This document shows, in pieces, positions 1-64,000 of a stretch of 64,000 bases of DNA. The notes under the pieces are model-generated. The model ran no database searches. It saw only the letters and a list, made by a program, of their open reading frames with translations, and had not been told where the DNA came from. Location of the stretch: positions 40,858-104,857 of the IMG/VR virus record IMGVR_UViG_3300025133_000042; one strand, 5' to 3'. This DNA comes from a virus. A program made the position numbers and the translations under genes. Numbering within the stretch: the first letter of the stretch is position 1; every line of letters begins with the position of its first letter.

Positions 1-218
1 AAGCCAAGAAACCTAGTGTACCATAACTCGCCTGATTCAGCCATTAATAATCTTGTGCCATAAGCAAAACAAATTCCAGTCGGTGTTGCCAACAGTGCAA
101 CTGAAAATAATAAATTATTTCTTGGCCAAGGCCAGACAAACTGAGAATTGACTTGATACCAAGCCAATACATGGCCCAGCGAATAAAGCACCAAGGCTAG
201 AAATATTCTTTGGCTCAT
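1..218 (-). CDS. Small membrane protein, runs off the window edge (partial)
   Basis: Hand translation from ATG at 218: MSQRIFLALVLYSLGHVLAWYQVNSQFVWPWPRNNLLFSVALLATPTGICFAYGTR... open to position 1; hydrophobic; abuts stop of the upstream ORF. Confidence 0.65.
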   Translation of the reverse strand, partial: MSQRIFLALVLYSLGHVLAWYQVNSQFVWPWPRNNLLFSVALLATPTGICFAYGTRLLMAESGELWYTRFLG

Positions 219-581
219 TTAATTTAATTTTGCTGATATCGATAGATTGCGCAATTGACTTTCGCAATATACCTGAGAAAGCGCTATTGTCTCTAAAAGA
301 TACATATCTTCTTCTACTATCATGATTTTTTCAGGATTATCTTCCACGAAAACTGGCTCTTCCATGGCCTCGTCGGCGAGGGCCATCATTTGGCAAGAAA
401 GAGTCAGCCCTTGGCACAACAAAGAAAGAACGGGCATGGACTGAAGTCGTGGATCCTTAGCCAAATAACCTTCTATAAGATCCGCATATATCGCAGCCTT
501 TTCTTCAGATTCCATTGCAAAATCTTCCAAAGATGACAACTGCATTGCATATGCCATTTTAGGCTTGCCTTCTTTACTCAT
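219..581 (-). CDS. Hypothetical protein
   Basis: 120-aa ORF overlapping the end of the glutaredoxin gene. Confidence 0.65.
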   Translation of the reverse strand: MSKEGKPKMAYAMQLSSLEDFAMESEEKAAIYADLIEGYLAKDPRLQSMPVLSLLCQGLTLSCQMMALADEAMEEPVFVEDNPEKIMIVEEDMYLLETIALSQVYCESQLRNLSISAKLN

Positions 582-840
582 CGGACAACATATTTTTTAA
601 ATCTGTATATCCGCCTATGAACTTAGTCGTATCGATAGGGTTATCGCTGTCACACTGGAAGACCATTGGCACTGTCTCGTGGGACCAAGCAGACTTCATC
701 TCCTTCAAAACTCCAGGTGAATCGTCAAGCGAGATAGTATAGAACTCCTTTTCATAAATAGAAAGGAGTTCTCTTGCCTTAATACAAAAAGGGCATTTTT
801 CTTTTATATAGAGAATGTATTTTTTATCTTGCTCTTCCAT
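574..840 (-). CDS. Glutaredoxin
   Basis: CPFC active site, TVP cis-Pro motif, IGGYTDL; likely start MEEQDKK at 840. Confidence 0.9.
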   Translation of the reverse strand: MEEQDKKYILYIKEKCPFCIKARELLSIYEKEFYTISLDDSPGVLKEMKSAWSHETVPMVFQCDSDNPIDTTKFIGGYTDLKNMLSDE

Positions 841-841
841 G

Positions 842-1153
842 CTACTTCTCTTGTAGCCTCCTAGCAACCTGCTCAGTGGTGGCCACGATTGTCATGCTTG
901 TCGACGGGCCGTGCTTAAAAAACACTCTTGTGTAGGACGCGTCCTTATTTAAATCTAGTTGGGAGCAAATATTTTCTCTGTTTGTTTCTGCCTTCTCGTC
1001 AATACAAAAATGACTAATATTTGTTGAATCTACAAAAACTTCGCGAAGGGTCCAGCCATAAATTAGTTTGCCCTTTTGTCCAGTGTTGGAATTGACCACA
1101 TTTGGATCATAGTACCCTGAATCCTCTTTAATTTCAATAAACTTAACAATCAT
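842..1153 (-). CDS. Hypothetical protein
   Basis: 103-aa ORF in tightly packed operon, GGAG upstream. Confidence 0.65.
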   Translation of the reverse strand: MIVKFIEIKEDSGYYDPNVVNSNTGQKGKLIYGWTLREVFVDSTNISHFCIDEKAETNRENICSQLDLNKDASYTRVFFKHGPSTSMTIVATTEQVARRLQEK

Positions 1154-1156
1154 TTT

Positions 1157-1381
1157 CTAAAACTCCTTTTTAATATATTTGTTCATTACCCACGCGTGGG
1201 CGCCATTATAGATAATGGTAGTCACGCCGGATTCCATCCACGCTCTCGCAGGGCCTTCTCTCTGCTCGCAAACAACATAGTATCCCGGCTTATCGGGGTA
1301 AAGCACTTCCCAGCTTAAACCATCGTTACTAAGGATGGGGGCGTTCGACGGAACGTACACCAAATCACCGGGTTTGCTCAT
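1157..1381 (-). CDS. Hypothetical protein
   Basis: Likely start MSKPGDLVYV at 1381 with GGAGG upstream. Confidence 0.6.
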   Translation of the reverse strand: MSKPGDLVYVPSNAPILSNDGLSWEVLYPDKPGYYVVCEQREGPARAWMESGVTTIIYNGAHAWVMNKYIKKEF

Positions 1382-1700
1382 CTTCGGCCTCCTGCGAGGG
1401 CGCCTGCAGGTCATCAGCAGGGGCGCCTTGTTGGGCTTCAGACGCGTGCTGATAGAGCTTGTCAATCACGCTGGAGATTTGTTCCATGGACTGATCAACG
1501 GCATACAGTTCTCTTCTTAGAGCGTGGATATTGTCTTTTATGTTGAGCAGGTTCACTACGCGTAGTTGAAAGCAGTTTGATAAGTTATTCGAAGACTCTA
1601 GAGCTGCGGACAACATCTTCAGCGCATGATCTACTTGCTCTCCAATATCCTCTCTTATCTCGTCATATGTATATTCTTTTGTTAATTTCATAATTTCCAT
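1365..1700 (-). CDS. Hypothetical coiled-coil protein
   Basis: 111-aa helical ORF directly after groEL. Confidence 0.65.
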   Translation of the reverse strand: MEIMKLTKEYTYDEIREDIGEQVDHALKMLSAALESSNNLSNCFQLRVVNLLNIKDNIHALRRELYAVDQSMEQISSVIDKLYQHASEAQQGAPADDLQAPSQEAEDEQTR

Positions 1701-1703
1701 TTA

Positions 1704-3269
1704 TTATTCCTCTATCACTGCAGCTGCAGTAGTTATCAGAGTCGAAGAAACGCTAACAGCGTTAGCCAAAGCATTTCTTGTCACCTTCACAGGATCAATG
1801 ATTCCAGCATCATACATGTTAACTAGGTCGTTTCTAGCGAAATCCCACCCAACGTCTAAGTCTGTAGAATCAAGCTTGTTGAGGATGACCTCGTAGCTAA
1901 GATTTGCATTATTTGACATCTGCTTAAGAGGCGCGATGAGGCCATTTCTGACGATTAAAGCGCCCGTCAGGCGGTCACCGGACAGATCGTCTGTGGCAAA
2001 GTGCCGGCAGCGCAAGAGCGCGACGCCTCCGCCGGGGACGACGCCTTCTTCCTGCGCGGCTGTGACGGCTTCGAGAGCGTCCTCAATCCTATGTTTTTTC
2101 TCTACCATTTCAACATCTGTTGAAGCGCCGACTTTAATAACAGCGACTCCAGAAGCTAATCTGGTGATTCTTTGTTGCGTCCTTTCACACTCAACAATAT
2201 CGTCAATCTGTCTAACCAGCTCTTTGAGCATTTCAATTCTTTCTTGAATCACGTCGTTGTTGCCCAAGCCGCCGACAAAAGTAGTTTTGTTCTTTAGAAT
2301 TTCAACGCTCTTACATGTTCCCAGGTCAGACATTTGCACATCTGCCAAGAGTTTGTCTTTCTTCGCGGAGACAAAAGTAGCGCCAATAGACAGTGCCAAG
2401 TCTTCCAAGGCTTCAGTTCTCTGCTCTCCGTAGCCGGGAGCTTTTACTGCAGCGACACGCATGGAGCCACGGACGGTATTCATGATAAGCGCTGCGAGAG
2501 CCTGGCCCTCAATTTGCTCGGCAACAACAACGAAGGGCCGGCCGTCGCGGGCGGCTAATTCCAGCACTGGGAGGATTTGAGCCACTTGGTCTATCTTATG
2601 ATCTGTGACCAGGACCAAGCACTCGTCGTACTCAACGGCCGCTCGTCGTTGGTTTGTAATAAAAGAAGTAGAAAAGTATCCAGAATCAAACTGAAATCCC
2701 TCGATAACATCAAGGGAGGTGTCAAGCGATTTGGCTTCTTCAACTGCGATGGCTCCGTTGTTACCAACCATCTCTACAGCCTCGGCAATGAGCCGGCCAA
2801 TAGTTTCGTCGCCATTTGCTGAAATAGTCGCGACGCTCTCAATCTCCTCCAGAGACTCAACATGCCGGGCCATTCCTTTGAGTTCTTCGAGGACGCGGCG
2901 TAGAGCCATATCCATGCCGCGCTTAAGTTCGACAGTACTCGCGCCCGCAAGAATATATTTCTGTGCTTCGTTGAGAAGCTCGCGGGCCAGGACGGTCGAA
3001 GTAGTAGTGCCGTCTCCAGCATTGGTGTTTGTCTGTGACGAAGCCTGCTTTAAAATCTGTGCTCCAGTATTTTCAATCGGGTCATCCAAATCGACAAACC
3101 TAGAGACTGTCACACCATCTTTGGTAATAATGGGCATGCCATCTTTTTGTTTTAAAATGACGTTGTTCCCGCGAGGACCCAGCGTGCACGCAACCAAATC
3201 AGCCAGCTTATTCGCGCCGGCTAATACTCTAGAATTAAGCTCCTGGCCGGAGCTACATATCTTTGACAT
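1704..3269 (-). CDS. groL: Chaperonin GroEL (phage-encoded)
   Basis: TLGPRG, TKDGVTV, AGDGTTT, KAPGYG, RIEDAL, GVVPGGG, GIIDP; no GGM tail. Confidence 0.97.
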   Translation of the reverse strand: MSKICSSGQELNSRVLAGANKLADLVACTLGPRGNNVILKQKDGMPIITKDGVTVSRFVDLDDPIENTGAQILKQASSQTNTNAGDGTTTSTVLARELLNEAQKYILAGASTVELKRGMDMALRRVLEELKGMARHVESLEEIESVATISANGDETIGRLIAEAVEMVGNNGAIAVEEAKSLDTSLDVIEGFQFDSGYFSTSFITNQRRAAVEYDECLVLVTDHKIDQVAQILPVLELAARDGRPFVVVAEQIEGQALAALIMNTVRGSMRVAAVKAPGYGEQRTEALEDLALSIGATFVSAKKDKLLADVQMSDLGTCKSVEILKNKTTFVGGLGNNDVIQERIEMLKELVRQIDDIVECERTQQRITRLASGVAVIKVGASTDVEMVEKKHRIEDALEAVTAAQEEGVVPGGGVALLRCRHFATDDLSGDRLTGALIVRNGLIAPLKQMSNNANLSYEVILNKLDSTDLDVGWDFARNDLVNMYDAGIIDPVKVTRNALANAVSVSSTLITTAAAVIEE

Positions 3270-3286
3270 AGAAACCTCTCTAATAT

Positions 3287-3314
3287 AGAATAATCACATT
3301 ATATATCAAGTCAA
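3287..3314 (-). promoter_or_regulatory. sigma70-like promoter upstream of groEL
   Basis: TTGACT-N16-TATTCT with AATGTG just before the -10. Confidence 0.6.
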
Positions 3315-3322
3315 TACTATAT

Positions 3323-4732
3323 TTAACTTTGATCCGAATATCTTGGATCTTTTTCGAGCACGTCAGTAATCTTTTCACTACTCTCTAGAGCTGTGACTGC
3401 TGATGCTTGTGCCTTTGCTCTTCGCTTTTCTCTGTAATAAGATCCAATATTATCAGCTAAGTTTTTTGTTTCAGTCAACAAAGTCATGACGTCGCCTTTG
3501 AGCTTTTCGGTATAGATTTCAGCTAGTTGGTCAATTCTATCTTGTGAGAGTTCAAGCGATCCGAAAGTGTGAAGGCCAATTTCAGCATGCAAGTCTTTAA
3601 TCTGCTTCCACGTGGCTTTCCACTGCGTCCCGGCGTCTTTGCCTTCTACTAAAAGCTCTTCTTTCATGAGTCTTTTTTCTCTGGCGTGGAAACTCTCTGC
3701 CATTTCGTTCTCGCGGTCCATAAACGCCGCCATGTCTCTCTCGCCTCCCGCTTTTTTCCTATCGAGTTCCGTGCGCTTCTTGAGGGCTTTCTTTTCCGCT
3801 GCAGCGATTTCTTCCGGGGTCCTAAACTGCTCAGCTTCTTTTGGGTTGTAGCCGCCAGCTTTCAAGAAAGCAGGAATCATTCCTCTTCCATAGCCAGGAG
3901 TCTGCATTATGGCGGCACCTGCTCGCATTCTATTTTCTTTAGAACCGTCAGCGGCCATGGCAGCAAAAGAGTTTTCAAGCTCTGTAGTGCGCATGCGACC
4001 TAGCAGCCCTTCACCACCGCCGACGCCTTCAATAAACGTCAAAAAGTTAGATCTATTGATTTCAAACTCCCAAAGCTGAAGCTGGTCTACGTTCTCACTT
4101 GGAGTGTACTTGAATGCAATTAGATACTTAATCATTGGTTCGCCGCGAACAATAAGATAATCGACTAAGTTTGTATAGCTTCCTTTGGTAACTCCCTGAA
4201 GGGTTAGCAGCTTCAGACTAACCGGAACTCCGCCACCGTAGTCCGAGAAGGCGACAAAATCTTCGATTGGAAGAGTGCCGCCGACCTTGCCAGCTATTTG
4301 CTTGCCACCTGTTAAGGCGGCCATGAAGCCCTCAAACACAAAGCCTGCGGCAGACTCGTTAAAATCGTTTAATGTTGCCTGCAGGGCCTCGATGACCAAC
4401 ATCATGTTAATGATCACGCCAGGAGATCGTTTTCTGGCTGCGGCCTTAGGGTCGAGAAACTTATTAAGGTCTAGTAGCTTCGCCTTGATGTCTCTACCAC
4501 CACGAACAACAGAAAATATTTTCATTATCTGTTCTCTATCTTGAGAGTTGGGATCTCCCCAGGCCTCAGAAGGAGTCCAGGAAGGAAGATCAACGTGCAT
4601 ACTGAATCGTCCGCCAGTGGATTCTTTGGCCTCTGTTAATAAGCCAGCGCCCGACAGCTCGGCTTCAACCAGCTTAGCCAAGTCATTTAAATTAAACTTC
4701 TCTGCATAAAAATCTTCAACGTACTTTTCCAT
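3323..4732 (-). CDS. Hypothetical protein, possible PD-(D/E)xK nuclease fold; candidate head-internal protein
   Basis: GFVFE...PIEDF...VSLK spacing; N-terminal LLTE; late-type motif upstream; GAGGAG SD before ATG at 4732. Confidence 0.55.
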   Translation of the reverse strand: MEKYVEDFYAEKFNLNDLAKLVEAELSGAGLLTEAKESTGGRFSMHVDLPSWTPSEAWGDPNSQDREQIMKIFSVVRGGRDIKAKLLDLNKFLDPKAAARKRSPGVIINMMLVIEALQATLNDFNESAAGFVFEGFMAALTGGKQIAGKVGGTLPIEDFVAFSDYGGGVPVSLKLLTLQGVTKGSYTNLVDYLIVRGEPMIKYLIAFKYTPSENVDQLQLWEFEINRSNFLTFIEGVGGGEGLLGRMRTTELENSFAAMAADGSKENRMRAGAAIMQTPGYGRGMIPAFLKAGGYNPKEAEQFRTPEEIAAAEKKALKKRTELDRKKAGGERDMAAFMDRENEMAESFHAREKRLMKEELLVEGKDAGTQWKATWKQIKDLHAEIGLHTFGSLELSQDRIDQLAEIYTEKLKGDVMTLLTETKNLADNIGSYYREKRRAKAQASAVTALESSEKITDVLEKDPRYSDQS

Positions 4733-4774
4733 GATGTAACTCCTCAACTTATAAATAGATTCAAGCTGCTAGAA

Positions 4775-5455
4775 TCAGACGATAATATCTGCGATTCCCA
4801 AATCAACTGCTTGCTGGGCGTCGAGATATACATTTGTCTTCTTGGCCATCAACTTTTTGATGTAGGCAGGAGTCATGTCTGTCTCGGCGGCGAGGGCGAG
4901 GGCATATTGTTTCTGTGTGAACTTCGTCTCAGCAAACTCGTTCTCCATATCAGCAATATGCCCGCTGTGGCCTGAGTTGACTCCATGAATCATGACGCGG
5001 CAATGCTTGCCAATCTTCCTCTGTCCTTTCGTGCCTGCAGCAAGAAGAAGCACGCCGGCGGACATGACCTTGCCAATGCCACAAGTAACGACTGGGATTG
5101 TTTCTCTCACGTATCTTATCACGTCGTATACTGAAAACATCTCCGAGGCTTGTCCGCCATAGGTACTAACATAAAACTCAATGGGGCCAGGCTCTTCTTC
5201 AGCTGGGTCTTGCATGATGTCCTTCTGAAAGAGGAGGAGGCTAAAAACAGCTTCCTGGGCCTTGATTTCGTTGACATCTCCATAAATACCCGTCATATGC
5301 ACTGGCCTCGGAGCCGCGGCTAGCATATCCATGATCATGCCCTTGTCTTCTTCGGGTGGATTTTCAGCGGTATCCGGGACGTGCGGGCCAGGGTCCGAGT
5401 CCGAGTCCGAGTCCTTGGTGCCTCGACGGCTGGGCTTGGTTGTCTTGGTAATCAT
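4775..5455 (-). CDS. clpP: ClpP-family protease subunit
   Basis: YVSTYGG, GKVMSAG (Ser), VMIH (His), YLDAQQAVDLGIADII. Confidence 0.9.
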   Translation of the reverse strand: MITKTTKPSRRGTKDSDSDSDPGPHVPDTAENPPEEDKGMIMDMLAAAPRPVHMTGIYGDVNEIKAQEAVFSLLLFQKDIMQDPAEEEPGPIEFYVSTYGGQASEMFSVYDVIRYVRETIPVVTCGIGKVMSAGVLLLAAGTKGQRKIGKHCRVMIHGVNSGHSGHIADMENEFAETKFTQKQYALALAAETDMTPAYIKKLMAKKTNVYLDAQQAVDLGIADIIV

Positions 5456-5823
5456 TTCATCTCCTCGTCTATGATTCTCATTGCGCTATTCCAATCTTTA
5501 AATTTCAGATTTCTCATTATGTGTTTGGGCAGTGCAGCTAATAACGAATTAATCGCTATTATTCTCCATAACTTAGACATCTCCTCGTCTTGATTCTTTA
5601 TGGAATCTAGTTCTAATATAGGCATGCCCGACTCTTCTAACAAGGTGTATTTTATATTTTCCGACATTTTCTTAGTTTCGTCGGCAATTCTCATAGCTCC
5701 TATGCAATTTTTAATTGTTGTGTTATAAACTTCAATTGATTTGCCTACGTCAAAAAGCCCAGACAAAAACTTATAACTAATTACACCAGCCAAAAAATAG
5801 AATAAGGCCTCGTATTGCTCCAT
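5452..5823 (-). CDS. Hypothetical protein with N-terminal TM helix
   Basis: Hydrophobic N-terminus; ATGA overlap with clpP. Confidence 0.7.
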   Translation of the reverse strand: MEQYEALFYFLAGVISYKFLSGLFDVGKSIEVYNTTIKNCIGAMRIADETKKMSENIKYTLLEESGMPILELDSIKNQDEEMSKLWRIIAINSLLAALPKHIMRNLKFKDWNSAMRIIDEEMK

Positions 5824-5833
5824 AAAACACCAT

Positions 5834-5864
5834 AAAAAAAGGCAGGGGGATACCCTGCCTTTTT
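5834..5864. terminator. Rho-independent terminator (bidirectional form)
   Basis: A7-GGCAGGG-GGATA-CCCTGCC-T5. Confidence 0.8.
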
Positions 5865-5886
5865 AGTTAAAAATCTCTTTTTATTC

Positions 5887-6420
5887 TTACTGCCCTGCCA
5901 AAATTCTTTTTGCGACGCGGCGGGCGACCATGTTGACCACCTCGTCGAGAGTCTCCTCTGACTCTTCCAAGTTATTTTCCTTCTCTTCAAGAGTCTCCTC
6001 TGACTCTTCCAAGTTATTTTCCTTCTCTTCGAGCGGGTGCTTGGACTGCTCCATCATCTCCTCCTCAGGCTCAGGAGGAGGGCCTTCTTCCTCAGGAACA
6101 GGGACTTCTTCTTCGGCGGGGCCGGCGTCATCTTCGACTTCAATGTCGGCGCCGGTGTGCTGCTCAATAACAGCTGCCAGATCCCGGACCAAAGCCTCGA
6201 CATCGACGGAGCCGTCTGCTGGTGCCTCCATCTCATCTTCGGGTCCGGGGGAGAGGTCGACCGGCGCTTCTTCGGGCTCGGGGCCCATGTCCAGCTCATC
6301 GTCCTCAGACACGTACTCCTCTGTTAAGCGAGTAACAAAGCCATCAGCCAGCTTATTCATGTTGGCATATTTCATCATATTGCGAATTTCATTTTCTGTA
6401 AGAAGGTTTTTCATAAACAC
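5887..6420 (-). CDS. Highly acidic protein, probable prohead core/internal protein
   Basis: E/D/P-rich, LLTE/LTE motifs, C-terminal VARRVAKRIL, late motif at 6441-6448. Confidence 0.7.
   Translation of the reverse strand: MFMKNLLTENEIRNMMKYANMNKLADGFVTRLTEEYVSEDDELDMGPEPEEAPVDLSPGPEDEMEAPADGSVDVEALVRDLAAVIEQHTGADIEVEDDAGPAEEEVPVPEEEGPPPEPEEEMMEQSKHPLEEKENNLEESEETLEEKENNLEESEETLDEVVNMVARRVAKRILAGQ
5948..6030. repeat. 42-bp tandem duplication (EEKENNLEESEETL x2)
   Basis: Two essentially identical adjacent units. Confidence 0.9.
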
Positions 6421-6473
6421 AGTACTCCTAGCGTCTTTTATAAATAGTAGTTAAGTTTTTATAAAGCAAATTT

Positions 6474-6707
6474 TTAATCACGGTCAAAATGCTTCTTTAT
6501 TTTGTGCAAGATCTTGTCTTCTAGCTGCTTTATTCTAACATAGCTCAAGCCCAAGCGATCTCCGATTTCGCGAAGAGTCATTGGCCCGTTGATGTTAACA
6601 CTTTCAAGCGTACAGTTTAAATCTTTACTATAGCTTATCCAGTATCTGCATTCTTCTACCGGGCATTCTACGTTTAATCTTTTGCATGTTTCTAGGCACT
6701 TTCTCAT
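6474..6707 (-). CDS. Small protein with sigma-70 region 4 HTH and Cys-rich N-terminus
   Basis: MTLREIGDRLGLSYVRIKQLEDKILHKI; five Cys in the N-terminal half. Confidence 0.8.
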   Translation of the reverse strand: MRKCLETCKRLNVECPVEECRYWISYSKDLNCTLESVNINGPMTLREIGDRLGLSYVRIKQLEDKILHKIKKHFDRD

Positions 6708-7057
6708 AATTCGGGGTGCTCCATTTCAATTATATCAAAAATATCATCTAGCTCGTCCTTGTCCAAGCCAAAATTAAGTGAGGCTTCTGTTGACGCGGCG
6801 TGCATCTTCTTTATATATTCTCTCTTGGGCTTGCCCTGTATCACGTGCAGCTCTTTGAAATTCTCTATAAAAGACAAGATATTTGAATCACTTTCTAGAT
6901 ATCCTGTAATCATCATTCTAAAGAACTGAGATTGGCTTAAGTTGTCGTACTGACATCTTATTCGCAGCTGCGCTTGGCGGTCTTCCGAATCATAAAACAT
7001 GAACTTCTTTCTGGTTTTTGGATCGGGCCTTGTGGGATCTTTCAACCGTTCCTCCAA
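6704..7057 (-). CDS. Hypothetical protein, possibly ribbon-helix-helix DNA-binding
   Basis: KKFMFY...LSQSQFFRMMITGYL; coupled to the sigma-r4 gene. Confidence 0.6.
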   Translation of the reverse strand: MEERLKDPTRPDPKTRKKFMFYDSEDRQAQLRIRCQYDNLSQSQFFRMMITGYLESDSNILSFIENFKELHVIQGKPKREYIKKMHAASTEASLNFGLDKDELDDIFDIIEMEHPEL

Positions 7058-8064
7058 AGAATGTGCGTGTTACTTTCTAATTGTGCTGCGCTTGACTGTA
7101 AGATGAAATGTCTCTTACTTTGAAGTTCTTTAATGCTTCGCACGCCTGTATAAGACAAGCCGCTACGAATGCCACCATCGATATCTTTAAGGATATCATC
7201 AACGGACCCCTTATAAGGCACCATAGTTGCGACGCCTTCTGGAGTGGAGCTTTTCCCCCTCCAATCTCGTTGGGCCTCCTTCGACGCCATGCCTCTGTAT
7301 TCCTTGTACTTTTCGCCCTTCGCACCCACTAGGACCTCGCCGGGTGTTTCGTCCGTGCCTGAAAGCATTGAGCCGATCATTATAAAATCAGCGCCTGCTG
7401 CTAGGGCCTTCACCATGTCACCTGTTGTTTTAATGCCGCCATCAGCAATGATTTTGGTATCATAACTAGTCTTCGAGCACTCCAAAACACTTTGAAACGT
7501 GGGTACCCCGTGGCCGGTCACGATTCTCGTAGAACAAATAGAGCCGCCGCCGATGCCGACGCGGATTGAGTCCGCGCCCCACTCTGACAGAGTCTCGAAG
7601 GCCTCAAGTGTCGCGACATTCCCAGCCATAACATGGACAGCCTCCCCAAACAAATCTTTAAGTTTCTTAAGACAGCCTTCCATCATCTTGTGGTGGCCGT
7701 GGGCAACATCGACACAAAGAATACTTGCGCCGGCAGAATAAAGAGCAACAGCGCGGTCCTGATAGTCTCCTGACATTCCGATGGCTGCAGCAATCTTTTC
7801 TTGACGCGATACATCTTTGATATACGACACCATCTCCACTTGCTCAGGAATGGTGTTGTATCTGTGTATTATCGCTAGGCCGCTGTTCTTATCCATCGCC
7901 AGGGCCATCATCGTTCCTGAGACAGTGTCCATGGGCGAAGCAATCACCGGAAGTCTAAAATTGTGTTTACCCAACTGGGAGCTGGTATTCACCTCGCGCC
8001 TGGACTTAATATCACTCAGCTGCGGGACCAGCAGTATATCATCAAACGAATATGTTTGTTTCAC
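7042..8064 (-). CDS. IMP dehydrogenase/GMP reductase family protein without CBS domains
   Basis: [43 protein letters not shown]; likely GTG start at 8064. Confidence 0.93.
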
Positions 8065-8408
8065 TTTAAAGTCTCCAAATATCTCTGCAAGTACCAAATC
8101 GCCTTTTCTATATCTTTTTTCGGCTCGCCCTTCATGTTGTGCCGTGCGACGTATTTAATCACGTTGCCGCAATGAAAGCCTAGGCCCCAATCTTCAATAA
8201 TATCAATAACTTCGTGCTGGCCTTGGTTGTAGTGTTTTGGGTGGTCAACTTTCGAAGCGGGCGCAGGGGCCGGATCTCTAAACTGCAAGTCCTTATAGGG
8301 GTCCTGGTTATATACAATGTCAGGCTCGCTAGGCATGGAGCCTTGATGGGGCCAAGGACTTTTGACCTTCTTAACTAGCTCTCTCCACTCTTCTTTGCTT
8401 ATCTTCAT
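8061..8408 (-). CDS. DUF3310 protein (T7 gp1.7-like nucleotide kinase family)
   Basis: VDHPKHY...EVIDII...GNVIKYVAR...DIEKAIWYL. Confidence 0.85.
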   Translation of the reverse strand: MKISKEEWRELVKKVKSPWPHQGSMPSEPDIVYNQDPYKDLQFRDPAPAPASKVDHPKHYNQGQHEVIDIIEDWGLGFHCGNVIKYVARHNMKGEPKKDIEKAIWYLQRYLETLK

Positions 8409-8411
8409 TTA

Positions 8412-8921
8412 TTAAAATCCGTGCCCGATGCCATCATTGAGGGGGTTCTCGCTGGCCGGCTTGATATCCGTACTTCCCAAAGCACCGTGGCCTCGGTCGC
8501 TCATAGTAATAGGATACCAATCATAAAGACCGCCATCGACGCGCTCAAGGGCTCTAAAGTGAACGACGGGGACCATAACTAGCTGTGCAATCTTATCGCC
8601 GGCGGCGATGTGTTGCACCTCAGTTCCAACATTGTGTAAGTCGATGAAGACTTCTCCATCATAGCCGCTGTCGATGATGTGGGCTCCGACAACAAGAGAG
8701 CGCTTGGCGCCCATGCTAGAACGATTACATACTTGCAACATATAGCCATGTGGAATTCCAAATGTCAATCCCGTTGATAGAAGCTGGCTTTCGCCCGGCT
8801 TAATCGTCGCCACGGAGACGTTTGGGTCTCTAGGACAATAAAAAACGTCCAGCCCAGCATCGCTGGGGTTCGAGCGCATCGGTGGCCTTGCATCAGGCCT
8901 CATTTTATATTCTAAAATCAT
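8412..8921 (-). CDS. dut: Trimeric dUTPase
   Basis: AGLD, RSS, IIDSGYDGE, DKIAQL, RGHGALGST; start MILEYK at 8921. Confidence 0.95.
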   Translation of the reverse strand: MILEYKMRPDARPPMRSNPSDAGLDVFYCPRDPNVSVATIKPGESQLLSTGLTFGIPHGYMLQVCNRSSMGAKRSLVVGAHIIDSGYDGEVFIDLHNVGTEVQHIAAGDKIAQLVMVPVVHFRALERVDGGLYDWYPITMSDRGHGALGSTDIKPASENPLNDGIGHGF

Positions 8922-9196
8922 TATAATACTCCATTTTCTTTCTCTACTTGTTCGATAATTGATTGAGCTTTGTTCCAGCAATCTGGACAATATAGTCTTA
9001 CAACTTTTTGCTCCTCTCTCACGATCACATTCCATGTCGTTACGTGCTCTTTCGATTTTTTATCAAAAGGCGCAGCACACGCTGCACATTCGTCGTCAAG
9101 CATATCAAACATCATTAGCTTCTTGGCCATTTGCTTTTCTGCTTTCTTCTGCTTTTTTAAGACGTTGCGCGCCATTTTTCTTTTTAAGCTTCCCAC
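8921..9196 (-). CDS. Small basic Zn-finger protein
   Basis: CAAC...CPDC, Lys-rich N-terminus. Confidence 0.75.
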   Translation of the reverse strand: MGSLKRKMARNVLKKQKKAEKQMAKKLMMFDMLDDECAACAAPFDKKSKEHVTTWNVIVREEQKVVRLYCPDCWNKAQSIIEQVEKENGVL

Positions 9197-12100
9197 TAGC
9201 CTAGCATCCTAAACGTGTGGCGAATTGATCGGGTGCTAAACCCCCAGTCTTCGCTATATTGAAGCTTTGCGGCATAAGGCCTGTTGATGTAAATATGATC
9301 ATCATCTTTAATCCCCCAGCACTTAATAGAGCTTGTCGTTGAAGTGTCGTCGATGACCTTGACAATCCAATAAAGCTTGTCATTTTTAGTTTTCTTGGGA
9401 ATGATTTCTCTCGGTATGAACCAAGAGATGCCCAAATCCTCATCGTAGTTGCCCAGCGGCGGGACCATGTTTCTGTTGATGGCCTCTCGGATTCTCTTAG
9501 TCAGGACCAAATCGAAAGGAAACATACCAGTAAGAGAAGAGACAAAATCAATCTTCTCTTCTCTCGTAAAATCCTCTTCTGGGGCGTATAAATTAATGTT
9601 TTCTTCCAGCTTCTTCTGACTCTTTGGCTTGTCTTGGATGCATGACATCCAAAAATGCTTGCAGCCAGTAAACCTCTCGTCGACTAATGAATCTAAAGCA
9701 CCGCTGCGACAGAGCACATCTAGTGCTTTTTTGTTCAATTTTGAATATACGATCTCTTCATTATATAGCAACTCCTCGACAGTGGTAAAAGGACGATTGT
9801 TGAGAATCTGCTCAACAGCCTTTTCGCCTAGGCCCTTGATGGAGCTGAAAGGCTGGATGAGGGTCTTCCCATCGCCTGCAATCTCCCATTGTTCAGTCGA
9901 GGTGTTGATGTTGATCTGCTCAATATTAAACCCATGTTTCTGAGCAAGGCTAATAGCTGCCTCTTTGCGAGATTCTGGCTCTTTGTCAAGGAAAGCTGCA
10001 GCCCAGCACTCAGGATAGTAGTTAAGAAGCCAGGCGCACTGGAAAGACAAGATTGAGTATGATACCGCATGCGACTTGTTAAAGCCATAGCCAGAGAAGT
10101 ACTCAAATTTCTGCCAAAGGCCTTGTGCCGTTGACCGATCGATGCCCTTCTCGACGCAGCCGGCAATAAACTTATCATAAATCTTGTTTTTTGCCTGTGC
10201 CCCCTTACCTGTACCTTTCTTGGTAAGGAGCTTGCGCAGCGCGTTGCCTTCATCCATTGTCAAATCCTTACCCAGCTTGTGAGCAAGAAGCGCAATCTGC
10301 TCTTGGAAAATCAAGAACCCTGCAGTTTCTTCGGTCACTCCTTTATCTAAGTCATTGAGATAATTAATCTCCTCAGGGCTGTGCTTGGCCTTAACATACC
10401 GCTTGTCCACTCCTGCGCTCAGGGGGCCTGGTCGATAAATAGAAGTAATGGCCGAGATATCAATAATATCTTTTGGCTTTGCGCGCTTGCAAAACTTTTG
10501 GGCTCCAGCGTTTGTAAACTGAAAAACGCCCATGAAATTTCCCTTTTGGAAAATGTTCTCATATACTTTTTGATCACTGAGATCGATCTTATCTGGGTGG
10601 AGCTTGGAATCATAATACTCCTTAATATCTTGGAAGGAGGGATTCTCGTTTCCATGGTATCGTTTTAAAACATGCCCGACTGCAGATTGGATCATCTCCA
10701 GGGTAGAGAGGCCGAGCAGATCAAACTTAATAAAACCCAAAGGCTCAAGGTGTCTAACGTTCTGGCCTTCCGACCAGGGCGTCTGGACAACCCCCTTCGA
10801 GCAGATAAGAGGCATGTGCCTGTCAAGATCTTCTCCAATCACGACGCCGCCGGCGTGGCGGCTCGTGGACCTCACTTGTCCTACTAGTGCTTCGACATGG
10901 GTCTTGATATCGGGATACTTGTCTAGAAACTTAATCAGCGAATCGGAATACTTCATCACCTCCTCGAAAGTTGGAATGTACATTCCTGCGCGAATGCCAT
11001 GATCTGCCTTTGCTTTTGGGGTTGCCTCCCTCACCATTCTTCCGGTGACAGAGTTGACCTCGACGAAAGGTACGTCGTAGAGCTTGCTAATATCCTTAAT
11101 CAACGAACGCAACTGAAGTGTGTTGAAGTTTGAAATGGGCACGACAGTTGTGTCTCCCCATTCCTTGGCAAGAATTTCTTTAAGCCCGAATGCATCGCTA
11201 ACATCGTAATCAATATCAGGATAGTCGGTCGCATCCGAGCGCAGAAAGCGGCTGAACAGAAGGCCATACTTAATCGGATCTACCTGAGTAATCCCAAGCG
11301 CGTACGCGACAAGAGAGCCCGCAGCGGAGCCGCGGCCGGGTCCGGAGAGCATGTGCTTGTTTGCCATGTCGCTAATCGCCTTCATGGTTAGGAAGTATTT
11401 GCTAAACCCCCTCTCGTTAATAACTGTAAGTTCATGCTTAAGACGGTCAATATATTCTTTGTTGTTGTCGAAGCCAAGCTTGCGAAGGGCAGCGATGGAC
11501 TCTTTGATGAGCGTCTCCTCTGCATCAGCGCCGGAAGGGACAACGAATCCAGGCAAGCGTACTGTGTCGTCTGGCATAAAAGCCTCAATTCGCTCATTCG
11601 CAATCCAGTGGGTTTTCACGAGAGAGTCATAAATCAAGTCATCATCATACTCAACGCCACACTCTTTGGAATACTTCTTATAGGACTCCCACATCTGATC
11701 GCCGTTCTTGGGGTATAGCTCCATGCCCATCTCGTCAACGTCAACTGGAAGTTCAGACTTGAGATATTCGGGCTTGTTCTTCGATTTACCAAGCCAACCT
11801 AAGCGCTTATAAAGCTCTCGGTCTTTCCAGGCAGCGGCGCTTGGGTAATGTGAATCAGCAGTAGAGATAAGGTCAATGTCAAACTCCTCATGCATCTGGA
11901 TGACATATTTATTTAGCTCGTGCTGCTCTGGTACATTGTTCCATTGCAGCTCGCCATACCAGCGGTCTCCAAGACAATCCATCATCTTGCGTGTGGTGGC
12001 CCTCATGGCGCCCAGGACTGCTTCAGGGCCGTCGTCGCGATTGTTCCAATAGTCTTTGGCGTAAACGCCGCCAAGACACGCAGAAGAGGCAATAACTCCC

Positions 12101-12627
12101 TCGCCATGCTCCTTTAAGAGCTTGTAGTCTAGCCTAGGCTTGCGATAGAAGTTATCACCCTGGTGAGAGTCAGAAACTATCTTGAAGATATTGTTCAAGC
12201 CAGTCTGATTCATAGCTAGCAACACAAGATGACCGCTATTATTAAGTTTGCTGGACTTGCCCTTAGAAGCCGTTTCGTCTTCTGCTTCGACTTTATCTGT
12301 GTCGTTGATGACCTTACGTGCTTGCTTCTTATCTTCTTTAATTCGATCGTACTCTCCCCTCCACTCCTCGATGGAGGCAATAAAATAGGCCTCGACGCCG
12401 AAGATTGGCTTAAAGGTCTTGCCTTGGGACTGCATCTTCTTTGCATGCAGAACCTGATAAGACAGACCATTCATGTTCCCATGGTCTGTCAAAGCAAGGG
12501 CCTCCATGCCATTTTCATATGCAAAGTCCATATGGTCTTGCGGATATCCAAAACCATCGAAGACCGAACCAGCAACGCTGTGTGCGTGCAAACCCACGAA
12601 GGGAATCTTACTCTCTTTTCTATTCAT
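9196..12627 (-). CDS. dnaE: DNA polymerase III alpha subunit (family C)
   Basis: PHP domain (LHAHS, TDHG, GVE, SACLGG, DSHY), GRGSAAGS, PDIDYD, KFDLLGL, YGFNKSHA, HhH IKGLG; likely start 12627. Confidence 0.97.
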   Translation of the reverse strand: MNRKESKIPFVGLHAHSVAGSVFDGFGYPQDHMDFAYENGMEALALTDHGNMNGLSYQVLHAKKMQSQGKTFKPIFGVEAYFIASIEEWRGEYDRIKEDKKQARKVINDTDKVEAEDETASKGKSSKLNNSGHLVLLAMNQTGLNNIFKIVSDSHQGDNFYRKPRLDYKLLKEHGEGVIASSACLGGVYAKDYWNNRDDGPEAVLGAMRATTRKMMDCLGDRWYGELQWNNVPEQHELNKYVIQMHEEFDIDLISTADSHYPSAAAWKDRELYKRLGWLGKSKNKPEYLKSELPVDVDEMGMELYPKNGDQMWESYKKYSKECGVEYDDDLIYDSLVKTHWIANERIEAFMPDDTVRLPGFVVPSGADAEETLIKESIAALRKLGFDNNKEYIDRLKHELTVINERGFSKYFLTMKAISDMANKHMLSGPGRGSAAGSLVAYALGITQVDPIKYGLLFSRFLRSDATDYPDIDYDVSDAFGLKEILAKEWGDTTVVPISNFNTLQLRSLIKDISKLYDVPFVEVNSVTGRMVREATPKAKADHGIRAGMYIPTFEEVMKYSDSLIKFLDKYPDIKTHVEALVGQVRSTSRHAGGVVIGEDLDRHMPLICSKGVVQTPWSEGQNVRHLEPLGFIKFDLLGLSTLEMIQSAVGHVLKRYHGNENPSFQDIKEYYDSKLHPDKIDLSDQKVYENIFQKGNFMGVFQFTNAGAQKFCKRAKPKDIIDISAITSIYRPGPLSAGVDKRYVKAKHSPEEINYLNDLDKGVTEETAGFLIFQEQIALLAHKLGKDLTMDEGNALRKLLTKKGTGKGAQAKNKIYDKFIAGCVEKGIDRSTAQGLWQKFEYFSGYGFNKSHAVSYSILSFQCAWLLNYYPECWAAAFLDKEPESRKEAAISLAQKHGFNIEQININTSTEQWEIAGDGKTLIQPFSSIKGLGEKAVEQILNNRPFTTVEELLYNEEIVYSKLNKKALDVLCRSGALDSLVDERFTGCKHFWMSCIQDKPKSQKKLEENINLYAPEEDFTREEKIDFVSSLTGMFPFDLVLTKRIREAINRNMVPPLGNYDEDLGISWFIPREIIPKKTKNDKLYWIVKVIDDTSTTSSIKCWGIKDDDHIYINRPYAAKLQYSEDWGFSTRSIRHTFRMLG

Positions 12628-12643
12628 ATTTGCCTCTGCAGAC

Positions 12644-12671
12644 ATTATAGAGACACAAAAGAGGAAATCAA
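12644..12671 (-). promoter_or_regulatory. sigma70-like promoter upstream of dnaE
   Basis: TTGATT-N16-TATAAT. Confidence 0.6.
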
Positions 12672-12868
12672 ACAGAAAGTGAATTATCTTTTTCAAAGAG
12701 GTAGAGACCAGTCTCTTCTAGGTTCAGCCTCTTTGGGATGGCTGCAAGCGGAAGAAGGCCATGAATGACAAAGACCAGGCCGGTGAGAAGCAGGCGCGCT
12801 CCAATTCCGCATGCAAAAAGTAAATGCTCCAGATATGACATATTTTTCTCTTGTAAGTGTTTAAACAT
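12668..12868 (-). CDS. DUF6356-like small membrane protein
   Basis: HL..NMSYLEHL.FA....IHGLLP pattern. Confidence 0.7.
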   Translation of the reverse strand: MFKHLQEKNMSYLEHLLFACGIGARLLLTGLVFVIHGLLPLAAIPKRLNLEETGLYLFEKDNSLSV

Positions 12869-13637
12869 CGTCTTCTACTCCTATACCGCTTAACTCGTTT
12901 TTCGGTATTAACGCGGGCTTTTGCAATGACTGCGAAAGAGCCTCTAAGTAAGTATCCCAACAAACAATACTGTCATAAGTTTTTATCTCTATCTTTTTAA
13001 AATTATTTACTTCTTCAAATATTCTTATGTCTTGGTCATTGTACCTATCATGAGAATATTTTTTTATAATCACATCCAAAGTTGAAGGGGGGAAGCTGGC
13101 GCCCAAGAAATCATTAGTCGCTATTGACTTGCCCTCAGAAGAGAGAGATATGCTTTCGCCTGAGCTTATTTCAGATCGGTATGGCTGTATGCAGCTTGGG
13201 TCGTATACCCCGCAAGGAAATGAAACATAGTAGCTTGTGGGCTTGAGCCATTTGCTCATCCCAGCTGATATCTTCTTCGATGTCAAGCCGCCGGCTAGAA
13301 TTGAAAGCCAAGTGTTCTTCTGTTTGTAGAACCTTACGCCAACAGGAACATAGTATATCTTTATAAGCTTTCGATGCTCGTCAGGATATCTAGCTCTTGT
13401 TCTATTAAAGTAAACAGGATCATAGACGTAATCGCCGATTGCGTGGCGGACCAGCGGCTTGGTGTCGTCGTCGCACACTAGCCAGATTGTATTACATCCA
13501 GCATATGCGCACTCTATTACAGCGCGTTCGATGGCCAAGTAATTTAATGATATTGGCAACAAGGCGGGCCCGACAGGGCTGGTGATTTCAGACTCAATGC
13601 CTGAAACAGGGATTATTCCGGCTATATGTCGTATCAT
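12861..13637 (-). CDS. Nucleotidyltransferase (NTP_transferase)-fold protein, degenerate
   Basis: IAGIIPVSG...PALLPI...AIERAVIECAYAGCNTIWLV mirrors sugar-phosphate nucleotidyltransferase N-termini but lacks GxGTR. Confidence 0.6.
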   Translation of the reverse strand: MIRHIAGIIPVSGIESEITSPVGPALLPISLNYLAIERAVIECAYAGCNTIWLVCDDDTKPLVRHAIGDYVYDPVYFNRTRARYPDEHRKLIKIYYVPVGVRFYKQKNTWLSILAGGLTSKKISAGMSKWLKPTSYYVSFPCGVYDPSCIQPYRSEISSGESISLSSEGKSIATNDFLGASFPPSTLDVIIKKYSHDRYNDQDIRIFEEVNNFKKIEIKTYDSIVCWDTYLEALSQSLQKPALIPKNELSGIGVEDDV

Positions 13638-13647
13638 TAAGAACCTT

Positions 13648-14298
13648 TCAGGAAGTTAATTCTACCACATGATAAAGTTGTTTTTCAATTGGGTAGACAT
13701 CTCTCTTCCAGAGATTCATCTTGGTCTCTACTCCAGCAGAGGAGAAAAGCTTTTCTAACTTCTGTCTTATAGTTGTGTCCGAATACTCTAGATCTTGAAG
13801 GTCTTCGGAAGTGAGATGCTGTTCGACGAGAACATCCCTCTTGTCGTTCTTTTGATCTATTCTTGTAGAAGGAAATGTCTTAATTGATTTAACCTTGCCC
13901 CAAGTATGGTACTGGACTTCCAGGGTCTCTGATGAGCCTCGTACATCAAGCCAGTCTATGACCCTGTAATAGTCTACTTCGCTATCTACTTCCGAACAAG
14001 CGACGTTCGACGCGCTGAAGAGATGCACCCTGGGACAAACAATGCTTGTCTTAACTCGGGGATGATGCACTATCATTCCGTCACGCAAATCAATAGCGAC
14101 GGGCGGGGTGGTAAAAGGCGTACGCCCTTCAAGGGCGGCGTTCCAGAGCATGCTAGCTGCCATTTCTTCTTCTGGTTCATATGAGTGATATTTTAACCTA
14201 GAGTTGAGGATGATGTTTAAGCCGCACTCATCTGCGAACTGCATAGCGGCCATGGTGTGGCCAATAACAACATCCTCTTCCAGATTTAAAACTAGCAT
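13648..14298 (-). CDS. Hypothetical protein (degenerate Rossmann-like start)
   Basis: DVVIGHTMAAMQFA N-terminus. Confidence 0.6.
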   Translation of the reverse strand: MLVLNLEEDVVIGHTMAAMQFADECGLNIILNSRLKYHSYEPEEEMAASMLWNAALEGRTPFTTPPVAIDLRDGMIVHHPRVKTSIVCPRVHLFSASNVACSEVDSEVDYYRVIDWLDVRGSSETLEVQYHTWGKVKSIKTFPSTRIDQKNDKRDVLVEQHLTSEDLQDLEYSDTTIRQKLEKLFSSAGVETKMNLWKRDVYPIEKQLYHVVELTS

Positions 14299-14960
14299 CC
14301 AGGCACAAAGTTTCTTTCTACTTTAATAAGGCGATGCCATTTTTTGAGCAAGGATAGGTGCAACGGCTTTTCTCGGCAACGGCCGTCGGCTTTTGGGGCT
14401 CTGATTGCGGTGACCCATGCAGCAACCCACCGTCGTTCCGGAGTTTTGTATCTGCAAAGACTTTTGACTTTTGGCAACCTCTTTATTATGTGCTGCATCC
14501 AAGCATGGGCCGCGGCCACGTGGTCGGATCGATCGATCCCGTATCCCCTCTTCTTATTTTCCCACCATGGCCACATCTGTAGAATGCCGAGTGCCATGGG
14601 CTTCCTTTTCGATTTGCTGAATTTATGATCCCCCTTGGCATTGGGATTGTATCCGCTCTCCTTGCAGGCGGCTGCAAGGAGCATCCCGCGAAGTGACGCA
14701 GGAACTGAATATTGTTTTTCAATTTCAATCAAATCATTAATTATGCCTTCACTTGCTAGCGACACGTTCTTCACGTTCCTGCAGTTGATAATGGCCTGCT
14801 CTCTTATTTCTTCATAAGTTACAGGGCCGTCGACGTCATTTGAGATGGGGTTGACGAACGCCGGCGCCTCAGTCTCATAAAGATTAATCAAGCTGACATA
14901 AGGATTCGTGTCTCCAGGAGCCAGCGCTTGCATCACAAGGATAGGTAATATATACTTCAT
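14292..14960 (-). CDS. Lytic transglycosylase (SLT-like), candidate endolysin
   Basis: AAACKESGYNPNAKG (catalytic Glu motif) and ALGILQM; hydrophobic N-terminus; late motif upstream. Confidence 0.75.
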   Translation of the reverse strand: MKYILPILVMQALAPGDTNPYVSLINLYETEAPAFVNPISNDVDGPVTYEEIREQAIINCRNVKNVSLASEGIINDLIEIEKQYSVPASLRGMLLAAACKESGYNPNAKGDHKFSKSKRKPMALGILQMWPWWENKKRGYGIDRSDHVAAAHAWMQHIIKRLPKVKSLCRYKTPERRWVAAWVTAIRAPKADGRCREKPLHLSLLKKWHRLIKVERNFVPGC

Positions 14961-14995
14961 ACTTAAAGAGATCTCCAAAGCTCCATATAAGTAGT

Positions 14996-15268
14996 TTACT
15001 TATCAGAATCAACAAAAGCAATTACACTATTTTCTGGAATAATATGAAATACTTGGCCGTCATACTGGACTTCTTCTAAAAGGTGAGCATGAACCAATAG
15101 TCGTGAACCTCTGACAAGGTCAGTGTAGTCATTAGGCTGTACAAGCTTAACAAATACATAAGGCTGGTCTCTTTCCTTAAAATTATCAGGAACCAACACA
15201 AGATTTTTTTGCTCCTGTGCTGATTCCACTGGCGTAACTATTAAATATTTATTAACTGGGTGTAACAT
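14996..15268 (-). CDS. groS: Co-chaperonin GroES-like
   Basis: LHPVNKYLIV...LVLVPD...EVQYDGQVFHIIPENSVIA, 90 aa. Confidence 0.8.
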   Translation of the reverse strand: MLHPVNKYLIVTPVESAQEQKNLVLVPDNFKERDQPYVFVKLVQPNDYTDLVRGSRLLVHAHLLEEVQYDGQVFHIIPENSVIAFVDSDK

Positions 15269-15269
15269 T

Positions 15270-15518
15270 TCACACCTTTTTATCGTTTAGTTCGTTAAAA
15301 TAGCTAGTAAACTGAGTAATATCATCGCCCTTGCGAAGCATTCTATAAGCTCGAACAGCTTGCCTCATCTCATCTCGGGAGAGCCACCCATTTCGAGCAT
15401 AGTTTGTACGCAAATCGCGCTTATGCTCCTTATATGGCTCCATCTCATCTTCAATCGCCTTCAGGGCCCGAACATACTCAACAACATAATCTTCTTTCGA
15501 CATATAATCAGTAGACAT
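15270..15518 (-). CDS. GapR/DUF2312/T4 DsbA-like DNA-binding protein
   Basis: YVRALKAIEDEM...KRDLR...G...MRQAVRAYR helical pattern, 82 aa. Confidence 0.6.
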   Translation of the reverse strand: MSTDYMSKEDYVVEYVRALKAIEDEMEPYKEHKRDLRTNYARNGWLSRDEMRQAVRAYRMLRKGDDITQFTSYFNELNDKKV

Positions 15519-15549
15519 ATCAACCTCCGTGTGTCATAACTGCACTACA

Positions 15550-15577
15550 ATAATAAACACATTAGTTTTCTTGTCAA
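15550..15577 (-). promoter_or_regulatory. sigma70-like promoter
   Basis: TTGACA-N16-TATTAT with AATGTG before the -10. Confidence 0.65.
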
Positions 15578-15586
15578 GGCATTATA

Positions 15587-17443
15587 CTAAATAACCTCGC
15601 AAGACCCTCCCGAACAGGCCAGCTCGCCAGTTAAATTAGTATTGTCATCAAACTCAACAACTTTTGCGATATCAACTTCGCGCAGAGAGCATGCGAGATT
15701 TTCGTACTCTTCCTTTGTACAGTCTTCAAATGGCGCCTGCTTGTACGTGTGGTCCGAAAAAGGCAAAACAGATAGGCCGTTATAAGTCGCTCTGTTCTCC
15801 CACATCCATTCACGAACAACATCCCATTCGTCCTCTCTGATAGAAACAGTCGCAGATACATTATGTGTATTCTGGCCGCGGCCATGGCCGGGGCGGACCC
15901 AATCAGAAGATATTTTCTTAATCCGACGAAGCAAATCCAAGCACCCTTCCTGTCTTGTAATCGCATTCTCTGGGGCCCTCTGGGGAACGGAAATAACAGC
16001 TGTATCATGGGGCCTAAAAAATTCATCCTCAACCAAATCGGCGTTATGAATAGCCAAATGCGTATAGATGGCTTCATTCTTGCCAACACGTAGTCGACGA
16101 ATATAATAGTCGTTATGCCATGCATGGATACCACTAGATGTCCCCAGCGTTAAAGATGTTGTTCCTGCAGGCTTAACACAGGTTGTCCGAGTGGCCGGCC
16201 GAATGTTGATTAAGGACGCGACGCGTCGGTTTTCTCTCCTAACAACGGAAGAAGCCGATTTCATATTTAAATCCAAAACGCGGCCGGAGGCAATACCAGT
16301 CATGGAGACCCCAATAAGCGCATCCTTTTCTGTTGTCCGGCGCCACACGTCGCGGAGATAATGAAAATCAGTATATCCTGCTTGCAAGGTTGCAATGAAG
16401 CTGGCTGCGCGGCAGCGGCTCTCATAGTCCTCTTGGCCGGTAAGATCAGAAGCGTTAACCTCGACCAAGTTGCAAAATTGATATGGCCTGAGGGCGATCT
16501 CGCAACACGGATTCGTGCCCCAGTCTTTGTCGTTTGAAAAATAGAACCCGGGCTCGCCGGCGCCGCTTGCTCTCACTCTTTCCCAAATTGAATTGAAGAA
16601 ATCTTTTGTTATAAGGTGTCGCATGAGGACAACTGAGTTGTTGGCTCTTCCTCGCTGAGGATTTGTCTCCCACCAATCTCCTGTCTTTGCTGCAAGCATT
16701 TCTTCATCTTCTGCGGAAAAAAGTGAAATAAGAGCAGCCCGACGGATCCCCCCGGCAAGAACAGCATCAGCAATATGACAAATGATATCATGCACTTCGA
16801 TAGGCTCAAGCTTGTCACCGCTCTCCTTCGCATCAAGAATTCCTCGTATCTTAAGGAGGCATTCTTTCAACGGTTGAGGGCCGGGAGCTTTGCCTCCAGA
16901 TGTAACTAGTCTGCTGCCTTTCGGACGGATGTCAGAAAAATCAAATTTTAATTTTGATCCGCCTTTAAAGTATGAGTTAACTAAAACCTTTACTGCGTCG
17001 GCCCATCCTTCGATCGAATCACCGATAAGATATCGCCTAGAGCGCTTTGCACTCGGCATCTGAAGTTCCGGGAGCTTATCAACATGGTGCCTTTGAACAG
17101 AATATCCAACACCAGTGCCGCCAAGAAGGAGAAACATGCACTCAGAAAAAGAAGCGACATGATCGATAGGCATATAAGCACAGTTGTATATCCTGTTAGG
17201 TGCCACTTCAATCGGCTTGCCCCCGAATTGCATGGAGCGCATGGATGGTAAAACTTTTTTCGCATAGACGTAATTATAAGCCTCTTCGACTTCAGTCCTT
17301 AAATTCGGATACTTCTTAAGGTGCATGGCCTTGTTGCGATCGACTAATTCCTCCCAGGTTTCACGTCTGTCTTCCTGCTTCAGATATCTTGCATATTTCA
17401 TATAAACAGTGATATCTGACAAAATTTTACTAGCTAGGTCCAT
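15587..17443 (-). CDS. nrdJ: Class II (B12-dependent) ribonucleotide reductase
   Basis: RRETWEE, YNC, GGIRRAA, TNPCCEI, CVKPAGT, C-terminal CSGGSC; no small-subunit gene nearby. Confidence 0.93.
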   Translation of the reverse strand: MDLASKILSDITVYMKYARYLKQEDRRETWEELVDRNKAMHLKKYPNLRTEVEEAYNYVYAKKVLPSMRSMQFGGKPIEVAPNRIYNCAYMPIDHVASFSECMFLLLGGTGVGYSVQRHHVDKLPELQMPSAKRSRRYLIGDSIEGWADAVKVLVNSYFKGGSKLKFDFSDIRPKGSRLVTSGGKAPGPQPLKECLLKIRGILDAKESGDKLEPIEVHDIICHIADAVLAGGIRRAALISLFSAEDEEMLAAKTGDWWETNPQRGRANNSVVLMRHLITKDFFNSIWERVRASGAGEPGFYFSNDKDWGTNPCCEIALRPYQFCNLVEVNASDLTGQEDYESRCRAASFIATLQAGYTDFHYLRDVWRRTTEKDALIGVSMTGIASGRVLDLNMKSASSVVRRENRRVASLINIRPATRTTCVKPAGTTSLTLGTSSGIHAWHNDYYIRRLRVGKNEAIYTHLAIHNADLVEDEFFRPHDTAVISVPQRAPENAITRQEGCLDLLRRIKKISSDWVRPGHGRGQNTHNVSATVSIREDEWDVVREWMWENRATYNGLSVLPFSDHTYKQAPFEDCTKEEYENLACSLREVDIAKVVEFDDNTNLTGELACSGGSCEVI

Positions 17444-18803
17444 TTTTTCTTTCCTTCTTGAATTGTTTGTAGTGTTCTGTTAGGCTTTTTGCTAACTGCC
17501 GTGGTGAGCTACTCTGGTTTATAACAGAAGGATCAATAGGTTCCAATACTTGGAGTGTAACATTGCTTGTGTCGATATGCATAGGGAACACTAGGCCGTC
17601 GGGGCCGTTGCGATTTTTTGCAACAAACATTCTTGCAGTATTCGCATTTTTGTCCCTGATTGTCCTTGAAATAGAACAAATAAAGTCCGCTACAAAACAC
17701 TTGTTAAACGCCTCCGAAATAGATTCCATAGTTACAACTTCTGCGTTCAATCCAGTCCTGTTTGTTTGGGATGCCGTCCACAGCGGGCACTTGTTTTCTT
17801 GCGCAATTGCCCTAAGGTCTTCATAAATAGACTCTAGTTCATTCCTTTTCTCCTTGAAGTTTGTGCAGCTTCGGAGCAAATCAGCGTAATCTACTATAAT
17901 CATGTCGATTTTTTGATTTTGTTTTTTTAATTTTTCTATATGAGATCTGATAGTATTGGGCGAGGCCGTTTTGGTCGGATACTCTTTAATAATCAATCGA
18001 CCTGGAATATCAGCAATGGCCTCCATGACCTCGTCCTTTCTATTAAAAAGAGTCGACAGAGGAATTCCGGATATGCAACTATCATATCTCTGACCAGTAA
18101 TTTCTTCGGAAAGCTCTAATGTGTAGTGCACTACATTTTTTCCAGTCTTAACGGCTTGGACGCCGAGGTGCGCTAGCGCCATAGATTTGCCGGCGCCCGT
18201 TGGTGCAATAACAACTCCCAGCTCGCCGGTCCCTAAGCCGCTCTTTGTCAATTTATCAATTCTGCTCCATCCAGTGGTAATCGGATTTCGTATTTTAATT
18301 TCATATCGGCGCTCAAAGTCTTTAATAAAGTCATGACCAAAGTCATTGTCCATGCCAAGCTTAAGTGCGTTGTCAATCACATTCTTGACTTCATCATAAG
18401 ATGAATTTTGAACCAGATCAACAGATTGTACCAAGGCCTCTTTCAGCTTTTGCCTCTTGCAGAAATCAAGAGAAGTAGATTTAATATACTTCTCGTCTGG
18501 AATACTGTTCTTTATCAACAGTCGGGCAAAATAATCTCGAACCTGCTTTTGGGTCGATTCATTCTCGTTATCCATCTCGGTGCGCAAAATCGTTGCCAAT
18601 GTCTGCTTCGTTGGATGGACGCCATATTCATTACGATAATCAAACAGCTTCTTGATAAACACCCTCAGGTATTTAAGCTCGAAAAAGTTAATATCTACAA
18701 TTTCTTCCATTTGATCCGCGAATGGACGATCTTCAATTATTAGATGAAGAAGGTCCTCTTGGAATCTCTTTCCATATTTTGAAAAGTCCGCTTCTAGTTT
18801 CAT
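17430..18803 (-). CDS. DnaB/gp41-like replicative helicase
   Basis: Walker A APTGAGKS, IIVDYADLL, WTASQTNR, KNRNG. Confidence 0.95.
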   Translation of the reverse strand: MKLEADFSKYGKRFQEDLLHLIIEDRPFADQMEEIVDINFFELKYLRVFIKKLFDYRNEYGVHPTKQTLATILRTEMDNENESTQKQVRDYFARLLIKNSIPDEKYIKSTSLDFCKRQKLKEALVQSVDLVQNSSYDEVKNVIDNALKLGMDNDFGHDFIKDFERRYEIKIRNPITTGWSRIDKLTKSGLGTGELGVVIAPTGAGKSMALAHLGVQAVKTGKNVVHYTLELSEEITGQRYDSCISGIPLSTLFNRKDEVMEAIADIPGRLIIKEYPTKTASPNTIRSHIEKLKKQNQKIDMIIVDYADLLRSCTNFKEKRNELESIYEDLRAIAQENKCPLWTASQTNRTGLNAEVVTMESISEAFNKCFVADFICSISRTIRDKNANTARMFVAKNRNGPDGLVFPMHIDTSNVTLQVLEPIDPSVINQSSSPRQLAKSLTEHYKQFKKERKNGPS

Positions 18804-18819
18804 TTCCTACCTCTTAAAC

Positions 18820-18847
18820 AGAATAGCTACATTTTATTAGTTGTCTA
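18820..18847 (-). promoter_or_regulatory. sigma70-like promoter upstream of helicase
   Basis: TAGACA-N16-TATTCT. Confidence 0.5.
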
Positions 18848-19802
18848 GACACATCTTGTTGAAGTGTGCAAATAGATCAATAAAGTTTGATTCGCCAAAG
18901 CTATCCTTGGCCATCATCGTGATAAGCTTGGTTTTTGAGTACTCAAAAGAAAACCCCTTAACAACCTCCCGAATGTGCTTTTTGGCGCCAATGGTCAACA
19001 AAGGGGCGTACAGCTGCATCATTTGGTAGTTTCTATCCAGAATGTGCTGCTTATCCAGCACAGTCTGGTAGATTTTCACATTAGATTTTCTAGATGTTTC
19101 CTCAGCGAAATCCAACACATCGCTAAGTGTTGCTGACTTGTCTTCACAAAGAAAAGGAAATCGCTTAGCCACGGTCTTCAGTCCAGCGCCTCCGATACCC
19201 TCAAGATTGTCCGATTTGTCGCCGGCCATTGCACGGGCCATGGCAAAATTGCAAGGGTGAATGTCGAACTTTTCAACAATTTTGTTTTTATTAAGAATTT
19301 CTTTCTGGATTGGCCGGTAAAGCACAGTCTTGTCATCCAAGAGTTGAAAGAAATCTTTATCGCTCGATACAATAATTTTCTGATGATCTGAAAGCTCCGG
19401 CATTTGGCAGAGATGCGCAATGATATCGTCAGCTTCAGTTGACTTAAATTTAAATTGCACTATTGGCATCTCATTATAAAATTCAATAATCCTAGTTTGC
19501 TGCCAGAGCTTGTTCTCAAACTCTTCTTGCTCAGAAAGATTTCTAATTGCTCGATTCAAGCGGATTGCTTTACGGCCGGCTTTGTAGTCTTTCTTGATAG
19601 ATTTTCTTTTCGCGGAGCCGCCTTCGCCATCCCAACAGATGTAAATTTCATCTGGCTTCGTCTCTCGAACTAGCTTTTGAAGCGACTGTATGCACCCCTT
19701 TAGGCCGCCGATGGGGTTGCCATTAGTTGAAATGCTGGGGTTAACAATATAGTTGCGAAAAAAAAGATTTAGCTGATCAATTATCAGCACTCTTTGTGTC
19801 AT
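18837..19802 (-). CDS. 5'-3' exonuclease / flap endonuclease (T4 RNase H-like)
   Basis: LIID, YKAGR, EADDII, SSDKDFFQL, GDKSDN.EGIGG.G.KT; start MTQRVL at 19802. Confidence 0.93.
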   Translation of the reverse strand: MTQRVLIIDQLNLFFRNYIVNPSISTNGNPIGGLKGCIQSLQKLVRETKPDEIYICWDGEGGSAKRKSIKKDYKAGRKAIRLNRAIRNLSEQEEFENKLWQQTRIIEFYNEMPIVQFKFKSTEADDIIAHLCQMPELSDHQKIIVSSDKDFFQLLDDKTVLYRPIQKEILNKNKIVEKFDIHPCNFAMARAMAGDKSDNLEGIGGAGLKTVAKRFPFLCEDKSATLSDVLDFAEETSRKSNVKIYQTVLDKQHILDRNYQMMQLYAPLLTIGAKKHIREVVKGFSFEYSKTKLITMMAKDSFGESNFIDLFAHFNKMCLDN

Positions 19803-20142
19803 TGAGGTCCTCTCTGTAAATTCTACTTTTAAACTGTTTTGCACGGGTGACCAGGAACGAATATACGCCATCAATTTTTAGCGCTTCGGCTGACATCCTG
19901 CTGATGTGCCTTTTTAATGTAGGCTCCAAGATAAAAAATTTAACCTTTAAAATAGTTCTTTCTACTGTTTCAGAAACAGGCTTCGCTGGTTCAACAACCG
20001 TCGTTGTTGTGATACCGCAAACGCCTCTTAGATTGTCAGTCAGAACTGTTAAATTCTTAGATCGATCGGACCTTAAAACGACAGTAGCTACATAGAGTTG
20101 GTCTCTAAAGACTTCTAATATGAGATCTTTCAAATTCTGCAT
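19777..20142 (-). CDS. Hypothetical protein
   Basis: ORF with late motif at 20160-20167; N-terminal LKDLILE. Confidence 0.65.
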   Translation of the reverse strand: MQNLKDLILEVFRDQLYVATVVLRSDRSKNLTVLTDNLRGVCGITTTTVVEPAKPVSETVERTILKVKFFILEPTLKRHISRMSAEALKIDGVYSFLVTRAKQFKSRIYREDLNDTKSADN

Positions 20143-20169
20143 TTTTTTCCCTCGCATATTAATTAGTCT

Positions 20170-20631
20170 TTAAAGTTTGTACATCTCTATTCCACCGTAA
20201 TTTGTAGTATAAAAAACTCGTTTAATCCCCGCAGACTTCATAATTGAATGGCACATCTTACATGGCTTGCTCATTCTGAACTCGCCTTGGTTATTGATCC
20301 GGCAAACAAAAATATCTGCGCCGGCGGTTTGTTCCTTCGACAATCCAGAAACGCATTCAGTCTCCGCGTGTCTTGTTGCAGGGCCGCAGCCTTGCGGTCG
20401 AAAGCGATCAGCGAAAGAAGTAAAATCATCTTTGTTGTAAGCCGATCTAATAACTGAGCCGCCTTTGACTAAAACTGCGCCATGGCGGAGCTTTCCGTAA
20501 TCGCTATTCGCCGCTTGGGCTCGTGCCGCTTCAAAATATCTGTTAATTCTACCAGACATCCGAACAGCGGTGCCGGCAATAGAGGTGCGATTTGTATTTT
20601 CCGTTGCCACTTTAAAAATATCGTCGCGCAA
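20170..20631 (-). CDS. Zn-dependent cytidine/deoxycytidylate deaminase family protein
   Basis: HGAVLV, HAE, SKPCKMC, GIKRVFY. Confidence 0.88.
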   Translation of the reverse strand: MRDDIFKVATENTNRTSIAGTAVRMSGRINRYFEAARAQAANSDYGKLRHGAVLVKGGSVIRSAYNKDDFTSFADRFRPQGCGPATRHAETECVSGLSKEQTAGADIFVCRINNQGEFRMSKPCKMCHSIMKSAGIKRVFYTTNYGGIEMYKL

Positions 20632-20923
20632 TCTTTCGGCGCTTCTTGGGCCGGGTGGGAACTGGAGGGCCGGCCCTAAGGCGCGTCATGGCGTTGTGGA
20701 GGCGAATACGAGTAAGCGAATTCATATCACTGTGGCGCTGGGCGCTTTCAAGCGATAAGTTAGAGGCATTCGAATTCGCAGAATAGTGTGGGACGCCTAG
20801 GGAATAAGAAGAACGATAAGAAGGCAGATCATGGCCCGGGCCAACGTTGATGGTAATCGGCGTACATGCTGTAGCTGCGGTAGCCATCGCTATGGCCAGA
20901 ATGATTCCCCTATAATACTTCAT
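20612..20923 (-). CDS. Putative lipoprotein
   Basis: MKYYRGIILAIAMATAATA-C signal peptide with lipobox-like Cys. Confidence 0.6.
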   Translation of the reverse strand: MKYYRGIILAIAMATAATACTPITINVGPGHDLPSYRSSYSLGVPHYSANSNASNLSLESAQRHSDMNSLTRIRLHNAMTRLRAGPPVPTRPKKRRKIARRYF

Positions 20924-20926
20924 TTA

Positions 20927-22036
20927 TTATTCCTCTTTATCAATATCATAAAAGCTAGATGCATCTGCCTCTCTCTTTTCAAACTTTAATATAACCTCGT
21001 CGTCCATCAAAGTCAATACGCGGGTCCTAAATTTCTCACTTTTTAGCTTTTCCATCCATCTAGAAGCTTGAAATTTCTCAGAAGTTCCATCTTCATAGAT
21101 CAGGTTGTACCATGCGCCTTTCTGTTCGACGCTTTTAGAGCCTTTAATCGCCTCGAACCAGCTTTCTTCATCTTGAATGCCGATTCTGCTCCCCCACATA
21201 ATCTTGAAAGTGCATTGGCGGCCTTCGGTGCCAAAGCGACTCTTTTTAAGTGTCACTTTTACTTCCGAACCCACCCTAAAGCCATTCTCATCCAACAAAA
21301 AGCTGGCCTTGGCTTTACGCTTGGTCAGCCAAATGCGCAGAGAATAAGCATAATGCATTGCTTTCCCGCCCGGGGTTACGTAGGGCTCGACCATAGCCTC
21401 CGAAGGACTTCTTGTGATATTCGTCTTAAGCTGATTAAGCACGAGCAACGTTGATTTGCTATCGGCAATCGGAATCGCCAATTTGGACATTCCCTTTGCC
21501 AGAATACGAGCCTTGACTGCCATGGACGACTGTGGATTAAAATCTCCCTCGACGTCGCTAATGGCAGGCGTTAAGGCAAGGCTATCCCAAATAAATAGCA
21601 TTCTGTTGTCATTTGACCCTAGAAGCTCTTCGACGGTCTCCAGAACAAACTCCACACTTTGCGCCTGCACGTACAACAAATTATCTAAGTCGCAGCCCGC
21701 GTTACTCAAAAAAGTGGGATCGATGGCGGACTCAGAATCAAAATAAATGACATCAATACCCATCTTTTGGGCGTTTGCAGCAACTTGTGCTGCCATATAA
21801 GACTTTCCAGACCCTTCGAGGCCTGCAATTTCAACAATTTTGCCGAGTGGGACGCCTGCGAGGCGGCCCCTGCAAATCATTGAATCGAGCCAACGAGATC
21901 CAGTACCAATCCAATCGGTTACTTCTGTTGGATTTTCTTCTTTCAAATCGTAGGCAACATGCATGCCTGCTTTCTTGTTGATGAGAGTCCTCATCTCATC
22001 TAAATTCAACTTACCAAGTTTCTTTCTCTTCGCCAT
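20927..22036 (-). CDS. recA: RecA/UvsX recombinase
   Basis: GLEGSGKS, YFDSESAID, IWDS, LNQL, TPGGKA. Confidence 0.96.
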   Translation of the reverse strand: MAKRKKLGKLNLDEMRTLINKKAGMHVAYDLKEENPTEVTDWIGTGSRWLDSMICRGRLAGVPLGKIVEIAGLEGSGKSYMAAQVAANAQKMGIDVIYFDSESAIDPTFLSNAGCDLDNLLYVQAQSVEFVLETVEELLGSNDNRMLFIWDSLALTPAISDVEGDFNPQSSMAVKARILAKGMSKLAIPIADSKSTLLVLNQLKTNITRSPSEAMVEPYVTPGGKAMHYAYSLRIWLTKRKAKASFLLDENGFRVGSEVKVTLKKSRFGTEGRQCTFKIMWGSRIGIQDEESWFEAIKGSKSVEQKGAWYNLIYEDGTSEKFQASRWMEKLKSEKFRTRVLTLMDDEVILKFEKREADASSFYDIDKEE

Positions 22037-22304
22037 TGGAGCCTCTTATTTCCGGTATTTCCATTGTCTGATCAGGGTCTTGGACCGGGAGATCAAACGG
22101 TGTATAATTAATATAATCACGTTTTAGCTGGTCGGCAAGAGAAATCAGCAAGGGCTCTACTCGATCCACCTTGGTGACTATTTCCTCGTGCTGTGCGTGG
22201 TGTCGCTGGCGTGAGCTGAACATCTTACTTTCCAAAATAGCCCCAGTTCCCAGGCCAAGACAAAATAAACTTATTCCGAACCCAGTATATAATAAAGCTT
22301 CCAT
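22011..22304 (-). CDS. Small protein with N-terminal TM helix
   Basis: Hydrophobic residues ~4-24; late motif 9 nt before the ATG. Confidence 0.65.
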   Translation of the reverse strand: MEALLYTGFGISLFCLGLGTGAILESKMFSSRQRHHAQHEEIVTKVDRVEPLLISLADQLKRDYINYTPFDLPVQDPDQTMEIPEIRGSNGEEKETW

Positions 22305-22338
22305 AGCTATTACTAACTAGTGCTAAGTATTTGAAAAT

Positions 22339-22381
22339 AAGGCCTCTGTAAACCCAGGCCTTCCTGTGGGATATAGCTACT
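22339..22381 (-). repeat. Intergenic structured repeat, copy 1
   Basis: 43 bp, one mismatch to copy 2; includes the FKBP stop codon; AAGGCCT-N10-AGGCCTT hairpin. Confidence 0.9.
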
Positions 22382-22802
22382 CTAGCTCGACCAGCTCGAC
22401 TTCGAAGTTAAGATGTTTCCCCGCAAGGGGATGATTGTGATCTAACACAACTGTATCTTCCTCTACAGAAGCAATCGTCGCGGCCATCGGAGCACCGGTG
22501 TCGGTGGCGCCATAGACCGTCTCGCCGACATTGAAATCGAAATCACCAGGAAACATGTTCTTTGAAGTTGGCACTAAAGCGCTAGGGTTCACGGGGCCAT
22601 AGGCTTCTTCAAGCCTAAACGTCTTTTTCTCGCCTACCGACATTCCAACCACTGCAGACTCAAAATCTGGCAAGAGCATGCTCGAACCAATCTCGAAATC
22701 AAGAGTCTCGTCGCGATAATGCGAATTGTCGAACTCCGTTCCATCATCTAGGGTGCCTCGGTAGTGTACCTTGACTTTCTGTCCATTTTTTGCTTTAAGC
22801 AT
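22377..22802 (-). CDS. FKBP-type peptidyl-prolyl isomerase (SlyD/SlpA type)
   Basis: VHYRGTLDDGTEFDNS, EEAYG, insert-in-flap domain, DHNHPLAGKHLNFEVEL. Confidence 0.95.
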   Translation of the reverse strand: MLKAKNGQKVKVHYRGTLDDGTEFDNSHYRDETLDFEIGSSMLLPDFESAVVGMSVGEKKTFRLEEAYGPVNPSALVPTSKNMFPGDFDFNVGETVYGATDTGAPMAATIASVEEDTVVLDHNHPLAGKHLNFEVELVELE

Positions 22803-22826
22803 AATATAATCCTTATTTTTAAGTTC

Positions 22827-22869
22827 AAGGCCTCTGTAAACCCAGGCCTTCCTGCGGGATATAGCTACT
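22827..22869 (-). repeat. Intergenic structured repeat, copy 2
   Basis: 43 bp near-identical to 22339-22381; includes the stop codon of the ParB-like gene. Confidence 0.9.
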
Positions 22870-23806
22870 TGCCTAGAATATCTTCTAGTTCGTCAATATA
22901 AGACTTGAAAATTTTATTAAAAGCCCTCTTGGAGATTTGGTGGTCCTTGCACGTGCTCTGAAAATGCTTCAAAAATCCAACGGCAATAGACTCTGCGGCC
23001 CTGTTGGTCACATTGCCACCCTCTCTCTTATAATGTGTGGTAAAACTCCTTGCGTTCTTATGGTAGTTGACCGCACCATCAAAATAGGAAATAAAAGCCT
23101 CTTTCGCATTGGAGCGGCTATGCAGATCGGTGTTTTTGTAGATCAAAGCCATGGCGTGTAAAAGCTCTGCTTGACAGCTAGACTGCTCGGGCCATGTGCT
23201 TGTGTACAGCTTAGCCGCACGTTCCAGCGCTTGCAAATTGGTTGCAGCCAGCGCTTTTCGAAAAGCCTGAATCTTGACTCGCGTTTCAATCGTAGAGCCT
23301 GTGCAGCCAACAGAACTGCCTTTTTCCCCAGTTCCCATGCTAACAGTAAGTCCACACTTTTCTAGGCACTTTGCTGTTTTTCGTGCCTCGTCGTGGTTGG
23401 CGTGATATTGATGGACAAAAAGCTCTTCGCTGGTAAGACATATCTTGCCGGTCTTATTACGGTGAATAAACAACTCACTAATCTCCCTCTTGTCTTTCAC
23501 CAGACAAACAACAGCTTGCATGGTCTTGTCCTCTGGAAACGCCAGGTTCCAAAGTGCTCGACTGTGATCACCATCAAATAACAGCATCTCGCCGTCGGGG
23601 AGCCTCGCCACATGAGGGGGGTCCCACAAGCGCATATCAAATCCTAGCAGTCCGCCAACATACTGATTGAGTGCTTTTGTGGTTGTCTTTCTATTGAGAT
23701 ATGAATCGATATCAACAGAAACCTGCTCAATCGTTGGCTTCTTACTATAAGTGATCTTAAAATTATTCTGCAACGTAACTTCGTTGCCGTATATTGTTTT
23801 AGACAT
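22865..23806 (-). CDS. ParB/Srx-like domain protein (DUF6551-like)
   Basis: PPHVARLPDGEMLLFDGDHS (DGxH motif), E.SELFI..N. Confidence 0.7.
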   Translation of the reverse strand: MSKTIYGNEVTLQNNFKITYSKKPTIEQVSVDIDSYLNRKTTTKALNQYVGGLLGFDMRLWDPPHVARLPDGEMLLFDGDHSRALWNLAFPEDKTMQAVVCLVKDKREISELFIHRNKTGKICLTSEELFVHQYHANHDEARKTAKCLEKCGLTVSMGTGEKGSSVGCTGSTIETRVKIQAFRKALAATNLQALERAAKLYTSTWPEQSSCQAELLHAMALIYKNTDLHSRSNAKEAFISYFDGAVNYHKNARSFTTHYKREGGNVTNRAAESIAVGFLKHFQSTCKDHQISKRAFNKIFKSYIDELEDILGK

Positions 23807-23833
23807 TATTTCTCCTTTTGTAAATTAATGAAT

Positions 23834-23866
23834 AAGGCACCTCTTAGCCCGTGCCTTCCTGCGGCT
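23834..23866 (-). repeat. Intergenic structured repeat, diverged copy 3
   Basis: CCGCAGG-AAGGCAC-N10-GTGCCTT; stem retained by compensatory changes. Confidence 0.8.
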
Positions 23867-23878
23867 CATACAGAGAAC

Positions 23879-24340
23879 TTAGTTCTCAATATTCAAAACG
23901 CCTAGGTCGGTGCGAACTGACGTTGACCAGCCATTAAAGACGTACTCTGGGGTTGATAATACATCTCCAACAGTTGTTTTTACGCTAGCTTCTAGATTGA
24001 AGAAGCCACGCTTATAATCGTAACGCTCCGTAGAGCGTTCAATAAAGCCCATATCCCAAAAGTTCTCAGCGATCACATCACTAACAAATTCTTGAAATCC
24101 AGAATAATCACGAGGATATTCTTCTAAATAGTCGCCATCGCGAAGGTCCTGAATCACACTGTTAAGGAACCCAGTCGTAGCTACTAGGCCTGCCACAGTG
24201 TCGGCGAAGCCTGTATCGCGCAAAACTTCTTCTTCATAGCCATCCCAAGCATGAACGACATCGCCGCCGGTGGTATAAGTCAGAGTGATATTCTTGTCGT
24301 TGCTTAGGCCTGCGGCCTTTAGTTTCTGATGAAAACTCAT
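23879..24340 (-). CDS. Hypothetical acidic protein
   Basis: Start MSFHQK at 24340, directly after ssb. Confidence 0.75.
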   Translation of the reverse strand: MSFHQKLKAAGLSNDKNITLTYTTGGDVVHAWDGYEEEVLRDTGFADTVAGLVATTGFLNSVIQDLRDGDYLEEYPRDYSGFQEFVSDVIAENFWDMGFIERSTERYDYKRGFFNLEASVKTTVGDVLSTPEYVFNGWSTSVRTDLGVLNIEN

Positions 24341-24350
24341 TTTTTGTCCC

Positions 24351-25103
24351 CTAAGAACCAAGAAGCTCGTTAAAAGCAGCGTCAACTTCGGTTACCTGCG
24401 TGGATTTATTGTATCGACTTGACTCGCTTGAAACCTCCTCTGCGTCCTCTTCGTTTAAGAGGAATTCATCAAGCATTCCTTGAACCTCCTGCGGCGTCTT
24501 GCGAGAATTCTCAAAAACCACATTAAAATCAGGCACTTGGTCCAACATCGAGGAGATGGTATCTTCATCGCCGGCGAGTGGGGATGATTTACGACGGGGC
24601 GTGATAGTTGTCTGCGGGAACTGTGCGCCGGGAGGCTTTCCGTAGGTAAGAACAAGGTCAGTGCCCTCGTTAACATCAGTAATGTCTCCATACTCAGGAT
24701 TCAATACCAAGTTGAGCAGCTCCTTGTAAGCCATCTTGCCAAATCCCCAAAGGCGTACGCCTTGGTCTTCCTCACCGCGGACGAGAACGGGAGCGAAAAA
24801 GCGCTGACGGGCGCTCAAATTCTTTGCCATCTTGACGGCGTCATCTGACCCGTCGCGATAGAGTTGACGAACAAAATCATCCAAAGGATCTTCCTCTCCA
24901 AAGTTCTTCTTCGGGCTTAAAAAGCTTGCGTTCTTGCCCAAGTTGTAATGGAACCAGTACTCCTTAAACGGGTCGCCGTCAGAAGTGGGAACAATGCGAA
25001 TTGTCTGCTCTCCGTCCTCTGGGCGCCAAAAAGCACTCTTTCCGTTGCCGCGATTTTCCAAGGCCTCGCGCTTTGCCTTCATCTTCTCTAAATCAATACC
25101 CAT
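24351..25103 (-). CDS. Single-stranded DNA-binding protein (gp32-like)
   Basis: FWRP...IRIVP...FHY, GVRLWGFGK, YGDITD..EGTD, acidic tail ending AFNELLGS. Confidence 0.88.
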   Translation of the reverse strand: MGIDLEKMKAKREALENRGNGKSAFWRPEDGEQTIRIVPTSDGDPFKEYWFHYNLGKNASFLSPKKNFGEEDPLDDFVRQLYRDGSDDAVKMAKNLSARQRFFAPVLVRGEEDQGVRLWGFGKMAYKELLNLVLNPEYGDITDVNEGTDLVLTYGKPPGAQFPQTTITPRRKSSPLAGDEDTISSMLDQVPDFNVVFENSRKTPQEVQGMLDEFLLNEEDAEEVSSESSRYNKSTQVTEVDAAFNELLGS

Positions 25104-25134
25104 AGTCTTTCTCCTTTTGCTTTAAGCTATAGTA

Positions 25135-25156
25135 CGGTCAGCGAATATTCTGACCG
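25135..25156 (-). promoter_or_regulatory. Hairpin in the ssb leader
   Basis: CGGTCAG-AATATTCG-CTGACCG between a TATCAT -10-like box and the AGGAG SD. Confidence 0.5.
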
Positions 25157-25186
25157 GCTTTGTTATATGATAGCTACCATTTTTTA

Positions 25187-26026
25187 CTATGAAAATAAAT
25201 TTTCATTTTGTATGATAGTCGCCGAATGGGTCGTAAAAACATAATCATTTTCATACTTTGTAGCATAAATGCTGTATGACGCTCTGACGTTTTCATTAGA
25301 AGTAGATTTAATTTTTTGATTTATTTTCTTAAGCAGGCCAGGCGTCTCTGCGATCTTAGATTCGCTAAGGGCGAATATGTACTCCTTCTCGCGCACGTAA
25401 TTTAATTTATAAAACAAGCTTTCATCATTTGTGTCAAAATTCATCTGCCCTATTGTTTTGATTTTAGCTGTAAGAGGCGGTTCCGACGAGATGGACATCA
25501 CGGGAGCAGAGTGACTGAAAATATTCATCATGTGGATGGTGTTCACTATGGCTTGATTTATCGAGTTCCAATATTCACTGAGAGTTGTGTCTCCCACTAT
25601 TCCTTCCATCTCTAAGTTTGAGATGAGAATAATCTGCTCCAACAAGCCCGATCTTGTATATTCTTGAAGTATGTTTCTAACCGCGAACTCTCTCTTTTTC
25701 GCATCTGGCGAAAGCATTTCGACATCAGGCTGGATATAAGCGACAGAAAGGCTATTGCCTTTTAGGCCCTCAAGCAACCTCAGTGCAGCGCCAGTTATGT
25801 TTCCTGAGCCTGCGAGGACGAGACACACAGCACCAAGCTTGTCGCCAAACTTAATGCGACGAAATCTTTTCTCATAGTCTTCCATGCTGACTTGCTCTTT
25901 AATCTTTTTAAAGCTTTTATAGCCCTTGTTGGCTGTGTCGACACAAAAAGTATTATATTGTGGGTGCTGAGCAAAAAGATTGGCGATCTTGCAGCCGGCC
26001 TCGCCGAGACCGATAATTGTTTCCAT
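25187..26026 (-). CDS. Divergent tubulin/FtsZ-family protein
   Basis: IIGLGEAGCKIA (T1 loop), CVDT, LAGSGNITG at the T4-loop position, YIQP, LISN. Confidence 0.75.
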   Translation of the reverse strand: METIIGLGEAGCKIANLFAQHPQYNTFCVDTANKGYKSFKKIKEQVSMEDYEKRFRRIKFGDKLGAVCLVLAGSGNITGAALRLLEGLKGNSLSVAYIQPDVEMLSPDAKKREFAVRNILQEYTRSGLLEQIILISNLEMEGIVGDTTLSEYWNSINQAIVNTIHMMNIFSHSAPVMSISSEPPLTAKIKTIGQMNFDTNDESLFYKLNYVREKEYIFALSESKIAETPGLLKKINQKIKSTSNENVRASYSIYATKYENDYVFTTHSATIIQNENLFS

Positions 26027-26055
26027 TATAAACCTATTCGCTTTGCGCTGGCAGA

Positions 26056-26403
26056 TCAGGCTTGGGCTGTTTTGGCGGCCATCTTGGCACGGCGTTTGGC
26101 CGTCGCGGCTTGCTCGCCGCCAAGACGAGATACGTCGGATTTAATATTAATTCCTAGATAATCAGCAATAAGAGTTAAATACTGTCTTTTCTCTACGTCG
26201 CTAGCGCGTTCTTTAAATATGTCCATATGCGTCTGAGCGCGACTCATCATCTTCTCGAACGCTGTCGTTACCGCGGTTTTTGAGGCGTCGCGGCCTGAAA
26301 CTGCAGTCGGTGGAGCGCCTAGGCGATCGGCGGGCTCGGCCTCTAACAAGCCAGAGATTTCTTCTTTGATAATCTGTTTAAGTCGTTTTTTTGTCATGCT
26401 CAT
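26056..26403 (-). CDS. Hypothetical protein, candidate head-internal protein
   Basis: N-terminal TKKRLKQIIKEEI..LLE; late-like motif at 26428-26435. Confidence 0.7.
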   Translation of the reverse strand: MSMTKKRLKQIIKEEISGLLEAEPADRLGAPPTAVSGRDASKTAVTTAFEKMMSRAQTHMDIFKERASDVEKRQYLTLIADYLGINIKSDVSRLGGEQAATAKRRAKMAAKTAQA

Positions 26404-26424
26404 GTTAAATTTCTCCCAGTAGCA

Positions 26425-27612
26425 CTATAAATAGGCCGATAAGTTCTTTAAGTCCCCGTAATTTTTACCGGCGCTTAAACTAGCTCTAAACTTGCCAAAC
26501 TGTGTATCAGAGAATATTTCAATCATGTCTTTTAGAATATCGCGGTCTGAATCACTGAAGTCGATAACAGCACTATCATGCACACAAAAAGAAATATACG
26601 ACTTTCTACCTTTTAACATTTTATCAATTTTCATAAGCTGTGTCAAGAACAAATCGCTTGTTGTGCTCTGAACAAGATAGTTCAGCGCTTTGTGATCTGT
26701 TGCCGCTATTCTTCTTCCGAATGGTGTGTGGACAAACCCATCGTAATAATACTCATCTAAAACCTGCTCTCTGCTAAAAACCGCTTCAAGCTTCTTGTTG
26801 GAAGCTTTCGGGTTGTAAAGCCATGCAAAGACTTTCTTTTTAACCTCATCCCTTGTTTTCTTGCCCTTAAAGACAGTTTCCCCAATCCACTCATGGATGT
26901 CCCCTTCAGGCTGGGAAGCGCCGTTAAGGGCCAATAAAGTGCGTAATTCGGCGGCATTATAGTCAATCTCGACAAACCAATCGTTGTTAGGCCGGATAAC
27001 ATGGCGATGTCGCTTATCTAGCGTCAGAATAGGAAAGCTGGATGTCTTTGTCGTGAGCCTTCCGGTGGTACTTTTCCACTGATCATACAAGATACTCGCT
27101 TGGCCAGAGTCAATTTTGTTTTTCAACTTACGACCGGTCAAACTAGCCAGATTTATATCCTTTGCTGAGAGATTTAATCTCTGATTCGACATTTTTGTCA
27201 CCATTCTTGCTAGATCAACAAGAAAATCATAATTTTCTGGCTTTTCGATTGTGTCAAAGACGTGCTTGGAGATTTTATTTTTCATTTCGCAAAGCTTAAT
27301 TAAGTAATTTTTTGGCACCAAATCGTAAAAACAAACATCATTCAAATCAACCTTACAAGTTGCAAAAGCTTTAATAAAAGCCATTCCTTTTTTGTGCAAG
27401 ATATCGTATTCATCCTTGAGATCGACGGGGCATGCTTGCTGAAGGCTGCTTCCCAGAGACCAAATATGCGCATACAAAATTTCTTCGCCTTGAACGTGTT
27501 CAGTGTATGCCCAAGTTTTTTGCAAATCTAGATCGGTGGTGTCATAATGCAGCTCGTTGTTGCAATAAACGGCATGACATTCTTGCTTTTCGTCAAATGC
27601 TTGAAAAAACAT
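26425..27612 (-). CDS. Minimal family A DNA polymerase (palm/fingers)
   Basis: TTGRL, motif A IDYNAAELR, motif B R..VK..VFAWLY, TPFGRR, NYLVQS, motif C VHDS; only 395 aa. Confidence 0.85.
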   Translation of the reverse strand: MFFQAFDEKQECHAVYCNNELHYDTTDLDLQKTWAYTEHVQGEEILYAHIWSLGSSLQQACPVDLKDEYDILHKKGMAFIKAFATCKVDLNDVCFYDLVPKNYLIKLCEMKNKISKHVFDTIEKPENYDFLVDLARMVTKMSNQRLNLSAKDINLASLTGRKLKNKIDSGQASILYDQWKSTTGRLTTKTSSFPILTLDKRHRHVIRPNNDWFVEIDYNAAELRTLLALNGASQPEGDIHEWIGETVFKGKKTRDEVKKKVFAWLYNPKASNKKLEAVFSREQVLDEYYYDGFVHTPFGRRIAATDHKALNYLVQSTTSDLFLTQLMKIDKMLKGRKSYISFCVHDSAVIDFSDSDRDILKDMIEIFSDTQFGKFRASLSAGKNYGDLKNLSAYL

Positions 27613-27688
27613 CTTTCTCCTTACTTTGAAGGCCTATCTGCGACTGATGCTGCAGCGATGTGGAGGCCAGAAAACCACTCAGACACCT

Positions 27689-29236
27689 CTAATAGCCGCC
27701 TGGTGACTGGCCAGAAGTATTGCTAGGTGCAACTGAAGGCGTCATTGCTGCCTCCAACAGGTCGTCTCCGGCCGGCGGTTCGGAGAACTGCTCATCGTCG
27801 ACTTCCTGAGCGGTTTGATCATGAAAAGGGCCCTTTCGGGGGGTGTGTCTTGATAGTTCATCATAAACTATAAGATCGCGGACGGCCTTCGTAAAGAATC
27901 CAGTTTTAATATTTTGCTTCTTGCGATATGCATTGATGTCAAATAATATTTTTTTAACAGTTTTTTGGAATCCGTAGGCCCTATAATACGACATTAGTCT
28001 CCCAAGATCGGAAGCTATTTTAGCTGGCTCAATTTTTATCTTATGTTCAGCCACTTTAATCTGATAATAAAAATTTAACCAGAATTTATCATCGTAATCG
28101 ATATAATATGCGGAGTTGGTACGGAGATTTCGTTCTTCGTCAAATGCGCGCATGGGCGTTCTTGTCGCCTTGCCAACTTTTAATGTCTCGGTACCGTTGA
28201 TGTGGCATCTTCTGGTGTATGGAACGTCAACATCTGGCATGAAACCAACGTAATTGTTGTAAAAAGCCACCATGTGAAACTTTAATAACTCCACATCAAT
28301 CCTGAAAGCATCTTTGTATATTCTCTTCATTAATGATTTCATGGTTAAGTCATCACCGAGCATAATTTGCTTTTGTGCGCCGGCGCGCATCTTCGGGTGA
28401 TTTAAATTTGCCACCAGGCGCCAAGGGATGTTCTTATCAACCATAAAGCCATGAGTCGTTGCCATTCTTTTGTAAATTGGAAAGAGCGGAGATATAAAGA
28501 AGTTTGAAAATTTATTTGCATCATCATCGTAGTCAGACTGATTTACTTCTATTGTGCAGCCGTTTACATTCATTGGGCAATATGCAGACTGTATGAAAGA
28601 GCTGAATGTTATAGGTATATCTCTGGCAGCTAAGTGACAAAAATCTATGAAATGCTTAACAAAGTGTTCAAAAATTAATATTTTTGAATGCTGGTTTGAT
28701 AAATAATCCGTCGTAAGGGCGCGATACAAAGTCGACATATGCTCGTGGTACAGAATCGAAGGGGATTGCCAAGCTTTCGAAACGTTCAAAGGAAACATAG
28801 ATTGTTCTTCTAGCGCGTCGATGGGCAGAAAGCCGCCTGCTTTACGAATATAACTTTCAGCGTTAACCACCATCTCTTCAAACAGATCAACAACATAATT
28901 TATAGCGAAAAGATCCTGGCTGACGGCAGAGGTAAACTGCTTTAAATATATCATATCTGACAAGTGTATGGGCATGCCAGCAGGGTCGACCTTACCAAAC
29001 TCAGTTGTGGTATTCCATGTGTCGATTAGACCAAAGTCTTCACCTTCGATCTGCTGAAATGCCTTTTCTTTGTAATATAGCCTCTCTTCAAACAGCAAGC
29101 CTGAATCAAGATAATTGACGCCAACTGGCAAATCTCTTTCTTCATCAAATGGCCTTGCGCCGCGGTCGGCTAATATCCTTTCTTCTTCGAAGGCCAATTC
29201 GGGAGATGCTTCATATATTTTTACATTATCACTCAT
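27689..29236 (-). CDS. Hypothetical protein at the end of the baseplate module
   Basis: 515-aa ORF, GFMVDKNIPWRLVANL. Confidence 0.7.
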   Translation of the reverse strand: MSDNVKIYEASPELAFEEERILADRGARPFDEERDLPVGVNYLDSGLLFEERLYYKEKAFQQIEGEDFGLIDTWNTTTEFGKVDPAGMPIHLSDMIYLKQFTSAVSQDLFAINYVVDLFEEMVVNAESYIRKAGGFLPIDALEEQSMFPLNVSKAWQSPSILYHEHMSTLYRALTTDYLSNQHSKILIFEHFVKHFIDFCHLAARDIPITFSSFIQSAYCPMNVNGCTIEVNQSDYDDDANKFSNFFISPLFPIYKRMATTHGFMVDKNIPWRLVANLNHPKMRAGAQKQIMLGDDLTMKSLMKRIYKDAFRIDVELLKFHMVAFYNNYVGFMPDVDVPYTRRCHINGTETLKVGKATRTPMRAFDEERNLRTNSAYYIDYDDKFWLNFYYQIKVAEHKIKIEPAKIASDLGRLMSYYRAYGFQKTVKKILFDINAYRKKQNIKTGFFTKAVRDLIVYDELSRHTPRKGPFHDQTAQEVDDEQFSEPPAGDDLLEAAMTPSVAPSNTSGQSPGGY

Positions 29237-29263
29237 ATTTCTTGAATTTCCTAAAATAGCTCG

Positions 29264-31945
29264 CTAAATGCCGACCACGTCGCTGACCGCGTCAACGGCG
29301 GCGTCCCACAGTCCGCCAGCCGGGGCATCTCCGGAGGGTTGCTCAGGGGCGGGCGCTGTAGCATCTGAGGTGCCTTGCAGCTTACCGGCGGCCATAAACA
29401 GTGCTTGGATCTTTGTAATAAACTCCGATGCCGTTATAATATAGTTAAGCTTGTTGCATTGGTAATACCCTCCGATGCCCAAGCGCTGAGATAGAGATTC
29501 AGCATCATTTGTATTTCCTAAACTCAAGGAAGACAGGTTAAAGAAAAAAGGATATCCAATTTTAAAAAAAGTATGCCCAAGCATCTCAAGAGTCAAATCA
29601 TATCTTGCGCCGCCTGAGATGTCGCCGCCTAATTTTGGCCGGCCATCCTTGGGGAAAGTAAGCGCCTCTGCCATGAATGGCTGCGTATTCGTGTCTATTG
29701 AGAACGTTTTAACTGGGGTGTCCGATGTGCCAGCAATAATATGATGAATGCCCTTGCCCTGGTCGGAAGAAGCATCGCCACTTAAGCCCGTAAAAACATA
29801 ATTCGGAATATATATCAAATTGTATTCTTTAGTTTTGACCAGGCTGACGGAGGTCGAGAGATACGAAAGGTTGTTTAGTTTCATTCTTGCGTAGCTCTCA
29901 TCAATATAATTTTGGCCCGTGCGGCCGTCGGCGGTGGCGTAGCCCAGACAAGGGTCGTCCGGACCATGTTTCTTGATGCTGATAGGCATGCTATGAGCAT
30001 ATTGGACATTCTGACCAGAGGATTCTAGACGACATGTCTCGCCGAGGGCGCCTGGGAGCACTGATTTATTTAATAGGTGCACAAAATCTCTAAAAAGGAG
30101 GTTCCCTCTGGCCGGCTTAATAAATTTATTTGTCATGAAGTCGATAAAGAAATCAACAGAAATTGGAATGTCCGCAATGTTTGCGCCAGATCGGGGATTT
30201 GACTGGCCGGCGCAGGATTCAGTTCTTAGCAACACAGGGCCTAGAATAGGCGTCGGAAAAGTATCCATTCGGCCGCCCTTGACATACTCCTCGTGGAACG
30301 GTCCGTCGGGCTTCCTAAGGATATTTAATGCAACCTCTAGAATATCGCCATAATGAAAAAAGGAAATATCCATAAATTTATCAGATTCAAACTCGGGATG
30401 GGCATCGCCTAGGGCGACTTCGACAGCCTTGGTGGCTTTTTCTAGTTTTTCGGGACTTGCGCTGGTCGAATAATGTATAGAAAACTTGCCATTTATATCC
30501 TCAAGCTTCTTCGTCCGCTTCGAGGTGGCATCGTCGCCCGACTGGCCTTTGGTTTTTTCTTCTATCACGGCTTGGAGCTGGCGGGCGGCATCAAGTTTGC
30601 CCTCAACGGCAGAGTTGCCAGATGCGACAGTGGCGGCGCCTAAGAGTTTATTATAGACTGCGCATTCATCGGCTGCCAACTTTCTAACATCTTGGCTTTG
30701 TAAATTTTCTCCCTTCGCTATTGCTCCCAATAATGCAGTCGGAACTGTAATCACCTTTATATAAGATCTCTGGGGAGAGGTTTGTTTATATTTATTTCCT
30801 GCGTTAAACAACTCTTGCATAAATCTTGACATAGCCTCGTCTTTTAAGTTGTTTGTGGCTTTCGATATAAGATTGTTATATCTTTTTATATCCTCCTGGT
30901 CGGCGGCGTCGACCTTCGACCCCCTGGCCCGGGCTTCGCTTTTTACTTCTTCAATATTTTTCCGAAGAATATTAATGCGCTTCTGCTCGTCGGCAGTCAT
31001 CATCAAGTCCGTTCGAGGGTCTCTATAAATGCCATCCACGGCGCCGTTATAGGTCATTTCAAGCTCGACGGAGCCATCTTCGTTAAAAGACAGTTGGTGT
31101 TCCCGCAAATGAAGTCTAAGGACCCGTTTAGACTTCTGTATGGCTTTTTTGATCTCTTTAAATTTTCCTCTAGAAACTCCAATCTTTGAAGGATCTAGCT
31201 TTGGTATTTTATACCCAACATGCAAAATTGCCTGAGTATCCAAGGGGTCATATCCTTTTTCCGTGTTTATGCTTCTGGTCACCAAATCAGAATAAGGCTT
31301 GCCAGATGCGGTACCGGCTTTAGATGTGAACGTTCCAAAACTCTTAAAAAACAATTTGACTTTCACAACTAGAGTATTGCCTTCTTCGGCTGGCTGGCTT
31401 GTGAGATCCTCAATCTGCACCTCTAAAATTCCAGCATCAGTGCCTTTTTTCTCCGATATTGATCGCCCGGGCCCGGTACGGCCTTTCTGAGAGCCTGGCA
31501 TGTTGGCTAGCGTGTCGCTACTATCAAAAAAGTATTCGTGCTTGACATTATTCCTATCGACTCCAAACAGCCTGATCTCTGGCACCATATGCGATATTAA
31601 AGGAGAGGGCATCTTAAAGAATGAGCTGGCTTCTTTTACTTTATGAATATAGCTGATCATTCCAGCTGGATTTTGCGAATCCATCATAATAAAGTTGCGA
31701 TATAAATTTTTCTTATTTTTTGTACGTGGGTTTTCCACCAAAGGAGAGCGCCCAAAAAGAGCTGCCAGCACACATTGCGCGTGCTCCAGCCTTGTTTTTC
31801 GAACAACGTCTTCGTCCGTCGTAGTTTTGGCGCCTTTTTCCTTGGCTGCCAGGCTGCGAGCTTTTTTATCTTTTTCCACACCAGCTCGCACTTCAGCGGC
31901 CTCAGCGGCATCGTCGGCACCGGCCAGGTCCTCGTCGCTAATCAT
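29264..31945 (-). CDS. Baseplate hub-like protein
   Basis: Position after the LysM/tail-X gene; C-terminal LEMLGHTFFKIG...GIGGYY pattern of gp27/D-like hubs. Confidence 0.6.
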   Translation of the reverse strand: MISDEDLAGADDAAEAAEVRAGVEKDKKARSLAAKEKGAKTTTDEDVVRKTRLEHAQCVLAALFGRSPLVENPRTKNKKNLYRNFIMMDSQNPAGMISYIHKVKEASSFFKMPSPLISHMVPEIRLFGVDRNNVKHEYFFDSSDTLANMPGSQKGRTGPGRSISEKKGTDAGILEVQIEDLTSQPAEEGNTLVVKVKLFFKSFGTFTSKAGTASGKPYSDLVTRSINTEKGYDPLDTQAILHVGYKIPKLDPSKIGVSRGKFKEIKKAIQKSKRVLRLHLREHQLSFNEDGSVELEMTYNGAVDGIYRDPRTDLMMTADEQKRINILRKNIEEVKSEARARGSKVDAADQEDIKRYNNLISKATNNLKDEAMSRFMQELFNAGNKYKQTSPQRSYIKVITVPTALLGAIAKGENLQSQDVRKLAADECAVYNKLLGAATVASGNSAVEGKLDAARQLQAVIEEKTKGQSGDDATSKRTKKLEDINGKFSIHYSTSASPEKLEKATKAVEVALGDAHPEFESDKFMDISFFHYGDILEVALNILRKPDGPFHEEYVKGGRMDTFPTPILGPVLLRTESCAGQSNPRSGANIADIPISVDFFIDFMTNKFIKPARGNLLFRDFVHLLNKSVLPGALGETCRLESSGQNVQYAHSMPISIKKHGPDDPCLGYATADGRTGQNYIDESYARMKLNNLSYLSTSVSLVKTKEYNLIYIPNYVFTGLSGDASSDQGKGIHHIIAGTSDTPVKTFSIDTNTQPFMAEALTFPKDGRPKLGGDISGGARYDLTLEMLGHTFFKIGYPFFFNLSSLSLGNTNDAESLSQRLGIGGYYQCNKLNYIITASEFITKIQALFMAAGKLQGTSDATAPAPEQPSGDAPAGGLWDAAVDAVSDVVGI

Positions 31946-31946
31946 T

Positions 31947-32291
31947 TTAATACCCCATGTAGTCTAAAATATACTCTAAAGGCAGAGGAATGTTAATTAT
32001 ATCTCCAGGAGATAGTAGAAATTCAGCCGGCTTTTTGTTGAAAGCAGCGATGACCCACCACATTTCAGGATCATCGTAAAATTGAGCAGCCAATTTTTCA
32101 AATCTATCTCCCATCTCCCATGGCCTTGTCACAATATTTAAAGTTTGGATTTCTCCTTGTGTTGGATATCTGATGGTTGGGCTTCGATACTGGAGGATGG
32201 AGTTTCGGCCAAGACGTCGCCGGAAATCCTCATATATAACACTCCTGTTCCTCTTTACTCTTCTGTTGTTAAATCTAGATATAATGCCCAT
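31947..32291 (-). CDS. LysM/tail-X (gp53-like) baseplate protein
   Basis: GDRFEKLAAQFYDDPEMWWVIAAFN...GDIINIP. Confidence 0.85.
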   Translation of the reverse strand: MGIISRFNNRRVKRNRSVIYEDFRRRLGRNSILQYRSPTIRYPTQGEIQTLNIVTRPWEMGDRFEKLAAQFYDDPEMWWVIAAFNKKPAEFLLSPGDIINIPLPLEYILDYMGY

Positions 32292-32309
32292 CTTTTATTT
32301 ACCTTATGG

Positions 32310-33098
32310 TTAGTTGACCGTGCTCTGGTGTTTAGGCAGCGACCGGTCGACGTCGGTGCCGCCGCTGGAGCCCCCAATCACCGCGTCAGCTCTTGCTTGT
32401 GCAACGGCGTCGCCGGTGACGCCAGTATCCGCGGTGGGGGTCGTCGGGCCGGCCGTATTTGGACCACCTTTCCAGCCAGTATCAGAGAAAGTACTAATAG
32501 CGTGGCCATCTTCGCCCCAGCCGCGTGCCTTTCCTGCGTGCAGGGGCTTAAATGTAACTGACAATTTTATTAGTTTTGGATAAAACTTGCTTCCTTCATA
32601 GAACATGCCCGGCTCCATCTCTGGAGTAAAATTAAGTCCAGGTATTATTCCCAACAAAAGACCATTAGTGCCCTGCTCATCTTCAATCAGATTATTAAAT
32701 TTGATCTGAAACAAGGGAGCTGTGGATATAATATAATGATCTCCGGCACCTGCGTGAGCATAAGAAGGATATAACAGCGACTGAAGTCGCTTAACTTTTT
32801 GTAAGTTCTCCTGCGCCGTGGTGGCATCTTCAGCGGGGATATCGATCGCAAAATCTATCTGCCTTTTTGTATTTTGAAAGGAATATATTGGGTCCATGCG
32901 ACCATAAGTGTTGGTTTCGACGAACTCCGCCGTGACGTTGTCACTAAAGCTGGTTAGAAATGCAGGAAAAATAATTGGCTCATCATAAAGACCCCGCGGA
33001 TTGTGGAACTCTATCACCTGGCCGGCCGCGATGAGAGCCGTGACGTTAGCGCGGGACTGGGCCGCGTCCATCTTACCTTTTATAGTACCTAAACTCAT
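32310..33098 (-). CDS. Tail tube initiator / baseplate protein
   Basis: FPAFLTSFSD, YGRMDPIYSFQNTKR, LYPSY; directly follows tape measure. Confidence 0.7.
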   Translation of the reverse strand: MSLGTIKGKMDAAQSRANVTALIAAGQVIEFHNPRGLYDEPIIFPAFLTSFSDNVTAEFVETNTYGRMDPIYSFQNTKRQIDFAIDIPAEDATTAQENLQKVKRLQSLLYPSYAHAGAGDHYIISTAPLFQIKFNNLIEDEQGTNGLLLGIIPGLNFTPEMEPGMFYEGSKFYPKLIKLSVTFKPLHAGKARGWGEDGHAISTFSDTGWKGGPNTAGPTTPTADTGVTGDAVAQARADAVIGGSSGGTDVDRSLPKHQSTVN

Positions 33099-33104
33099 TA
33101 AATG

Positions 33105-36100
33105 TTATCCCGTTATTTGAGAGCCTCCAGTAATACGTAGTTTGCGATCTATTTCCGGCTTCAATTCTTCAATAATTCCTTTGGCAAAAGCCTTTCGGCC
33201 GTCGCGATCCATATATAAGTTAAGCGTGCGTGCGCTGCCGCCTGCAGCCGGCGCAGTTGTAGTATCTGCGGACTTTTCAGCGTTCAGGCCGATCAATTCT
33301 CCAATCATGTTTCCTATTTGCGTAAACACGCCACTTTCGGCTGCTGCAGCTGCCTCGGCCAGGCGGGCGGTCTCTCGCATCATTTCCGCAATGCCTGCTG
33401 ATTGCTCTGGCGAAGAGGCTGCGGTGGCCTCCACGACGCCACGTACGTGCGCCATCGTCTCGGATGTATCAGGCGTGAAAGAGCCGATCTCTTTCATCGT
33501 CATTCCTATTGTCAGCATATTGAAGGCGTTGAGCTTGTTAACAACCTCAACGAGCCGCTCAAATTCGCTAACCATGAGAGATAACGTGCTAATTTCAACT
33601 AGATCTGCCATTCCAAAGGTCTCAAGAACAGCGTTGAGATCTGTCAATCTCCCAATCATCGAGCCTAGAACATCGTTTTGCTGTGTAAACGACAGAGCCA
33701 TCAATGCCGCGCCGGTGCCGGCAGCGAGCATACCTGCTGCTATGGCGGCTAGCATGGGCAACGTCACAATAGATGTCACTGAAAAAGCCAATAAGGCTGC
33801 GTCTAAAGCTAAAATGCCGGCCGAAAAGGCTAAAAGGCCCGGGCCGGCGAGAGCGGCGCCGATACCAGCAAGAACAGTGGCTCCGGCAAGAAGAGCAACG
33901 CCGGCTGCGGCTGTGATCGCAGTAATCGTGATTCCCAGTAGGGCCAATGCAACGAGGCCAAGGCTGGCTGCGAGACCAACCATGGACGCAGCTGCGGCTG
34001 CAGTGCCCTTAGCTAGCGCCATCATGGCCGTGGCTGAGAGAGAAATGCCAGGGGCGCCAACTTTAGAAGCTATACCTAATGCAACCATAGCTCCTGCCAG
34101 TATGCCTAATCCAATGTACAAGGGCGGAGAGAACATCGGCAACAGAATAACAGCTGCAAGAGCTAACAAAATGCCTGTCGCGAGCATCAGCTTCACGCCC
34201 AAAGAGGCCGAAGCCAAGCCTAGTACACTAAAGGCACCGGAGAGCGCATAAGAGGCAGCTGCCATGGCGTATTCAGCTGCAATCGCGAGGCCCCTTTGGA
34301 TTATGGAAAATCCTCTAACTATAATCCCGCGAGATTCCGCTGCAGTCTCAAGTCCGGTGGCTGCGGTGCTGGCCCCTTTGGCGCCGATGCCGAGCCAAGA
34401 CTGGGCCCTTTCTGAAATACGACTCAAAATGCCCTGTTTTCTCACAGTATCTGCAGAAAGCTCTGCTGCAGCTTCGGTGCCTATAGCCAGAGCCGCGGCG
34501 ACCCTTGAGGCGGCTTGCTTATCTGTCGCAGCGCTTTCAAGGCTGCGTGTTCCGGTCCGGACGAGATCTTCGGCTGCGCCGGCGCCTTCGACGCCGGCCT
34601 CAGTAGCCGATGCTGCCATTGAAGCGATAGTCGACGCGGTGAGCTTATCGATGGCTTTTGTTAGGGTGCCGACGCCGGTCACCTTTGCAAACATGCCTGC
34701 GGTGGCCCAGGCGGTCGCCTTCGCGAACAAGAGCATACTGCCGATGGCGGCGGCGAGACCGGTGACGATCACAATCCATGGAGATTCATCAAAATAATCA
34801 ACAAAAGCAATGAAGGCATCTAAAAGGCCGCCGACCAAGCCCATGAGAGGCCCGATGGCGATCGTAAATCTCTCAAGCGCGGAGTTCCATTTTGCTCCAA
34901 ATGAGGCGGACGCTTTAGCAAGTTCCTTCATCCTTTCTGGGCTCATCTTCAGGCCTTCGACCTCGCTCATTTGAGCGTCCAGCTCAGCAGTGGACATACC
35001 CAGCAGCTGATTCGCTTTCGCCATATCAGTGATGCCAAGTTTGGCAGCAATAGCTTTTTGCTCATACTTGCTCAACGAGCTGAAAGACATATTTGCGGCT
35101 TCCATGGACCCAACAAGCAACCTAATTCTTTCTTCCTCGGAAGCTCCAACCATTTGCAAAGAATTTAAATATTGACCGCCTAAAATAGCGTTCAATCCTG
35201 ACACAGCTTCAGCTGCGCCTTGAAAAGTGTCAAACTGCTCAGTTATTCCAAGCAAGTCTGAAGTTGACATGCCGGCAACTTTTGCTGCAGCTGCAACGCC
35301 CAAAAACACCTTTTTAGCGCCGGCGCCATATACAGCCAAAGTCGACAAGCTATCTTGGAACTCTTTTTGCAGTCTGTCTTGTTCGCCATACAGCTTACTC
35401 GATGCAGCGGTGAGGTCCATTGTCATTTGTATGGCGTCATCCGTGGTCATATTAAGCGCTGTCGTTGATTCGTTTAATAGCCTAGCACTTGTTTCGCCAG
35501 ACACGCCGATAGCATCAAGCTGAACAACGACATTTTTTAGGTGTTTTCGGGCGTCGGGGGCCACAGTGGAGAAGGCCCTGAAATTGCTCAGCAGGGCCGT
35601 TGTCGCTTTGGCGCCATCTTCCATAAGAACATGGAATTCTTTGTTTTCTACGTTGGTTGTGGTGATCATCTGGTGATATTCACCAGTCAGGCCTGTAGAT
35701 TTTGTAAAGTTGGCCAAAAGCTCATCTTGCGTTTTGATGAGGTCAATTGTGTTCTGTGTCAATGAGGCCATTGCAGTGCTAAAGAGACCTGCGGGATGGA
35801 CGGCGCGGGCGAGGGAAACGCCGACTTGAGCGATTGATTGACCGGTGGCGGAGAGCATCTTTCTCATGTCGCCACCAGAGGCTTTTTCTATCTTACCAAA
35901 AACTGAGTTTTTATATGCGTCTGTTTTCAACATCACCAAGCCGGTGATACTGCTGATTTTGCTGTCGATGCCGTCAAGAGTGCCGTGAAGATCTTTGTTA
36001 AACTTGGCATGCTTAGCCAGCTCGCGACTTTGAATCTTGAGCATGGCAATTCTTTTATCGAGTTCTTCGTTGTGCTCGACGGCCTCGCCGGTCTTGTCGT

Positions 36101-36485
36101 ACGCGTCCTCAAGCTCTTTAACATTTGCCGCCAGCAGCTGCTGCTGGAAGTCCAGGTCTTTGTTCTTGGCGTCAAGGCGTCTTTGGAGGATGTTTTGTTC
36201 TATAGCATTTTGTTGCTGGATGTGGCTGCCCAAGGCCTGTTGCCTTTTTTCTTTTAGCTCGACGACCTCCAGCTGCTTTTCTAAGATACCCAAAAGATCT
36301 TTTTGATCTTTGATTTGTGCTCCCATGTCCGCGATTGATGACTCAGACACAGCTTGGCCTAGGGCGGCCTTCGAGGCTGCTTCGTCGAGAGGTGATTCGC
36401 CCGTATCTGCAGTTCCCTTCTTCGTACCCACAAGCTTTTCAAGTGCTGTTATAAGCCGACTTAGTTGTGCATCGTTGACCGCCAT
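33105..36485 (-). CDS. Tail tape measure protein
   Basis: 1126 aa, Ala-rich helical, hydrophobic C-terminal half, between chaperone and baseplate genes. Confidence 0.9.
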   Translation of the reverse strand: MAVNDAQLSRLITALEKLVGTKKGTADTGESPLDEAASKAALGQAVSESSIADMGAQIKDQKDLLGILEKQLEVVELKEKRQQALGSHIQQQNAIEQNILQRRLDAKNKDLDFQQQLLAANVKELEDAYDKTGEAVEHNEELDKRIAMLKIQSRELAKHAKFNKDLHGTLDGIDSKISSITGLVMLKTDAYKNSVFGKIEKASGGDMRKMLSATGQSIAQVGVSLARAVHPAGLFSTAMASLTQNTIDLIKTQDELLANFTKSTGLTGEYHQMITTTNVENKEFHVLMEDGAKATTALLSNFRAFSTVAPDARKHLKNVVVQLDAIGVSGETSARLLNESTTALNMTTDDAIQMTMDLTAASSKLYGEQDRLQKEFQDSLSTLAVYGAGAKKVFLGVAAAAKVAGMSTSDLLGITEQFDTFQGAAEAVSGLNAILGGQYLNSLQMVGASEEERIRLLVGSMEAANMSFSSLSKYEQKAIAAKLGITDMAKANQLLGMSTAELDAQMSEVEGLKMSPERMKELAKASASFGAKWNSALERFTIAIGPLMGLVGGLLDAFIAFVDYFDESPWIVIVTGLAAAIGSMLLFAKATAWATAGMFAKVTGVGTLTKAIDKLTASTIASMAASATEAGVEGAGAAEDLVRTGTRSLESAATDKQAASRVAAALAIGTEAAAELSADTVRKQGILSRISERAQSWLGIGAKGASTAATGLETAAESRGIIVRGFSIIQRGLAIAAEYAMAAASYALSGAFSVLGLASASLGVKLMLATGILLALAAVILLPMFSPPLYIGLGILAGAMVALGIASKVGAPGISLSATAMMALAKGTAAAAASMVGLAASLGLVALALLGITITAITAAAGVALLAGATVLAGIGAALAGPGLLAFSAGILALDAALLAFSVTSIVTLPMLAAIAAGMLAAGTGAALMALSFTQQNDVLGSMIGRLTDLNAVLETFGMADLVEISTLSLMVSEFERLVEVVNKLNAFNMLTIGMTMKEIGSFTPDTSETMAHVRGVVEATAASSPEQSAGIAEMMRETARLAEAAAAAESGVFTQIGNMIGELIGLNAEKSADTTTAPAAGGSARTLNLYMDRDGRKAFAKGIIEELKPEIDRKLRITGGSQITG

Positions 36486-36496
36486 CTAAAAAATAC

Positions 36497-36802
36497 CTAT
36501 TTAACTGGCCACCTCAGGCCTGTAACTTTCTCAAAAGCCGACACGGCGCGAGTGAGCATGCTAGCATTACGATGCGTCCTCGCATCTGCCAAACCATGCT
36601 TTATATATGCATCCATATATTTCTTTTCGCTCGACAAGGCTCTGCCAAAAGCTTCAACTTTTCTTTTTTCGCCTTTGATCATTGCTGTTATAGGGGCATT
36701 TCCAAACATTGAATCCAACATATAACGAATTTGTGCACCCATGAGCATCAATTTGCTCTCATTCATGGCGTCCAGATCTATAACTATTTGCTTGTCTTCC
36801 AT
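36497..36802 (-). CDS. Hypothetical protein
   Basis: 101 aa ending FEKVTGLRWPVK; late motif at 36825-36832. Confidence 0.75.
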   Translation of the reverse strand: MEDKQIVIDLDAMNESKLMLMGAQIRYMLDSMFGNAPITAMIKGEKRKVEAFGRALSSEKKYMDAYIKHGLADARTHRNASMLTRAVSAFEKVTGLRWPVK

Positions 36803-36841
36803 AAAATTTATCCTCTAACTAAGTTAATTAGTTATTTATAC

Positions 36842-36873
36842 AAAAAGAAAGCCGCTACTTGAGCGGCTTTCTT
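36842..36873 (-). terminator. Rho-independent terminator
   Basis: AAGAAAGCCGCT-CAAGT-AGCGGCTTTCTT-TTT. Confidence 0.8.
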
Positions 36874-37080
36874 TATCTAGACCTCGACTTTGCTTTCTGA
36901 TTTGCCTCATTAGCTGCAGCCTTTTCTTTTTCCTTTTCTTTGCTAAGGCGCTCTAGAAACCACTTTCTCAAACCCACTGGGAGACTGTATGCCTCAGTAA
37001 AGCTCCAGCCGCCATAATATTTTAGCAAAAAGAACTGTTCGTAGACTTGTTCAATATATTCATCATTTAGGCCAAAAAAA
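36873..37080 (-). CDS. Tail assembly chaperone C-terminal extension, probably reached by frameshift
   Basis: FFGLNDEYIEQVYEQFFLLKYYGGWSFTEAYSLPVGLRKWF...; no ATG or SD of its own; overlaps the U7 run at the end of the upstream gene. Confidence 0.7.
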
Positions 37081-37947
37081 CTCCGCAGTAAGCGGAACCT
37101 CCACGTCTGATGTCTCTCCACAAAAGTTACAGAAAAACTCTTGGCTCAAATCATAGTTTGGCGTTAGTTTACTGTAAACCGATCGAAAGTGACGGGCGTC
37201 AGCTGCCGGCATGCTCATGACAAATTGATTAATTTGGCCGCGGTCTGTAACACCATTGAGAGTTACGATTGCGCGCTTCATCTGCTCTGTCAGAATTGAG
37301 TCGCCTAGATGACCTAAGAGCTTTTGCTTTTTGCGACTTTCCACAACCTTTGAAAGATAGTTCTCGTCATCGCCAGTTAACAAGCGAACTTGAGCCAGGA
37401 CCTGGGTTCTCGGCAAAACAAACGCAAAAGTAACATCGTCAACCCTAGTAAACCCTTCTATCTCTGGCTCATCGATTGAATCGGGGTGGACATTTTTGCC
37501 TGCGGCCAAGTTAAAACTAAAGACCGAAGCCTCGTCGCAGCTTGGACATGAAATCTTAGCTGAATAATCAGCACCGTAAGCCAGCATTCTGGTCATGACC
37601 AAAATAGCATTTTTATCGCCAATTAAAAGATCGGAAACTTTTATCCTCTTGTCAACAACAAGTGATTGAAGCAGACGATCAATAGCGATGCCTTTCTTGA
37701 GCAAAGTACGAGAAGTCAAAATCTCCTCGTCTTTTGCTGTCATATGGCGGATCTCTATAGTCTCTTGCCCGTGCAAAGGATGGTCCTCTGCGTAAAACAT
37801 GCCCCTAGAAGGCAAGTCAACATGCTCCGTAGGAACGACAAAAGTCAAGCCAACTGGGTTGTCAACTTGACCGGTCGGTTGAACAGCTGCGACGGGCGCC
37901 TCTTGTGCGGAGCTGGCGCCCGTCCTGTTCTTATTATTTCTAGCCAT
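37063..37947 (-). CDS. Tail assembly chaperone / gp26-like baseplate hub assembly protein
   Basis: VDLPSRG, MTAKDEEIL, two CxxC pairs, ends EFFWPK. Confidence 0.85.
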   Translation of the reverse strand: MARNNKNRTGASSAQEAPVAAVQPTGQVDNPVGLTFVVPTEHVDLPSRGMFYAEDHPLHGQETIEIRHMTAKDEEILTSRTLLKKGIAIDRLLQSLVVDKRIKVSDLLIGDKNAILVMTRMLAYGADYSAKISCPSCDEASVFSFNLAAGKNVHPDSIDEPEIEGFTRVDDVTFAFVLPRTQVLAQVRLLTGDDENYLSKVVESRKKQKLLGHLGDSILTEQMKRAIVTLNGVTDRGQINQFVMSMPAADARHFRSVYSKLTPNYDLSQEFFCNFCGETSDVEVPLTAEFFWPK

Positions 37948-37991
37948 TTATACCTCTTTGTTTTAAATGATTTTTAGCTATTAGCCGACGA

Positions 37992-38621
37992 TTAGTTACC
38001 GACGATTAGGGTCCCCGGCAAAGTAGAGAATGCTTGCGGCTTCGTCCTGACCAGGCCGGTCAAGTTGTGGGCATTTAGCTTAGCGTAGTCATATCTCATC
38101 GTCATGGTGATCTCAACAAGATCGTCGCTGGTGTAATCCAAGTCGCCAAACTTGACTTCTTTTAACCATGCATTATAGAGCATCCACTCTTCTAATACTT
38201 CACCGCCTGTAGCGAGGGGCTCGCCGGTCGAGTTACCGCTCTCGCCGCCGGCGAACTGATCTCCAAGCATCTGGATTCTTATGTCACCCAGGGCCGCGAC
38301 GGCTGCGCCTTTGGACATGGTGATGACATCGCTAGAAGTCTCAGGAGGGAAATAGCCACTATTAATCAAAATATCATAAACGCTCTGGGTTGTGTCAGGA
38401 GATCCTGGATCGACAAACGTAACATCAACAGTGTTCCACTCGACGCGGCCGGGGTAATAAAACTTATGATTGATGTAAGTATGCTCACTCTCAGAAACTG
38501 AAAAAGAAGGCTTTGTAACTTTCTTTGCCACCCAAGGCTCAAAGCCGCCGACATAGACTAGAAATCTATAATTTCTTTTGGGCTCCGGCTGCCCTAAATT
38601 TGTACTTGACCAAAATGCCAT
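37992..38621 (-). CDS. Tail tube protein (gp19-like)
   Basis: EPKRNYRF, YYPGRVEW, EEWMLYNAW, FGDLDY, MRYDYA. Confidence 0.9.
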   Translation of the reverse strand: MAFWSSTNLGQPEPKRNYRFLVYVGGFEPWVAKKVTKPSFSVSESEHTYINHKFYYPGRVEWNTVDVTFVDPGSPDTTQSVYDILINSGYFPPETSSDVITMSKGAAVAALGDIRIQMLGDQFAGGESGNSTGEPLATGGEVLEEWMLYNAWLKEVKFGDLDYTSDDLVEITMTMRYDYAKLNAHNLTGLVRTKPQAFSTLPGTLIVGN

Positions 38622-38702
38622 CTGAGTGATCTCCTGTTTGTACCCTATCGTACTGGTGTATTGTAAATAGTAGGACGATTATAAATTCGTCCCGTGTTTT
38701 TG

Positions 38703-41700
38703 TTAGTCATCGAAGGCAGCACCTTGATTCGTAATGTTGAAGTCGATTGCAATGTACTCAATCGATTTCGCTGGCTTCAAGAAAATCTTAGCGTATAGCA
38801 CGTTTCTGTCAACCAAATCTGGCGTCGTAGTTGTATCGTCCAAGACTACTCGATAGTCTTCGAGGCCCATGCCAGCTTTCACGCTTTTCAAGAACGGCTC
38901 GACCTGGCCAGTAAATCGGTTCCAAGTGACCTTGCTATTCTGGTCAAATAAAACGCTGTTCGCAATTCTTGATATCTTCTTCTTAAGGAAGATGAGCAGT
39001 CTTCTGACATTTACCCTGTCGAGCGCGCTCGGTGTCGCTTGAAGCGTCTTCTGTCCAAACACGACGAGACCTTCGGATGGGAACGACGCGATTGGATTAA
39101 TATTAGCATCGTACAAATCATCTCTGTCCTTCTTCGAAAGCTTTTGCGTGACGTTCACAACAGGCAGACCTGCTGCGCCCTGAGAAAGGCCACCGCGGTT
39201 GAAACCAGCTGGCGCGAACCAGACGCTTGATTTTCTCTCAGAGTTCGACATGACACCCAGAGCTATTACCGAGGGCGGCATGAACAGCTTGTTGTTTGAT
39301 AGCTTGTCGACGATCTGCACATATGGGTAATATGCTGCAGCAAAACTAGAATCAATATTTCTATCTTTCATCAGCTTGACCGCGTTGTTAACGTCGCCTA
39401 GGCGTGCCTTGTAGCTGGTTACATCCTCTGCTGCCGGCGTGTAATCAGACTCGACATCGATAATTGCCATGGCGTCGGCGCGGGCCTCAACAGTGTCGAT
39501 GAGGTGCTGCGTCAGCGTTGCCGACCTGATATTTGGCGCGACAGCGAGGTTGTATTCGACATCTTCTGGATCTGAACATATATCGATGGCCTGCTTTACA
39601 GTATTGTAAGCGTAGGATGACTTTTCAGTCTGCCCATTAACGACATGGTGGCCAAAGGGATCCTTTTCTCTAATGTTCAAGCCATCGGAGCCTCCGAATA
39701 ATGGGAATGTGAATGCATCAGCGCCATACAGAATCGTCGCCTCCCAGCCTGTCCTGGTTAGCGCGCCCTTCGTATGACCGTCTTGATCCGCTGAGATCGA
39801 CAAGCCAGCTATACGGGAGCCCGAAACGTACGCATGACTCACGGTATCAGATACCCCCAGAGCATTAGACCCTGAGATGACGTCATCAAGCGTAAATATA
39901 TGAGGGATCTCAAGATTGGCGCCGAGAGAGCCCTCGTCAGAAAAGACCATCTCCGCGCCGTCCGAGTTCAGCAGGCGGTCCGGAAGACCCCTCAGGAGAT
40001 CGACCATGCTCTCATCATAGAGGCTGCTGGCTGAGCGATGAGTCCTCATGCCATGGAAGGCAGTTGCATTTGAAGGCAATGGGTTGTCCGAAGAAGAAAG
40101 CCTCATGGCGATAGTGGGGAACAAGAACGACGCAGTAAGATCGTGGGTGCCAGATGTTGTTGTGACGGCTCCAGTTAAATGGTAAACGGCATCGGCGAGC
40201 GATCGCAACGGAAGATCGGTGGTGCCGGCATTGGTGTAAGCGGTACCTGCGCCGGTGGCGCCGTCCGGGGTGTGGCTGTCGCCAAAGACTTGGAACTCGC
40301 CGATGGATGGCCCGGATCCGGTGCCCACAAGGGAAAATCCCTTGAACCTTGGGGGGCCATAGAAGCCAAAAGGCGCCATGGCGGGACTCGGCGGGCCTGA
40401 GTCTTCGATATCCGCATGCATCTCAATACGAACAAACTCAGATGCGTTATCATACTGTCCGTACTCTTTGTTCCGGCCTTCAACACTATCGAACTCAATG
40501 TACTTATCGCCAATTCTACTGGCAATGTAATTCGCTGAATTGGGATTCAAAGTCAGATTTGTATATCGCTCTACCTCGCGAATCTTGCCGTCGTTGTCGC
40601 TCAGCATTCTTAATGATAGCGTAAACGTCGACCATGGATTCGCATTGTTTTTAGGCGCTCTGATGTTTTCGATGCTTGCCTTGAGGTTGTGCATTTCGTA
40701 CGAGCCTGCGCCGCGAGAGTGAAGCTTGAAGAGCTTTGTTTGTGCGCGGGCATTAAATGCAGAATACGCGCCCATGTCCTGGCTGATAACCCAGCCAGAC
40801 TGGGCCGGGCGATGGGCGTACTTATTGTTACCGAAAGCTAGCGAACCATTCGACAACTGAAGAACGATGCCCAAACTGCCGCCGGCTGCTTCCACGTGAC
40901 CATCGCCGCCGGTGCCGACGGTGTCTTCTAAGAACTGGTCATATGTTTCGCCCAGCCAATAAGCTTTGGCCGCTGTGGTGACACTTGCATTCGTTGCGGC
41001 CGGATTTGTGCTCATAACCTCTCGAATATATTCTTGGCTGTTTCTATCAAAGTTGACAGCAAACTTCTCCACATCCACACTAGGATCCGTGCCAGATATG
41101 ACTTCTAGAGTAAATGTGTGATTGCTGCCCTGGCTGTACATCATCACGCCTGCAGAGGCCGTCGTTTCGGAGCACACCACGGCTGCCGAGCCGCTGGCGC
41201 GCACGGTGCCAGACAATCGCAGGGCAGAGCCGCTGTTGCAGTAAACTATTGCAGCCAATGCGCCGGTGGAGGGCGTCAGGTCCGCGCCGATGGTGGCATC
41301 TGTAGAAGATGAAGCACAAATAAACAAGCCGTAAGCGCCGCCTTGGTGAGCGATGCCTTGCGCGGTGGCAAACTGCTTTTCCGTTGCCCAGCCAGCATAT
41401 CCTGCTGTGGCCGCCTCTGAGTGTTCTTCGCCAAGGAGACGCACAACAGTGATAGGCGAATTATTCTGCAACCAGGCTTGTGCTGCATATGAAGCATAAG
41501 TGGGACTTGTGAGGATGCCGGCACCGTTTCTCCAGACATCCTGCGGGGGGATACCAGCGTTTGGTGTGCCAAACTTTTCAATAAACTCCGAAAAAGAGTC
41601 GACTCTGACAGGGCGCATGGCTGGGCCTCTGCGAGTGGCGCCAATAACCAGCGGGCCAATATTGGCCGGGCTGGCTGGCAAGGCAGAATTATCAATTTCA

Positions 41701-41747
41701 TTGATGAAAACGCCTGGTGAAATGAATTTATACTTCTTGACGGACAT
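38703..41747 (-). CDS. Contractile tail sheath protein (gp18-like)
   Basis: SPGVFINEID, WFAPAGFNRG, INPIA, GQKTL, DRVNVRRL. Confidence 0.96.
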   Translation of the reverse strand: MSVKKYKFISPGVFINEIDNSALPASPANIGPLVIGATRRGPAMRPVRVDSFSEFIEKFGTPNAGIPPQDVWRNGAGILTSPTYASYAAQAWLQNNSPITVVRLLGEEHSEAATAGYAGWATEKQFATAQGIAHQGGAYGLFICASSSTDATIGADLTPSTGALAAIVYCNSGSALRLSGTVRASGSAAVVCSETTASAGVMMYSQGSNHTFTLEVISGTDPSVDVEKFAVNFDRNSQEYIREVMSTNPAATNASVTTAAKAYWLGETYDQFLEDTVGTGGDGHVEAAGGSLGIVLQLSNGSLAFGNNKYAHRPAQSGWVISQDMGAYSAFNARAQTKLFKLHSRGAGSYEMHNLKASIENIRAPKNNANPWSTFTLSLRMLSDNDGKIREVERYTNLTLNPNSANYIASRIGDKYIEFDSVEGRNKEYGQYDNASEFVRIEMHADIEDSGPPSPAMAPFGFYGPPRFKGFSLVGTGSGPSIGEFQVFGDSHTPDGATGAGTAYTNAGTTDLPLRSLADAVYHLTGAVTTTSGTHDLTASFLFPTIAMRLSSSDNPLPSNATAFHGMRTHRSASSLYDESMVDLLRGLPDRLLNSDGAEMVFSDEGSLGANLEIPHIFTLDDVISGSNALGVSDTVSHAYVSGSRIAGLSISADQDGHTKGALTRTGWEATILYGADAFTFPLFGGSDGLNIREKDPFGHHVVNGQTEKSSYAYNTVKQAIDICSDPEDVEYNLAVAPNIRSATLTQHLIDTVEARADAMAIIDVESDYTPAAEDVTSYKARLGDVNNAVKLMKDRNIDSSFAAAYYPYVQIVDKLSNNKLFMPPSVIALGVMSNSERKSSVWFAPAGFNRGGLSQGAAGLPVVNVTQKLSKKDRDDLYDANINPIASFPSEGLVVFGQKTLQATPSALDRVNVRRLLIFLKKKISRIANSVLFDQNSKVTWNRFTGQVEPFLKSVKAGMGLEDYRVVLDDTTTTPDLVDRNVLYAKIFLKPAKSIEYIAIDFNITNQGAAFDD

Positions 41748-41823
41748 ATACGTGCTCTCCTTTAAAGGCAAACCTAAGTTTTCTCTATTAAATAGTGTTA
41801 AAAAAGTCGAATAGTAATTTTAC

Positions 41824-42705
41824 TTAGTCTCTATAGTCTGTTAGACGCCCGTCTACGACCATTTCCGGCGAGTCCCCAGTAATTACCCTTTCTCTGCCTA
41901 TTTTAACGGTAACAAAATTTTGCCTAGTTTCTATTTTTGGGAGATCGTCATTCTTATCATCTCCTATAATATATCCTAAAACTTTAAAGTTTAATTTGGT
42001 CTCATATTTTCTTTCTTCCTGAGCCAGAGAAGAAACGTTGTTATTGGCGCTATAACTGTCCTGTAAAAACAGCTCATAAGTATGACCATTGTGATGTAAA
42101 GGAACATAGCTTATGCCCAACCCAGCATTGAGAAATGGAGTTGTCATTTCGTTCATTTGCTGCAGATACTCAGATCTAATGCTTATATTATATTCAACAT
42201 CGATATACATTGGCATCGGCACAGTGATCGTTTCGTATACAACTTTGGTGTTTTTAAATTTATTTGTCGACTGGCCGTAAAGACGCTTCGATACTGCATT
42301 GGCGTTGTCGCTCGTCTTATCTGCAACAATACGACGAGCAATTTCAATCCGACCACGCTTGCCGTCGCCGGGCTGGGCTATGTTACCAAAAACGCCGCCT
42401 TTTCTCGACATGTCCTTGTTTATATTGGTTCTCTCAATCATGATTGACGGTAATATAAAAACGCCGTTCGCATCTCTTAAGTCCGGATTATTTTTGACTT
42501 GGAAGGAGCGCTCGGCTGATACCCACGTCACTGGTACCTCTTTTCGGCCGGTATTCGCGTCAACATATATATTCAGAGATTTTATATAATTATAAAGAGC
42601 TGTGTCGATATCCTCCAAGGTTGAAGGGTAAATTATATCCTCTTTAACGACAGAGGGATCATCAACTTCTGTGTAGCTGTAATCTTTTTCTTTATTGTAG
42701 CCCAT
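41824..42705 (-). CDS. Tail terminator/completion protein (gp15-like)
   Basis: Position between neck and sheath; ILPSIMIER, PMYIDVEY. Confidence 0.7.
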   Translation of the reverse strand: MGYNKEKDYSYTEVDDPSVVKEDIIYPSTLEDIDTALYNYIKSLNIYVDANTGRKEVPVTWVSAERSFQVKNNPDLRDANGVFILPSIMIERTNINKDMSRKGGVFGNIAQPGDGKRGRIEIARRIVADKTSDNANAVSKRLYGQSTNKFKNTKVVYETITVPMPMYIDVEYNISIRSEYLQQMNEMTTPFLNAGLGISYVPLHHNGHTYELFLQDSYSANNNVSSLAQEERKYETKLNFKVLGYIIGDDKNDDLPKIETRQNFVTVKIGRERVITGDSPEMVVDGRLTDYRD

Positions 42706-43186
42706 TGAACGTCCCCTCTCGTGCCCTCACACACTTCGCAGATATCTCATAGCGATGATCGACCTGGCCAAATAACTGCTTAGGCTCAGATAAAGTGACA
42801 ATCTCATATATAATGTCGCCATATTGCACGAAGTCGCCGGTTCGAACAAACAAATCTTGATCTTCCGTTAATCTTCTCTTGTGAAAATGAATAGTTATCT
42901 CAGCGTCTCTGTCCATGCCGTAAGCCTGGTGGTTGGTTTGATATGACTCCCACTCTACCAAAGCGTAAACTCTTATCGGGGGCGCAAAGGCCTTGGAGAT
43001 CGACTCGCCATAAATCGGATGAAAGTTTGAAGCGTCGATATCAATTGGGTAGTAAACAACCTGCTGGCCGACGACGCGCTCAATAATTTCATCGTTAACT
43101 TGTTTTACTAAATCGCGCTCTTTCTTGTTTATAAAAAGAGGCGGTGGTGGAGCAGTAGGTTGTGACCATTTGTTTTCATTCGACAT
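42692..43186 (-). CDS. Neck/head-completion protein (gp14-like)
   Basis: GQQVVYY, HPIYGE, GDFV...YEI. Confidence 0.75.
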   Translation of the reverse strand: MSNENKWSQPTAPPPPLFINKKERDLVKQVNDEIIERVVGQQVVYYPIDIDASNFHPIYGESISKAFAPPIRVYALVEWESYQTNHQAYGMDRDAEITIHFHKRRLTEDQDLFVRTGDFVQYGDIIYEIVTLSEPKQLFGQVDHRYEISAKCVRAREGTFNGLQ

Positions 43187-43190
43187 TTAT

Positions 43191-44477
43191 TTACCCAACA
43201 TATATGTTATAAGGAACATTCTGCATGATCTTGTTTGTATTATCCATCATCTCAGAGTCGCTAGCAACCAACTTGGGATATGTAAGCTCGTCAAGCACAG
43301 TTTTAAGCTCCTCACGGAGGGCATTTTGTTCCTCTTTGGCTTGGGACAATAATTCGGAATGATTTAATGTTACACTTTCTCCTGGGATTGGTATTGTCGC
43401 GAATTTACCTCTAATTTGCCCTAACATCTCTTTGCATAGAGATAGTGCGAATCTTCTAATCCATTGTTTGCCAATACTATTGATGCTCTTGTAGGGAAGA
43501 TTGCCAAACGGCAAGGTATTTAAGTTATTGACGCCCTCTGTGCCTGATGCTCGCGATGACTCACTCTCGTCCCATGGGTCAGTAGCCAAGGTAAACTCCA
43601 CGTAAAGATTATCTGGGCTGATATCCTGAGGCACAGGAAATAATCTCAACTTGTTATTTTTAATTTCGTATGAATAGTGAGAATTTCTTGTATAAATGGT
43701 GTCTTCGTAGGCCATGGCCTGCATTTTATTCTGCCACGCTGGAATAACCTCAAAAGTAGAATCATCTGCGTACATGCCATAAGTCGACAAGTTACCAATT
43801 GCATTAATGCCGCCATAGTATCCAAAAAACCTCCACATTGCGTGCGGCGTCTTGTAGTACACTCTGCGAATCGTAACCCTCTTGTCGCCAACCTTGTTGT
43901 AAAAAGCGCTAGTTGCGCTATCCGAGGAAGAGGAGATCATTGTCTGCAAGTCATAATCTTGTTGACCGGAGGTTAAGTCAATCGATGCAGAATATATATT
44001 TTCAGTCCCGCCGATGCCTGCTTCCATCGCAACTGTATCGCCAATGTGCTTGGCATAGCCCAGAGTAAACTTGGGCATACGCAGCTCGATGCTGGAACCT
44101 GAAAGTGGAGAATCGCTGGTGTGCATGCCATCATGATCAAAAGACCCAGTTGTCGCGCCGAGGGCTTGCCCAAGGGTGTTCTTCCCTTGGTGTATGTTGA
44201 CGATATACGAATATTCTAGAACCGATTCTTCATAAGCTGCAAAAATGTTTTTTTGAGTTATCTCAATATCTAAAACATCACCACCAAGTTTACGAAATGT
44301 GTAGTTTACTTGATCTATGGCGCCTGAAACAAAGTTGGCATCGTAAAGATCGGATCCGGTATCGGCGTATATGCCATATGGATAATTTGCTACTGTTGCA
44401 GCGTCAGATGTGCTACCAGTTTCAGGTAAAATATTAGTTGGCGCCGTTTGGGACGGCCTTAAGGTTGGTAGCGACAT
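43191..44477 (-). CDS. Neck protein (gp13-like)
   Basis: LGGDVLDIEI, WIRRFALSLCKEMLGQIRGKF...VTLN. Confidence 0.85.
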   Translation of the reverse strand: MSLPTLRPSQTAPTNILPETGSTSDAATVANYPYGIYADTGSDLYDANFVSGAIDQVNYTFRKLGGDVLDIEITQKNIFAAYEESVLEYSYIVNIHQGKNTLGQALGATTGSFDHDGMHTSDSPLSGSSIELRMPKFTLGYAKHIGDTVAMEAGIGGTENIYSASIDLTSGQQDYDLQTMISSSSDSATSAFYNKVGDKRVTIRRVYYKTPHAMWRFFGYYGGINAIGNLSTYGMYADDSTFEVIPAWQNKMQAMAYEDTIYTRNSHYSYEIKNNKLRLFPVPQDISPDNLYVEFTLATDPWDESESSRASGTEGVNNLNTLPFGNLPYKSINSIGKQWIRRFALSLCKEMLGQIRGKFATIPIPGESVTLNHSELLSQAKEEQNALREELKTVLDELTYPKLVASDSEMMDNTNKIMQNVPYNIYVG

Positions 44478-44515
44478 TCATGAGATCTCCTAGAATGTAA
44501 TTAGTTTCTAGAAGC

Positions 44516-44824
44516 TCATTTCGCCGGCTTGCTTTTTTTCTTTGGCTTTGCAGCGGCTTTTTTTCTCCAACTCTTCTTCGGTGCGGGCTTCGCTACTTCC
44601 ACAACTTTCTCAATAACCTCAGCTACTTCCTCAACAGCCGTTTCAACAAGGGCTTCCACCACTTCTTCTTTTGCCTGTTTAATTTGTACAGTTTCTTCTT
44701 CGGTAATTACGCCGTCAGCTTCAGCTTCTTTTATGACGCCTCGTAGGCGATTGTAAGTTTCTCTTACAGAGGCATACTTTTTAGCATATTTTGGACTATG
44801 AAGTCTCTTTTTACGTTTACCCAT
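44516..44824 (-). CDS. Small protein with basic termini
   Basis: MGKRKKRL...; AGGAG SD and late motif upstream. Confidence 0.7.
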   Translation of the reverse strand: MGKRKKRLHSPKYAKKYASVRETYNRLRGVIKEAEADGVITEEETVQIKQAKEEVVEALVETAVEEVAEVIEKVVEVAKPAPKKSWRKKAAAKPKKKSKPAK

Positions 44825-44865
44825 TATAGGTCTCCTTGGTTGATAATAAATAGTGTGAATATAAC

Positions 44866-44900
44866 AAAAAACCCCTTGTCTGTAAAAGAGCAAGGGGCTT
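44866..44900 (-). terminator. Rho-independent terminator
   Basis: CCCCTTG...CAAGGGG-TTTTT. Confidence 0.75.
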
Positions 44901-44921
44901 TGATGTTGTGGATATTAGGGA

Positions 44922-45386
44922 TTAGCCTTGTACACCAGCGTCCGCACTTATATCTAGTGTGACTCCATTAACATAATATTTATTACCATCACAAATAAAT
45001 TCATAATGGGTTCCACCTTTAGCCTCTCCGTTAATCTGAAGGTAGTCAGCATTTTCATCTAGTAGATATTGCCCCGCGTCTGCCTGGGCTTCGCCAACCA
45101 GGATGGTTATTAAGTCAGCAACAAAAGTTGATGCCCCGGCTGCTCTAACCTTAATAAGGCAATTGTCGCTACCAGCATCCAAAACTGTGGTTTTAACGAT
45201 AAATTTGCACCACCAGCCAGCACCAGCTTCAGATGGGTGCGGAAGGGAGTGTACCATGGTCTCACTGTAATCAGTACCATCCAACATGAAGACGGTGCCG
45301 CACGCGGCGGGTTGTATCGAGGTTGCGGTGGTTGTCAGCGCTTCAACCTTCTTTCTATCTGCTGAATATCTTCCTAGTTTACTCAT
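44922..45386 (-). CDS. Putative capsid decoration/structural protein
   Basis: Follows the MCP; beta-rich LP..AG...F...DG.KYYV pattern. Confidence 0.6.
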   Translation of the reverse strand: MSKLGRYSADRKKVEALTTTATSIQPAACGTVFMLDGTDYSETMVHSLPHPSEAGAGWWCKFIVKTTVLDAGSDNCLIKVRAAGASTFVADLITILVGEAQADAGQYLLDENADYLQINGEAKGGTHYEFICDGNKYYVNGVTLDISADAGVQG

Positions 45387-45432
45387 GTTCGTTTTCTCCT
45401 TTTAAAAAGGCGCCTTGCCTTATCAATCATTA

Positions 45433-45440
45433 TAAATAGT
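45433..45440 (-). promoter_or_regulatory. Late-promoter-like motif ACTAnTTA (representative copy)
   Basis: Recurs upstream of genes at 6441, 14988, 20160, 22314, 36825, 38664, 41789, 44498, 44847, 48498 and 63140; variants at 4752, 26428 and 60554. Confidence 0.75.
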
Positions 45441-45464
45441 GTTTGGATATCATAAATACCAAAA

Positions 45465-45500
45465 TAAAAAACCCCGCCAAGAGAAACCTCAAGGCGGGGC
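45465..45500 (-). terminator. Terminator after the major capsid gene
   Basis: CCCCGCC...GGCGGGG-TTTTTT. Confidence 0.8.
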
Positions 45501-45522
45501 TAGTTTGTTGGCTATCTAGCTA

Positions 45523-47340
45523 TTAGCTTGCGCCAGCTTCACCAAGGAGTCCGCGTACAACCACGAGGCCATACATATCAGGTCGGACCATCTTCTTGGC
45601 GTAGCGGGTCATGACTCCCTTACGGGGCACGAAGTCCTCTACACCAAAGATGGTGGGAGTGACCTGTAGCGGGACGTAAGGAGCGTAAACATATCCGCTC
45701 TCCAAGAAGCTTCCGCCCTTGCGGCCAACGAGGACCACGTTGCGGGGGAAGTAAGGATCAACCCAGACATCCCACTTGCGGCTTAAGCTACCAGCCTTGA
45801 CAGTGCCGATATCACCCTTGTTAGCGTCGGCAGTAACGTTAGCACGGAAACCGGACGTGAACTCAAGGATATTGGCGACCTCGGGAGAAGTGACGAGGAA
45901 CGTCGCTCCACCGCGAAGTGTCTTTCTGTGGATCTGAGCCGAAACATCATTGACCGTCTCAATGAGGGTCTCGTACCACTCGCTTACCGTACCAGTGAAG
46001 TCCGGAGCTGCGGCGGTTGCGCCAAGCTCTGCACCGGTAGTGCGGTTAACGAATAGACCCGGGGCACGTGACCAGTAGTACGTACCAGCCTTAGCGCCCT
46101 GAATGAGATCGTTGAGGATCTCACGATCAACCTCTAGAGCAATCTGCTCGGAGAGGAGCGAAGTAAGCTCAACCTCAGCGTCGAGGTTGTGATAAGCATT
46201 GAGATCCTGAGCAAGCTCGGGAGTCCACTTTGCCTTGAGCTTCTTGGTCATCGCAGTGACAGGCACTGAGTCGACATTGAGGTCGATCTCGGGGATGTCA
46301 ACGTTAAGACCAGAAGTGCCAGACTTAGTATCAGGCGAGCCTTCCAACGGGAAGTTAGAGCCACGAACATTACCAAGCTCGACATTTGCAAAAAGGTCAG
46401 CGACAGGATAACTAGCAACACCAAGCTGATCCTTGTCGGCGCCGACTTGGAAATCATCACCTTCAAAGTTAATATCGCCGGCGGCAGAGTCCACGAGAAC
46501 GATACGAAGACGATCCATCACAGCGGTGCCTGCTGAAGAAATCAGCTGAGTTAGGCGACGTACGTGAGACGTCGTTGATAACATGTCATTGACGGCTCCG
46601 CCAGAATCGTCGAAACCACGAATCTGGCCGGAAGCCGTTTGGAGTTCGATCGCAATTAAGTTATCTCTATTCAAGGTAGACGAAATCGAATCAAAATCGC
46701 AATCTAGAACCTGGATCTTGTAAGTTGAATTTGCCAAAACGTCGGGATCCCACTTGATAAGCTTCTTCTCTGCGTCCGTAAGAGCGCTAACAAGCTTGCC
46801 GTTGGTGGTGAGCTGCTCGGTGATGATGCCCAAACCAGCCGTATCGGCCGCGTCGACAGAACCAGTCGGTGAAGAATAGCCGGTCTGCAGGCCGTAAAGA
46901 CCTCCGCCGGACTCCAAGATATCAGTGACACCGCCAGTCAGCTGCGAACCAACCACGCCGCCGCCGTAAAGCGATTGATTGGCAGTGAGCCCAGCCGTGC
47001 CATCAGTGTACTGGAAGTCCATGAAGAAGATGAGGCCGGATGGCAAACTCATCGCTTGGACAGAAACAAGTTCGTTAGCAACGAGGCTACCGAAGACGCG
47101 GCGGACGATGGGGAATGCGACGGACGCAAAACCCTGGACATCGCCAGCTGCCATTGATGAAGCTTCCTTTAGAAGCTGCTTGGCCTGGTTCTCTAAGAGA
47201 ACTGCCATTGTGTTTTTTGATTGATCATTCTCAAGACCCTCAAGAAGTCCTGTGCGTTCCCACTTTTCTAATAGGGCAGCACCTTCCTTCTGAAGAGATC
47301 TCTCTTGAATGCCTTCTGTTAATTTATCGAGTACAGACAT
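45523..47340 (-). CDS. Major capsid protein (gp23-like)
   Basis: KWERTGLLEG, LVSVQAM, KLKAKWTPELAQDL.AYH.LDAE.EL, YAPYVPL, GVMTRYA. Confidence 0.97.
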   Translation of the reverse strand: MSVLDKLTEGIQERSLQKEGAALLEKWERTGLLEGLENDQSKNTMAVLLENQAKQLLKEASSMAAGDVQGFASVAFPIVRRVFGSLVANELVSVQAMSLPSGLIFFMDFQYTDGTAGLTANQSLYGGGVVGSQLTGGVTDILESGGGLYGLQTGYSSPTGSVDAADTAGLGIITEQLTTNGKLVSALTDAEKKLIKWDPDVLANSTYKIQVLDCDFDSISSTLNRDNLIAIELQTASGQIRGFDDSGGAVNDMLSTTSHVRRLTQLISSAGTAVMDRLRIVLVDSAAGDINFEGDDFQVGADKDQLGVASYPVADLFANVELGNVRGSNFPLEGSPDTKSGTSGLNVDIPEIDLNVDSVPVTAMTKKLKAKWTPELAQDLNAYHNLDAEVELTSLLSEQIALEVDREILNDLIQGAKAGTYYWSRAPGLFVNRTTGAELGATAAAPDFTGTVSEWYETLIETVNDVSAQIHRKTLRGGATFLVTSPEVANILEFTSGFRANVTADANKGDIGTVKAGSLSRKWDVWVDPYFPRNVVLVGRKGGSFLESGYVYAPYVPLQVTPTIFGVEDFVPRKGVMTRYAKKMVRPDMYGLVVVRGLLGEAGAS

Positions 47341-47341
47341 T

Positions 47342-48472
47342 TTAAGATTCCTCCTTGTTGTTAAATGAATTATTAATACCTGCTAGTATTTTCCAGCGAT
47401 CTATTGCTGGGTCTTTTTTAAATTGCTGTCTTTCCGTATTACGTCTAGACATAATCAAAGTTGAAGTCGTTTTGTTAACTGCCTCGCTCAACGATTGTGG
47501 CTGATTGGTGGTGCTGCCCGCTGCGCTCTGAAGTGTTTCAAAGATTATCTTTGCTTCCTCAACTGTCTTCGATTCTGACAATGCTTCGACAACTTTTTGT
47601 TTATGCCGCTCATTAATGGAGTTGTTTGTCAAAACCTGATTTGTATATAAAAGACGCGCGTTGGTTAAATTAGTCTCAACCAACTTATCTTTAGCCTCTT
47701 CTATAATACTAATGTATGTTTGTTTTTCTTTGTTGGAGTTTGATAGCGCTTCATTAAGCTCTGCAATCTTAGCTTCCAAACTTTCGTTCGTCTTCTCAAG
47801 ACCTTCCGAGGCCTTCCTCATGGCAGCCATCTTCTCGCGACGTTCAGAGTCCTGCTCTAGAGCGAGAAGTTCTTCTTCTGCTAGCTCAACGACGGTGTCG
47901 GCAACCAAATTATGGCCCGGGCGGTGTGTGTCGACGCTAAGATCTACCGTAAGGTGCTCTTGAATCTCTGTGGAGTCGTCTGCAGATTGCTCACCTTCTC
48001 TTGCAGCCTCTTCGGGCGTGGATGAAAATGCGTCCTCTTCGACGAGTGTGCGGAGCTGATCGAGGTCTACGTCAAACACCTCTTCTAGCATGGGCTCTTC
48101 TCCAGTCATTTCTATTGCTGCAGCTTCTCGGTCAAAAGCCGGGGGCTCTGGCTCGCCGGCTTCAAGCTGCTTAAGAAGATCGTCGACATTAATCTCTATT
48201 TTTGTAGTTTCTTGGTCGTCCGGACACGCGCAAGCCTCTTCGCCATCGACGCTAGCCATGGGCAGTTCTGGCATTTCTGCCTCTGGCTCGGCCAGGGCCG
48301 GCTCTGGGAGGGGATCTTCCAACGCCATTTCTTCATCTTGTTCCAAGATGGTCTCAACAGCCTCTTTAATTTGGCTAGAATACTTTTCTAACAACGATGC
48401 CTCAGCTGACCTTACTGCAGCTTCCTTCAACGCAGTGGCATCAATTATGGCCTGATCAAGCATGTCTGACAT
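47342..48472 (-). CDS. Prohead scaffolding/core protein (gp22-like)
   Basis: Acidic coiled coil directly upstream of MCP; NARLLYTN, RWKILAGI. Confidence 0.85.
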   Translation of the reverse strand: MSDMLDQAIIDATALKEAAVRSAEASLLEKYSSQIKEAVETILEQDEEMALEDPLPEPALAEPEAEMPELPMASVDGEEACACPDDQETTKIEINVDDLLKQLEAGEPEPPAFDREAAAIEMTGEEPMLEEVFDVDLDQLRTLVEEDAFSSTPEEAAREGEQSADDSTEIQEHLTVDLSVDTHRPGHNLVADTVVELAEEELLALEQDSERREKMAAMRKASEGLEKTNESLEAKIAELNEALSNSNKEKQTYISIIEEAKDKLVETNLTNARLLYTNQVLTNNSINERHKQKVVEALSESKTVEEAKIIFETLQSAAGSTTNQPQSLSEAVNKTTSTLIMSRRNTERQQFKKDPAIDRWKILAGINNSFNNKEES

Positions 48473-48551
48473 ATCACAACTCCTAGAGATTCAAATGTAA
48501 ATAGTATATATTTTTGGAAAAAGACACTTTATATACAGCATGGCAAGGTAG

Positions 48552-49121
48552 CTATATATTGATGCCGGATCCAGAAATATATGTATCGGACATTCTCTCT
48601 GCGGGGATATTAGTCAATTCTGCGTATACTTGATAGCTTGATGTCACATTCGCGCCGGCGCCGACGTTCATCAAACAAACATGATCAGTTCGCACGCCGA
48701 AAGTGATCTTCTGTCCATAATTAGTAGTGCCTGTGACATACTGCAAGATATGTACATGTCCTTTTGAATACTGCATCGGTGCAGAATTAGCTGCACTAGT
48801 TCCAGTCAGGGAAAAGGTATTTTTGCCAGCTTTATCAGTTCCTGCGGCATCTTGCGGACTACCAAAAAACACCAACAAGTTGTTGGTAAACTCGTTGGTG
48901 CTGCTAGCAACAACGAACTTATTTGGGATAGTCTGAACAGTTACCGACTTGGCGACCCGCGGGAACTCAAATTTAATGATACTGCCGCTATTCTGCGAGG
49001 CCTCTAGGTACGAACAAGTTAAAAATGGCGTGCCGGCGGCCTGGTAGGATCCAACATGACCCAAACCAACTCCCGTTGATCCACCAAATATCGCCTGTTT
49101 TGTGGTTGCGTCTGTTGCCAT
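48552..49121 (-). CDS. Hypothetical structural protein
   Basis: GLGHVGSYQAAG.PF...AELTNI; in the head operon. Confidence 0.7.
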   Translation of the reverse strand: MATDATTKQAIFGGSTGVGLGHVGSYQAAGTPFLTCSYLEASQNSGSIIKFEFPRVAKSVTVQTIPNKFVVASSTNEFTNNLLVFFGSPQDAAGTDKAGKNTFSLTGTSAANSAPMQYSKGHVHILQYVTGTTNYGQKITFGVRTDHVCLMNVGAGANVTSSYQVYAELTNIPAERMSDTYISGSGINI

Positions 49122-49124
49122 TTT

Positions 49125-49352
49125 TTACCTCTCTCCGTTGCATGGGTTTCTCAAAGCTTCTGCTTTTTGAGCATTTCGCTTCTTTTTGAGCTTTTCTCTT
49201 CTTCTTTTCGTTGAGGGCTTCTCATAGAACCTCTTATCCAGGAATCTCTCAACAACTTTTTCTTTCTTACATTTTTTAATGAATCTTTTTATTAGTCTTG
49301 TCTGGTCGCCTCTGCAATCTTTCAAGCGAACTACAACGTTTGCGCTAGCCAT
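49125..49352 (-). CDS. rpsU: Ribosomal protein bS21 (phage-encoded)
   Basis: V.V......LIKRFIKK......F..KRFYEKPS.KRRR; 75 aa, basic. Confidence 0.88.
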   Translation of the reverse strand: MASANVVVRLKDCRGDQTRLIKRFIKKCKKEKVVERFLDKRFYEKPSTKRRREKLKKKRNAQKAEALRNPCNGER

Positions 49353-49770
49353 TATTTACCAACTTGCTCCAATTATTACTTGCCAGCTTCATTATTCCAG
49401 CTATATCTACACCAGAATCTTTTGGTGAATAGCCAGACAACGGGTTGGCGCCTGATTTTGCTTCGGGAGGTATCTCCTCCACTCCACTAAATAGATCCAC
49501 ATTTCCAAAACCAACTGATTCATTTAATCTTTTAATTCTTTCTTGTCGTTGGGCTTCCATCTCTGTAGAGCGCCGGTCGAGATCTTGTTTCGTTGGTCGA
49601 GCCTTCTTGGGACTCTCTACCGTAAGGCCTTCGACAACAACTTTTTGTGTACTTAAGCCTTGCGCAACTTCTGTTACTATTCCAGATAAAACGCCCTCTT
49701 CAAAAATGCACTCTTTTATACACTCTTTTATAAGGGGTTTAAGTATTTTTTTTAATTCTGTTTTATTCAT
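49345..49770 (-). CDS. Hypothetical head-operon protein
   Basis: MNKTELKKILKPLIKECIKE, DLFSG, GVDI. Confidence 0.75.
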   Translation of the reverse strand: MNKTELKKILKPLIKECIKECIFEEGVLSGIVTEVAQGLSTQKVVVEGLTVESPKKARPTKQDLDRRSTEMEAQRQERIKRLNESVGFGNVDLFSGVEEIPPEAKSGANPLSGYSPKDSGVDIAGIMKLASNNWSKLVNNG

Positions 49771-49794
49771 TACTAGCCTTTTCTTATATTTTTT

Positions 49795-50424
49795 TTAATC
49801 CTTAAGTATGTCTCTGATGATATCATTAATCTTTTGATCTCTGTTGCCAAGAGATTCATTCATTCCGATAGTTATGCCGGCGGGGGCCGTATTATTCCCA
49901 GTTGATAAGTACGCTCCGGGGGTGGAGGGCTCCGAAACAATATCAAAACAAATTAGTTGAAAGTCGTCTTCGACAATTGTCTGGCCATTGTGCTCTTTGA
50001 CCGTACCTAGGCCGCGGGATGAAATACCTAATTTGACACCAGACTTAACCAATGCCTTTAGAATATTGCCGGATGGAGTATCGAGTACCTCGATCTTGCC
50101 AATAACGTCACTGCCCATAAAGTGCAGCTTGCTGACCAAATGACTTGCATTCTTTAAATTAATTACAGAACTCTCTGGATGGTCCAGCTCACCTAGGGCT
50201 CTTCTTTCTTGAATCGACCTCTGGTAAGCCTCCACTTCTCTTTGTAGCGTCGGCAAACGGTATATTCTTCCGTTTCCATTCTTAACGCCTGCTCTTTGAC
50301 ATACGCCAACGAGATAGACAGTACCATTATTGGCGCGATCGCGCTCAGATTCAGTCAAAACGTCTACGGGGCAGCGGCCCTCAGGGCATAGTTCAAAATA
50401 TTCTTGTAAAAGTTGTTTAGCCAT
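49795..50424 (-). CDS. Prohead protease (gp21-like)
   Basis: NGNGRIY, GELDHP, GISSRGLG, FDIVSEPSTPGA. Confidence 0.95.
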   Translation of the reverse strand: MAKQLLQEYFELCPEGRCPVDVLTESERDRANNGTVYLVGVCQRAGVKNGNGRIYRLPTLQREVEAYQRSIQERRALGELDHPESSVINLKNASHLVSKLHFMGSDVIGKIEVLDTPSGNILKALVKSGVKLGISSRGLGTVKEHNGQTIVEDDFQLICFDIVSEPSTPGAYLSTGNNTAPAGITIGMNESLGNRDQKINDIIRDILKD

Positions 50425-50449
50425 TGTATTGTCATCCACACAAAATGTA

Positions 50450-50473
50450 TAAAAAAGCGGGGCTCACCCCCGC
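50450..50473 (-). terminator. Rho-independent terminator
   Basis: GCGGGG-GTGAG-CCCCGC-TTTTTT. Confidence 0.8.
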
Positions 50474-50529
50474 ATGCTATAGCTGCCAGAACAGCATCGA
50501 CGGACATCCGGCATGTTTTGCCTTCTCAT
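50464..50529 (-). CDS. Putative 21-aa peptide MRRQNMPDVRRCCSGSYSMRG
   Basis: AAGGAGGTGA SD 6 nt before the ATG; ATGA overlap with the upstream stop. Confidence 0.55.
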   Translation of the reverse strand: MRRQNMPDVRRCCSGSYSMRG

Positions 50530-50840
50530 TGTGAATCACCTCCTTGCGTCCTATTTATTTTCAATCCAAAATCATCTAAAATCATACTGAAAAAATAACT
50601 TGTTCCTGCAGAAATACAACCACATAAAAATGCATTTACTAAATTGTATTCAAAGTTAAATAGTTCTGTAAAGCTATTGATACTCCACAAAAATACTCCA
50701 ACCCAAAAACCGACACAGAGAGGGCAATGAAATAAGACGCTCAGCTTGCCATCTTTGGGCCTTATTGGGTTAAAAATTGAGCCGTAAACTAAAATAAAAG
50801 TCATGCCATACGCGGCCAAAATAAAATATAATAAACTCAA
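50526..50840 (-). CDS. DUF1360-like membrane protein with CxxC
   Basis: Three hydrophobic segments, LFHCPLCVGFW; TTG start with GAGG SD. Confidence 0.75.
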   Translation of the reverse strand: MSLLYFILAAYGMTFILVYGSIFNPIRPKDGKLSVLFHCPLCVGFWVGVFLWSINSFTELFNFEYNLVNAFLCGCISAGTSYFFSMILDDFGLKINRTQGGDSQ

Positions 50841-50856
50841 AGCTGCCTCTTTTTTA

Positions 50857-51435
50857 TCAAGCTCTATAAGTTGTCGTCGCAGAAATACCAAAAGGCATGT
50901 GGCCGGGCTGGATGGAACCCTTTTTCTCCCTGTGGTACTTTTGCGGATCAAAATCAGTCGACTCGTCAGGCAGAGGCGCCGCGAGGCGTTGGTCCTGCTC
51001 CTTCTCAAACGCTACCTCGAAGTCAATCTGAGGTCTCTCGTTATCCAAGAACTTGGCTATCGTTAAAAGCGCATGAGGGACAGGCTTGTAATCCGTAGAC
51101 TCTAACAAATCAGCTTCAACGCTAGCATAAAAATCGCCGCCTTGTACAGTTTTTAAATCAATTATTCCCCTTTCAAAAAGGAACTTAAACAGTCGATTTT
51201 GGGTTTCATAAATGGCTTCGCCAAACAGCTCTTTAGCAAAAGCAACAATTCTCTTATCCTTTGTAATGACAATATCAATGTCGTTATGATCGAAAATCAT
51301 AACATCGCCGCGGAGATTTCTCCTAGCTTTTAAGTCCAAAGTCTCAACAACCTTGGGGCGCTCGGGAGAGCTAACTTTGATTCTCAGAGCATCTGATCGC
51401 TTTTTGTTCTTAAATACTTTAATATTAATTGCCAT
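50857..51435 (-). CDS. Hypothetical protein (portal region)
   Basis: 192 aa, GDVMIFDH.DIDIV. Confidence 0.75.
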   Translation of the reverse strand: MAINIKVFKNKKRSDALRIKVSSPERPKVVETLDLKARRNLRGDVMIFDHNDIDIVITKDKRIVAFAKELFGEAIYETQNRLFKFLFERGIIDLKTVQGGDFYASVEADLLESTDYKPVPHALLTIAKFLDNERPQIDFEVAFEKEQDQRLAAPLPDESTDFDPQKYHREKKGSIQPGHMPFGISATTTYRA

Positions 51436-52219
51436 TTTCTTTCATCTCGTGTGTTAGCTGCTGCAGCTTGATTATCTTCTCCACCAAACTATAATTAATC
51501 TCGTGTTCCCTGAAAGAGCCTAAAACTTCTAACAAGCTTTCTTTCTCGGATACATGAGATTCTAATATTTCTTTCTTTATTCTTCCTATTTCCTCGTTTA
51601 AGAACAACTTAAACTCTAGGTTGTCCCCAGGATCAGTAATAAAATGTCTTAAAACCTCCCTCTGCTCTCTCAAGAGGGCCTTGTTGTATTTCTCATTGAA
51701 CTTCTTGAAGAAGGTCTTCACAACCAAGCTATCAACTTTGTGTCCTGGCTTCTCAAGCTGTTTGCTCTCCTTCGTCAGAAGGCCAATAACTTGGTTTTCT
51801 AAAAGCACTTGCTCTTTGGCATTGCCAGATTTGTTAAAAATCTGATATATCGTAGCAATATCTTTATATTGTGGAACAAAGTTGCCAAAAACGGAATTTC
51901 CGAGCTGTTTGTTGATCTTGTTGATTAGTGTATTTTGTTCATTAAATATTTTTTTTCGATCCAGGCTGCTGTACCTCTCTTTTGACTCGGACAAGAGGCT
52001 TCTGGAAAGGTTCTTATCGAAGCTTGAAGTCTCTAGAAGGCATTTATAGATCTTCAGCTCTCTTGAAAGCTCTCTTGACTTAGAGAAGCATTCTTTAATA
52101 ATCTTCATCGCTGTCTTTTCTCTTCCTTTATCACTTTCAGCCACCGCCTTCGTGACTTCGCGAATAAGAGCTTCAAATAAAAAAGCTGTATTTCTTTTTT
52201 TATTATGTTTGAACTTCAT
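51425..52219 (-). CDS. Hypothetical protein (portal region)
   Basis: Start MKFKHNKKRNTAFLFEAL; helical. Confidence 0.8.
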   Translation of the reverse strand: MKFKHNKKRNTAFLFEALIREVTKAVAESDKGREKTAMKIIKECFSKSRELSRELKIYKCLLETSSFDKNLSRSLLSESKERYSSLDRKKIFNEQNTLINKINKQLGNSVFGNFVPQYKDIATIYQIFNKSGNAKEQVLLENQVIGLLTKESKQLEKPGHKVDSLVVKTFFKKFNEKYNKALLREQREVLRHFITDPGDNLEFKLFLNEEIGRIKKEILESHVSEKESLLEVLGSFREHEINYSLVEKIIKLQQLTHEMKENGN

Positions 52220-54188
52220 CTTTATTGTCTTTCCTTTCCATGACTTCAATTAACTTCTTAATTTCAGCATTTGTTGTGAGGATTTCGTCTTCCACCTGAG
52301 AATAATTAGTCTCTATACCTTCCATTGTCATTTTGCCGATGCCAAGTAGCGGGGAATAGCCTTGTAAAAAGTTTCTGTCGACGGCCTTCACGCCAGAAAC
52401 GCCTGACATAGCATGGGCTCTTCGACGTCGGGCGCCGGCGTGTCGATTATCTCCCTTTCCGCCATCTTTTGCCTGTTTCGGCAAATACCATTTTGAATTG
52501 GACTTATCTGTCGTAGTTACTTTTTTACCAAATATGCTCTTTCCAGTGACCTTTACTGGCTCGTCTCGCGACCCTTCGCCCTCGGGGGTTGCCAGGAGAA
52601 CAGAATCGTTTTCTTCGGCTCCAGGCTCTTCATCGCCTAGACCGAGATCTGGCTCGCCCAGCGCTCCGGCGCCGAGATCTTCTCCTGGGCCAGCGCCTAG
52701 GGCGCCTAGGCCTGCTTCGTCTTCCGCGGTAATAGACTCGGCTGCTTTTTCCAGCGATGCTATCAGCTTCTTATCGTAGAACATCTCTTGGGTCATACGA
52801 ACAAACTCTTTTTCAGAAAGGTTGAATAAGTTTTCTGCGACCCAGCGCTTAGAGAAGTAGCCCTCTGTGGCCGCAGAGGCAACTTCAAACTTGGTTCTCC
52901 AAGATTCCAGCTCTTGAAGCTGCGCTAGCTTTGATGGATTGTTAAGTTTGATTTGAAACGAAGTAAGATCCTTTCCGCGGTAGCCTCTCGTAAACAAATG
53001 GACAACACAAATCTTCTCCAGCTCAGATACAATTGAGCGCTGAAGTCTCTGGACTGTCCTTGCGAAACGAATATCCTTTTGAGCCAAAGTAGTCTTGTCC
53101 TCGTCGGCGCCGTCACCTCTAGAAAGATAACTAGCTGGAATCTTAAGGGCACTAAAGAGCTTATCTCTAAGATATTTAATATCATCGATGTCGCCGGTAT
53201 ATTGGCCCCCGGGGAGACTTTCAATCCTAGAATTCTGGCCGCCGCGGACGGGAACAAAGTAATCTTCTTCAATACTTAGCGGATTGTAGCGAAGATCAAC
53301 TTGCCCGGTGTCTGGGTCGACAATTTGGTTGCGTTTCATTTGAGTCATAACACGTTGCATATATTGTTCGACATCTTGCGGCGCTATATTTCCAACATCA
53401 ACGTAAAAAACCCTCCTTTCTGGAGAGCGAACGATACGATAAGCCATAACTGCATCTTCCATGAGAGTCAACTGACGCCAGATGCGGCGAGCCGGCTCCA
53501 AGATAGAGGTGCCATATGGAGAGTACTTGTCGTTGCCCAAGATACGAAAATGCGCGACCTGCCAGTTCTCAAGCGTCAGGCCGGCGGAGTTCCATTGGTA
53601 TTGAACATAGTTGGGATTCTTATCATCTTCGCCTTCTAGCCGTTCGATCTCTGCCAGCGGAAGAGAGACAGCATATTTGATCCCTTCGCCTTCGTCAATA
53701 TCTAAATATAAAAAGAAATCTCCAAACTTGCACATCGAGCGGGCCCAGCCGAAAAGATTGAACTCGATGTTTAAAACCTTAAACATTAAGTTCTCTATCT
53801 CAAGCTTAATTTCCTCGTCATATGTCTTTACTGTCAAGATCTTGTGAAGTTCTGAAGATGTAGAGATCTCATCTGCATATATGTCCATGGCAGAAGCAAT
53901 TTCAGGCATGTACTCCATTTGATCAAAATCAATATACCTTTCAGCACGATTTTGATTTGACATGTAGTTGGCCGTCAGGTTGCCATACGCCGAGTGATGC
54001 TCATCTGACCTCTTGAATGTTTGGCCGCTGGCAGACTTTATCCTGCTGCTGTGCATGTCAAGCTGCGATCTTCGCATGCGACGTTGATCTTGCTTACGAT
54101 ATGTTTGCAGCGGGCCTGATAATAGCCTCGTCAGTTGTCTAAACAGTTTATTTTGTGGATTGTTTGGGTTTGATTTTCTATCTGCCAT
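52203..54188 (-). CDS. Portal protein (gp20-like)
   Basis: EDAVMAYRIVRSPERRVFYVDVGN, EEDYFVP, IESLPGG, ALKIP. Confidence 0.96.
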   Translation of the reverse strand: MADRKSNPNNPQNKLFRQLTRLLSGPLQTYRKQDQRRMRRSQLDMHSSRIKSASGQTFKRSDEHHSAYGNLTANYMSNQNRAERYIDFDQMEYMPEIASAMDIYADEISTSSELHKILTVKTYDEEIKLEIENLMFKVLNIEFNLFGWARSMCKFGDFFLYLDIDEGEGIKYAVSLPLAEIERLEGEDDKNPNYVQYQWNSAGLTLENWQVAHFRILGNDKYSPYGTSILEPARRIWRQLTLMEDAVMAYRIVRSPERRVFYVDVGNIAPQDVEQYMQRVMTQMKRNQIVDPDTGQVDLRYNPLSIEEDYFVPVRGGQNSRIESLPGGQYTGDIDDIKYLRDKLFSALKIPASYLSRGDGADEDKTTLAQKDIRFARTVQRLQRSIVSELEKICVVHLFTRGYRGKDLTSFQIKLNNPSKLAQLQELESWRTKFEVASAATEGYFSKRWVAENLFNLSEKEFVRMTQEMFYDKKLIASLEKAAESITAEDEAGLGALGAGPGEDLGAGALGEPDLGLGDEEPGAEENDSVLLATPEGEGSRDEPVKVTGKSIFGKKVTTTDKSNSKWYLPKQAKDGGKGDNRHAGARRRRAHAMSGVSGVKAVDRNFLQGYSPLLGIGKMTMEGIETNYSQVEDEILTTNAEIKKLIEVMERKDNKDEVQT

Positions 54189-54194
54189 GTTGTA

Positions 54195-55769
54195 TTATCC
54201 CTTCAGGAGCCATATATATTCTAGTTGTTGCTCAATAGCGCGACGGTCAGTAACCGCTTTGTGGCCTTCCATGCCAGAAATCGTCGTGTTCATTTTTGTA
54301 TTTGATTTCGTCATGCAATCTAAAAACGCTTTCTTGTAGCTGATTTCTCTCTGGTTAACTGAGAATGCAATGTCTCTCACCCAACAGCCTATAGCACAAG
54401 ACATAATTAGGTCGTCATTGTACTTTTTCATCGCTTGGGGTTTGCCATTGTGCCACACGAATGTTTTCATCTCATTATAAAGCCTTTTCGAATATATATT
54501 AATCATTTTGTTGCGAATAAACTCCTCAAACTTCGCGACGACAAGAGGCCTAGTCTTCGATGTCATTGAAAAGCCGACGACCGTATTAGTTGAATTCTCG
54601 GCAACGAGAGGGTCAACGTATTCATGAGTTGATTTATAAGAATAAAATAAGTTAGGATATTGTCGCTCTTGAAGCTTATCTAAGACAGTCCAGCCTACAG
54701 TATTGTTTTCTACTGCAACCATGCAGTTCCCATACTCTTTTCCTGCTTCCTGTACAATATTTGCAAATATATCAGGAGTTGGCTTGCCCTTGTATTCCGC
54801 GACGATTTCCATGGTTTCTATTTTGAAAATGTGAAAAGCAGAGAAATCTTTTCCGTCTCCTCTGGCGACGTCGCCTGCAAGAAGATATGTGAATTGTGGG
54901 TCGTGCTCTTCCCAGATCCAAAAATTCCTATCGAAACCTGTTCTATGCTTTGGATCTTTTATATTCTCCTCAACGCGTGTCATATCGTCTGGATGGAAAA
55001 CAGTCTCTCCAGACATATTGAAGTTACATTCAAGCTCCTGGGCGATTTGGCGACGGGACATATTCCTCGTCTCGTTGTCAAACCATTCTCTGTCGCGGTC
55101 AGGATGGGCGTCCCAAGGAAGAGTTGTCAAATAAAAATCATTTGTATTTGACTGGGCGTCGACGCATGCCTGGTGAAACCAGTTGCCAACGCCATTAGGC
55201 GTCGAGAGTGCGATACACCGACCTCCAGTTGACAGCGTGGGATATAGGCCCGTCCACAGTTCCGCGAGACCTTCGACGTGAGCGGCCTCATCAATAACCA
55301 AAAGAGAGAGGGCCTCTGAACGGCCTGCGTCTCCAGAAGTTGAGCTAGCTTTAATTTGGGATTCATTTGAAAGTTCAAAAGAACTTCTATTGTCAATTGT
55401 AATATTTGCGATCGCAAGCCAATCTGGAAGATTTTTATGCATCGCCTTTACCTTTTTAACTAAATTTGTTGCAGTACCAAATTTGGTGGCGATAACAAGA
55501 ATATTTTTGTCGCGATGGAAGTTCATCATCCAGCAAATATATGCAGCTGTAATCGTAGATATGCCGAGCTGGCGCGCCTTAAGGATAAGATTAAAGCGGT
55601 TATTGTTGAAATCCGATATTAAATTGTCTTGAAAGTCATATAGCTTAAAAGGGATAAGGCCTTTCATTGGATGAGATATTTTCACGTAGCTATTGATGAA
55701 ATAGCCAGGATCTTTTCCACACCTTACAATCTCTTTTAAAGTCTCTTTTCTTGTCAAGTGTTGAGGCAT
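54195..55769 (-). CDS. Terminase large subunit (gp17-like)
   Basis: LYDFQ, KARQLGIST, VIDEAA, STPNG, QELEC, DVARG, DDLIM. Confidence 0.97.
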   Translation of the reverse strand: MPQHLTRKETLKEIVRCGKDPGYFINSYVKISHPMKGLIPFKLYDFQDNLISDFNNNRFNLILKARQLGISTITAAYICWMMNFHRDKNILVIATKFGTATNLVKKVKAMHKNLPDWLAIANITIDNRSSFELSNESQIKASSTSGDAGRSEALSLLVIDEAAHVEGLAELWTGLYPTLSTGGRCIALSTPNGVGNWFHQACVDAQSNTNDFYLTTLPWDAHPDRDREWFDNETRNMSRRQIAQELECNFNMSGETVFHPDDMTRVEENIKDPKHRTGFDRNFWIWEEHDPQFTYLLAGDVARGDGKDFSAFHIFKIETMEIVAEYKGKPTPDIFANIVQEAGKEYGNCMVAVENNTVGWTVLDKLQERQYPNLFYSYKSTHEYVDPLVAENSTNTVVGFSMTSKTRPLVVAKFEEFIRNKMINIYSKRLYNEMKTFVWHNGKPQAMKKYNDDLIMSCAIGCWVRDIAFSVNQREISYKKAFLDCMTKSNTKMNTTISGMEGHKAVTDRRAIEQQLEYIWLLKG

Positions 55770-55773
55770 GCTA

Positions 55774-56271
55774 TTAAGCCTCTAGTTCTAAAAATCTCTT
55801 AAAGTCATCCTCTAAGCGGTCATCGCTTGGTTCTGAATGATCCTCTGAACCATCCATTCCACCGATATTATAGACCTTTGTTGCAGTTAGAAATACGCGG
55901 ACTCTGCTTGTTGACTGAACAAGTATATCACATTCAGTTGGCTTAGTCAAAGTGAGAGCGCTGCCAGTGACTTTCTTGTATTCTTTCTTAAGCCACTTGA
56001 CGATATCTCCCATCATCTTTTCGCACTCATTCTCTATGTTGCCGTCGTAGACGTCTTTGAGGAGTATGTCAGATTGATATGAAACGATTAGTTTTGTACC
56101 ACCAACTCTAACGTTAAAACCATCCATCTTCCTGCTATCCACCATCGGATTGCCTTCTTCTCTTTTAAGACCAATTTTAATTGGCTCACCCTTATCATCT
56201 AGCGCGCCGTCGAAGGTATTTGCTGCTGCCTGCGCGATTCCGCGAACTATATCAAGTGTTTTTTGTGACAT
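55774..56271 (-). CDS. Hypothetical protein
   Basis: 165-aa ORF directly upstream of terminase. Confidence 0.75.
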   Translation of the reverse strand: MSQKTLDIVRGIAQAAANTFDGALDDKGEPIKIGLKREEGNPMVDSRKMDGFNVRVGGTKLIVSYQSDILLKDVYDGNIENECEKMMGDIVKWLKKEYKKVTGSALTLTKPTECDILVQSTSRVRVFLTATKVYNIGGMDGSEDHSEPSDDRLEDDFKRFLELEA

Positions 56272-56649
56272 CTATTTCTCTCCTGGCCTCCAACCATCGA
56301 GCCATCTTGGCTCTCTATCTTCTATATATTGGATAAAGCATTTTTCGCAAGCTTCATACTTTAAATAGTATATATCATCTCTAATCGTCTTTATTGTGCT
56401 GTGACAACACGAACAACTTTTTAAACCAACTTTCGACTTGTTAGGTATGATATAAAAGCCATCTTTTAAAATCTTCTCACTGGTCGTTTCGAGCTGCCGC
56501 TTTCTAGATTCAAACTCATTTAGTTGTTCTTTGTAGTCCTTTTCTTTTTCAGGCGTCCATCCAGACTTTGGATTCTGGATTGCCTCTGGGCCATATTTTT
56601 TATTTATAGCTTTCTCAATAGCTGCAACTTTGTTTAAATCTTTTTCCAT
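56272..56649 (-). CDS. Hypothetical Zn-finger protein
   Basis: CSCC...CEKC, ends WLDGWRP. Confidence 0.75.
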   Translation of the reverse strand: MEKDLNKVAAIEKAINKKYGPEAIQNPKSGWTPEKEKDYKEQLNEFESRKRQLETTSEKILKDGFYIIPNKSKVGLKSCSCCHSTIKTIRDDIYYLKYEACEKCFIQYIEDREPRWLDGWRPGEK

Positions 56650-56712
56650 ATAACAAGTAAAATAAATAACTCAATGGCTTGGGTACCATATTACAACATT
56701 AAAGCCCATTTG

Positions 56713-57264
56713 TTAACTCGTATCACCAAGTTTCATCCAGCGCACGGAGCCTCCACCGACGTCAATGCTATAAAGAATTACGCCTGTGCCGACTGTTAAT
56801 GTTTTTGTTACACTCCCGCCAGTAGCGTCTTTAAAAGTTAGTTTAGGGGCGCCGGAGGATGTTGTAAGGCCGATAACAATCTTCACAAAGCCCGTGGCGG
56901 CGGCGTCCGCTAATGTTCCAGTAACATTGCCAGCCCCAGCAATAACTACGCTAACAGGTTTCGTTGCGTCCAGGTCGTCGTCTGATGTAATACTTTCGGC
57001 GCCTAAAACTATTTTTCTAAATAATCCGAAACTGTCTTGAGCTGAGTCTACGTTAGCTGCGACGTTGCCGGCTTGTGTGGAAAGCTGTAATTTTTTTCCA
57101 GATACCACCGGCTGCAGGGTCACATCACTTGAATCATTATTTATCTGTAAAAGTTTGGTGCCGCCGGCTGCAAAATAAACATCGCCGCCAGTGGCGTCTA
57201 AAATAATATCATGAGAACCGCTAATGTGGGTATCATTACTATCATCTTGAAGTCTCGTTGCCAT
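56713..57264 (-). CDS. Putative tail fibre/structural protein
   Basis: G/T/S-rich beta pattern DIILDATGGDVYF. Confidence 0.65.
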   Translation of the reverse strand: MATRLQDDSNDTHISGSHDIILDATGGDVYFAAGGTKLLQINNDSSDVTLQPVVSGKKLQLSTQAGNVAANVDSAQDSFGLFRKIVLGAESITSDDDLDATKPVSVVIAGAGNVTGTLADAAATGFVKIVIGLTTSSGAPKLTFKDATGGSVTKTLTVGTGVILYSIDVGGGSVRWMKLGDTS

Positions 57265-57300
57265 TGTTTTCTCCTTCGTACCATAGCTACTATTATAGCA

Positions 57301-60300
57301 CTATAGTTTTAATTTGTTTTTTAAAGTATCAATTATTGTCTTTAAATCTGTTATTTGTTCTTGCTGTTCTTTGACTGCCTCAACCAAAAGAGCAGTCATG
57401 CTAGCATAATCGATACCAAGAGTGTCTTGATTGCCTGCTTTATAAACAACTTCGGGAACAATTTCTTGTATCTCTTGGGCGATGAATCCAATATCGGCCT
57501 TACTATCAGAATTCCAAGTATATGAAACGCCTCGCATAGATAAAACTTTATCAAGGGGGTTTTCAAGAGTTGCGATATCGTGCTTCAAAGTTTCATCCGA
57601 ATAAGTAATAAACGCATTTGCTTTCACGGTACCATAAGTGCTGTTATTGGGAAGAACCACGCCGGTGCCATTGCCAACAGTAACGATATCGCGCGCAGAG
57701 CCCGCGACCAGCGCGTTTAAAATAATGCTACCGTCTTCTTCTCCATCGGTAACATCCTCTGAGAGGGCTCTAACATATGCATAAGTAATCGCTTCTGGGG
57801 TGCCAGCGTCATTTTCACCAACAAAATTAATGTCACCTAACACATCGTCATCAGCCGCGTTGGCGCCGTCTTTGTTAAATTTAAGTATTGCGCCAGCGGC
57901 GTCATTATTCGTATTTTTAAGCTCGAAAACTGGTATAGAAGAGCCGCCGGACGACGCTAGAATAAGTCCAGTATCTTCAGCGTGAGTCAGTGTAATCTCT
58001 TTATCTGCGCCGAAATGAATCGAGCCCGAATTCGATAGTAATATAAGATCATCGCCTATAACTGCATCTAGAGCAACAGACAAGCCACCGTCAGTTTGCA
58101 AGGATCCGTCGGTTGTTGAAGTGGCTGCTGTCGTATCGTCAGTCACAATCCTTCCGTCAGCCGAAACGGCGCCTGCGGTTGTTATAGTCACACCAGAACT
58201 GCCGATCCCGCCCCCGAAGGTTGCGCCGGCGGTGCAGACCATTGATGCCACAGTTGCAACGCCAGTATCAAGCGTACTAGAACCATTGTCAATGTTGCCG
58301 AAACCACTTGTAACACTACCAGCGTTCAACGCCCCCACAGTAACCATGTTTCCGCCGCCAACAGAGTTGGCATCGAAATAAGTCTGGAACGTTTGCACTG
58401 TCGTATGTTTCATAGTACCGGCGTCGTTGGTGAAGATACCATCGCCATTGGCAACGGCAGTGGTGCCTACACTAGAGCCGCCGTCCAAGAGCGCAAACTC
58501 AGCAGCAGTAACAGCCGAGGAGGCATCAGTCGCAGTGCCGGCCAGCGCAGGAATGTAATATGTACCTGCTGATAATGCTGGTAGTTTGAATGTCGCATCA
58601 GCTGTCGGGTCAACAACACCAAGAACTGTTTCGTGAGCATTTGGAGTAGTGCCCTCAAAAGTAAAGGAACTTGTAATATGAATAGTGGTGCTGTCCACAG
58701 TTGTTGTGGCGCCACTTACAGTCAAATCACCAGTGACCGTCAAGTTGTCGTTGATCGTGGTCTCCGAGGTGCTGTGACCAATACTAATTGCAGTTCCGGA
58801 AATACCAGTACCAATAGATACTGATTCGCTAGAGTTTGCAGTATCCACAATGAGGTAGGCATCGCTGCCTTGTTTAATCGTTAATGCGGTGGCAGAGTTG
58901 TCACTTACTGCGATATTAATATCTGTACCATCTGCGCTGATACTATCCAGTGCAATATCGCCGACATTGGTAACGTCCGCATCATTAAAAGATGTCGCGC
59001 CAAATGTGTTTGCTGCTGCTGTAGAAGTTAAGCCGGCTGCTGCAGTAACACCACCGCCATCTGCAATAGTAAGTGCGTTATCGCCGTCAGTATATCCAAT
59101 ATTGGCCGTTTGCACTTCACCAGAACAAAGCACGTTCCCTGTTGTTGTAACTGAATCGATATATGCGTCCTTCCAGCGTACGCCAGTTGTGCCTAAATCA
59201 ACACTGCTGTCTGTTTGCGGCCCGAAGAGGGAAGCGGAAACATAAACTTGCTCTGCGTTATCCGTATAGAAATGTATTTCATTGGCAGTTTCAAAATCAA
59301 TTTTGGTCTGAGCGTCTTCGCCTAGAACGAGATCCGTTGCAAGGACTGAGGTAATGCCTGTTTGTGCTCCGGCGAGCAGGACCGCGGTGCCCTCAACTGT
59401 AATTTGGCCAGATGATGCCCTTGCGATAGTCGTATCCGATGCGTGTCCAAGCTCAACTGTGCCGAGAACAACCAAAGCATCTGCAGACATATCCCATTGA
59501 ACATACTTGCCTGTAGTTTCACCAAAGAATTTGAAGTCGACACCATGATTATCTGCACCACCAATCAAGGTGCCCTCGGTATTTCCATCTGCGTCCCAGT
59601 GTACACCAACATGAGCAGCAGTGCCAGCAGTGTACATATATAAATCTTGACCCGATCCTGCACTTGCGCCGACCTTCGTAACACCGCTGACAGTCAGCCC
59701 TTGACTGTTCGTAGTAAGTGTTGCGCCAGGTTCATCAATGGTCTTATCGTCTCCATCACAGGCCATAATAACACCAGCAGTAGTGAAAGTGCTTCCTGCA
59801 ACGACGTCGCCGTCTTCGCCGCCGCCGACACTTGACATATCTGCAGATACATCCATGAACTGTTGCAAATACCAATTTGTTCCATCAAATGTCCACACTG
59901 TGATGTCACCTGATGCAGTAGTGATATTAGTTGAACCGCCCTTTAGAGTTCCACTCACATCAAAGATAACAGCACCAGTAGATATAACTGTGATTGTTTG
60001 GCCGGCGACTCCATCATCGAACGTTGTAAGTGTCTGTGAACTGGCATGAGTTTTGAAAAGATTTCCGGTCGCGACAGAAGGAGTCGTGTCGCTAGAACCA
60101 AATGTAACAAATGTTTCTGATGGACCGCTGAAGGCAGCTGCTCCAGCAACATGGAGCCTGCAGTTTGGACTAGCCGTTCCGATGCCGACGTTATCCATAA
60201 AGGAAACCGTGTTACCAGAACCAGATTGAAGAATTGAACCTGAAAAAGTAGTGGTGTCATAAAAAACACTAGAGCCACTCTTCTCAAACGTTCCTGAGAC

Positions 60301-60534
60301 GTTTAAACCACCAGAGACCTCCATTGTTCCTGAGACGTTTAAACCACCAGAGACCTCCATTGTTCCTGAGACGTTTAAACCACCAGAGACCTCCATTGTT
60401 CCTGAGACGTTTAAACCACCAGAGACCTCTACTGGAGATCCGCCGGAAAGCGTGCCTTTAATTTTAACATTATTTTCAAAAGTAACAAGGCTTCCGGTTG
60501 TTGGAAGGATGTTATTTACATAAAGATTGCCCAT
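57301..60534 (-). CDS. Tail fibre/spike with C-terminal peptidase S74 intramolecular chaperone
   Basis: GIGT.SP..LHV repeat; SDETLK...RGVSYTW...GFIAQE...LLVEAVKE coiled coil. Confidence 0.9.
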   Translation of the reverse strand: MGNLYVNNILPTTGSLVTFENNVKIKGTLSGGSPVEVSGGLNVSGTMEVSGGLNVSGTMEVSGGLNVSGTMEVSGGLNVSGTFEKSGSSVFYDTTTFSGSILQSGSGNTVSFMDNVGIGTASPNCRLHVAGAAAFSGPSETFVTFGSSDTTPSVATGNLFKTHASSQTLTTFDDGVAGQTITVISTGAVIFDVSGTLKGGSTNITTASGDITVWTFDGTNWYLQQFMDVSADMSSVGGGEDGDVVAGSTFTTAGVIMACDGDDKTIDEPGATLTTNSQGLTVSGVTKVGASAGSGQDLYMYTAGTAAHVGVHWDADGNTEGTLIGGADNHGVDFKFFGETTGKYVQWDMSADALVVLGTVELGHASDTTIARASSGQITVEGTAVLLAGAQTGITSVLATDLVLGEDAQTKIDFETANEIHFYTDNAEQVYVSASLFGPQTDSSVDLGTTGVRWKDAYIDSVTTTGNVLCSGEVQTANIGYTDGDNALTIADGGGVTAAAGLTSTAAANTFGATSFNDADVTNVGDIALDSISADGTDINIAVSDNSATALTIKQGSDAYLIVDTANSSESVSIGTGISGTAISIGHSTSETTINDNLTVTGDLTVSGATTTVDSTTIHITSSFTFEGTTPNAHETVLGVVDPTADATFKLPALSAGTYYIPALAGTATDASSAVTAAEFALLDGGSSVGTTAVANGDGIFTNDAGTMKHTTVQTFQTYFDANSVGGGNMVTVGALNAGSVTSGFGNIDNGSSTLDTGVATVASMVCTAGATFGGGIGSSGVTITTAGAVSADGRIVTDDTTAATSTTDGSLQTDGGLSVALDAVIGDDLILLSNSGSIHFGADKEITLTHAEDTGLILASSGGSSIPVFELKNTNNDAAGAILKFNKDGANAADDDVLGDINFVGENDAGTPEAITYAYVRALSEDVTDGEEDGSIILNALVAGSARDIVTVGNGTGVVLPNNSTYGTVKANAFITYSDETLKHDIATLENPLDKVLSMRGVSYTWNSDSKADIGFIAQEIQEIVPEVVYKAGNQDTLGIDYASMTALLVEAVKEQQEQITDLKTIIDTLKNKLKL
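60290..60429. repeat. Perfect 36-bp tandem repeat x3.9 (EVSGGLNVSGTM)
   Basis: Units start at 60290, 60326, 60362 and 60398. Confidence 0.95.
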
Positions 60535-60562
60535 GATTTATTTTTTCCCATAATAAATATGT

Positions 60563-62062
60563 TTAAAGTTCAGAAACATCTTTGATTTTTAAGACGGCTC
60601 CGGACTGTACAGTTAGTGTTATGCCATCGTTGAGCGTTATTGGACCCAACATTAAAGCATTATAGCCGGCCATAAGAGTAGTTGTTGCAGCAATGGCCGC
60701 CTTGTTCGCCACCATGTTGGCCATGACTCCGCCAAGAGCGATCAAAGTATTTCCATCAAAAGTTAAATTTGCCTCGGCGTCCAACTCTGTCGTTGTGGCG
60801 CCGATTGTAACCAGCCTGTTCTCGGCGTTGTTATTTAGAGCGGTGATTGTACCAACATTTGTTAGATTGGAGCCGTCGCCATAAAAGGCAGAGGCCGAGA
60901 TGTTAACCGATGCAGAAAGACTCCCAACTGCCAAATGGCCAGTAACTGATAAGTCTCCTGCGACCGACCCAGTGCCGGTGAGCGTCATGCCTGTAAACTG
61001 AGGGCTGTCTCCGGTACCCACGCCGATCGACGTACGTAGTGTAGCGCCGGATTCTGCAACAGGATCAGTAGAGCCGTCTCCAACAATCATTTCGCCATCA
61101 GATAAAACGGCCATGGCCGTGACCGCTCCAGTGCCCGAGCCCAGAAGAACTCCTCCGTCCGTTAAAGTTGAAGCTCCGGTGCCGCCATCTGAGACGGGAA
61201 CGTCAGTTCCGCCGGCCCTATAAATAATATTCCCTTCAATATTAACATCACCAGAACTGGCGCGTGACAAAGTAGTATCGCTGGCATGTCCTAGCTCAAC
61301 ATTACCAACAACTTTAATATTGCCAGTAACTGATAAGTCTCCTGCGACCGACCCAGTGCCGGTGAGCGTCATGCCTGTAAACTGAGGGCTGTCTCCGGTA
61401 CCCAAGCCTAGAGATGTCCTAGCCGTGCTGCCATCTTCATAGGCAAAACTGCCAGAGCCATTTGCAACAATAAACTTGCCATCTCCACTGACCGAGCCGA
61501 GAGTTTCTAAGTCAGCGAATATTTCATTTGCCATCTTGCTAGCAACTATTGATCCAGCTAGCATAGCATTTTCTACAGCTCCATTCGCGATGGTCATCGC
61601 GCCACTAGCTGCAATCGTTGCATCTCCTGATACATTTGCGAAAATAGAATTCTGCAAGTCTTCGAAAAGAACTTTCTTTTCGGTGCCATTGTCAGAGACC
61701 ATAAAATGATCTTGAGTTAAGTGGAGTGTTGCGCCGGCAACTGCACTAAGGGCATCAATGTCTGTTGAGCCGCCAGATCCAGGCAAGTTGCTAACTAATA
61801 CTTTCTTTGTGGAATTGTCTGTAACATCCTGTATGACAACGTAATCACCAGAAGCTGCTGTTGTGCCAAGAGCAGAAAGCTCGCTAGCGTCCAGCGATAA
61901 GACTGTTTGGCCGGTGGATGTGGACCCGGATATGCCAGTGCCGGCGGTGACAGAGAGGTCGGACTTAAGTGACGCTAAATGAATATTTTTAATTATTCTT
62001 TCTAGTTCTTGCCTGGTGTAGCTGCCAATACTGTTGCGAACTCTAGAACCACGATTGGCCAT
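60563..62062 (-). CDS. Tail fibre-like structural protein
   Basis: G/S/T-rich, GGTGA, FYGDGSNLT, AEANLTFDG; start MANRGS at 62062. Confidence 0.85.
   Translation of the reverse strand: MANRGSRVRNSIGSYTRQELERIIKNIHLASLKSDLSVTAGTGISGSTSTGQTVLSLDASELSALGTTAASGDYVVIQDVTDNSTKKVLVSNLPGSGGSTDIDALSAVAGATLHLTQDHFMVSDNGTEKKVLFEDLQNSIFANVSGDATIAASGAMTIANGAVENAMLAGSIVASKMANEIFADLETLGSVSGDGKFIVANGSGSFAYEDGSTARTSLGLGTGDSPQFTGMTLTGTGSVAGDLSVTGNIKVVGNVELGHASDTTLSRASSGDVNIEGNIIYRAGGTDVPVSDGGTGASTLTDGGVLLGSGTGAVTAMAVLSDGEMIVGDGSTDPVAESGATLRTSIGVGTGDSPQFTGMTLTGTGSVAGDLSVTGHLAVGSLSASVNISASAFYGDGSNLTNVGTITALNNNAENRLVTIGATTTELDAEANLTFDGNTLIALGGVMANMVANKAAIAATTTLMAGYNALMLGPITLNDGITLTVQSGAVLKIKDVSEL
60938..61404. 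repeat. 83-bp identical direct repeats (60938-61020 and 61322-61404)
   Basis: Base-for-base identical, 384 bp apart (in frame). Confidence 0.95.
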
Positions 62063-62526
62063 TATTTTCCAATCTCCACTGAAGCATAAAATATACCAAT
62101 TGACAAAAGAACGCCGGCGATGACGCCGCCAGCAAACCACCAATGAGAATAGTCATTCATCTCTTCTTTGAGGGCCGCGTTCAATTGTTTAATTTCTGTC
62201 TCTCTGAGCGAGAGAATATTTTTATTTAGAGACTTATAATTATCGAACTCGACTTGAAGCAGGTCTAAGCTTAGATTTTTATTCGTTAGTTCTTTTTGAA
62301 ATTCCTTTCTAAGCTGCAGCTCGACCTCAGTTCTGAGGTATTTCTCGTTCGTAATCATCTTGGCTGCAGCGATAGAGTCGAGCAAAATTCCAGCATATGG
62401 CGCTTCCTCGTTCATCTCGATAGAGTAAACTTGTCCATCCAGTGGCGCCTGTGCAGGTGCCGCAGTGGGAAAGATTATAATTGATAAAGCAACAATTGTC
62501 GCTATCAGCTTACGAAACATATTCAC
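62062..62526 (-). CDS. Signal peptide + coiled coil + C-terminal TM protein (spanin-like)
   Basis: MNMFRK...AAPA signal peptide; WWFAGGVIAGVLLSIGIFY. Confidence 0.6.
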   Translation of the reverse strand: MNMFRKLIATIVALSIIIFPTAAPAQAPLDGQVYSIEMNEEAPYAGILLDSIAAAKMITNEKYLRTEVELQLRKEFQKELTNKNLSLDLLQVEFDNYKSLNKNILSLRETEIKQLNAALKEEMNDYSHWWFAGGVIAGVLLSIGIFYASVEIGK

Positions 62527-62921
62527 CTCTCAACTAGTTGTGCATCCAAAATCTCAGCTATCCTCCTAGCTAATTCTTCTGGATTGTCTTCATACTCCTT
62601 AACCATCTCTTGCAGTTCCTGCTCTTTAAGTCCTTCGAGCTGCTCGATCTTTACATCAAACTGCCTCTCGATCTCTTTTAGTTTGTCTTGGCTGGCCTTA
62701 ATAGCTTCTTTTTGTTTTTTGTCCTTCTCAGCATTGCTTTCATTGATAATCTCTATCTCTTTGTTGTACCTTTCTTTTTGTTCCTCAAGAAGCTTGAACA
62801 TCTTGTTCTTCGACCCCTTGCCAGAAAATAACAACAAAATTCCCAGTATAAGGATAACGGGGAAATACCAATAATTCTTAAACCAAACCCAGGCTTTTTT
62901 CCAAAAAATCGCCGTCAACAC
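62523..62921 (-). CDS. N-terminal TM + coiled-coil protein (i-spanin-like)
   Basis: TM at ~16-33 followed by a charged coiled coil. Confidence 0.6.
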   Translation of the reverse strand: MLTAIFWKKAWVWFKNYWYFPVILILGILLLFSGKGSKNKMFKLLEEQKERYNKEIEIINESNAEKDKKQKEAIKASQDKLKEIERQFDVKIEQLEGLKEQELQEMVKEYEDNPEELARRIAEILDAQLVER

Positions 62922-62923
62922 TG

Positions 62924-63118
62924 CTATGCCCCATGCTTCCAGCGGGCCGCGATATCAACAAGCGCTTCTGAGCCAATATAGCATAAAGTGACTGCAACCC
63001 AGTCCTCACTTGTTAAAGAACTAGTTGCAACCAACCAAGTTGCGGTGCCCCATGCTAAAAATTTACGGGATATAAATCGATTTACGTGCTTGTCTAGCCA
63101 CGCTGTTATTCTTGCCAT
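62924..63118 (-). CDS. Small holin-like membrane protein
   Basis: SRKFLAW...WVAVTLCYIGSEALVD; two TM segments; late motif upstream. Confidence 0.6.
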   Translation of the reverse strand: MARITAWLDKHVNRFISRKFLAWGTATWLVATSSLTSEDWVAVTLCYIGSEALVDIAARWKHGA

Positions 63119-63147
63119 GTTATAAGTCTCCTATTAATATAAATAGT

Positions 63148-64000
63148 TTACTCATTTACATATGCCTTGCCGTTATTTTTCTCAATTAATATCTGGCTGT
63201 CAACAATGTCCTTTAAAGAATCCAAGTGTGATATAAGAAGAACGGTTTTAAATTGAGTTTTAATCATATCAAGAATTCTAATAAAGCCTTCCATATTATC
63301 CGCATCAAGAGCTGTTCCAGGCTCGTCTAAAATAAAAACGTCGCCTTTTGGCAGGGTTGAGACGTTTAAAAGAGCCAGGCGTATGGCCATGGCGGCGATC
63401 GTCTTCTCTGCGCCAGAGCCCATTTCGATGGGGCGCGGTTCATGGCGAGGATGTTTAATTAAGATGTCAAGTTTTTTATCGTCACTTTCAAATAAAATTT
63501 CAAAATCAACAATATTGGTCAAAATTTTTGATACCTCGTCATTAATAATGGGCAGGTGCTTCTTAATGATGTCGTAAGAAATACCATTAGCATGCATGCA
63601 GCGCATGAAAAGATCAGCCGAGGTAAATTCGCTCCTCATGTCTTCGAGGTATTTCTTCTGCTCTTCAAGCTCTGTGTTTCTCTGTTCTTCTCGGCCGGCC
63701 GAAGTGTAGAGGAGCACCAACTCCTCTCGAAGAAGAGCGAAGGCTTTCTTGGCAGTCGATATGTCGCCTAAAAGAACTGCTTTGTCTTTTTTCATATCAT
63801 TGAAGCTGATAATCAATTCGCAGTTCTGCTCATAAAGTCTTTCTTTGTCTTTTAGAATAGAAAGAGCGTTGGTGGCTTTCATTAGTTTGAGCTTGTCTTT
63901 TTCAATATCAAGCTGCAATTTAGATACCAAATCTTTCTGAGTTACCCTCTTGTCTTGTAGCTTGTAATATTTCTCTACATGATTGTCGAGCTTTGGGAGA
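63148..64000 (-). CDS. SbcC/Rad50/gp46-like recombination ATPase, C-terminal part (partial)
   Basis: Coiled coil, signature GSGAEK, Walker B FILDEP, LD, ISH. Confidence 0.92.
   Translation of the reverse strand, partial: LPKLDNHVEKYYKLQDKRVTQKDLVSKLQLDIEKDKLKLMKATNALSILKDKERLYEQNCELIISFNDMKKDKAVLLGDISTAKKAFALLREELVLLYTSAGREEQRNTELEEQKKYLEDMRSEFTSADLFMRCMHANGISYDIIKKHLPIINDEVSKILTNIVDFEILFESDDKKLDILIKHPRHEPRPIEMGSGAEKTIAAMAIRLALLNVSTLPKGDVFILDEPGTALDADNMEGFIRILDMIKTQFKTVLLISHLDSLKDIVDSQILIEKNNGKAYVNE

Follow-up and report, generated by a model that had tools for sequence, protein, structure and literature searches.

The gp32-UvsX interval and its repeated element

The window, a stretch of 64,000 nt of viral DNA (positions 40,858 to 104,857 of the IMG/VR record IMGVR_UViG_3300025133_000042), carries on its minus strand the genes of a gp32-type SSB and of a UvsX/RecA-type recombinase, which border a variable interval of accessory genes and three copies of a short repeated element. 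From the gp32 side to the UvsX side, the features are as follows.

24351-25103, minus strand: gp32-type SSB gene (Pfam gp32, 1.2e-13; phrog_1192), conserved left border of the variable interval
23879-24385, minus strand: ORF168, accessory gene of no family, abutting gp32 with no element in between
23834-23866, minus strand: predicted pseudoknot, copy 3, downstream of ORF168; core 23864 to 23834; stem AAGGCAC/GUGCCUU, loop GGGCUAAGAG; putative pseudoknot stem AGCC (23866-23863) with loop GGCU; covariance-model score 50.3 bits
22865-23806, minus strand: ORF313, accessory gene with copies 3 and 2 on either side
22827-22869, minus strand: predicted pseudoknot, copy 2, downstream of ORF313; core 22857 to 22827; the 43-nt repeat contains the TAG stop 22867-22865 and is identical to copy 1 at 42 of 43 nt; covariance-model score 58.5 bits
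22377-22802, minus strand: FKBP-type peptidyl-prolyl isomerase gene (Pfam FKBP_C, 4.9e-18), with copies 2 and 1 on either side
22339-22381, minus strand: predicted pseudoknot, copy 1, downstream of the FKBP gene; core 22369 to 22339 (CCACAGG, stem AAGGCCU, loop GGGUUUACAG, stem AGGCCUU); putative pseudoknot stem CCC (22370-22368) with loop GGG; the 43-nt repeat contains the TAG stop 22379-22377; covariance-model score 59.9 bits
22011-22304, minus strand: ORF97, small gene after copy 1, overlapping the UvsX start
20927-22036, minus strand: UvsX/RecA-type recombinase gene (Pfam RecA, 2.6e-36; phrog_97, 2.1e-55), conserved right border

The minus-strand motif has exactly three matches in the window (22339-22369, 22827-22857 and 23834-23864; none expected from 100 shuffles), and the whole 104.9-kb record holds no further copy. 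An earlier note on this DNA had described these repeats, and its description holds: copies 1 and 2 are 43-nt repeats, 98% identical, which begin 2 nt ahead of the TAG stops of the FKBP gene and of ORF313, respectively; in copy 3, AAGGCAC/GTGCCTT replaces AAGGCCT/AGGCCTT, that is, two compensatory pairs with the 10-nt loop kept. Copy 3 lies after the TAA stop of ORF168, and each of the three copies folds into the 7-bp hairpin in RNAfold predictions. The FKBP, ssb and recA identities proposed in the same note are likewise confirmed by Pfam, with PHROGs agreeing for ssb and recA. The ParB-like nature ascribed to ORF313 found no confirmation in Pfam or PDB sequence matches, and an ESM-atlas hit to DUF6551 is a lead only.

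The same genes recur among relatives in other arrangements. The FKBP-type isomerase gene is the commonest cassette gene, and homologues of ORF97 occur in 19 loci, in every one of them just upstream of UvsX. In one relative (L079) a copy of the element separates the ORF168 homologue from gp32, and in another (L142) the ORF313 homologue is likewise bracketed by two copies, but sits downstream of UvsX.

A small fold supported by covariation

In the family consensus, the motif CCGCAGG leads into a 7-bp stem, whose two arms enclose the loop GGGNUUACAG, and then into a tail, A-W-U-U-U-U, in which T makes up 62-75% at positions +3 to +6 and A 75% at +1. The stem contains 3-5 G-C pairs in its 7 bp and closes a loop of 10 nt; four of the seven stem pairs covary, and stem pair 4 is G-U in 27 instances.

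A pseudoknot had been suggested from the window copies, with CCC pairing to GGG in two of them and AGCC to GGCU in the third, and covariation throughout the family now supports it. The base directly 5' of the CC (column 6) covaries with loop position 4 (column 24), the pair being A-U in 65 cases, C-G in 49, G-C in 4, U-A in 2, a wobble in 7 and unpaired in 11. Taken alone, the pseudoknot helix is paired in 88% of the alignment cells, against 77.5% in shuffles (0 of 500) and far above slid controls. This covariation leads to the prediction, from the aligned sequences, of a sense-strand pseudoknot of the H type. Its support consists of one strongly covarying pair and two invariant G-C pairs; in copies 1 and 2 of the window the covarying pair reads C-U and the shifted CCC/GGG register is required.

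In the proposed fold, stem 1 would be formed by the N-C-C just 5' of the motif and the G-G-N of the hairpin loop, loop 1 would be GCAGG, stem 2 the 7-bp hairpin and loop 3 UUACAG, and the A/U-rich tail would come next. Loops 1 and 3 are nearly invariant. The 99 matches in loci oriented by UvsX are all on the coding strand. The earlier note had spoken of a structured RNA or ssDNA element; the G-U pairs and this strict sense-strand orientation favour the RNA over a dedicated ssDNA site.

Size, spread and novelty of the family

A pattern scan of IMG/VR gave 88 exact matches in 75 loci, where about 0.2 were expected, and all 88 pair perfectly at three stem positions that the pattern had left free. 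A strict scan yielded 194 instances with 72 distinct cores, and a covariance model (R1), of the kind called for in the earlier note, found 219 matches (99 + 120) in IMG/VR loci, from which 145 distinct instances were aligned. The observed conservation is strong: the commonest core is unchanged even where the UvsX of the phage shares only 40-43% identity with that of the window. Complete genomes (170-190 kb) carry two or three copies each, nearly all between gp32 and UvsX; element, gp32 and UvsX occur together in 130 loci, and the linked UvsX is found on at least 599 IMG/VR contigs. The carriers are marine T4-like phages that form a large uncultured clade. With blastn, the locus had no match in cultured phages and the 31-nt core only partial chance matches, and the nearest UvsX of a cultured phage is about 31% identical. 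At least 120 loci in cellular genomes, among the matches listed for a loose pattern, were all GC-rich chance matches lacking the A/U tail, which does not establish that the element is absent from cells.

The element had been called unrecognised, and Rfam 15 indeed has no match at the gathering threshold in the whole window and nothing relevant up to E = 10 over positions 22250-23950. By comparison of sequences, it appears to be an undescribed, strongly conserved small RNA, predicted to be a pseudoknot, of a class new to Rfam 15. As far as its candidates are described, a structured-RNA prediction study (PMC10690425) comes nearest: it likewise drew on IMG/VR and has 12 candidates directly upstream of GP32 genes, as well as 10,006 unnamed ones; the former are set apart from the present element, which lies downstream of gp32, by their described position only. 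The family would be a new and well-supported class of small RNA pseudoknots, so far seen only in an abundant uncultured clade of large marine phages, and the motif, or model R1, is a handy marker of the gp32-UvsX locus in metagenomes.

Placement between genes

The observed placement is narrow at both ends. The element follows a stop codon at a median distance of 9 nt (mode 7-9 nt) and precedes a start codon at a median of 26 nt, with 114 of 148 instances at 20-34 nt. A co-directional gene follows within 70 nt in 140 of the 148, and ends of transcription units are almost never marked by it. Its upstream neighbour is gp32 in 63 of 136 unique instances, it never stands directly before the gp32 start codon, and its downstream neighbour is UvsX in 31 of 140 instances; altogether 47 unrelated clusters are represented among the downstream genes. 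Some instances lie near a start codon, yet the closest ORF of at least 60 codons on their upstream side is 150-240 nt away. The last copy in L098 stands ahead of a sigma70-like promoter, about 190 nt upstream of gp32; in L093 one copy is followed directly by a tRNA gene.

A promoter with the loop sequence TTTACA as its -35 box was considered and rejected: its spacing does not fit, the only TA-like stretch being 7 nt from TTTACA, and by position weights no -10 hexamer occurs in the 25 nt downstream.

Positional equivalence with terminators and possible function

In 20 distinct relatives the scan found no element between gp32 and UvsX. In about 14 of these a GC-rich hairpin, in most cases with a T-run behind it, is present in the same geometry, and in another four there are long GC-rich stems that close large loops. 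Element and hairpin have replaced one another at least four times on the UvsX tree. Because the element fills the slot that a canonical intrinsic terminator occupies in these relatives, its most likely role would be that of a 3' end or insulator of the upstream cistron. It resembles intrinsic terminators and attenuators in being a hairpin right after a stop codon, with a U-rich run behind it; it differs from them in its weak stem of only 7 bp with a 10-nt loop, in a U-run that is short and offset, starting 2 nt past the stem, and in a conserved 5' flank and loop that form the predicted pseudoknot, which terminators do not need. The U-tracts of the three window copies are poor (AUUUUC, GAACUU and AUUCAUU), as had been remarked, and a scan for the intrinsic-terminator consensus does not call these copies. 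The conclusion drawn from this in the earlier note, that the element is no plain terminator, was too strong in view of the short U-run of the family and the intrinsic terminator found in the same slot in relatives.

We therefore picture a cis-acting mRNA element of about 33 nt (about 45 nt with the tail), which would be transcribed within the gp32-to-UvsX operon and would act on the upstream cistron either as a leaky terminator or attenuator or as a processing-and-protection structure, with gp32 expression set above that of the following genes; a compact pseudoknot with conserved loops could provide, within a small space, a fold that is stable or is recognised by a factor. Termination, attenuation or stabilisation, and with them any regulatory role, are what we infer from sequence comparison. 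The reading as a whole, namely a terminator- or attenuator-like mRNA 3'-end element whose repeats would drive the shuffling of cassettes in the manner of the promoter-early stem-loops (PeSLs) discussed below, has in our judgement an even chance of being right, its activity and its recombination mechanism being the conjectural parts. Short, portable and interchangeable with terminators, the element is easy to assay and could serve as a compact intercistronic insulator.

A post-transcriptional element of stability or processing would occupy the same slot. Here an RNase E-type host enzyme would cut the A/U-rich tail, or the spacer before the element, and the pseudoknot would shield the new 3' (or 5') end from exonucleases, so that neighbouring cistrons would decay independently. 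The tail is A/U-rich, free of G and right behind a stable structure, a setting typical of RNase E sites; a fold that has to be mechanically robust would also be in keeping with a pseudoknot whose loops are conserved. A parallel exists in the T4 gene 32 mRNA, which is processed by RNase E at -71 beside a pseudoknot and at +831 beside the stop codon (PMC3014915). In the present clade a conserved, covarying 5' hairpin, different from the element, precedes the gp32 gene, and the gp32 mRNA would be bracketed by structures. The interchange with canonical hairpin-plus-U-run terminators fits termination at least equally well, and we regard the stability reading as rather unlikely.

The near invariance of loops 1 and 3 is left unexplained by a plain terminator role. 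On the boldest reading, the pseudoknot is more than a stand-in for a terminator: it would be a signal read by a phage factor, as a regulated terminator or antiterminator or as an operator reporting, for example, the status of free gp32 or ssDNA, and would also define a portable unit of gene plus signal. This stronger version we consider unlikely; if it were true, lytic marine phages would own an integron-like, integrase-free platform for gene capture beside their recombination genes, with the same control wired to the expression of every captured gene.

Near-invariant loops would suggest sequence-specific recognition, as in a translational operator of the downstream gene, in which gp32, ribosomal protein S1 or some further RNA-binding protein of the phage would nucleate on the pseudoknot and spread over the A/U-rich stretch to the ribosome-binding site. 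The model is the autoregulatory operator of gene 32 in T4, T2 and RB69 (PMC3014915, PMC535899); the T4 operator is bound by gp32, which spreads cooperatively over UUAAA/UAAA repeats to the ribosome-binding site. The layout is alike, with a small H-type pseudoknot (about 28 nt in T4 and about 33 nt here, where it is supported by covariation in stems 1 and 2), an A/U-rich unstructured run, a Shine-Dalgarno sequence and AUG, in gp32-region mRNA of a T4-like phage; the narrow distance from element to start codon and the genes concerned, which adjoin gp32 and include UvsX, its competitor for ssDNA, point the same way. The T4 pseudoknot, however, lies 5' of gene 32 and represses that gene, whereas the present element lies 3' of it, in several copies before unrelated genes; the two have no sequence similarity, and gene 32 of this clade has a different conserved leader hairpin of its own. 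Furthermore, the downstream genes belong to many unrelated clusters, the copies before a promoter (L098) and before a tRNA gene (L093) have no cistron to repress, and an ordinary terminator hairpin can take the place of the element. Translational control of this kind is thus quite unlikely, and the 3'-end role stays the preferred one.

Gain and loss of single genes

The earlier note had claimed that the element brackets single accessory genes between ssb and recA. The placement at gene junctions in more than 100 relatives bears this out, and gene content at the locus is far from fixed: across relatives the gp32-UvsX interval measures 58-2797 nt and contains 0-5 ORFs and 0-4 copies. Whether copy number tracks the number of inserted genes had been put as a question; the two do rise together, but loosely (Spearman rho 0.52).

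Indels bounded by the element were observed in five pairs of relatives (L145/L149, L085/L111, L124/L089, L086/L084 and L131/L084), whose flanking genes are 78-91% identical, and in the first pair L145 carries a hybrid copy of the element. Such indels are partly expected under any mechanism, because the survivors are limited to those that leave genes intact. A single pair more than 95% identical in nucleotides and differing in cassettes was found, and its 149-nt difference is not at the element. Whole arrays have also been relocated, upstream of gp32 in L098 and downstream of UvsX in L142. Copies within one genome are slightly more alike than copies from different genomes.

Since several near-identical copies in one orientation lie within 0.2-3 kb of the genome in phages with a very active recombination system, they could serve as crossover points for homologous recombination, by which single units of gene plus element would be deleted, inserted or moved in an integrase-free cassette array. 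Of the integrase-free recombination point that had been proposed, the bounded indels, the hybrid copy and the lack of a tyrosine integrase (PF00589) in the window's record and in three near-complete relatives (G002, G003 and G006) speak in favour; a dedicated mechanism is not called for, ordinary homologous recombination being simpler. The element, then, appears to mark the points at which single genes are gained and lost, most simply through ordinary homologous recombination as we infer it.

These properties recall the PeSLs, the regulatory cassettes that are mobile in T4-type phages (Arbiol et al., 2010, PMC2839356; Comeau et al., 2014, PMC4122927). Like a PeSL, the element occurs as an intergenic repeat on either side of single genes, most of them orphans, within a hyperplastic region of a T4-like genome. 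Both place a stem-loop in a terminator or attenuator position before a Shine-Dalgarno sequence and start codon, and both are associated with bounded indels between related phages and chimeric junction copies, with no need of an integrase; here this is seen in the variable ORF content, the five pairs and the L145 hybrid. PeSLs differ in containing a sigma70 promoter with -35, -10 and an AT-rich UP region, whereas the present element has no such promoter, lacking a -10 signal, and leaves only 20-34 nt between stem and start codon; in measuring about 100 bp with a polyG/polyC hairpin, against about 33-45 nt and a predicted pseudoknot with nearly invariant loops; and in that the element is present at two or three copies per genome, confined to the gp32-UvsX neighbourhood and conserved across very distant phages. 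An RNA structure is here tied to the way accessory genes come and go as modules at a single defined hotspot flanked by two core recombination genes, which makes testable the long-discussed question of how T4-like phages manage to shuffle single genes with no site-specific recombinase.

Integron attC arrays, with promoterless single-gene cassettes in one orientation and a folded repeat between them, offer another likeness, and the element might accordingly be a dedicated recombination site, folded as ssDNA and read by a specific enzyme, its RNA structure being incidental. Single-gene cassettes bracketed by the element, arrays at three places around gp32 and UvsX, the hybrid copy and two copies that precede an HNH endonuclease gene could be read in this sense. 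The tyrosine recombinase that would go with it is missing from the genomes named above, there is no R/L box architecture, and the element has G-U pairs on the sense (mRNA) strand, a fixed placement relative to stop and start codons, and an A/U tail and Shine-Dalgarno sequence behind it; a terminator hairpin can replace it, and a hybrid junction is an ordinary outcome of homologous recombination, which most simply explains exchange at the element. A dedicated site is very unlikely.

Weaker readings and minor observations

A small-molecule riboswitch aptamer of about the size of preQ1-I, or a functionless selfish repeat, might be thought of for a compact, roughly 33-nt predicted pseudoknot with conserved loops that is repeated and apparently mobile. 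The neighbouring genes have no common pathway, no expression platform is seen and the Rfam scans found nothing; against neutrality, the sequence is kept across phages whose core proteins are only 40% identical, with compensatory changes and strict orientation. We hold either to be most improbable. About as improbable is a recoding signal, in which a pseudoknot 5-8 nt past the stop would promote frameshifting in the upstream gene or reading through its stop codon. The stop-to-CC spacer of 7-9 nt is that of known stimulatory pseudoknots, and TAG stops are enriched ahead of the element (42%, compared with 24% among long ORFs), but these stop-codon counts are not independent, since nearly one upstream gene in two is gp32. 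The spacing varies from 5 to 14 nt, so that no single frame leads through the element, and the genes upstream of it bear no relation to one another. In each of the three window copies, reading on past the stop leads to an in-frame stop within 17-25 codons, which rules out a fusion there.

An alternative anti-structure, in which CCUCC of the spacer would pair with GGAGG of the stem arm, was set aside, the pairing being 52.6% family-wide against 50.9% in shuffles. The CCUCC/GGAGG complementarity itself is seen in gp32-adjacent copies of one sub-clade.

Element Copies in the Window and Their Gene Order

Three copies of the element, at 22339-22369, 22827-22857 and 23834-23864, were recovered both by reading the minus strand of 22200-24000 and by a pattern search (three matches against none expected from 100 shuffles), which bears out the three copies described in the earlier note; they are the only ones in the full IMG/VR virus record of 104,857 bp, estimated to be 58% complete. 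Copies 1 and 2 form a 43-nt repeat family with 98% identity, as defined by a repeat finder, and the repeat starts 2 nt ahead of the TAG stop in both the FKBP gene and ORF313, whose former label, "ParB-like," was not confirmed. Copy 3 comes after the TAA of ORF168 and, as had already been noticed, carries two changed stem pairs, both compensatory, with the 10-nt loop retained; a 7-bp hairpin is predicted by RNAfold for every window copy. The features, with every gene on the minus strand, are listed in gene order.

Gene order around the element in the window
PolA fragment, ORF115 and ORF279: ahead of gp32
25101-25165, minus strand: gp32 leader element, hairpin at 25135-25156 (alignment A3)
24351-25103, minus strand: gp32 (SSB), after ORF279 and before ORF168
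ORF168, copy 3, ORF313, copy 2: in this order downstream of gp32
FKBP, copy 1, ORF97: in this order downstream of copy 2
20927-22036, minus strand: UvsX, last, after ORF97

The window has no element between gp32 and ORF168, which abut or overlap (24351-24385, minus strand), and in the relative L079 a pseudoknot separates the ORF168 homologue from gp32; the copy at this junction seems to have been lost in the window. ORF97 (22011-22304, minus strand), which has no family match, has homologues in 19 loci, each directly upstream of UvsX and overlapping its start, usually with an SD that is not evident; it may be a small, conserved UvsX partner.

A Pseudoknot Family in Uncultured T4-Like Phages

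A generalised pattern gave 88 exact matches in 75 IMG/VR loci, against a chance expectation of about 0.2 computed from the count of specified bases. With UvsX as bait, at least 599 related contigs (73-81% identity) were found, of which 80 were kept, and a strict scan over all loci yielded 194 instances, 148 of them unique, with 72 distinct cores. The element alignment (A1) comprises 145 distinct instances, and the covariance model built (R1) gave 99 + 120 matches in the loci. The consensus reads (A/C)CCGCAGG, RRGGCNY, the loop GGGNUWACAG, the complementary arm and a tail, AWUUUUWAA, from which G is excluded, with the SD and start codon next. Some variant copies carry a long loop insertion (R1 matches of 50-78 nt) and two tandem copies stand back to back (L033, about 4098-4160 and 3587-3637, minus strand; G002:C1:152025-152102; L063:1919-2009; L048:12697-12787).

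Four of the seven stem pairs covary (G-C/A-U, A-U/G-C, A-U/C-G and U-A/C-G) and another shows 27 G-U cases. Because the strict scan demanded a paired stem, the unbiased evidence comes from the 88 pattern matches, all of which pair perfectly at three stem positions left unspecified by the pattern. Pseudoknot pairing was not a selection criterion in any scan. The base immediately 5' of CC pairs with loop position 4 as A-U (65), C-G (49), G-C (4) or U-A (2), with 7 wobbles and 11 unpaired cases, and the next base of the helix is paired in 87/145; for the pseudoknot helix alone, 88% of cells are paired vs 77.5% in shuffles (0/500), and slid-register controls go down to 3-68%. The pseudoknot proposed in the earlier note thus finds support in the covariation of the family. 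Window copies 1 and 2 read C-U at this pair, so that the alternative CCC/GGG register applies, and copy 3 forms AGCC/GGCU. Since G-U pairs occur and orientation is strict (99/99 matches in UvsX-oriented loci on the coding strand), the structure is assigned to the sense strand, and the simplest reading of these sequence data is that the element acts as RNA. Loop 1 (GCAGG) and loop 3 (UUACAG) hardly vary, which may reflect either stabilising loop-helix triples in a very small fold or reading by a factor.

The element has no Rfam match, in agreement with its first description as unrecognised, and was not found in cultured phages, the closest cultured UvsX being about 31% identical. Neither Rfam nor the literature searched has the motif, which represents a new class of pseudoknot with good support from sequence comparison; it may be one of 10,006 candidates left unnamed in PMC10690425.

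Placement and the Terminator Slot

Relatives with complete or near-complete genomes have just 2-3 copies in 170-190 kb, so the element is neither a general-purpose terminator nor a common repeat. Element, gp32 and UvsX occur together in 130 loci, including nearly all those found by the DNA pattern alone. The upstream gene is gp32 in 63/136 instances and the downstream gene UvsX in 31/140, the remaining downstream genes falling into 46 clusters, including FKBP (16), small orphans, HNH endonuclease and ClpP. The element lies a median of 9 nt (mode 7-9) from the stop codon and 26 nt from the start codon. The most frequent core has exactly the same letters in phages with gp32 and UvsX just 35-43% identical to those of the window, so the RNA either outconserves its flanking proteins or moves between phages.

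Stops 5' of the element (145 instances) are TAA in 67, TAG in 57 and TGA in 11, compared with 47, 24 and 29% for long ORFs from these loci, which amounts to an excess of TAG and a deficit of TGA; the counts are non-independent, gp32 being upstream in almost half. In L037, and also L004 and L016, a copy 6-7 kb from UvsX stands directly 5' of an HNH homing-endonuclease gene (L037:9033-9602; Pfam HNH_5, 5e-17).

The gp32-UvsX gap is purely non-coding (58-197 nt) in 36 loci, or about 30 distinct intervals. Roughly half of these contain one pseudoknot; in most of those without it the gap carries a canonical GC-rich hairpin, its loop short or GNRA-like, and mostly a T-run behind it, and in a few the stems are long and GC-rich and the loops large. 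Stop/hairpin/SD-ATG geometry is identical in pseudoknot and hairpin intervals. The earlier view that this is not a plain terminator goes too far, as the family tail includes a short U-run and relatives without the element have a canonical hairpin in its slot. Junctions of at least 25 nt hold the pseudoknot in 120 cases, a hairpin with T-run in 15 and one without in 7; a further 40 show nothing obvious, several being degenerate copies. In a quickly built maximum-likelihood tree of UvsX (105 rows), the pseudoknot already occurs at the deepest branch and continues from there, and the terminator state requires at least four changes on well-supported branches and up to eight overall. One array, in L098, ends in a pseudoknot beyond which come a sigma70-like promoter, about 190 nt of leader and gp32, and in L093 (2962-3040) a tRNA gene, no protein gene, lies within about 8 nt 3' of a copy; both cases link the element to the upstream cistron's 3' end. 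The gp32-UvsX spacers of L112, L152, L139 and L144 are of a third type, with 12-16 bp GC-rich stems and large loops with CCUCC, distinct from both pseudoknot and simple terminator.

Cassette Gain and Loss

The 111 distinct gp32-UvsX intervals span 58-2797 nt, with 0-5 ORFs and 0-4 element copies. Gene content is thus variable, as the cassette proposal had anticipated, and copy number tracks it loosely, with a Spearman rho of 0.52, in phylogenetically non-independent counts; with the same non-independence, no inserted gene is present in 18/20 intervals without the element vs 18/91 with it. L145 and L149, with flanking genes 87-91% identical, differ by exactly one "ORF74 + element" unit, and the single copy of L145 is a hybrid, its 5' part and its 11-nt loop being those of L149 copy two and its 3' arm and flank those of copy three. 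L085/L111, L124/L089, L086/L084 and L131/L084 show the same flank pattern. In the window, copies 1 and 2 are near-identical 43-nt direct repeats 488 nt apart with the FKBP gene between, a layout expected to permit its loss. An array lies upstream of gp32 in L098, and another lies downstream of UvsX in L142, with two copies on either side of the ORF313 homologue. Copies are slightly more alike within genomes (4.14 differences) than between genomes (4.90), a value as low in 4/2000 permutations. No tyrosine integrase was found in the record or in three near-complete relatives, in line with the suggestion of integrase-free cassettes.

Mechanism and Known Systems

The reading with the best support is that of a cis-acting pseudoknot in the mRNA, which would work as a leaky terminator/attenuator or would protect and process the 3' end; as a by-product, copies would undergo homologous recombination, which could shuffle single genes. 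Among known systems, the promoter-early stem-loop (PeSL) of T4-type coliphages comes closest; it combines a promoter with a stem-loop terminator, and chimeric elements at indel junctions and mini-circles are described for it (PMC2839356, PMC4122927). The element lacks the promoter, and is thus PeSL-like in working yet no PeSL; in its role at cassette junctions it is a novel variation on the PeSL theme. A similar layout is seen in the pseudoknot operator of T4 gene 32 (PMC3014915, PMC535899), which is located on the opposite side of the gene; any binding of gp32 to the element is putative.

A separate hairpin of 8 bp, with compensatory changes at 8/8 pairs in the gp32 leader alignment (A3), is conserved across the clade in the gp32 5' leader, just 3' of a sigma70-like promoter and 25-40 nt ahead of the start codon, with a conserved loop (about GRRAU-UNG) and 3' flank (ACUNUA). 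With the pseudoknot at the 3' side, the gp32 message is bracketed by two structures. The leader hairpin is likely a gp32 operator or 5' stabiliser, and is possibly among the "upstream of GP32" candidates of PMC10690425.

Elsewhere in the window, tandem direct repeats at 60283-60462 (36 nt, four copies) and 5941-6066 (42 nt, three copies) are probably coding repeats.

Follow-up and report, generated by a model that had tools for sequence, protein, structure and literature searches.

A compact divPolA1-type DNA polymerase and a minimal tubulin-fold protein in the replication module of marine T4-like phages

Introduction

The divPolA1 class of phage DNA polymerases was described by Yutin et al. 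in 2024 ('DNA polymerase swapping in Caudoviricetes bacteriophages', Virol J 21:200, PMC11348598). Its type is gene 1 of Flavobacterium phage vB_FspM_immuto (hereafter immuto), and 14 genomes with divPolA1 are listed (PMC11348598). LR796625 and marine GOV-bin members including MK892584 are among the sequences of that survey. These phages also encode regular polymerases, which belong to family A, B or C, and the conserved replication context surrounds divPolA1 and not the regular polymerase (PMC11348598). Both immuto and Mel-JY01 have the gene order SSB-RecA-FEN-DnaB downstream of divPolA1, where SSB is the single-stranded-DNA-binding protein and FEN the 5'-3' flap nuclease.

Klenow has an active 3'-5' exonuclease domain with the Exo I-III acidic residues. 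Tubulin and FtsZ carry a canonical T4 signature, GGGTG(S/T)G, and their T7 loop contributes an acidic residue that activates GTP hydrolysis within the filament. The tails and extra helices of TubZ and PhuZ serve filament contacts and adaptor binding.

Results

Genomic setting

The window is the whole stretch of DNA analysed, 64,000 nucleotides of IMG/VR record IMGVR_UViG_3300025133_000042 (positions 40,858 to 104,857). It comes from an uncultured marine T4-like phage with a bacterial-type DnaE as its replication polymerase. Every ORF named in an earlier, sequence-only reading is found at its coordinates, all on the minus strand. The features are as follows.

26425-27612, minus strand: compact, exonuclease-dead family A DNA polymerase of the divPolA1 type, 395 aa, here called mini-PolA (PF00476, 46.1 bits; AF2; VIA; hhalign)
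26056-26403, minus strand: orf115, 115 aa, separating the polymerase gene from the tubulin gene (no family match)
25187-26026, minus strand: minimal tubulin/FtsZ-fold protein, 279 aa (AF2, Foldseek and VIA; no sequence-profile match)
24351-25103, minus strand: gp32-type SSB (Pfam gp32, PF08804, 52 bits against a cut-off of 26.8; PHROG 1192, E 8e-24)
20927-22036, minus strand: UvsX/RecA recombinase (Pfam RecA, E 3e-36; PHROG 97, UvsX-like, E 2e-55)
18837-19874, minus strand: stand-alone 5'-3' flap nuclease of the FEN / RNase H type (Pfam 5_3_exonuc_N, E 8e-30)
17430-18803, minus strand: DnaB-type replicative helicase (Pfam DnaB_C, E 1e-22)
9196-12696, minus strand: DnaE (Pol III alpha) with a PHP domain, the 'regular' polymerase of the phage (Pfam DNA_pol3_alpha, finger, PHP and HHH_6)

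Downstream of the tubulin gene, the order is gp32, UvsX, FEN, DnaB and DnaE. The SSB, the DnaE and the stand-alone nuclease of the sequence-only reading are confirmed by Pfam. The cluster of PolA, tubulin and SSB that it proposed is confirmed with one correction: the three genes are present and close together, but PolA and tubulin are not adjacent here, with orf115 between them. In NCBIfam, orf168, orf313 and orf515 have no match.

In a nucleotide search against cultured phages, the whole PolA-tubulin-SSB stretch has zero matches. The closest relatives share 70-83% identity; the loci inspected are from other relatives. Genomes of this phage group are 155-204 kb in size. Each of five near-complete relatives contains one DnaE and one mini-PolA, with no PolB and no second PolA. 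A full-length DnaE carrying PHP, finger and HhH domains is encoded here, and none of the five has lost it. Genes for Cpn60 and nucleotide metabolism surround it, matching Yutin et al. 2024 (PMC11348598).

The compact polymerase

The PolA with motifs A, B and C, and with VHDS in place of VHDE, is recovered by Pfam (PF00476 DNA_pol_A, cut-off 34.3 bits), also in the window's own genome record, and by profile alignment to Klenow. In this alignment, D217, E222, Q315 and H345-D346 correspond to Klenow D705, E710, Q849 and H881-D882. The motif B ladder R254/K258/F262/Y266 corresponds to R754/K758/F762/Y766, with identical spacing. The position of Klenow E883 is taken by S347, hence the VHDS of motif C.

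Among 57 diverse mini-PolA homologues, the motif A and C carboxylates, D217 and D346, are present in all 57. In motif B, R254 and K258 are each found in 57/57 sequences, F262 in 47 and Y266 in 55. Six residues are invariant (D217, D238, R254, K258, D346 and D351), both catalytic Asp residues included. The steric-gate position, 222, is E or D in 56 of the 57. Together with F262 and Y266, this residue is in line with a DNA polymerase, and the conserved steric gate and F/Y ladder disfavour an RNA polymerase or primase.

The N-terminal part is without exonuclease motifs, as had been proposed. No conserved acidic exonuclease triad is found in residues 1-175 of the 57 homologues, where D7 alone reaches ~75%. 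The exonuclease profiles PF01612 and PF00929 have no match anywhere in the contig.

The AF2 model of mini-PolA has a pLDDT of 95.5. Against Bst, Taq and Msm Pol I, it gives a Foldseek E of 1e-12 and a VIA Z of 25 with 372 aa aligned; residues 316-876 of the Bst large fragment superpose with 372 of the 395 residues. Like the Klenow, Bst and Taq large fragments, the fold extends from an exonuclease-domain remnant through the C-terminus and keeps the residues of motifs A, B and C. Unlike them, mini-PolA is ~210 residues shorter (relative to Klenow), lacks the exonuclease triad and has Ser for Glu883. The protein is shrunk along its entire length, with no single domain missing. In alignment coordinates, the losses are ~158 residues ahead of the TGRL motif and ~34 in the finger tip, in agreement with the shortened thumb and fingers noted from the sequence. 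Unlike bacterial Pol I, there is no fused 5'-3' nuclease; a separate nuclease gene is found 6.5 kb downstream.

Clustered at 90% identity, the mini-PolA family forms more than 1256 clusters; at 50% identity there are 1102 representatives. Almost all are ~390 aa long. Marine metagenomes, Tara samples among them, are rich in these relatives. The cluster numbers, the uniform length and the invariant residues point to strong purifying selection on mini-PolA. A decaying fragment or pseudogene with unconserved catalytic Asp residues, which the sequence-only reading had allowed for, is ruled out by more than 1000 clusters of the same length, ~390 aa, and by D217 and D346, neither of which varies.

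Placement in divPolA1

The mini-PolA matches the published divPolA1 class, and the polymerase is already known. It aligns with immuto gene 1 over 281 columns with an hhalign probability of 98.6%. The tblastn query coverage is 73-74% on immuto and Mel-JY01 versus 55-57% on ordinary phage Pol I, in a phage collection where MK892584 and the other listed GOV-bin records do not appear. As in divPolA1, the compact PolA keeps the catalytic residues of the palm, its thumb is truncated and its exonuclease is inactivated. As in the divPolA1 phages (155-190 kb myophages), it is additional to a regular polymerase, it is followed by genes for SSB, recombinase, 5'-3' nuclease and DnaB, and the regular polymerase lies amid chaperonin and nucleotide-metabolism genes.

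The marine branch is divergent. The mini-PolA and the immuto divPolA1 (441 aa) share ~21-24% identity, and the branch far exceeds the 14 genomes listed in the survey. Unlike immuto, the marine branch always has a tubulin-fold gene downstream, which is unmentioned in PMC11348598.

The tubulin-fold protein

The 279-aa protein was proposed from the sequence to be a degenerate tubulin/FtsZ homologue, and the structural comparisons agree. Its AF2 model has a pLDDT of 91.5 and a pTM of 0.90, and Foldseek matches it to FtsZ and TubZ with an E of 1e-12. Over residues 1-279, the VIA Z is 24.2 for CetZ, 22-23 for TubZ and 21-22 for FtsZ and tubulin (full range 20.7-24.2). As modelled, the protein is a two-domain tubulin/FtsZ fold. 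Its BFVD matches include PhuZ and phage 'FtsZ' proteins, and by language-model features the nearest named clusters are TubZ-like proteins and viral tubulins.

Sequence comparison does not recover this relationship. The protein has no match in Pfam (including Tubulin, PF00091), PHROGs or NCBIfam, and tblastn against cultured phages gives zero matches. A profile of the family gives chance matches only against PDB sequences, with no FtsZ or tubulin chain among them. The hhalign match of the family to E. coli FtsZ is insignificant (probability 0.1%), though the expected register is recovered. The literature was found to hold no description of a 279-aa tubulin-fold protein, and nothing relevant on a tubulin beside gp32 or UvsX or in marine T4-like phages. 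FtsZ and tubulin are unmentioned in one supplementary file of Yutin et al. 2024.

The T1-like G-x-G-x-A-G loop is retained in the family. The T4 signature is degenerate, with a consensus of G73-S-G75-x-I-(S/T)-G79; the hhalign alignment has a deletion of two residues at this point. In the same register, from a match that is itself insignificant, Asn is found at the T6 and H7 positions. Within residues 171-180, the T7 region as registered by predicted secondary structure and not by a solved complex, no position is conserved as D or E among 34 sequences. Position 174 is K in 11, D in 10 and E in five of these sequences, and position 178 is D in 12, G in eight and S in six. There is no C-terminal tail and there are no extra helices; the chain stops at residue 279, just past the final core strand. 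No TubR-like partner is recognised next to the gene by Pfam or PHROGs, and the neighbours are PolA, orf115 and gp32.

The protein is like TubZ, RepX, PhuZ, CetZ and FtsZ in its two-domain fold over the full length and its T1-like loop. It is unlike them in having no significant sequence similarity, a reduced T4, no conserved T7 acid, no tail and no TubR-like partner. Unlike genes of the TubZ/PhuZ type, its gene lies inside the replication/recombination block of a T4-like phage.

These features bear on the reading that the protein works on its own, like TubZ, PhuZ or RepX, as a cytoskeletal or DNA-positioning element. It would then organise or segregate phage DNA during replication, with its position a matter of mere conserved gene order. 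The TubZ fold match, the TubZ-like and viral tubulin neighbours, the PhuZ and phage 'FtsZ' matches in BFVD and the synteny of the entire block are consistent with such an element. The absence of a conserved T7 acid and of a tail makes a dynamic filament less plausible, and the degenerate T4, the lack of extra helices and the lack of a recognised TubR-like partner also count against it. An independent element of this kind is rather unlikely.

Linkage of the polymerase and tubulin genes

In the synteny survey suggested by the sequence-only reading, the mini-PolA gene is upstream of the tubulin gene in 148 of 148 testable tubulin loci from IMG/VR and in 80/80 of the related-locus set. The stop and start codons of the two genes overlap in 69 of the 148 loci, and the genes are 30 bp or less apart in 15 more. 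ORFs are inserted between them in 64 loci (43%), as in the window. Around the tubulin gene in the 80 loci, gp32 follows in 73, UvsX in 63 and FEN in 45. Adjacency by itself says little, because the whole region is syntenic in the clade.

The inserted orf115 has no match in Pfam, PHROG or NCBIfam and none by tblastn in the 80 related loci. A few relatives share its N-terminal ~17 residues at the corresponding position, and no more of it than that: there is a match to L085:3018-3371, and similar N-termini are found in L028, L087, L089 and L128.

In immuto and Mel-JY01, divPolA1 is present without a tubulin homologue. In the interval from divPolA1 to SSB, immuto has ORFs of 151 and 171 aa and Mel-JY01 has one of 428 aa. 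Tested as hidden tubulins, they are not homologues; the 428-aa protein contains an S-adenosylmethionine-lyase-like domain.

The partial rank correlation of distance matrices is 0.42 for PolA-tubulin, 0.23 for tubulin-gp32 and 0.00 for PolA-gp32, a marginal difference (bootstrap 95% interval 0.008-0.353). The mean p-distances of the PolA/tubulin pair are 0.53 and 0.60, versus 0.39 for gp32 and 0.30 for UvsX.

As a dedicated mini-polymerase subunit, the tubulin-fold protein could act as a processivity or loading factor that makes up for the truncated thumb, or could couple synthesis to nucleotide state, and the pair would form one two-subunit enzyme. The invariable linkage in the marine clade, the frequent stop/start overlap, a PolA-tubulin correlation that is the highest among the neighbours tested and the much faster evolution of both proteins than of gp32 and UvsX all favour this. 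The correlation would be explicable by tight linkage without any interaction. The inserts interrupt coupling in 43% of loci, and in the lineages of immuto and Mel-JY01 divPolA1 manages without the tubulin protein. A dedicated subunit is judged unlikely. The recruitment of a tubulin fold as a DNA polymerase partner that binds divPolA1 or its primer-template, as a processivity, loading or nucleotide-sensing subunit, is judged decidedly unlikely.

Discussion

From the observed folds, catalytic residues, family size, synteny and polymerase complement, we infer the activities proposed here and any physical partnership. The best explanation of the whole, tentatively held at a little under an even chance, is that mini-PolA is a divPolA1-type accessory, non-proofreading polymerase of a recombination/lagging-strand module, that DnaE carries out the bulk of synthesis and that the tubulin-fold protein assists the replication module in a static or regulatory capacity. 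The polymerase is a Klenow-like family A enzyme at about two-thirds of the normal size, with an intact dNTP-selecting site, a dead 3'-5' exonuclease remnant and a short thumb and finger tip. Its gene stands at the head of a conserved set, followed by those for gp32, UvsX, the flap nuclease and DnaB. It would act distributively, with bulk synthesis left to the PHP-bearing DnaE. Its most likely jobs would be two kinds of short-patch synthesis on gp32-coated DNA: the filling of gaps once the flap nuclease has removed primers and the extension of UvsX-made D-loops, which may start recombination-dependent replication.

The sequence-only reading suggested that a Pol I function may be split between mini-PolA and the flap nuclease, or that mini-PolA may have a job tied to a filament-organised replication site. 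FEN co-occurs with mini-PolA in the three lineages examined (marine, immuto and Mel-JY01), but a FEN/RNase H is present in T4-like phages in any case. A split Pol I is not the whole story, because divPolA1 phages with a regular PolA or PolB need no extra gap-filler. Because the regular polymerase of divPolA1 phages can belong to family A, B or C, the role of divPolA1 is not specific to a DnaE replisome (PMC11348598).

The marine branch of these phages probably gained the tubulin-fold gene, which would be co-transcribed with the polymerase gene. Its product has probably kept nucleotide binding and lost the residue that usually activates hydrolysis. For this reason, it is read as a static or regulatory accessory and not as a PhuZ-like dynamic spindle.

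A damage-tolerance or repair polymerase, like the exonuclease-free Pol theta and Pol nu, would act outside normal fork metabolism and could suit phages of sunlit surface water. The lack of proofreading, the compact and probably low-processivity build, the nearby recombinase and SSB genes and the abundance of relatives in marine metagenomes, including Tara, are compatible with such a role. No inserts specific to lesion bypass are seen, the enzyme being shortened and not expanded, and its conserved place at the head of a core replication block favours a routine role. A repair polymerase is very unlikely.

That mini-PolA is the true replicative polymerase, with DnaE redundant or in another role, is highly improbable: divPolA1, unlike the regular polymerases, lies in the conserved replication context (PMC11348598), but a thumb-truncated, non-proofreading enzyme would be slow and error-prone for genomes of 155-204 kb, and the full-length DnaE is kept in 5/5 near-complete relatives.

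The mini-PolA adds to the divPolA1 class published in 2024, in the largest branch seen here. The class is under strong selection and has an intact active site, and in the marine branch DnaE is its sole companion polymerase. The combination offers a clean system for studying the contribution of an additional polymerase without proofreading to a phage replisome. The 279-aa protein is a minimal form that widens the tubulin/FtsZ superfamily, escapes sequence profiles and is widespread in ocean viromes. Its gene belongs to a replication/recombination operon and not to a partition or phage-nucleus system. Should the protein form filaments, no smaller tubulin-like polymer would be known; should it bind the polymerase or DNA, the tubulin fold would have been put to a new use. 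Were the polymerase-partner reading true, the pair would be a two-gene DNA-synthesis machine in hundreds of marine phages.

Structure and family of mini-PolA

The 395-aa family A DNA polymerase, mini-PolA, is encoded at 26425–27612 (−) and scores 46.1 bits against Pfam DNA_pol_A, which passes the cut-off of 34.3. The AlphaFold2 model, with a 57-sequence alignment as input, has a pLDDT of 95.5, and its top Foldseek matches are Pol I polymerase domains (E 1e-12). In VIA-align, 372 of the 395 residues superpose on residues 316–876 of the Bst large fragment (Z 25, rmsd 3.7), and the scores to Taq and M. smegmatis Pol I are similar. Because of this superposition a bare palm is ruled out, and the model indicates that mini-PolA is a compacted version of the entire Klenow-like unit that retains a vestige of the exonuclease domain.

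Mini-PolA residues and their Klenow equivalents, from a profile alignment to Klenow and column counts over 57 sequences
D217, motif A Asp: Klenow D705; conserved in 57/57
E222, steric gate: Klenow E710; E in 42/57, D in 14/57
D238-I-H240: Klenow D732-I-H734; D238 in 57/57
R254, K258, F262, Y266: Klenow R754, K758, F762, Y766, with identical spacing; 57, 57, 47 and 55 of 57
Q315: Klenow Q849; 56/57
H345-D346: Klenow H881-D882; H in 52/57, D in 57/57
S347: at the Klenow E883 position; S in 46/57

In the same column counts, nothing similar to the Exo I–III acidic triad is conserved in residues 1–175. From the profile-alignment coordinates, approximately 158 residues are lost relative to Klenow ahead of the TGRL motif and approximately 34 in the finger tip.

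A word-indexed search with mini-PolA recovers at least 1256 clusters, the best 120 of which are all 373–406 aa. An exhaustive search yields 1102 representatives at 50% identity (244 with E <1e-30). On these numbers and lengths a relic is rejected. There are at least 584 mini-PolA loci in IMG/VR. The sequence-only reading is confirmed in its observation of a mini-PolA clustered with a tubulin homologue in a DnaE-encoding phage.

Mini-PolA is a member of divPolA1

The compact class divPolA1 was named by Yutin and co-workers (bioRxiv 10.1101/2024.04.26.591309; Virol J 21:200, PMC11348598) from Flavobacterium phage vB_FspM_immuto (immuto) and 13 related uncultured genomes of 155–190 kb. These polymerases have an intact palm, a truncated thumb and replaced exonuclease aspartates. 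They are always accompanied by a regular polymerase of family A, B or C, which is located amid chaperonin and nucleotide-metabolism genes, and a conserved set of replication genes lies downstream of divPolA1 (PMC11348598). Mini-PolA and its phage agree with this description on each point, and the mini-PolA family profile matches immuto gene 1 with 98.6% probability. Mini-PolA is thus a new member of an already published class. The gene order in immuto is PolA, two ORFs, SSB, RecA, 5'-3' exonuclease, DnaB and RNR, and that of Microcystis phage Mel-JY01 is equivalent.

The source contig is a 104,857 bp IMG/VR viral contig (CheckV completeness 58%), of which the window is bases 40858–104857. Every gene of the region is encoded on the minus strand. 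The phage encodes a T4-type capsid protein, portal, large terminase and tail sheath. By capsid protein, the closest cultured phages are immuto, Mel-JY01 and Rhodothermus phage RM378 (33–47% identity). No PolB, DnaQ-type exonuclease or PolA-type exonuclease is found on the window's own contig. Five of five near-complete relatives (155–204 kb, terminal repeats in two) contain exactly one DnaE and mini-PolA as their polymerases, and no PolB. The DnaE of the window (9196–12696) adjoins the following genes, a setting that matches the one published for the regular polymerases of divPolA1 phages.

Genes of the DnaE neighbourhood
1704–3269, Cpn60/GroEL-type chaperonin
4775–5455, ClpP
7042–8097, GMP-reductase/IMPDH-family enzyme
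8412–9035, dUTPase/dCTP-deaminase-like protein

Four further ORFs lie close to mini-PolA.

ORFs around mini-PolA
22865–23806 (−), 313 aa, no significant Pfam and no NCBIfam match
23879–24385 (−), 168 aa, no significant Pfam and no NCBIfam match
27689–29236 (−), 515 aa, no significant Pfam and no NCBIfam match
29264–31945 (−), 893 aa, no significant Pfam match

The 515- and 893-aa proteins are kept upstream of mini-PolA in most relatives at an identity of only 21–31%. Between the SSB and UvsX genes, a 43-nt direct repeat with an internal inverted repeat (22339–22381, 22827–22869 and 23834–23876; two copies 98% alike, the third 63% alike) flanks an FKBP gene (22377–22802) and the 313-aa ORF. The repeats resemble cassette boundaries or 3'-end RNA elements.

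The tubulin-fold protein

The 279-aa product of 25187–26026 (−) has no match in Pfam, PHROGs or NCBIfam, and a search of PDB sequences with its family profile retrieves neither FtsZ nor tubulin. The AlphaFold2 model (34 homologues) has a pLDDT of 91.5 and a pTM of 0.90, and Foldseek matches it to FtsZ and TubZ (E 1e-12). In VIA-align, the model aligns to CetZ with Z 24.2 (257 aa, rmsd 2.9), to TubZ with Z 22–23 and to FtsZ and eukaryotic tubulins with Z 21–22; every match spans residues 1–279. Among viral models, an uncultured phage's 452-aa 'FtsZ' ranks first, and phage tubulins, PhuZ among them, come next. In the protein atlas, the protein falls among 25 all-viral clusters, one auto-named tubulin/FtsZ GTPase domain protein, followed by TubZ-like clusters.

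Elements of the tubulin-fold family
T1-like loop: G6-L-G8-x-A-G11, invariant
T4 signature: reduced to G73-S-G75-x-I-(S/T)-G79
T5 position: P100-D101
T6 position: conserved Asn, N137
H7 position: conserved Asn, N157
T7 stretch, 171–180: without a conserved acidic residue
C-terminus: chain stops directly after the last core strand

The T4-to-H7 register is from an hhalign alignment to E. coli FtsZ that is statistically worthless by itself. The top-conserved motif, (V/I)LQEY(A/T)RS at 119–126, has no counterpart that could be named. Our reading of the model is a genuine but minimal member of the tubulin/FtsZ superfamily, an undescribed variant of a known superfamily. Nucleotide binding is probable, and activity as a canonical filament-activated GTPase is unlikely.

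Linkage of the mini-PolA and tubulin genes

The tubulin gene is downstream of mini-PolA in 80 of 80 IMG/VR loci retrieved with mini-PolA; a single further locus lacks it, on a contig that stops too early to count. Mini-PolA is upstream in 148 of 156 tubulin-gene loci, and the remaining eight, with a contig end at most 620 bp away, are outside the linkage count. In 69 loci the two genes overlap at their stop and start codons, in most cases by 4 or 13 nt. The gap is at most 30 bp in 15 loci, 42 bp in two and 237–1952 bp in 62, where other ORFs are inserted. This makes the slot between the two genes a hot spot for insertions and shows that translational coupling, though common, is dispensable.

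The commonest insert (approximately 45 loci, roughly a third of relatives; e.g., 11182–11493 of related locus L015) is a helical protein of approximately 103–107 aa that begins ...YNKLVRDKIPEII... Its match to the all-alpha dUTPase family PF08761 is weak and sub-threshold (E 0.0095), and it may be a pyrophosphatase that cleans the nucleotide pool. In the window, the slot contains orf115 (26056–26403, −), which resembles the inserts of five related loci (L085:3018–3371, L028, L087, L089 and L128) in the N-terminal ~17 residues only. The motif common to these otherwise dissimilar ORFs is M-x-I/M-T-K/R-K-x-L-K/I-Q-I/L-I-K-E-E. In three loci the slot is taken by an ORF of approximately 641 aa whose N-terminus is hydrophobic and resembles that of a signal peptide or lipoprotein. 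A near-consensus sigma-70-like site (TTGACA, 17 nt, TAAAAT, upstream TG; 11/12, a consensus match only) lies at 26646–26618 (−), within the 3' portion of the mini-PolA gene. From this candidate promoter, orf115 and the tubulin gene could be transcribed separately from mini-PolA.

In immuto and Mel-JY01, unrelated ORFs occupy the slot that the tubulin gene holds in the marine branch. Mini-PolA is therefore the older element, to which the tubulin gene was added in that branch. A domain of the S-adenosylmethionine-lyase family (PF23780, E 4e-10), an activity type known from anti-restriction, is present in the Mel-JY01 ORF (L084:9646–10932, a 428-aa 'hypothetical protein' encoded between divPolA1 and SSB).

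Shared history was compared in 70 non-redundant four-protein sets (69 loci and the window).

Partial rank r between pairwise distance matrices, with permutations of 500 reaching the value
PolA and tubulin: 0.42 (highest); 0
gp32 and UvsX: 0.32; 0
Tubulin and gp32, equally adjacent genes: 0.23; 0
Tubulin and UvsX: 0.11; 44
PolA and UvsX: 0.08; 53
PolA and gp32: 0.00; 232

The bootstrap difference between PolA–tubulin and tubulin–gp32 is 0.18 (95% interval 0.008–0.353). Mean p-distances are 0.53 for mini-PolA, 0.60 for tubulin, 0.39 for gp32 and 0.30 for UvsX. The PolA–tubulin correlation is compatible with co-evolution and is no more than a hint of it; the same signal would arise from closer linkage together with similarly fast evolution. 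Gene linkage and distances combined tilt slightly towards a partnership of the two proteins, a functional coupling that stays hypothetical. Two rivals to the role preferred below are a polymerase–tubulin holoenzyme and an independent cytoskeletal role for the tubulin-fold protein.

Role of mini-PolA

In mini-PolA the dNTP-type active site is intact, the thumb is compact and proofreading is absent. Its constant companions are gp32 (the SSB, 24351–25103, −), UvsX (20927–22036), the 5'-3' flap nuclease FEN (18837–19874) and DnaB (17430–18803), and the sole other polymerase is DnaE. Further rival explanations are a damage-tolerance polymerase and, beside that DnaE, a divPolA1 that would act as the main replicase. 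The sequence-only reading of a Pol I function split between mini-PolA and FEN is one form of a gap-filling or short-synthesis role and is doubtful by itself. As a full explanation it fails, since divPolA1 is also found with regular PolA or PolB (PMC11348598). In the reading preferred here, DnaE would perform bulk genome copying and mini-PolA short, distributive synthesis on gp32-coated intermediates. Its tasks would be gap filling after primer removal, extension of recombination intermediates, or both.
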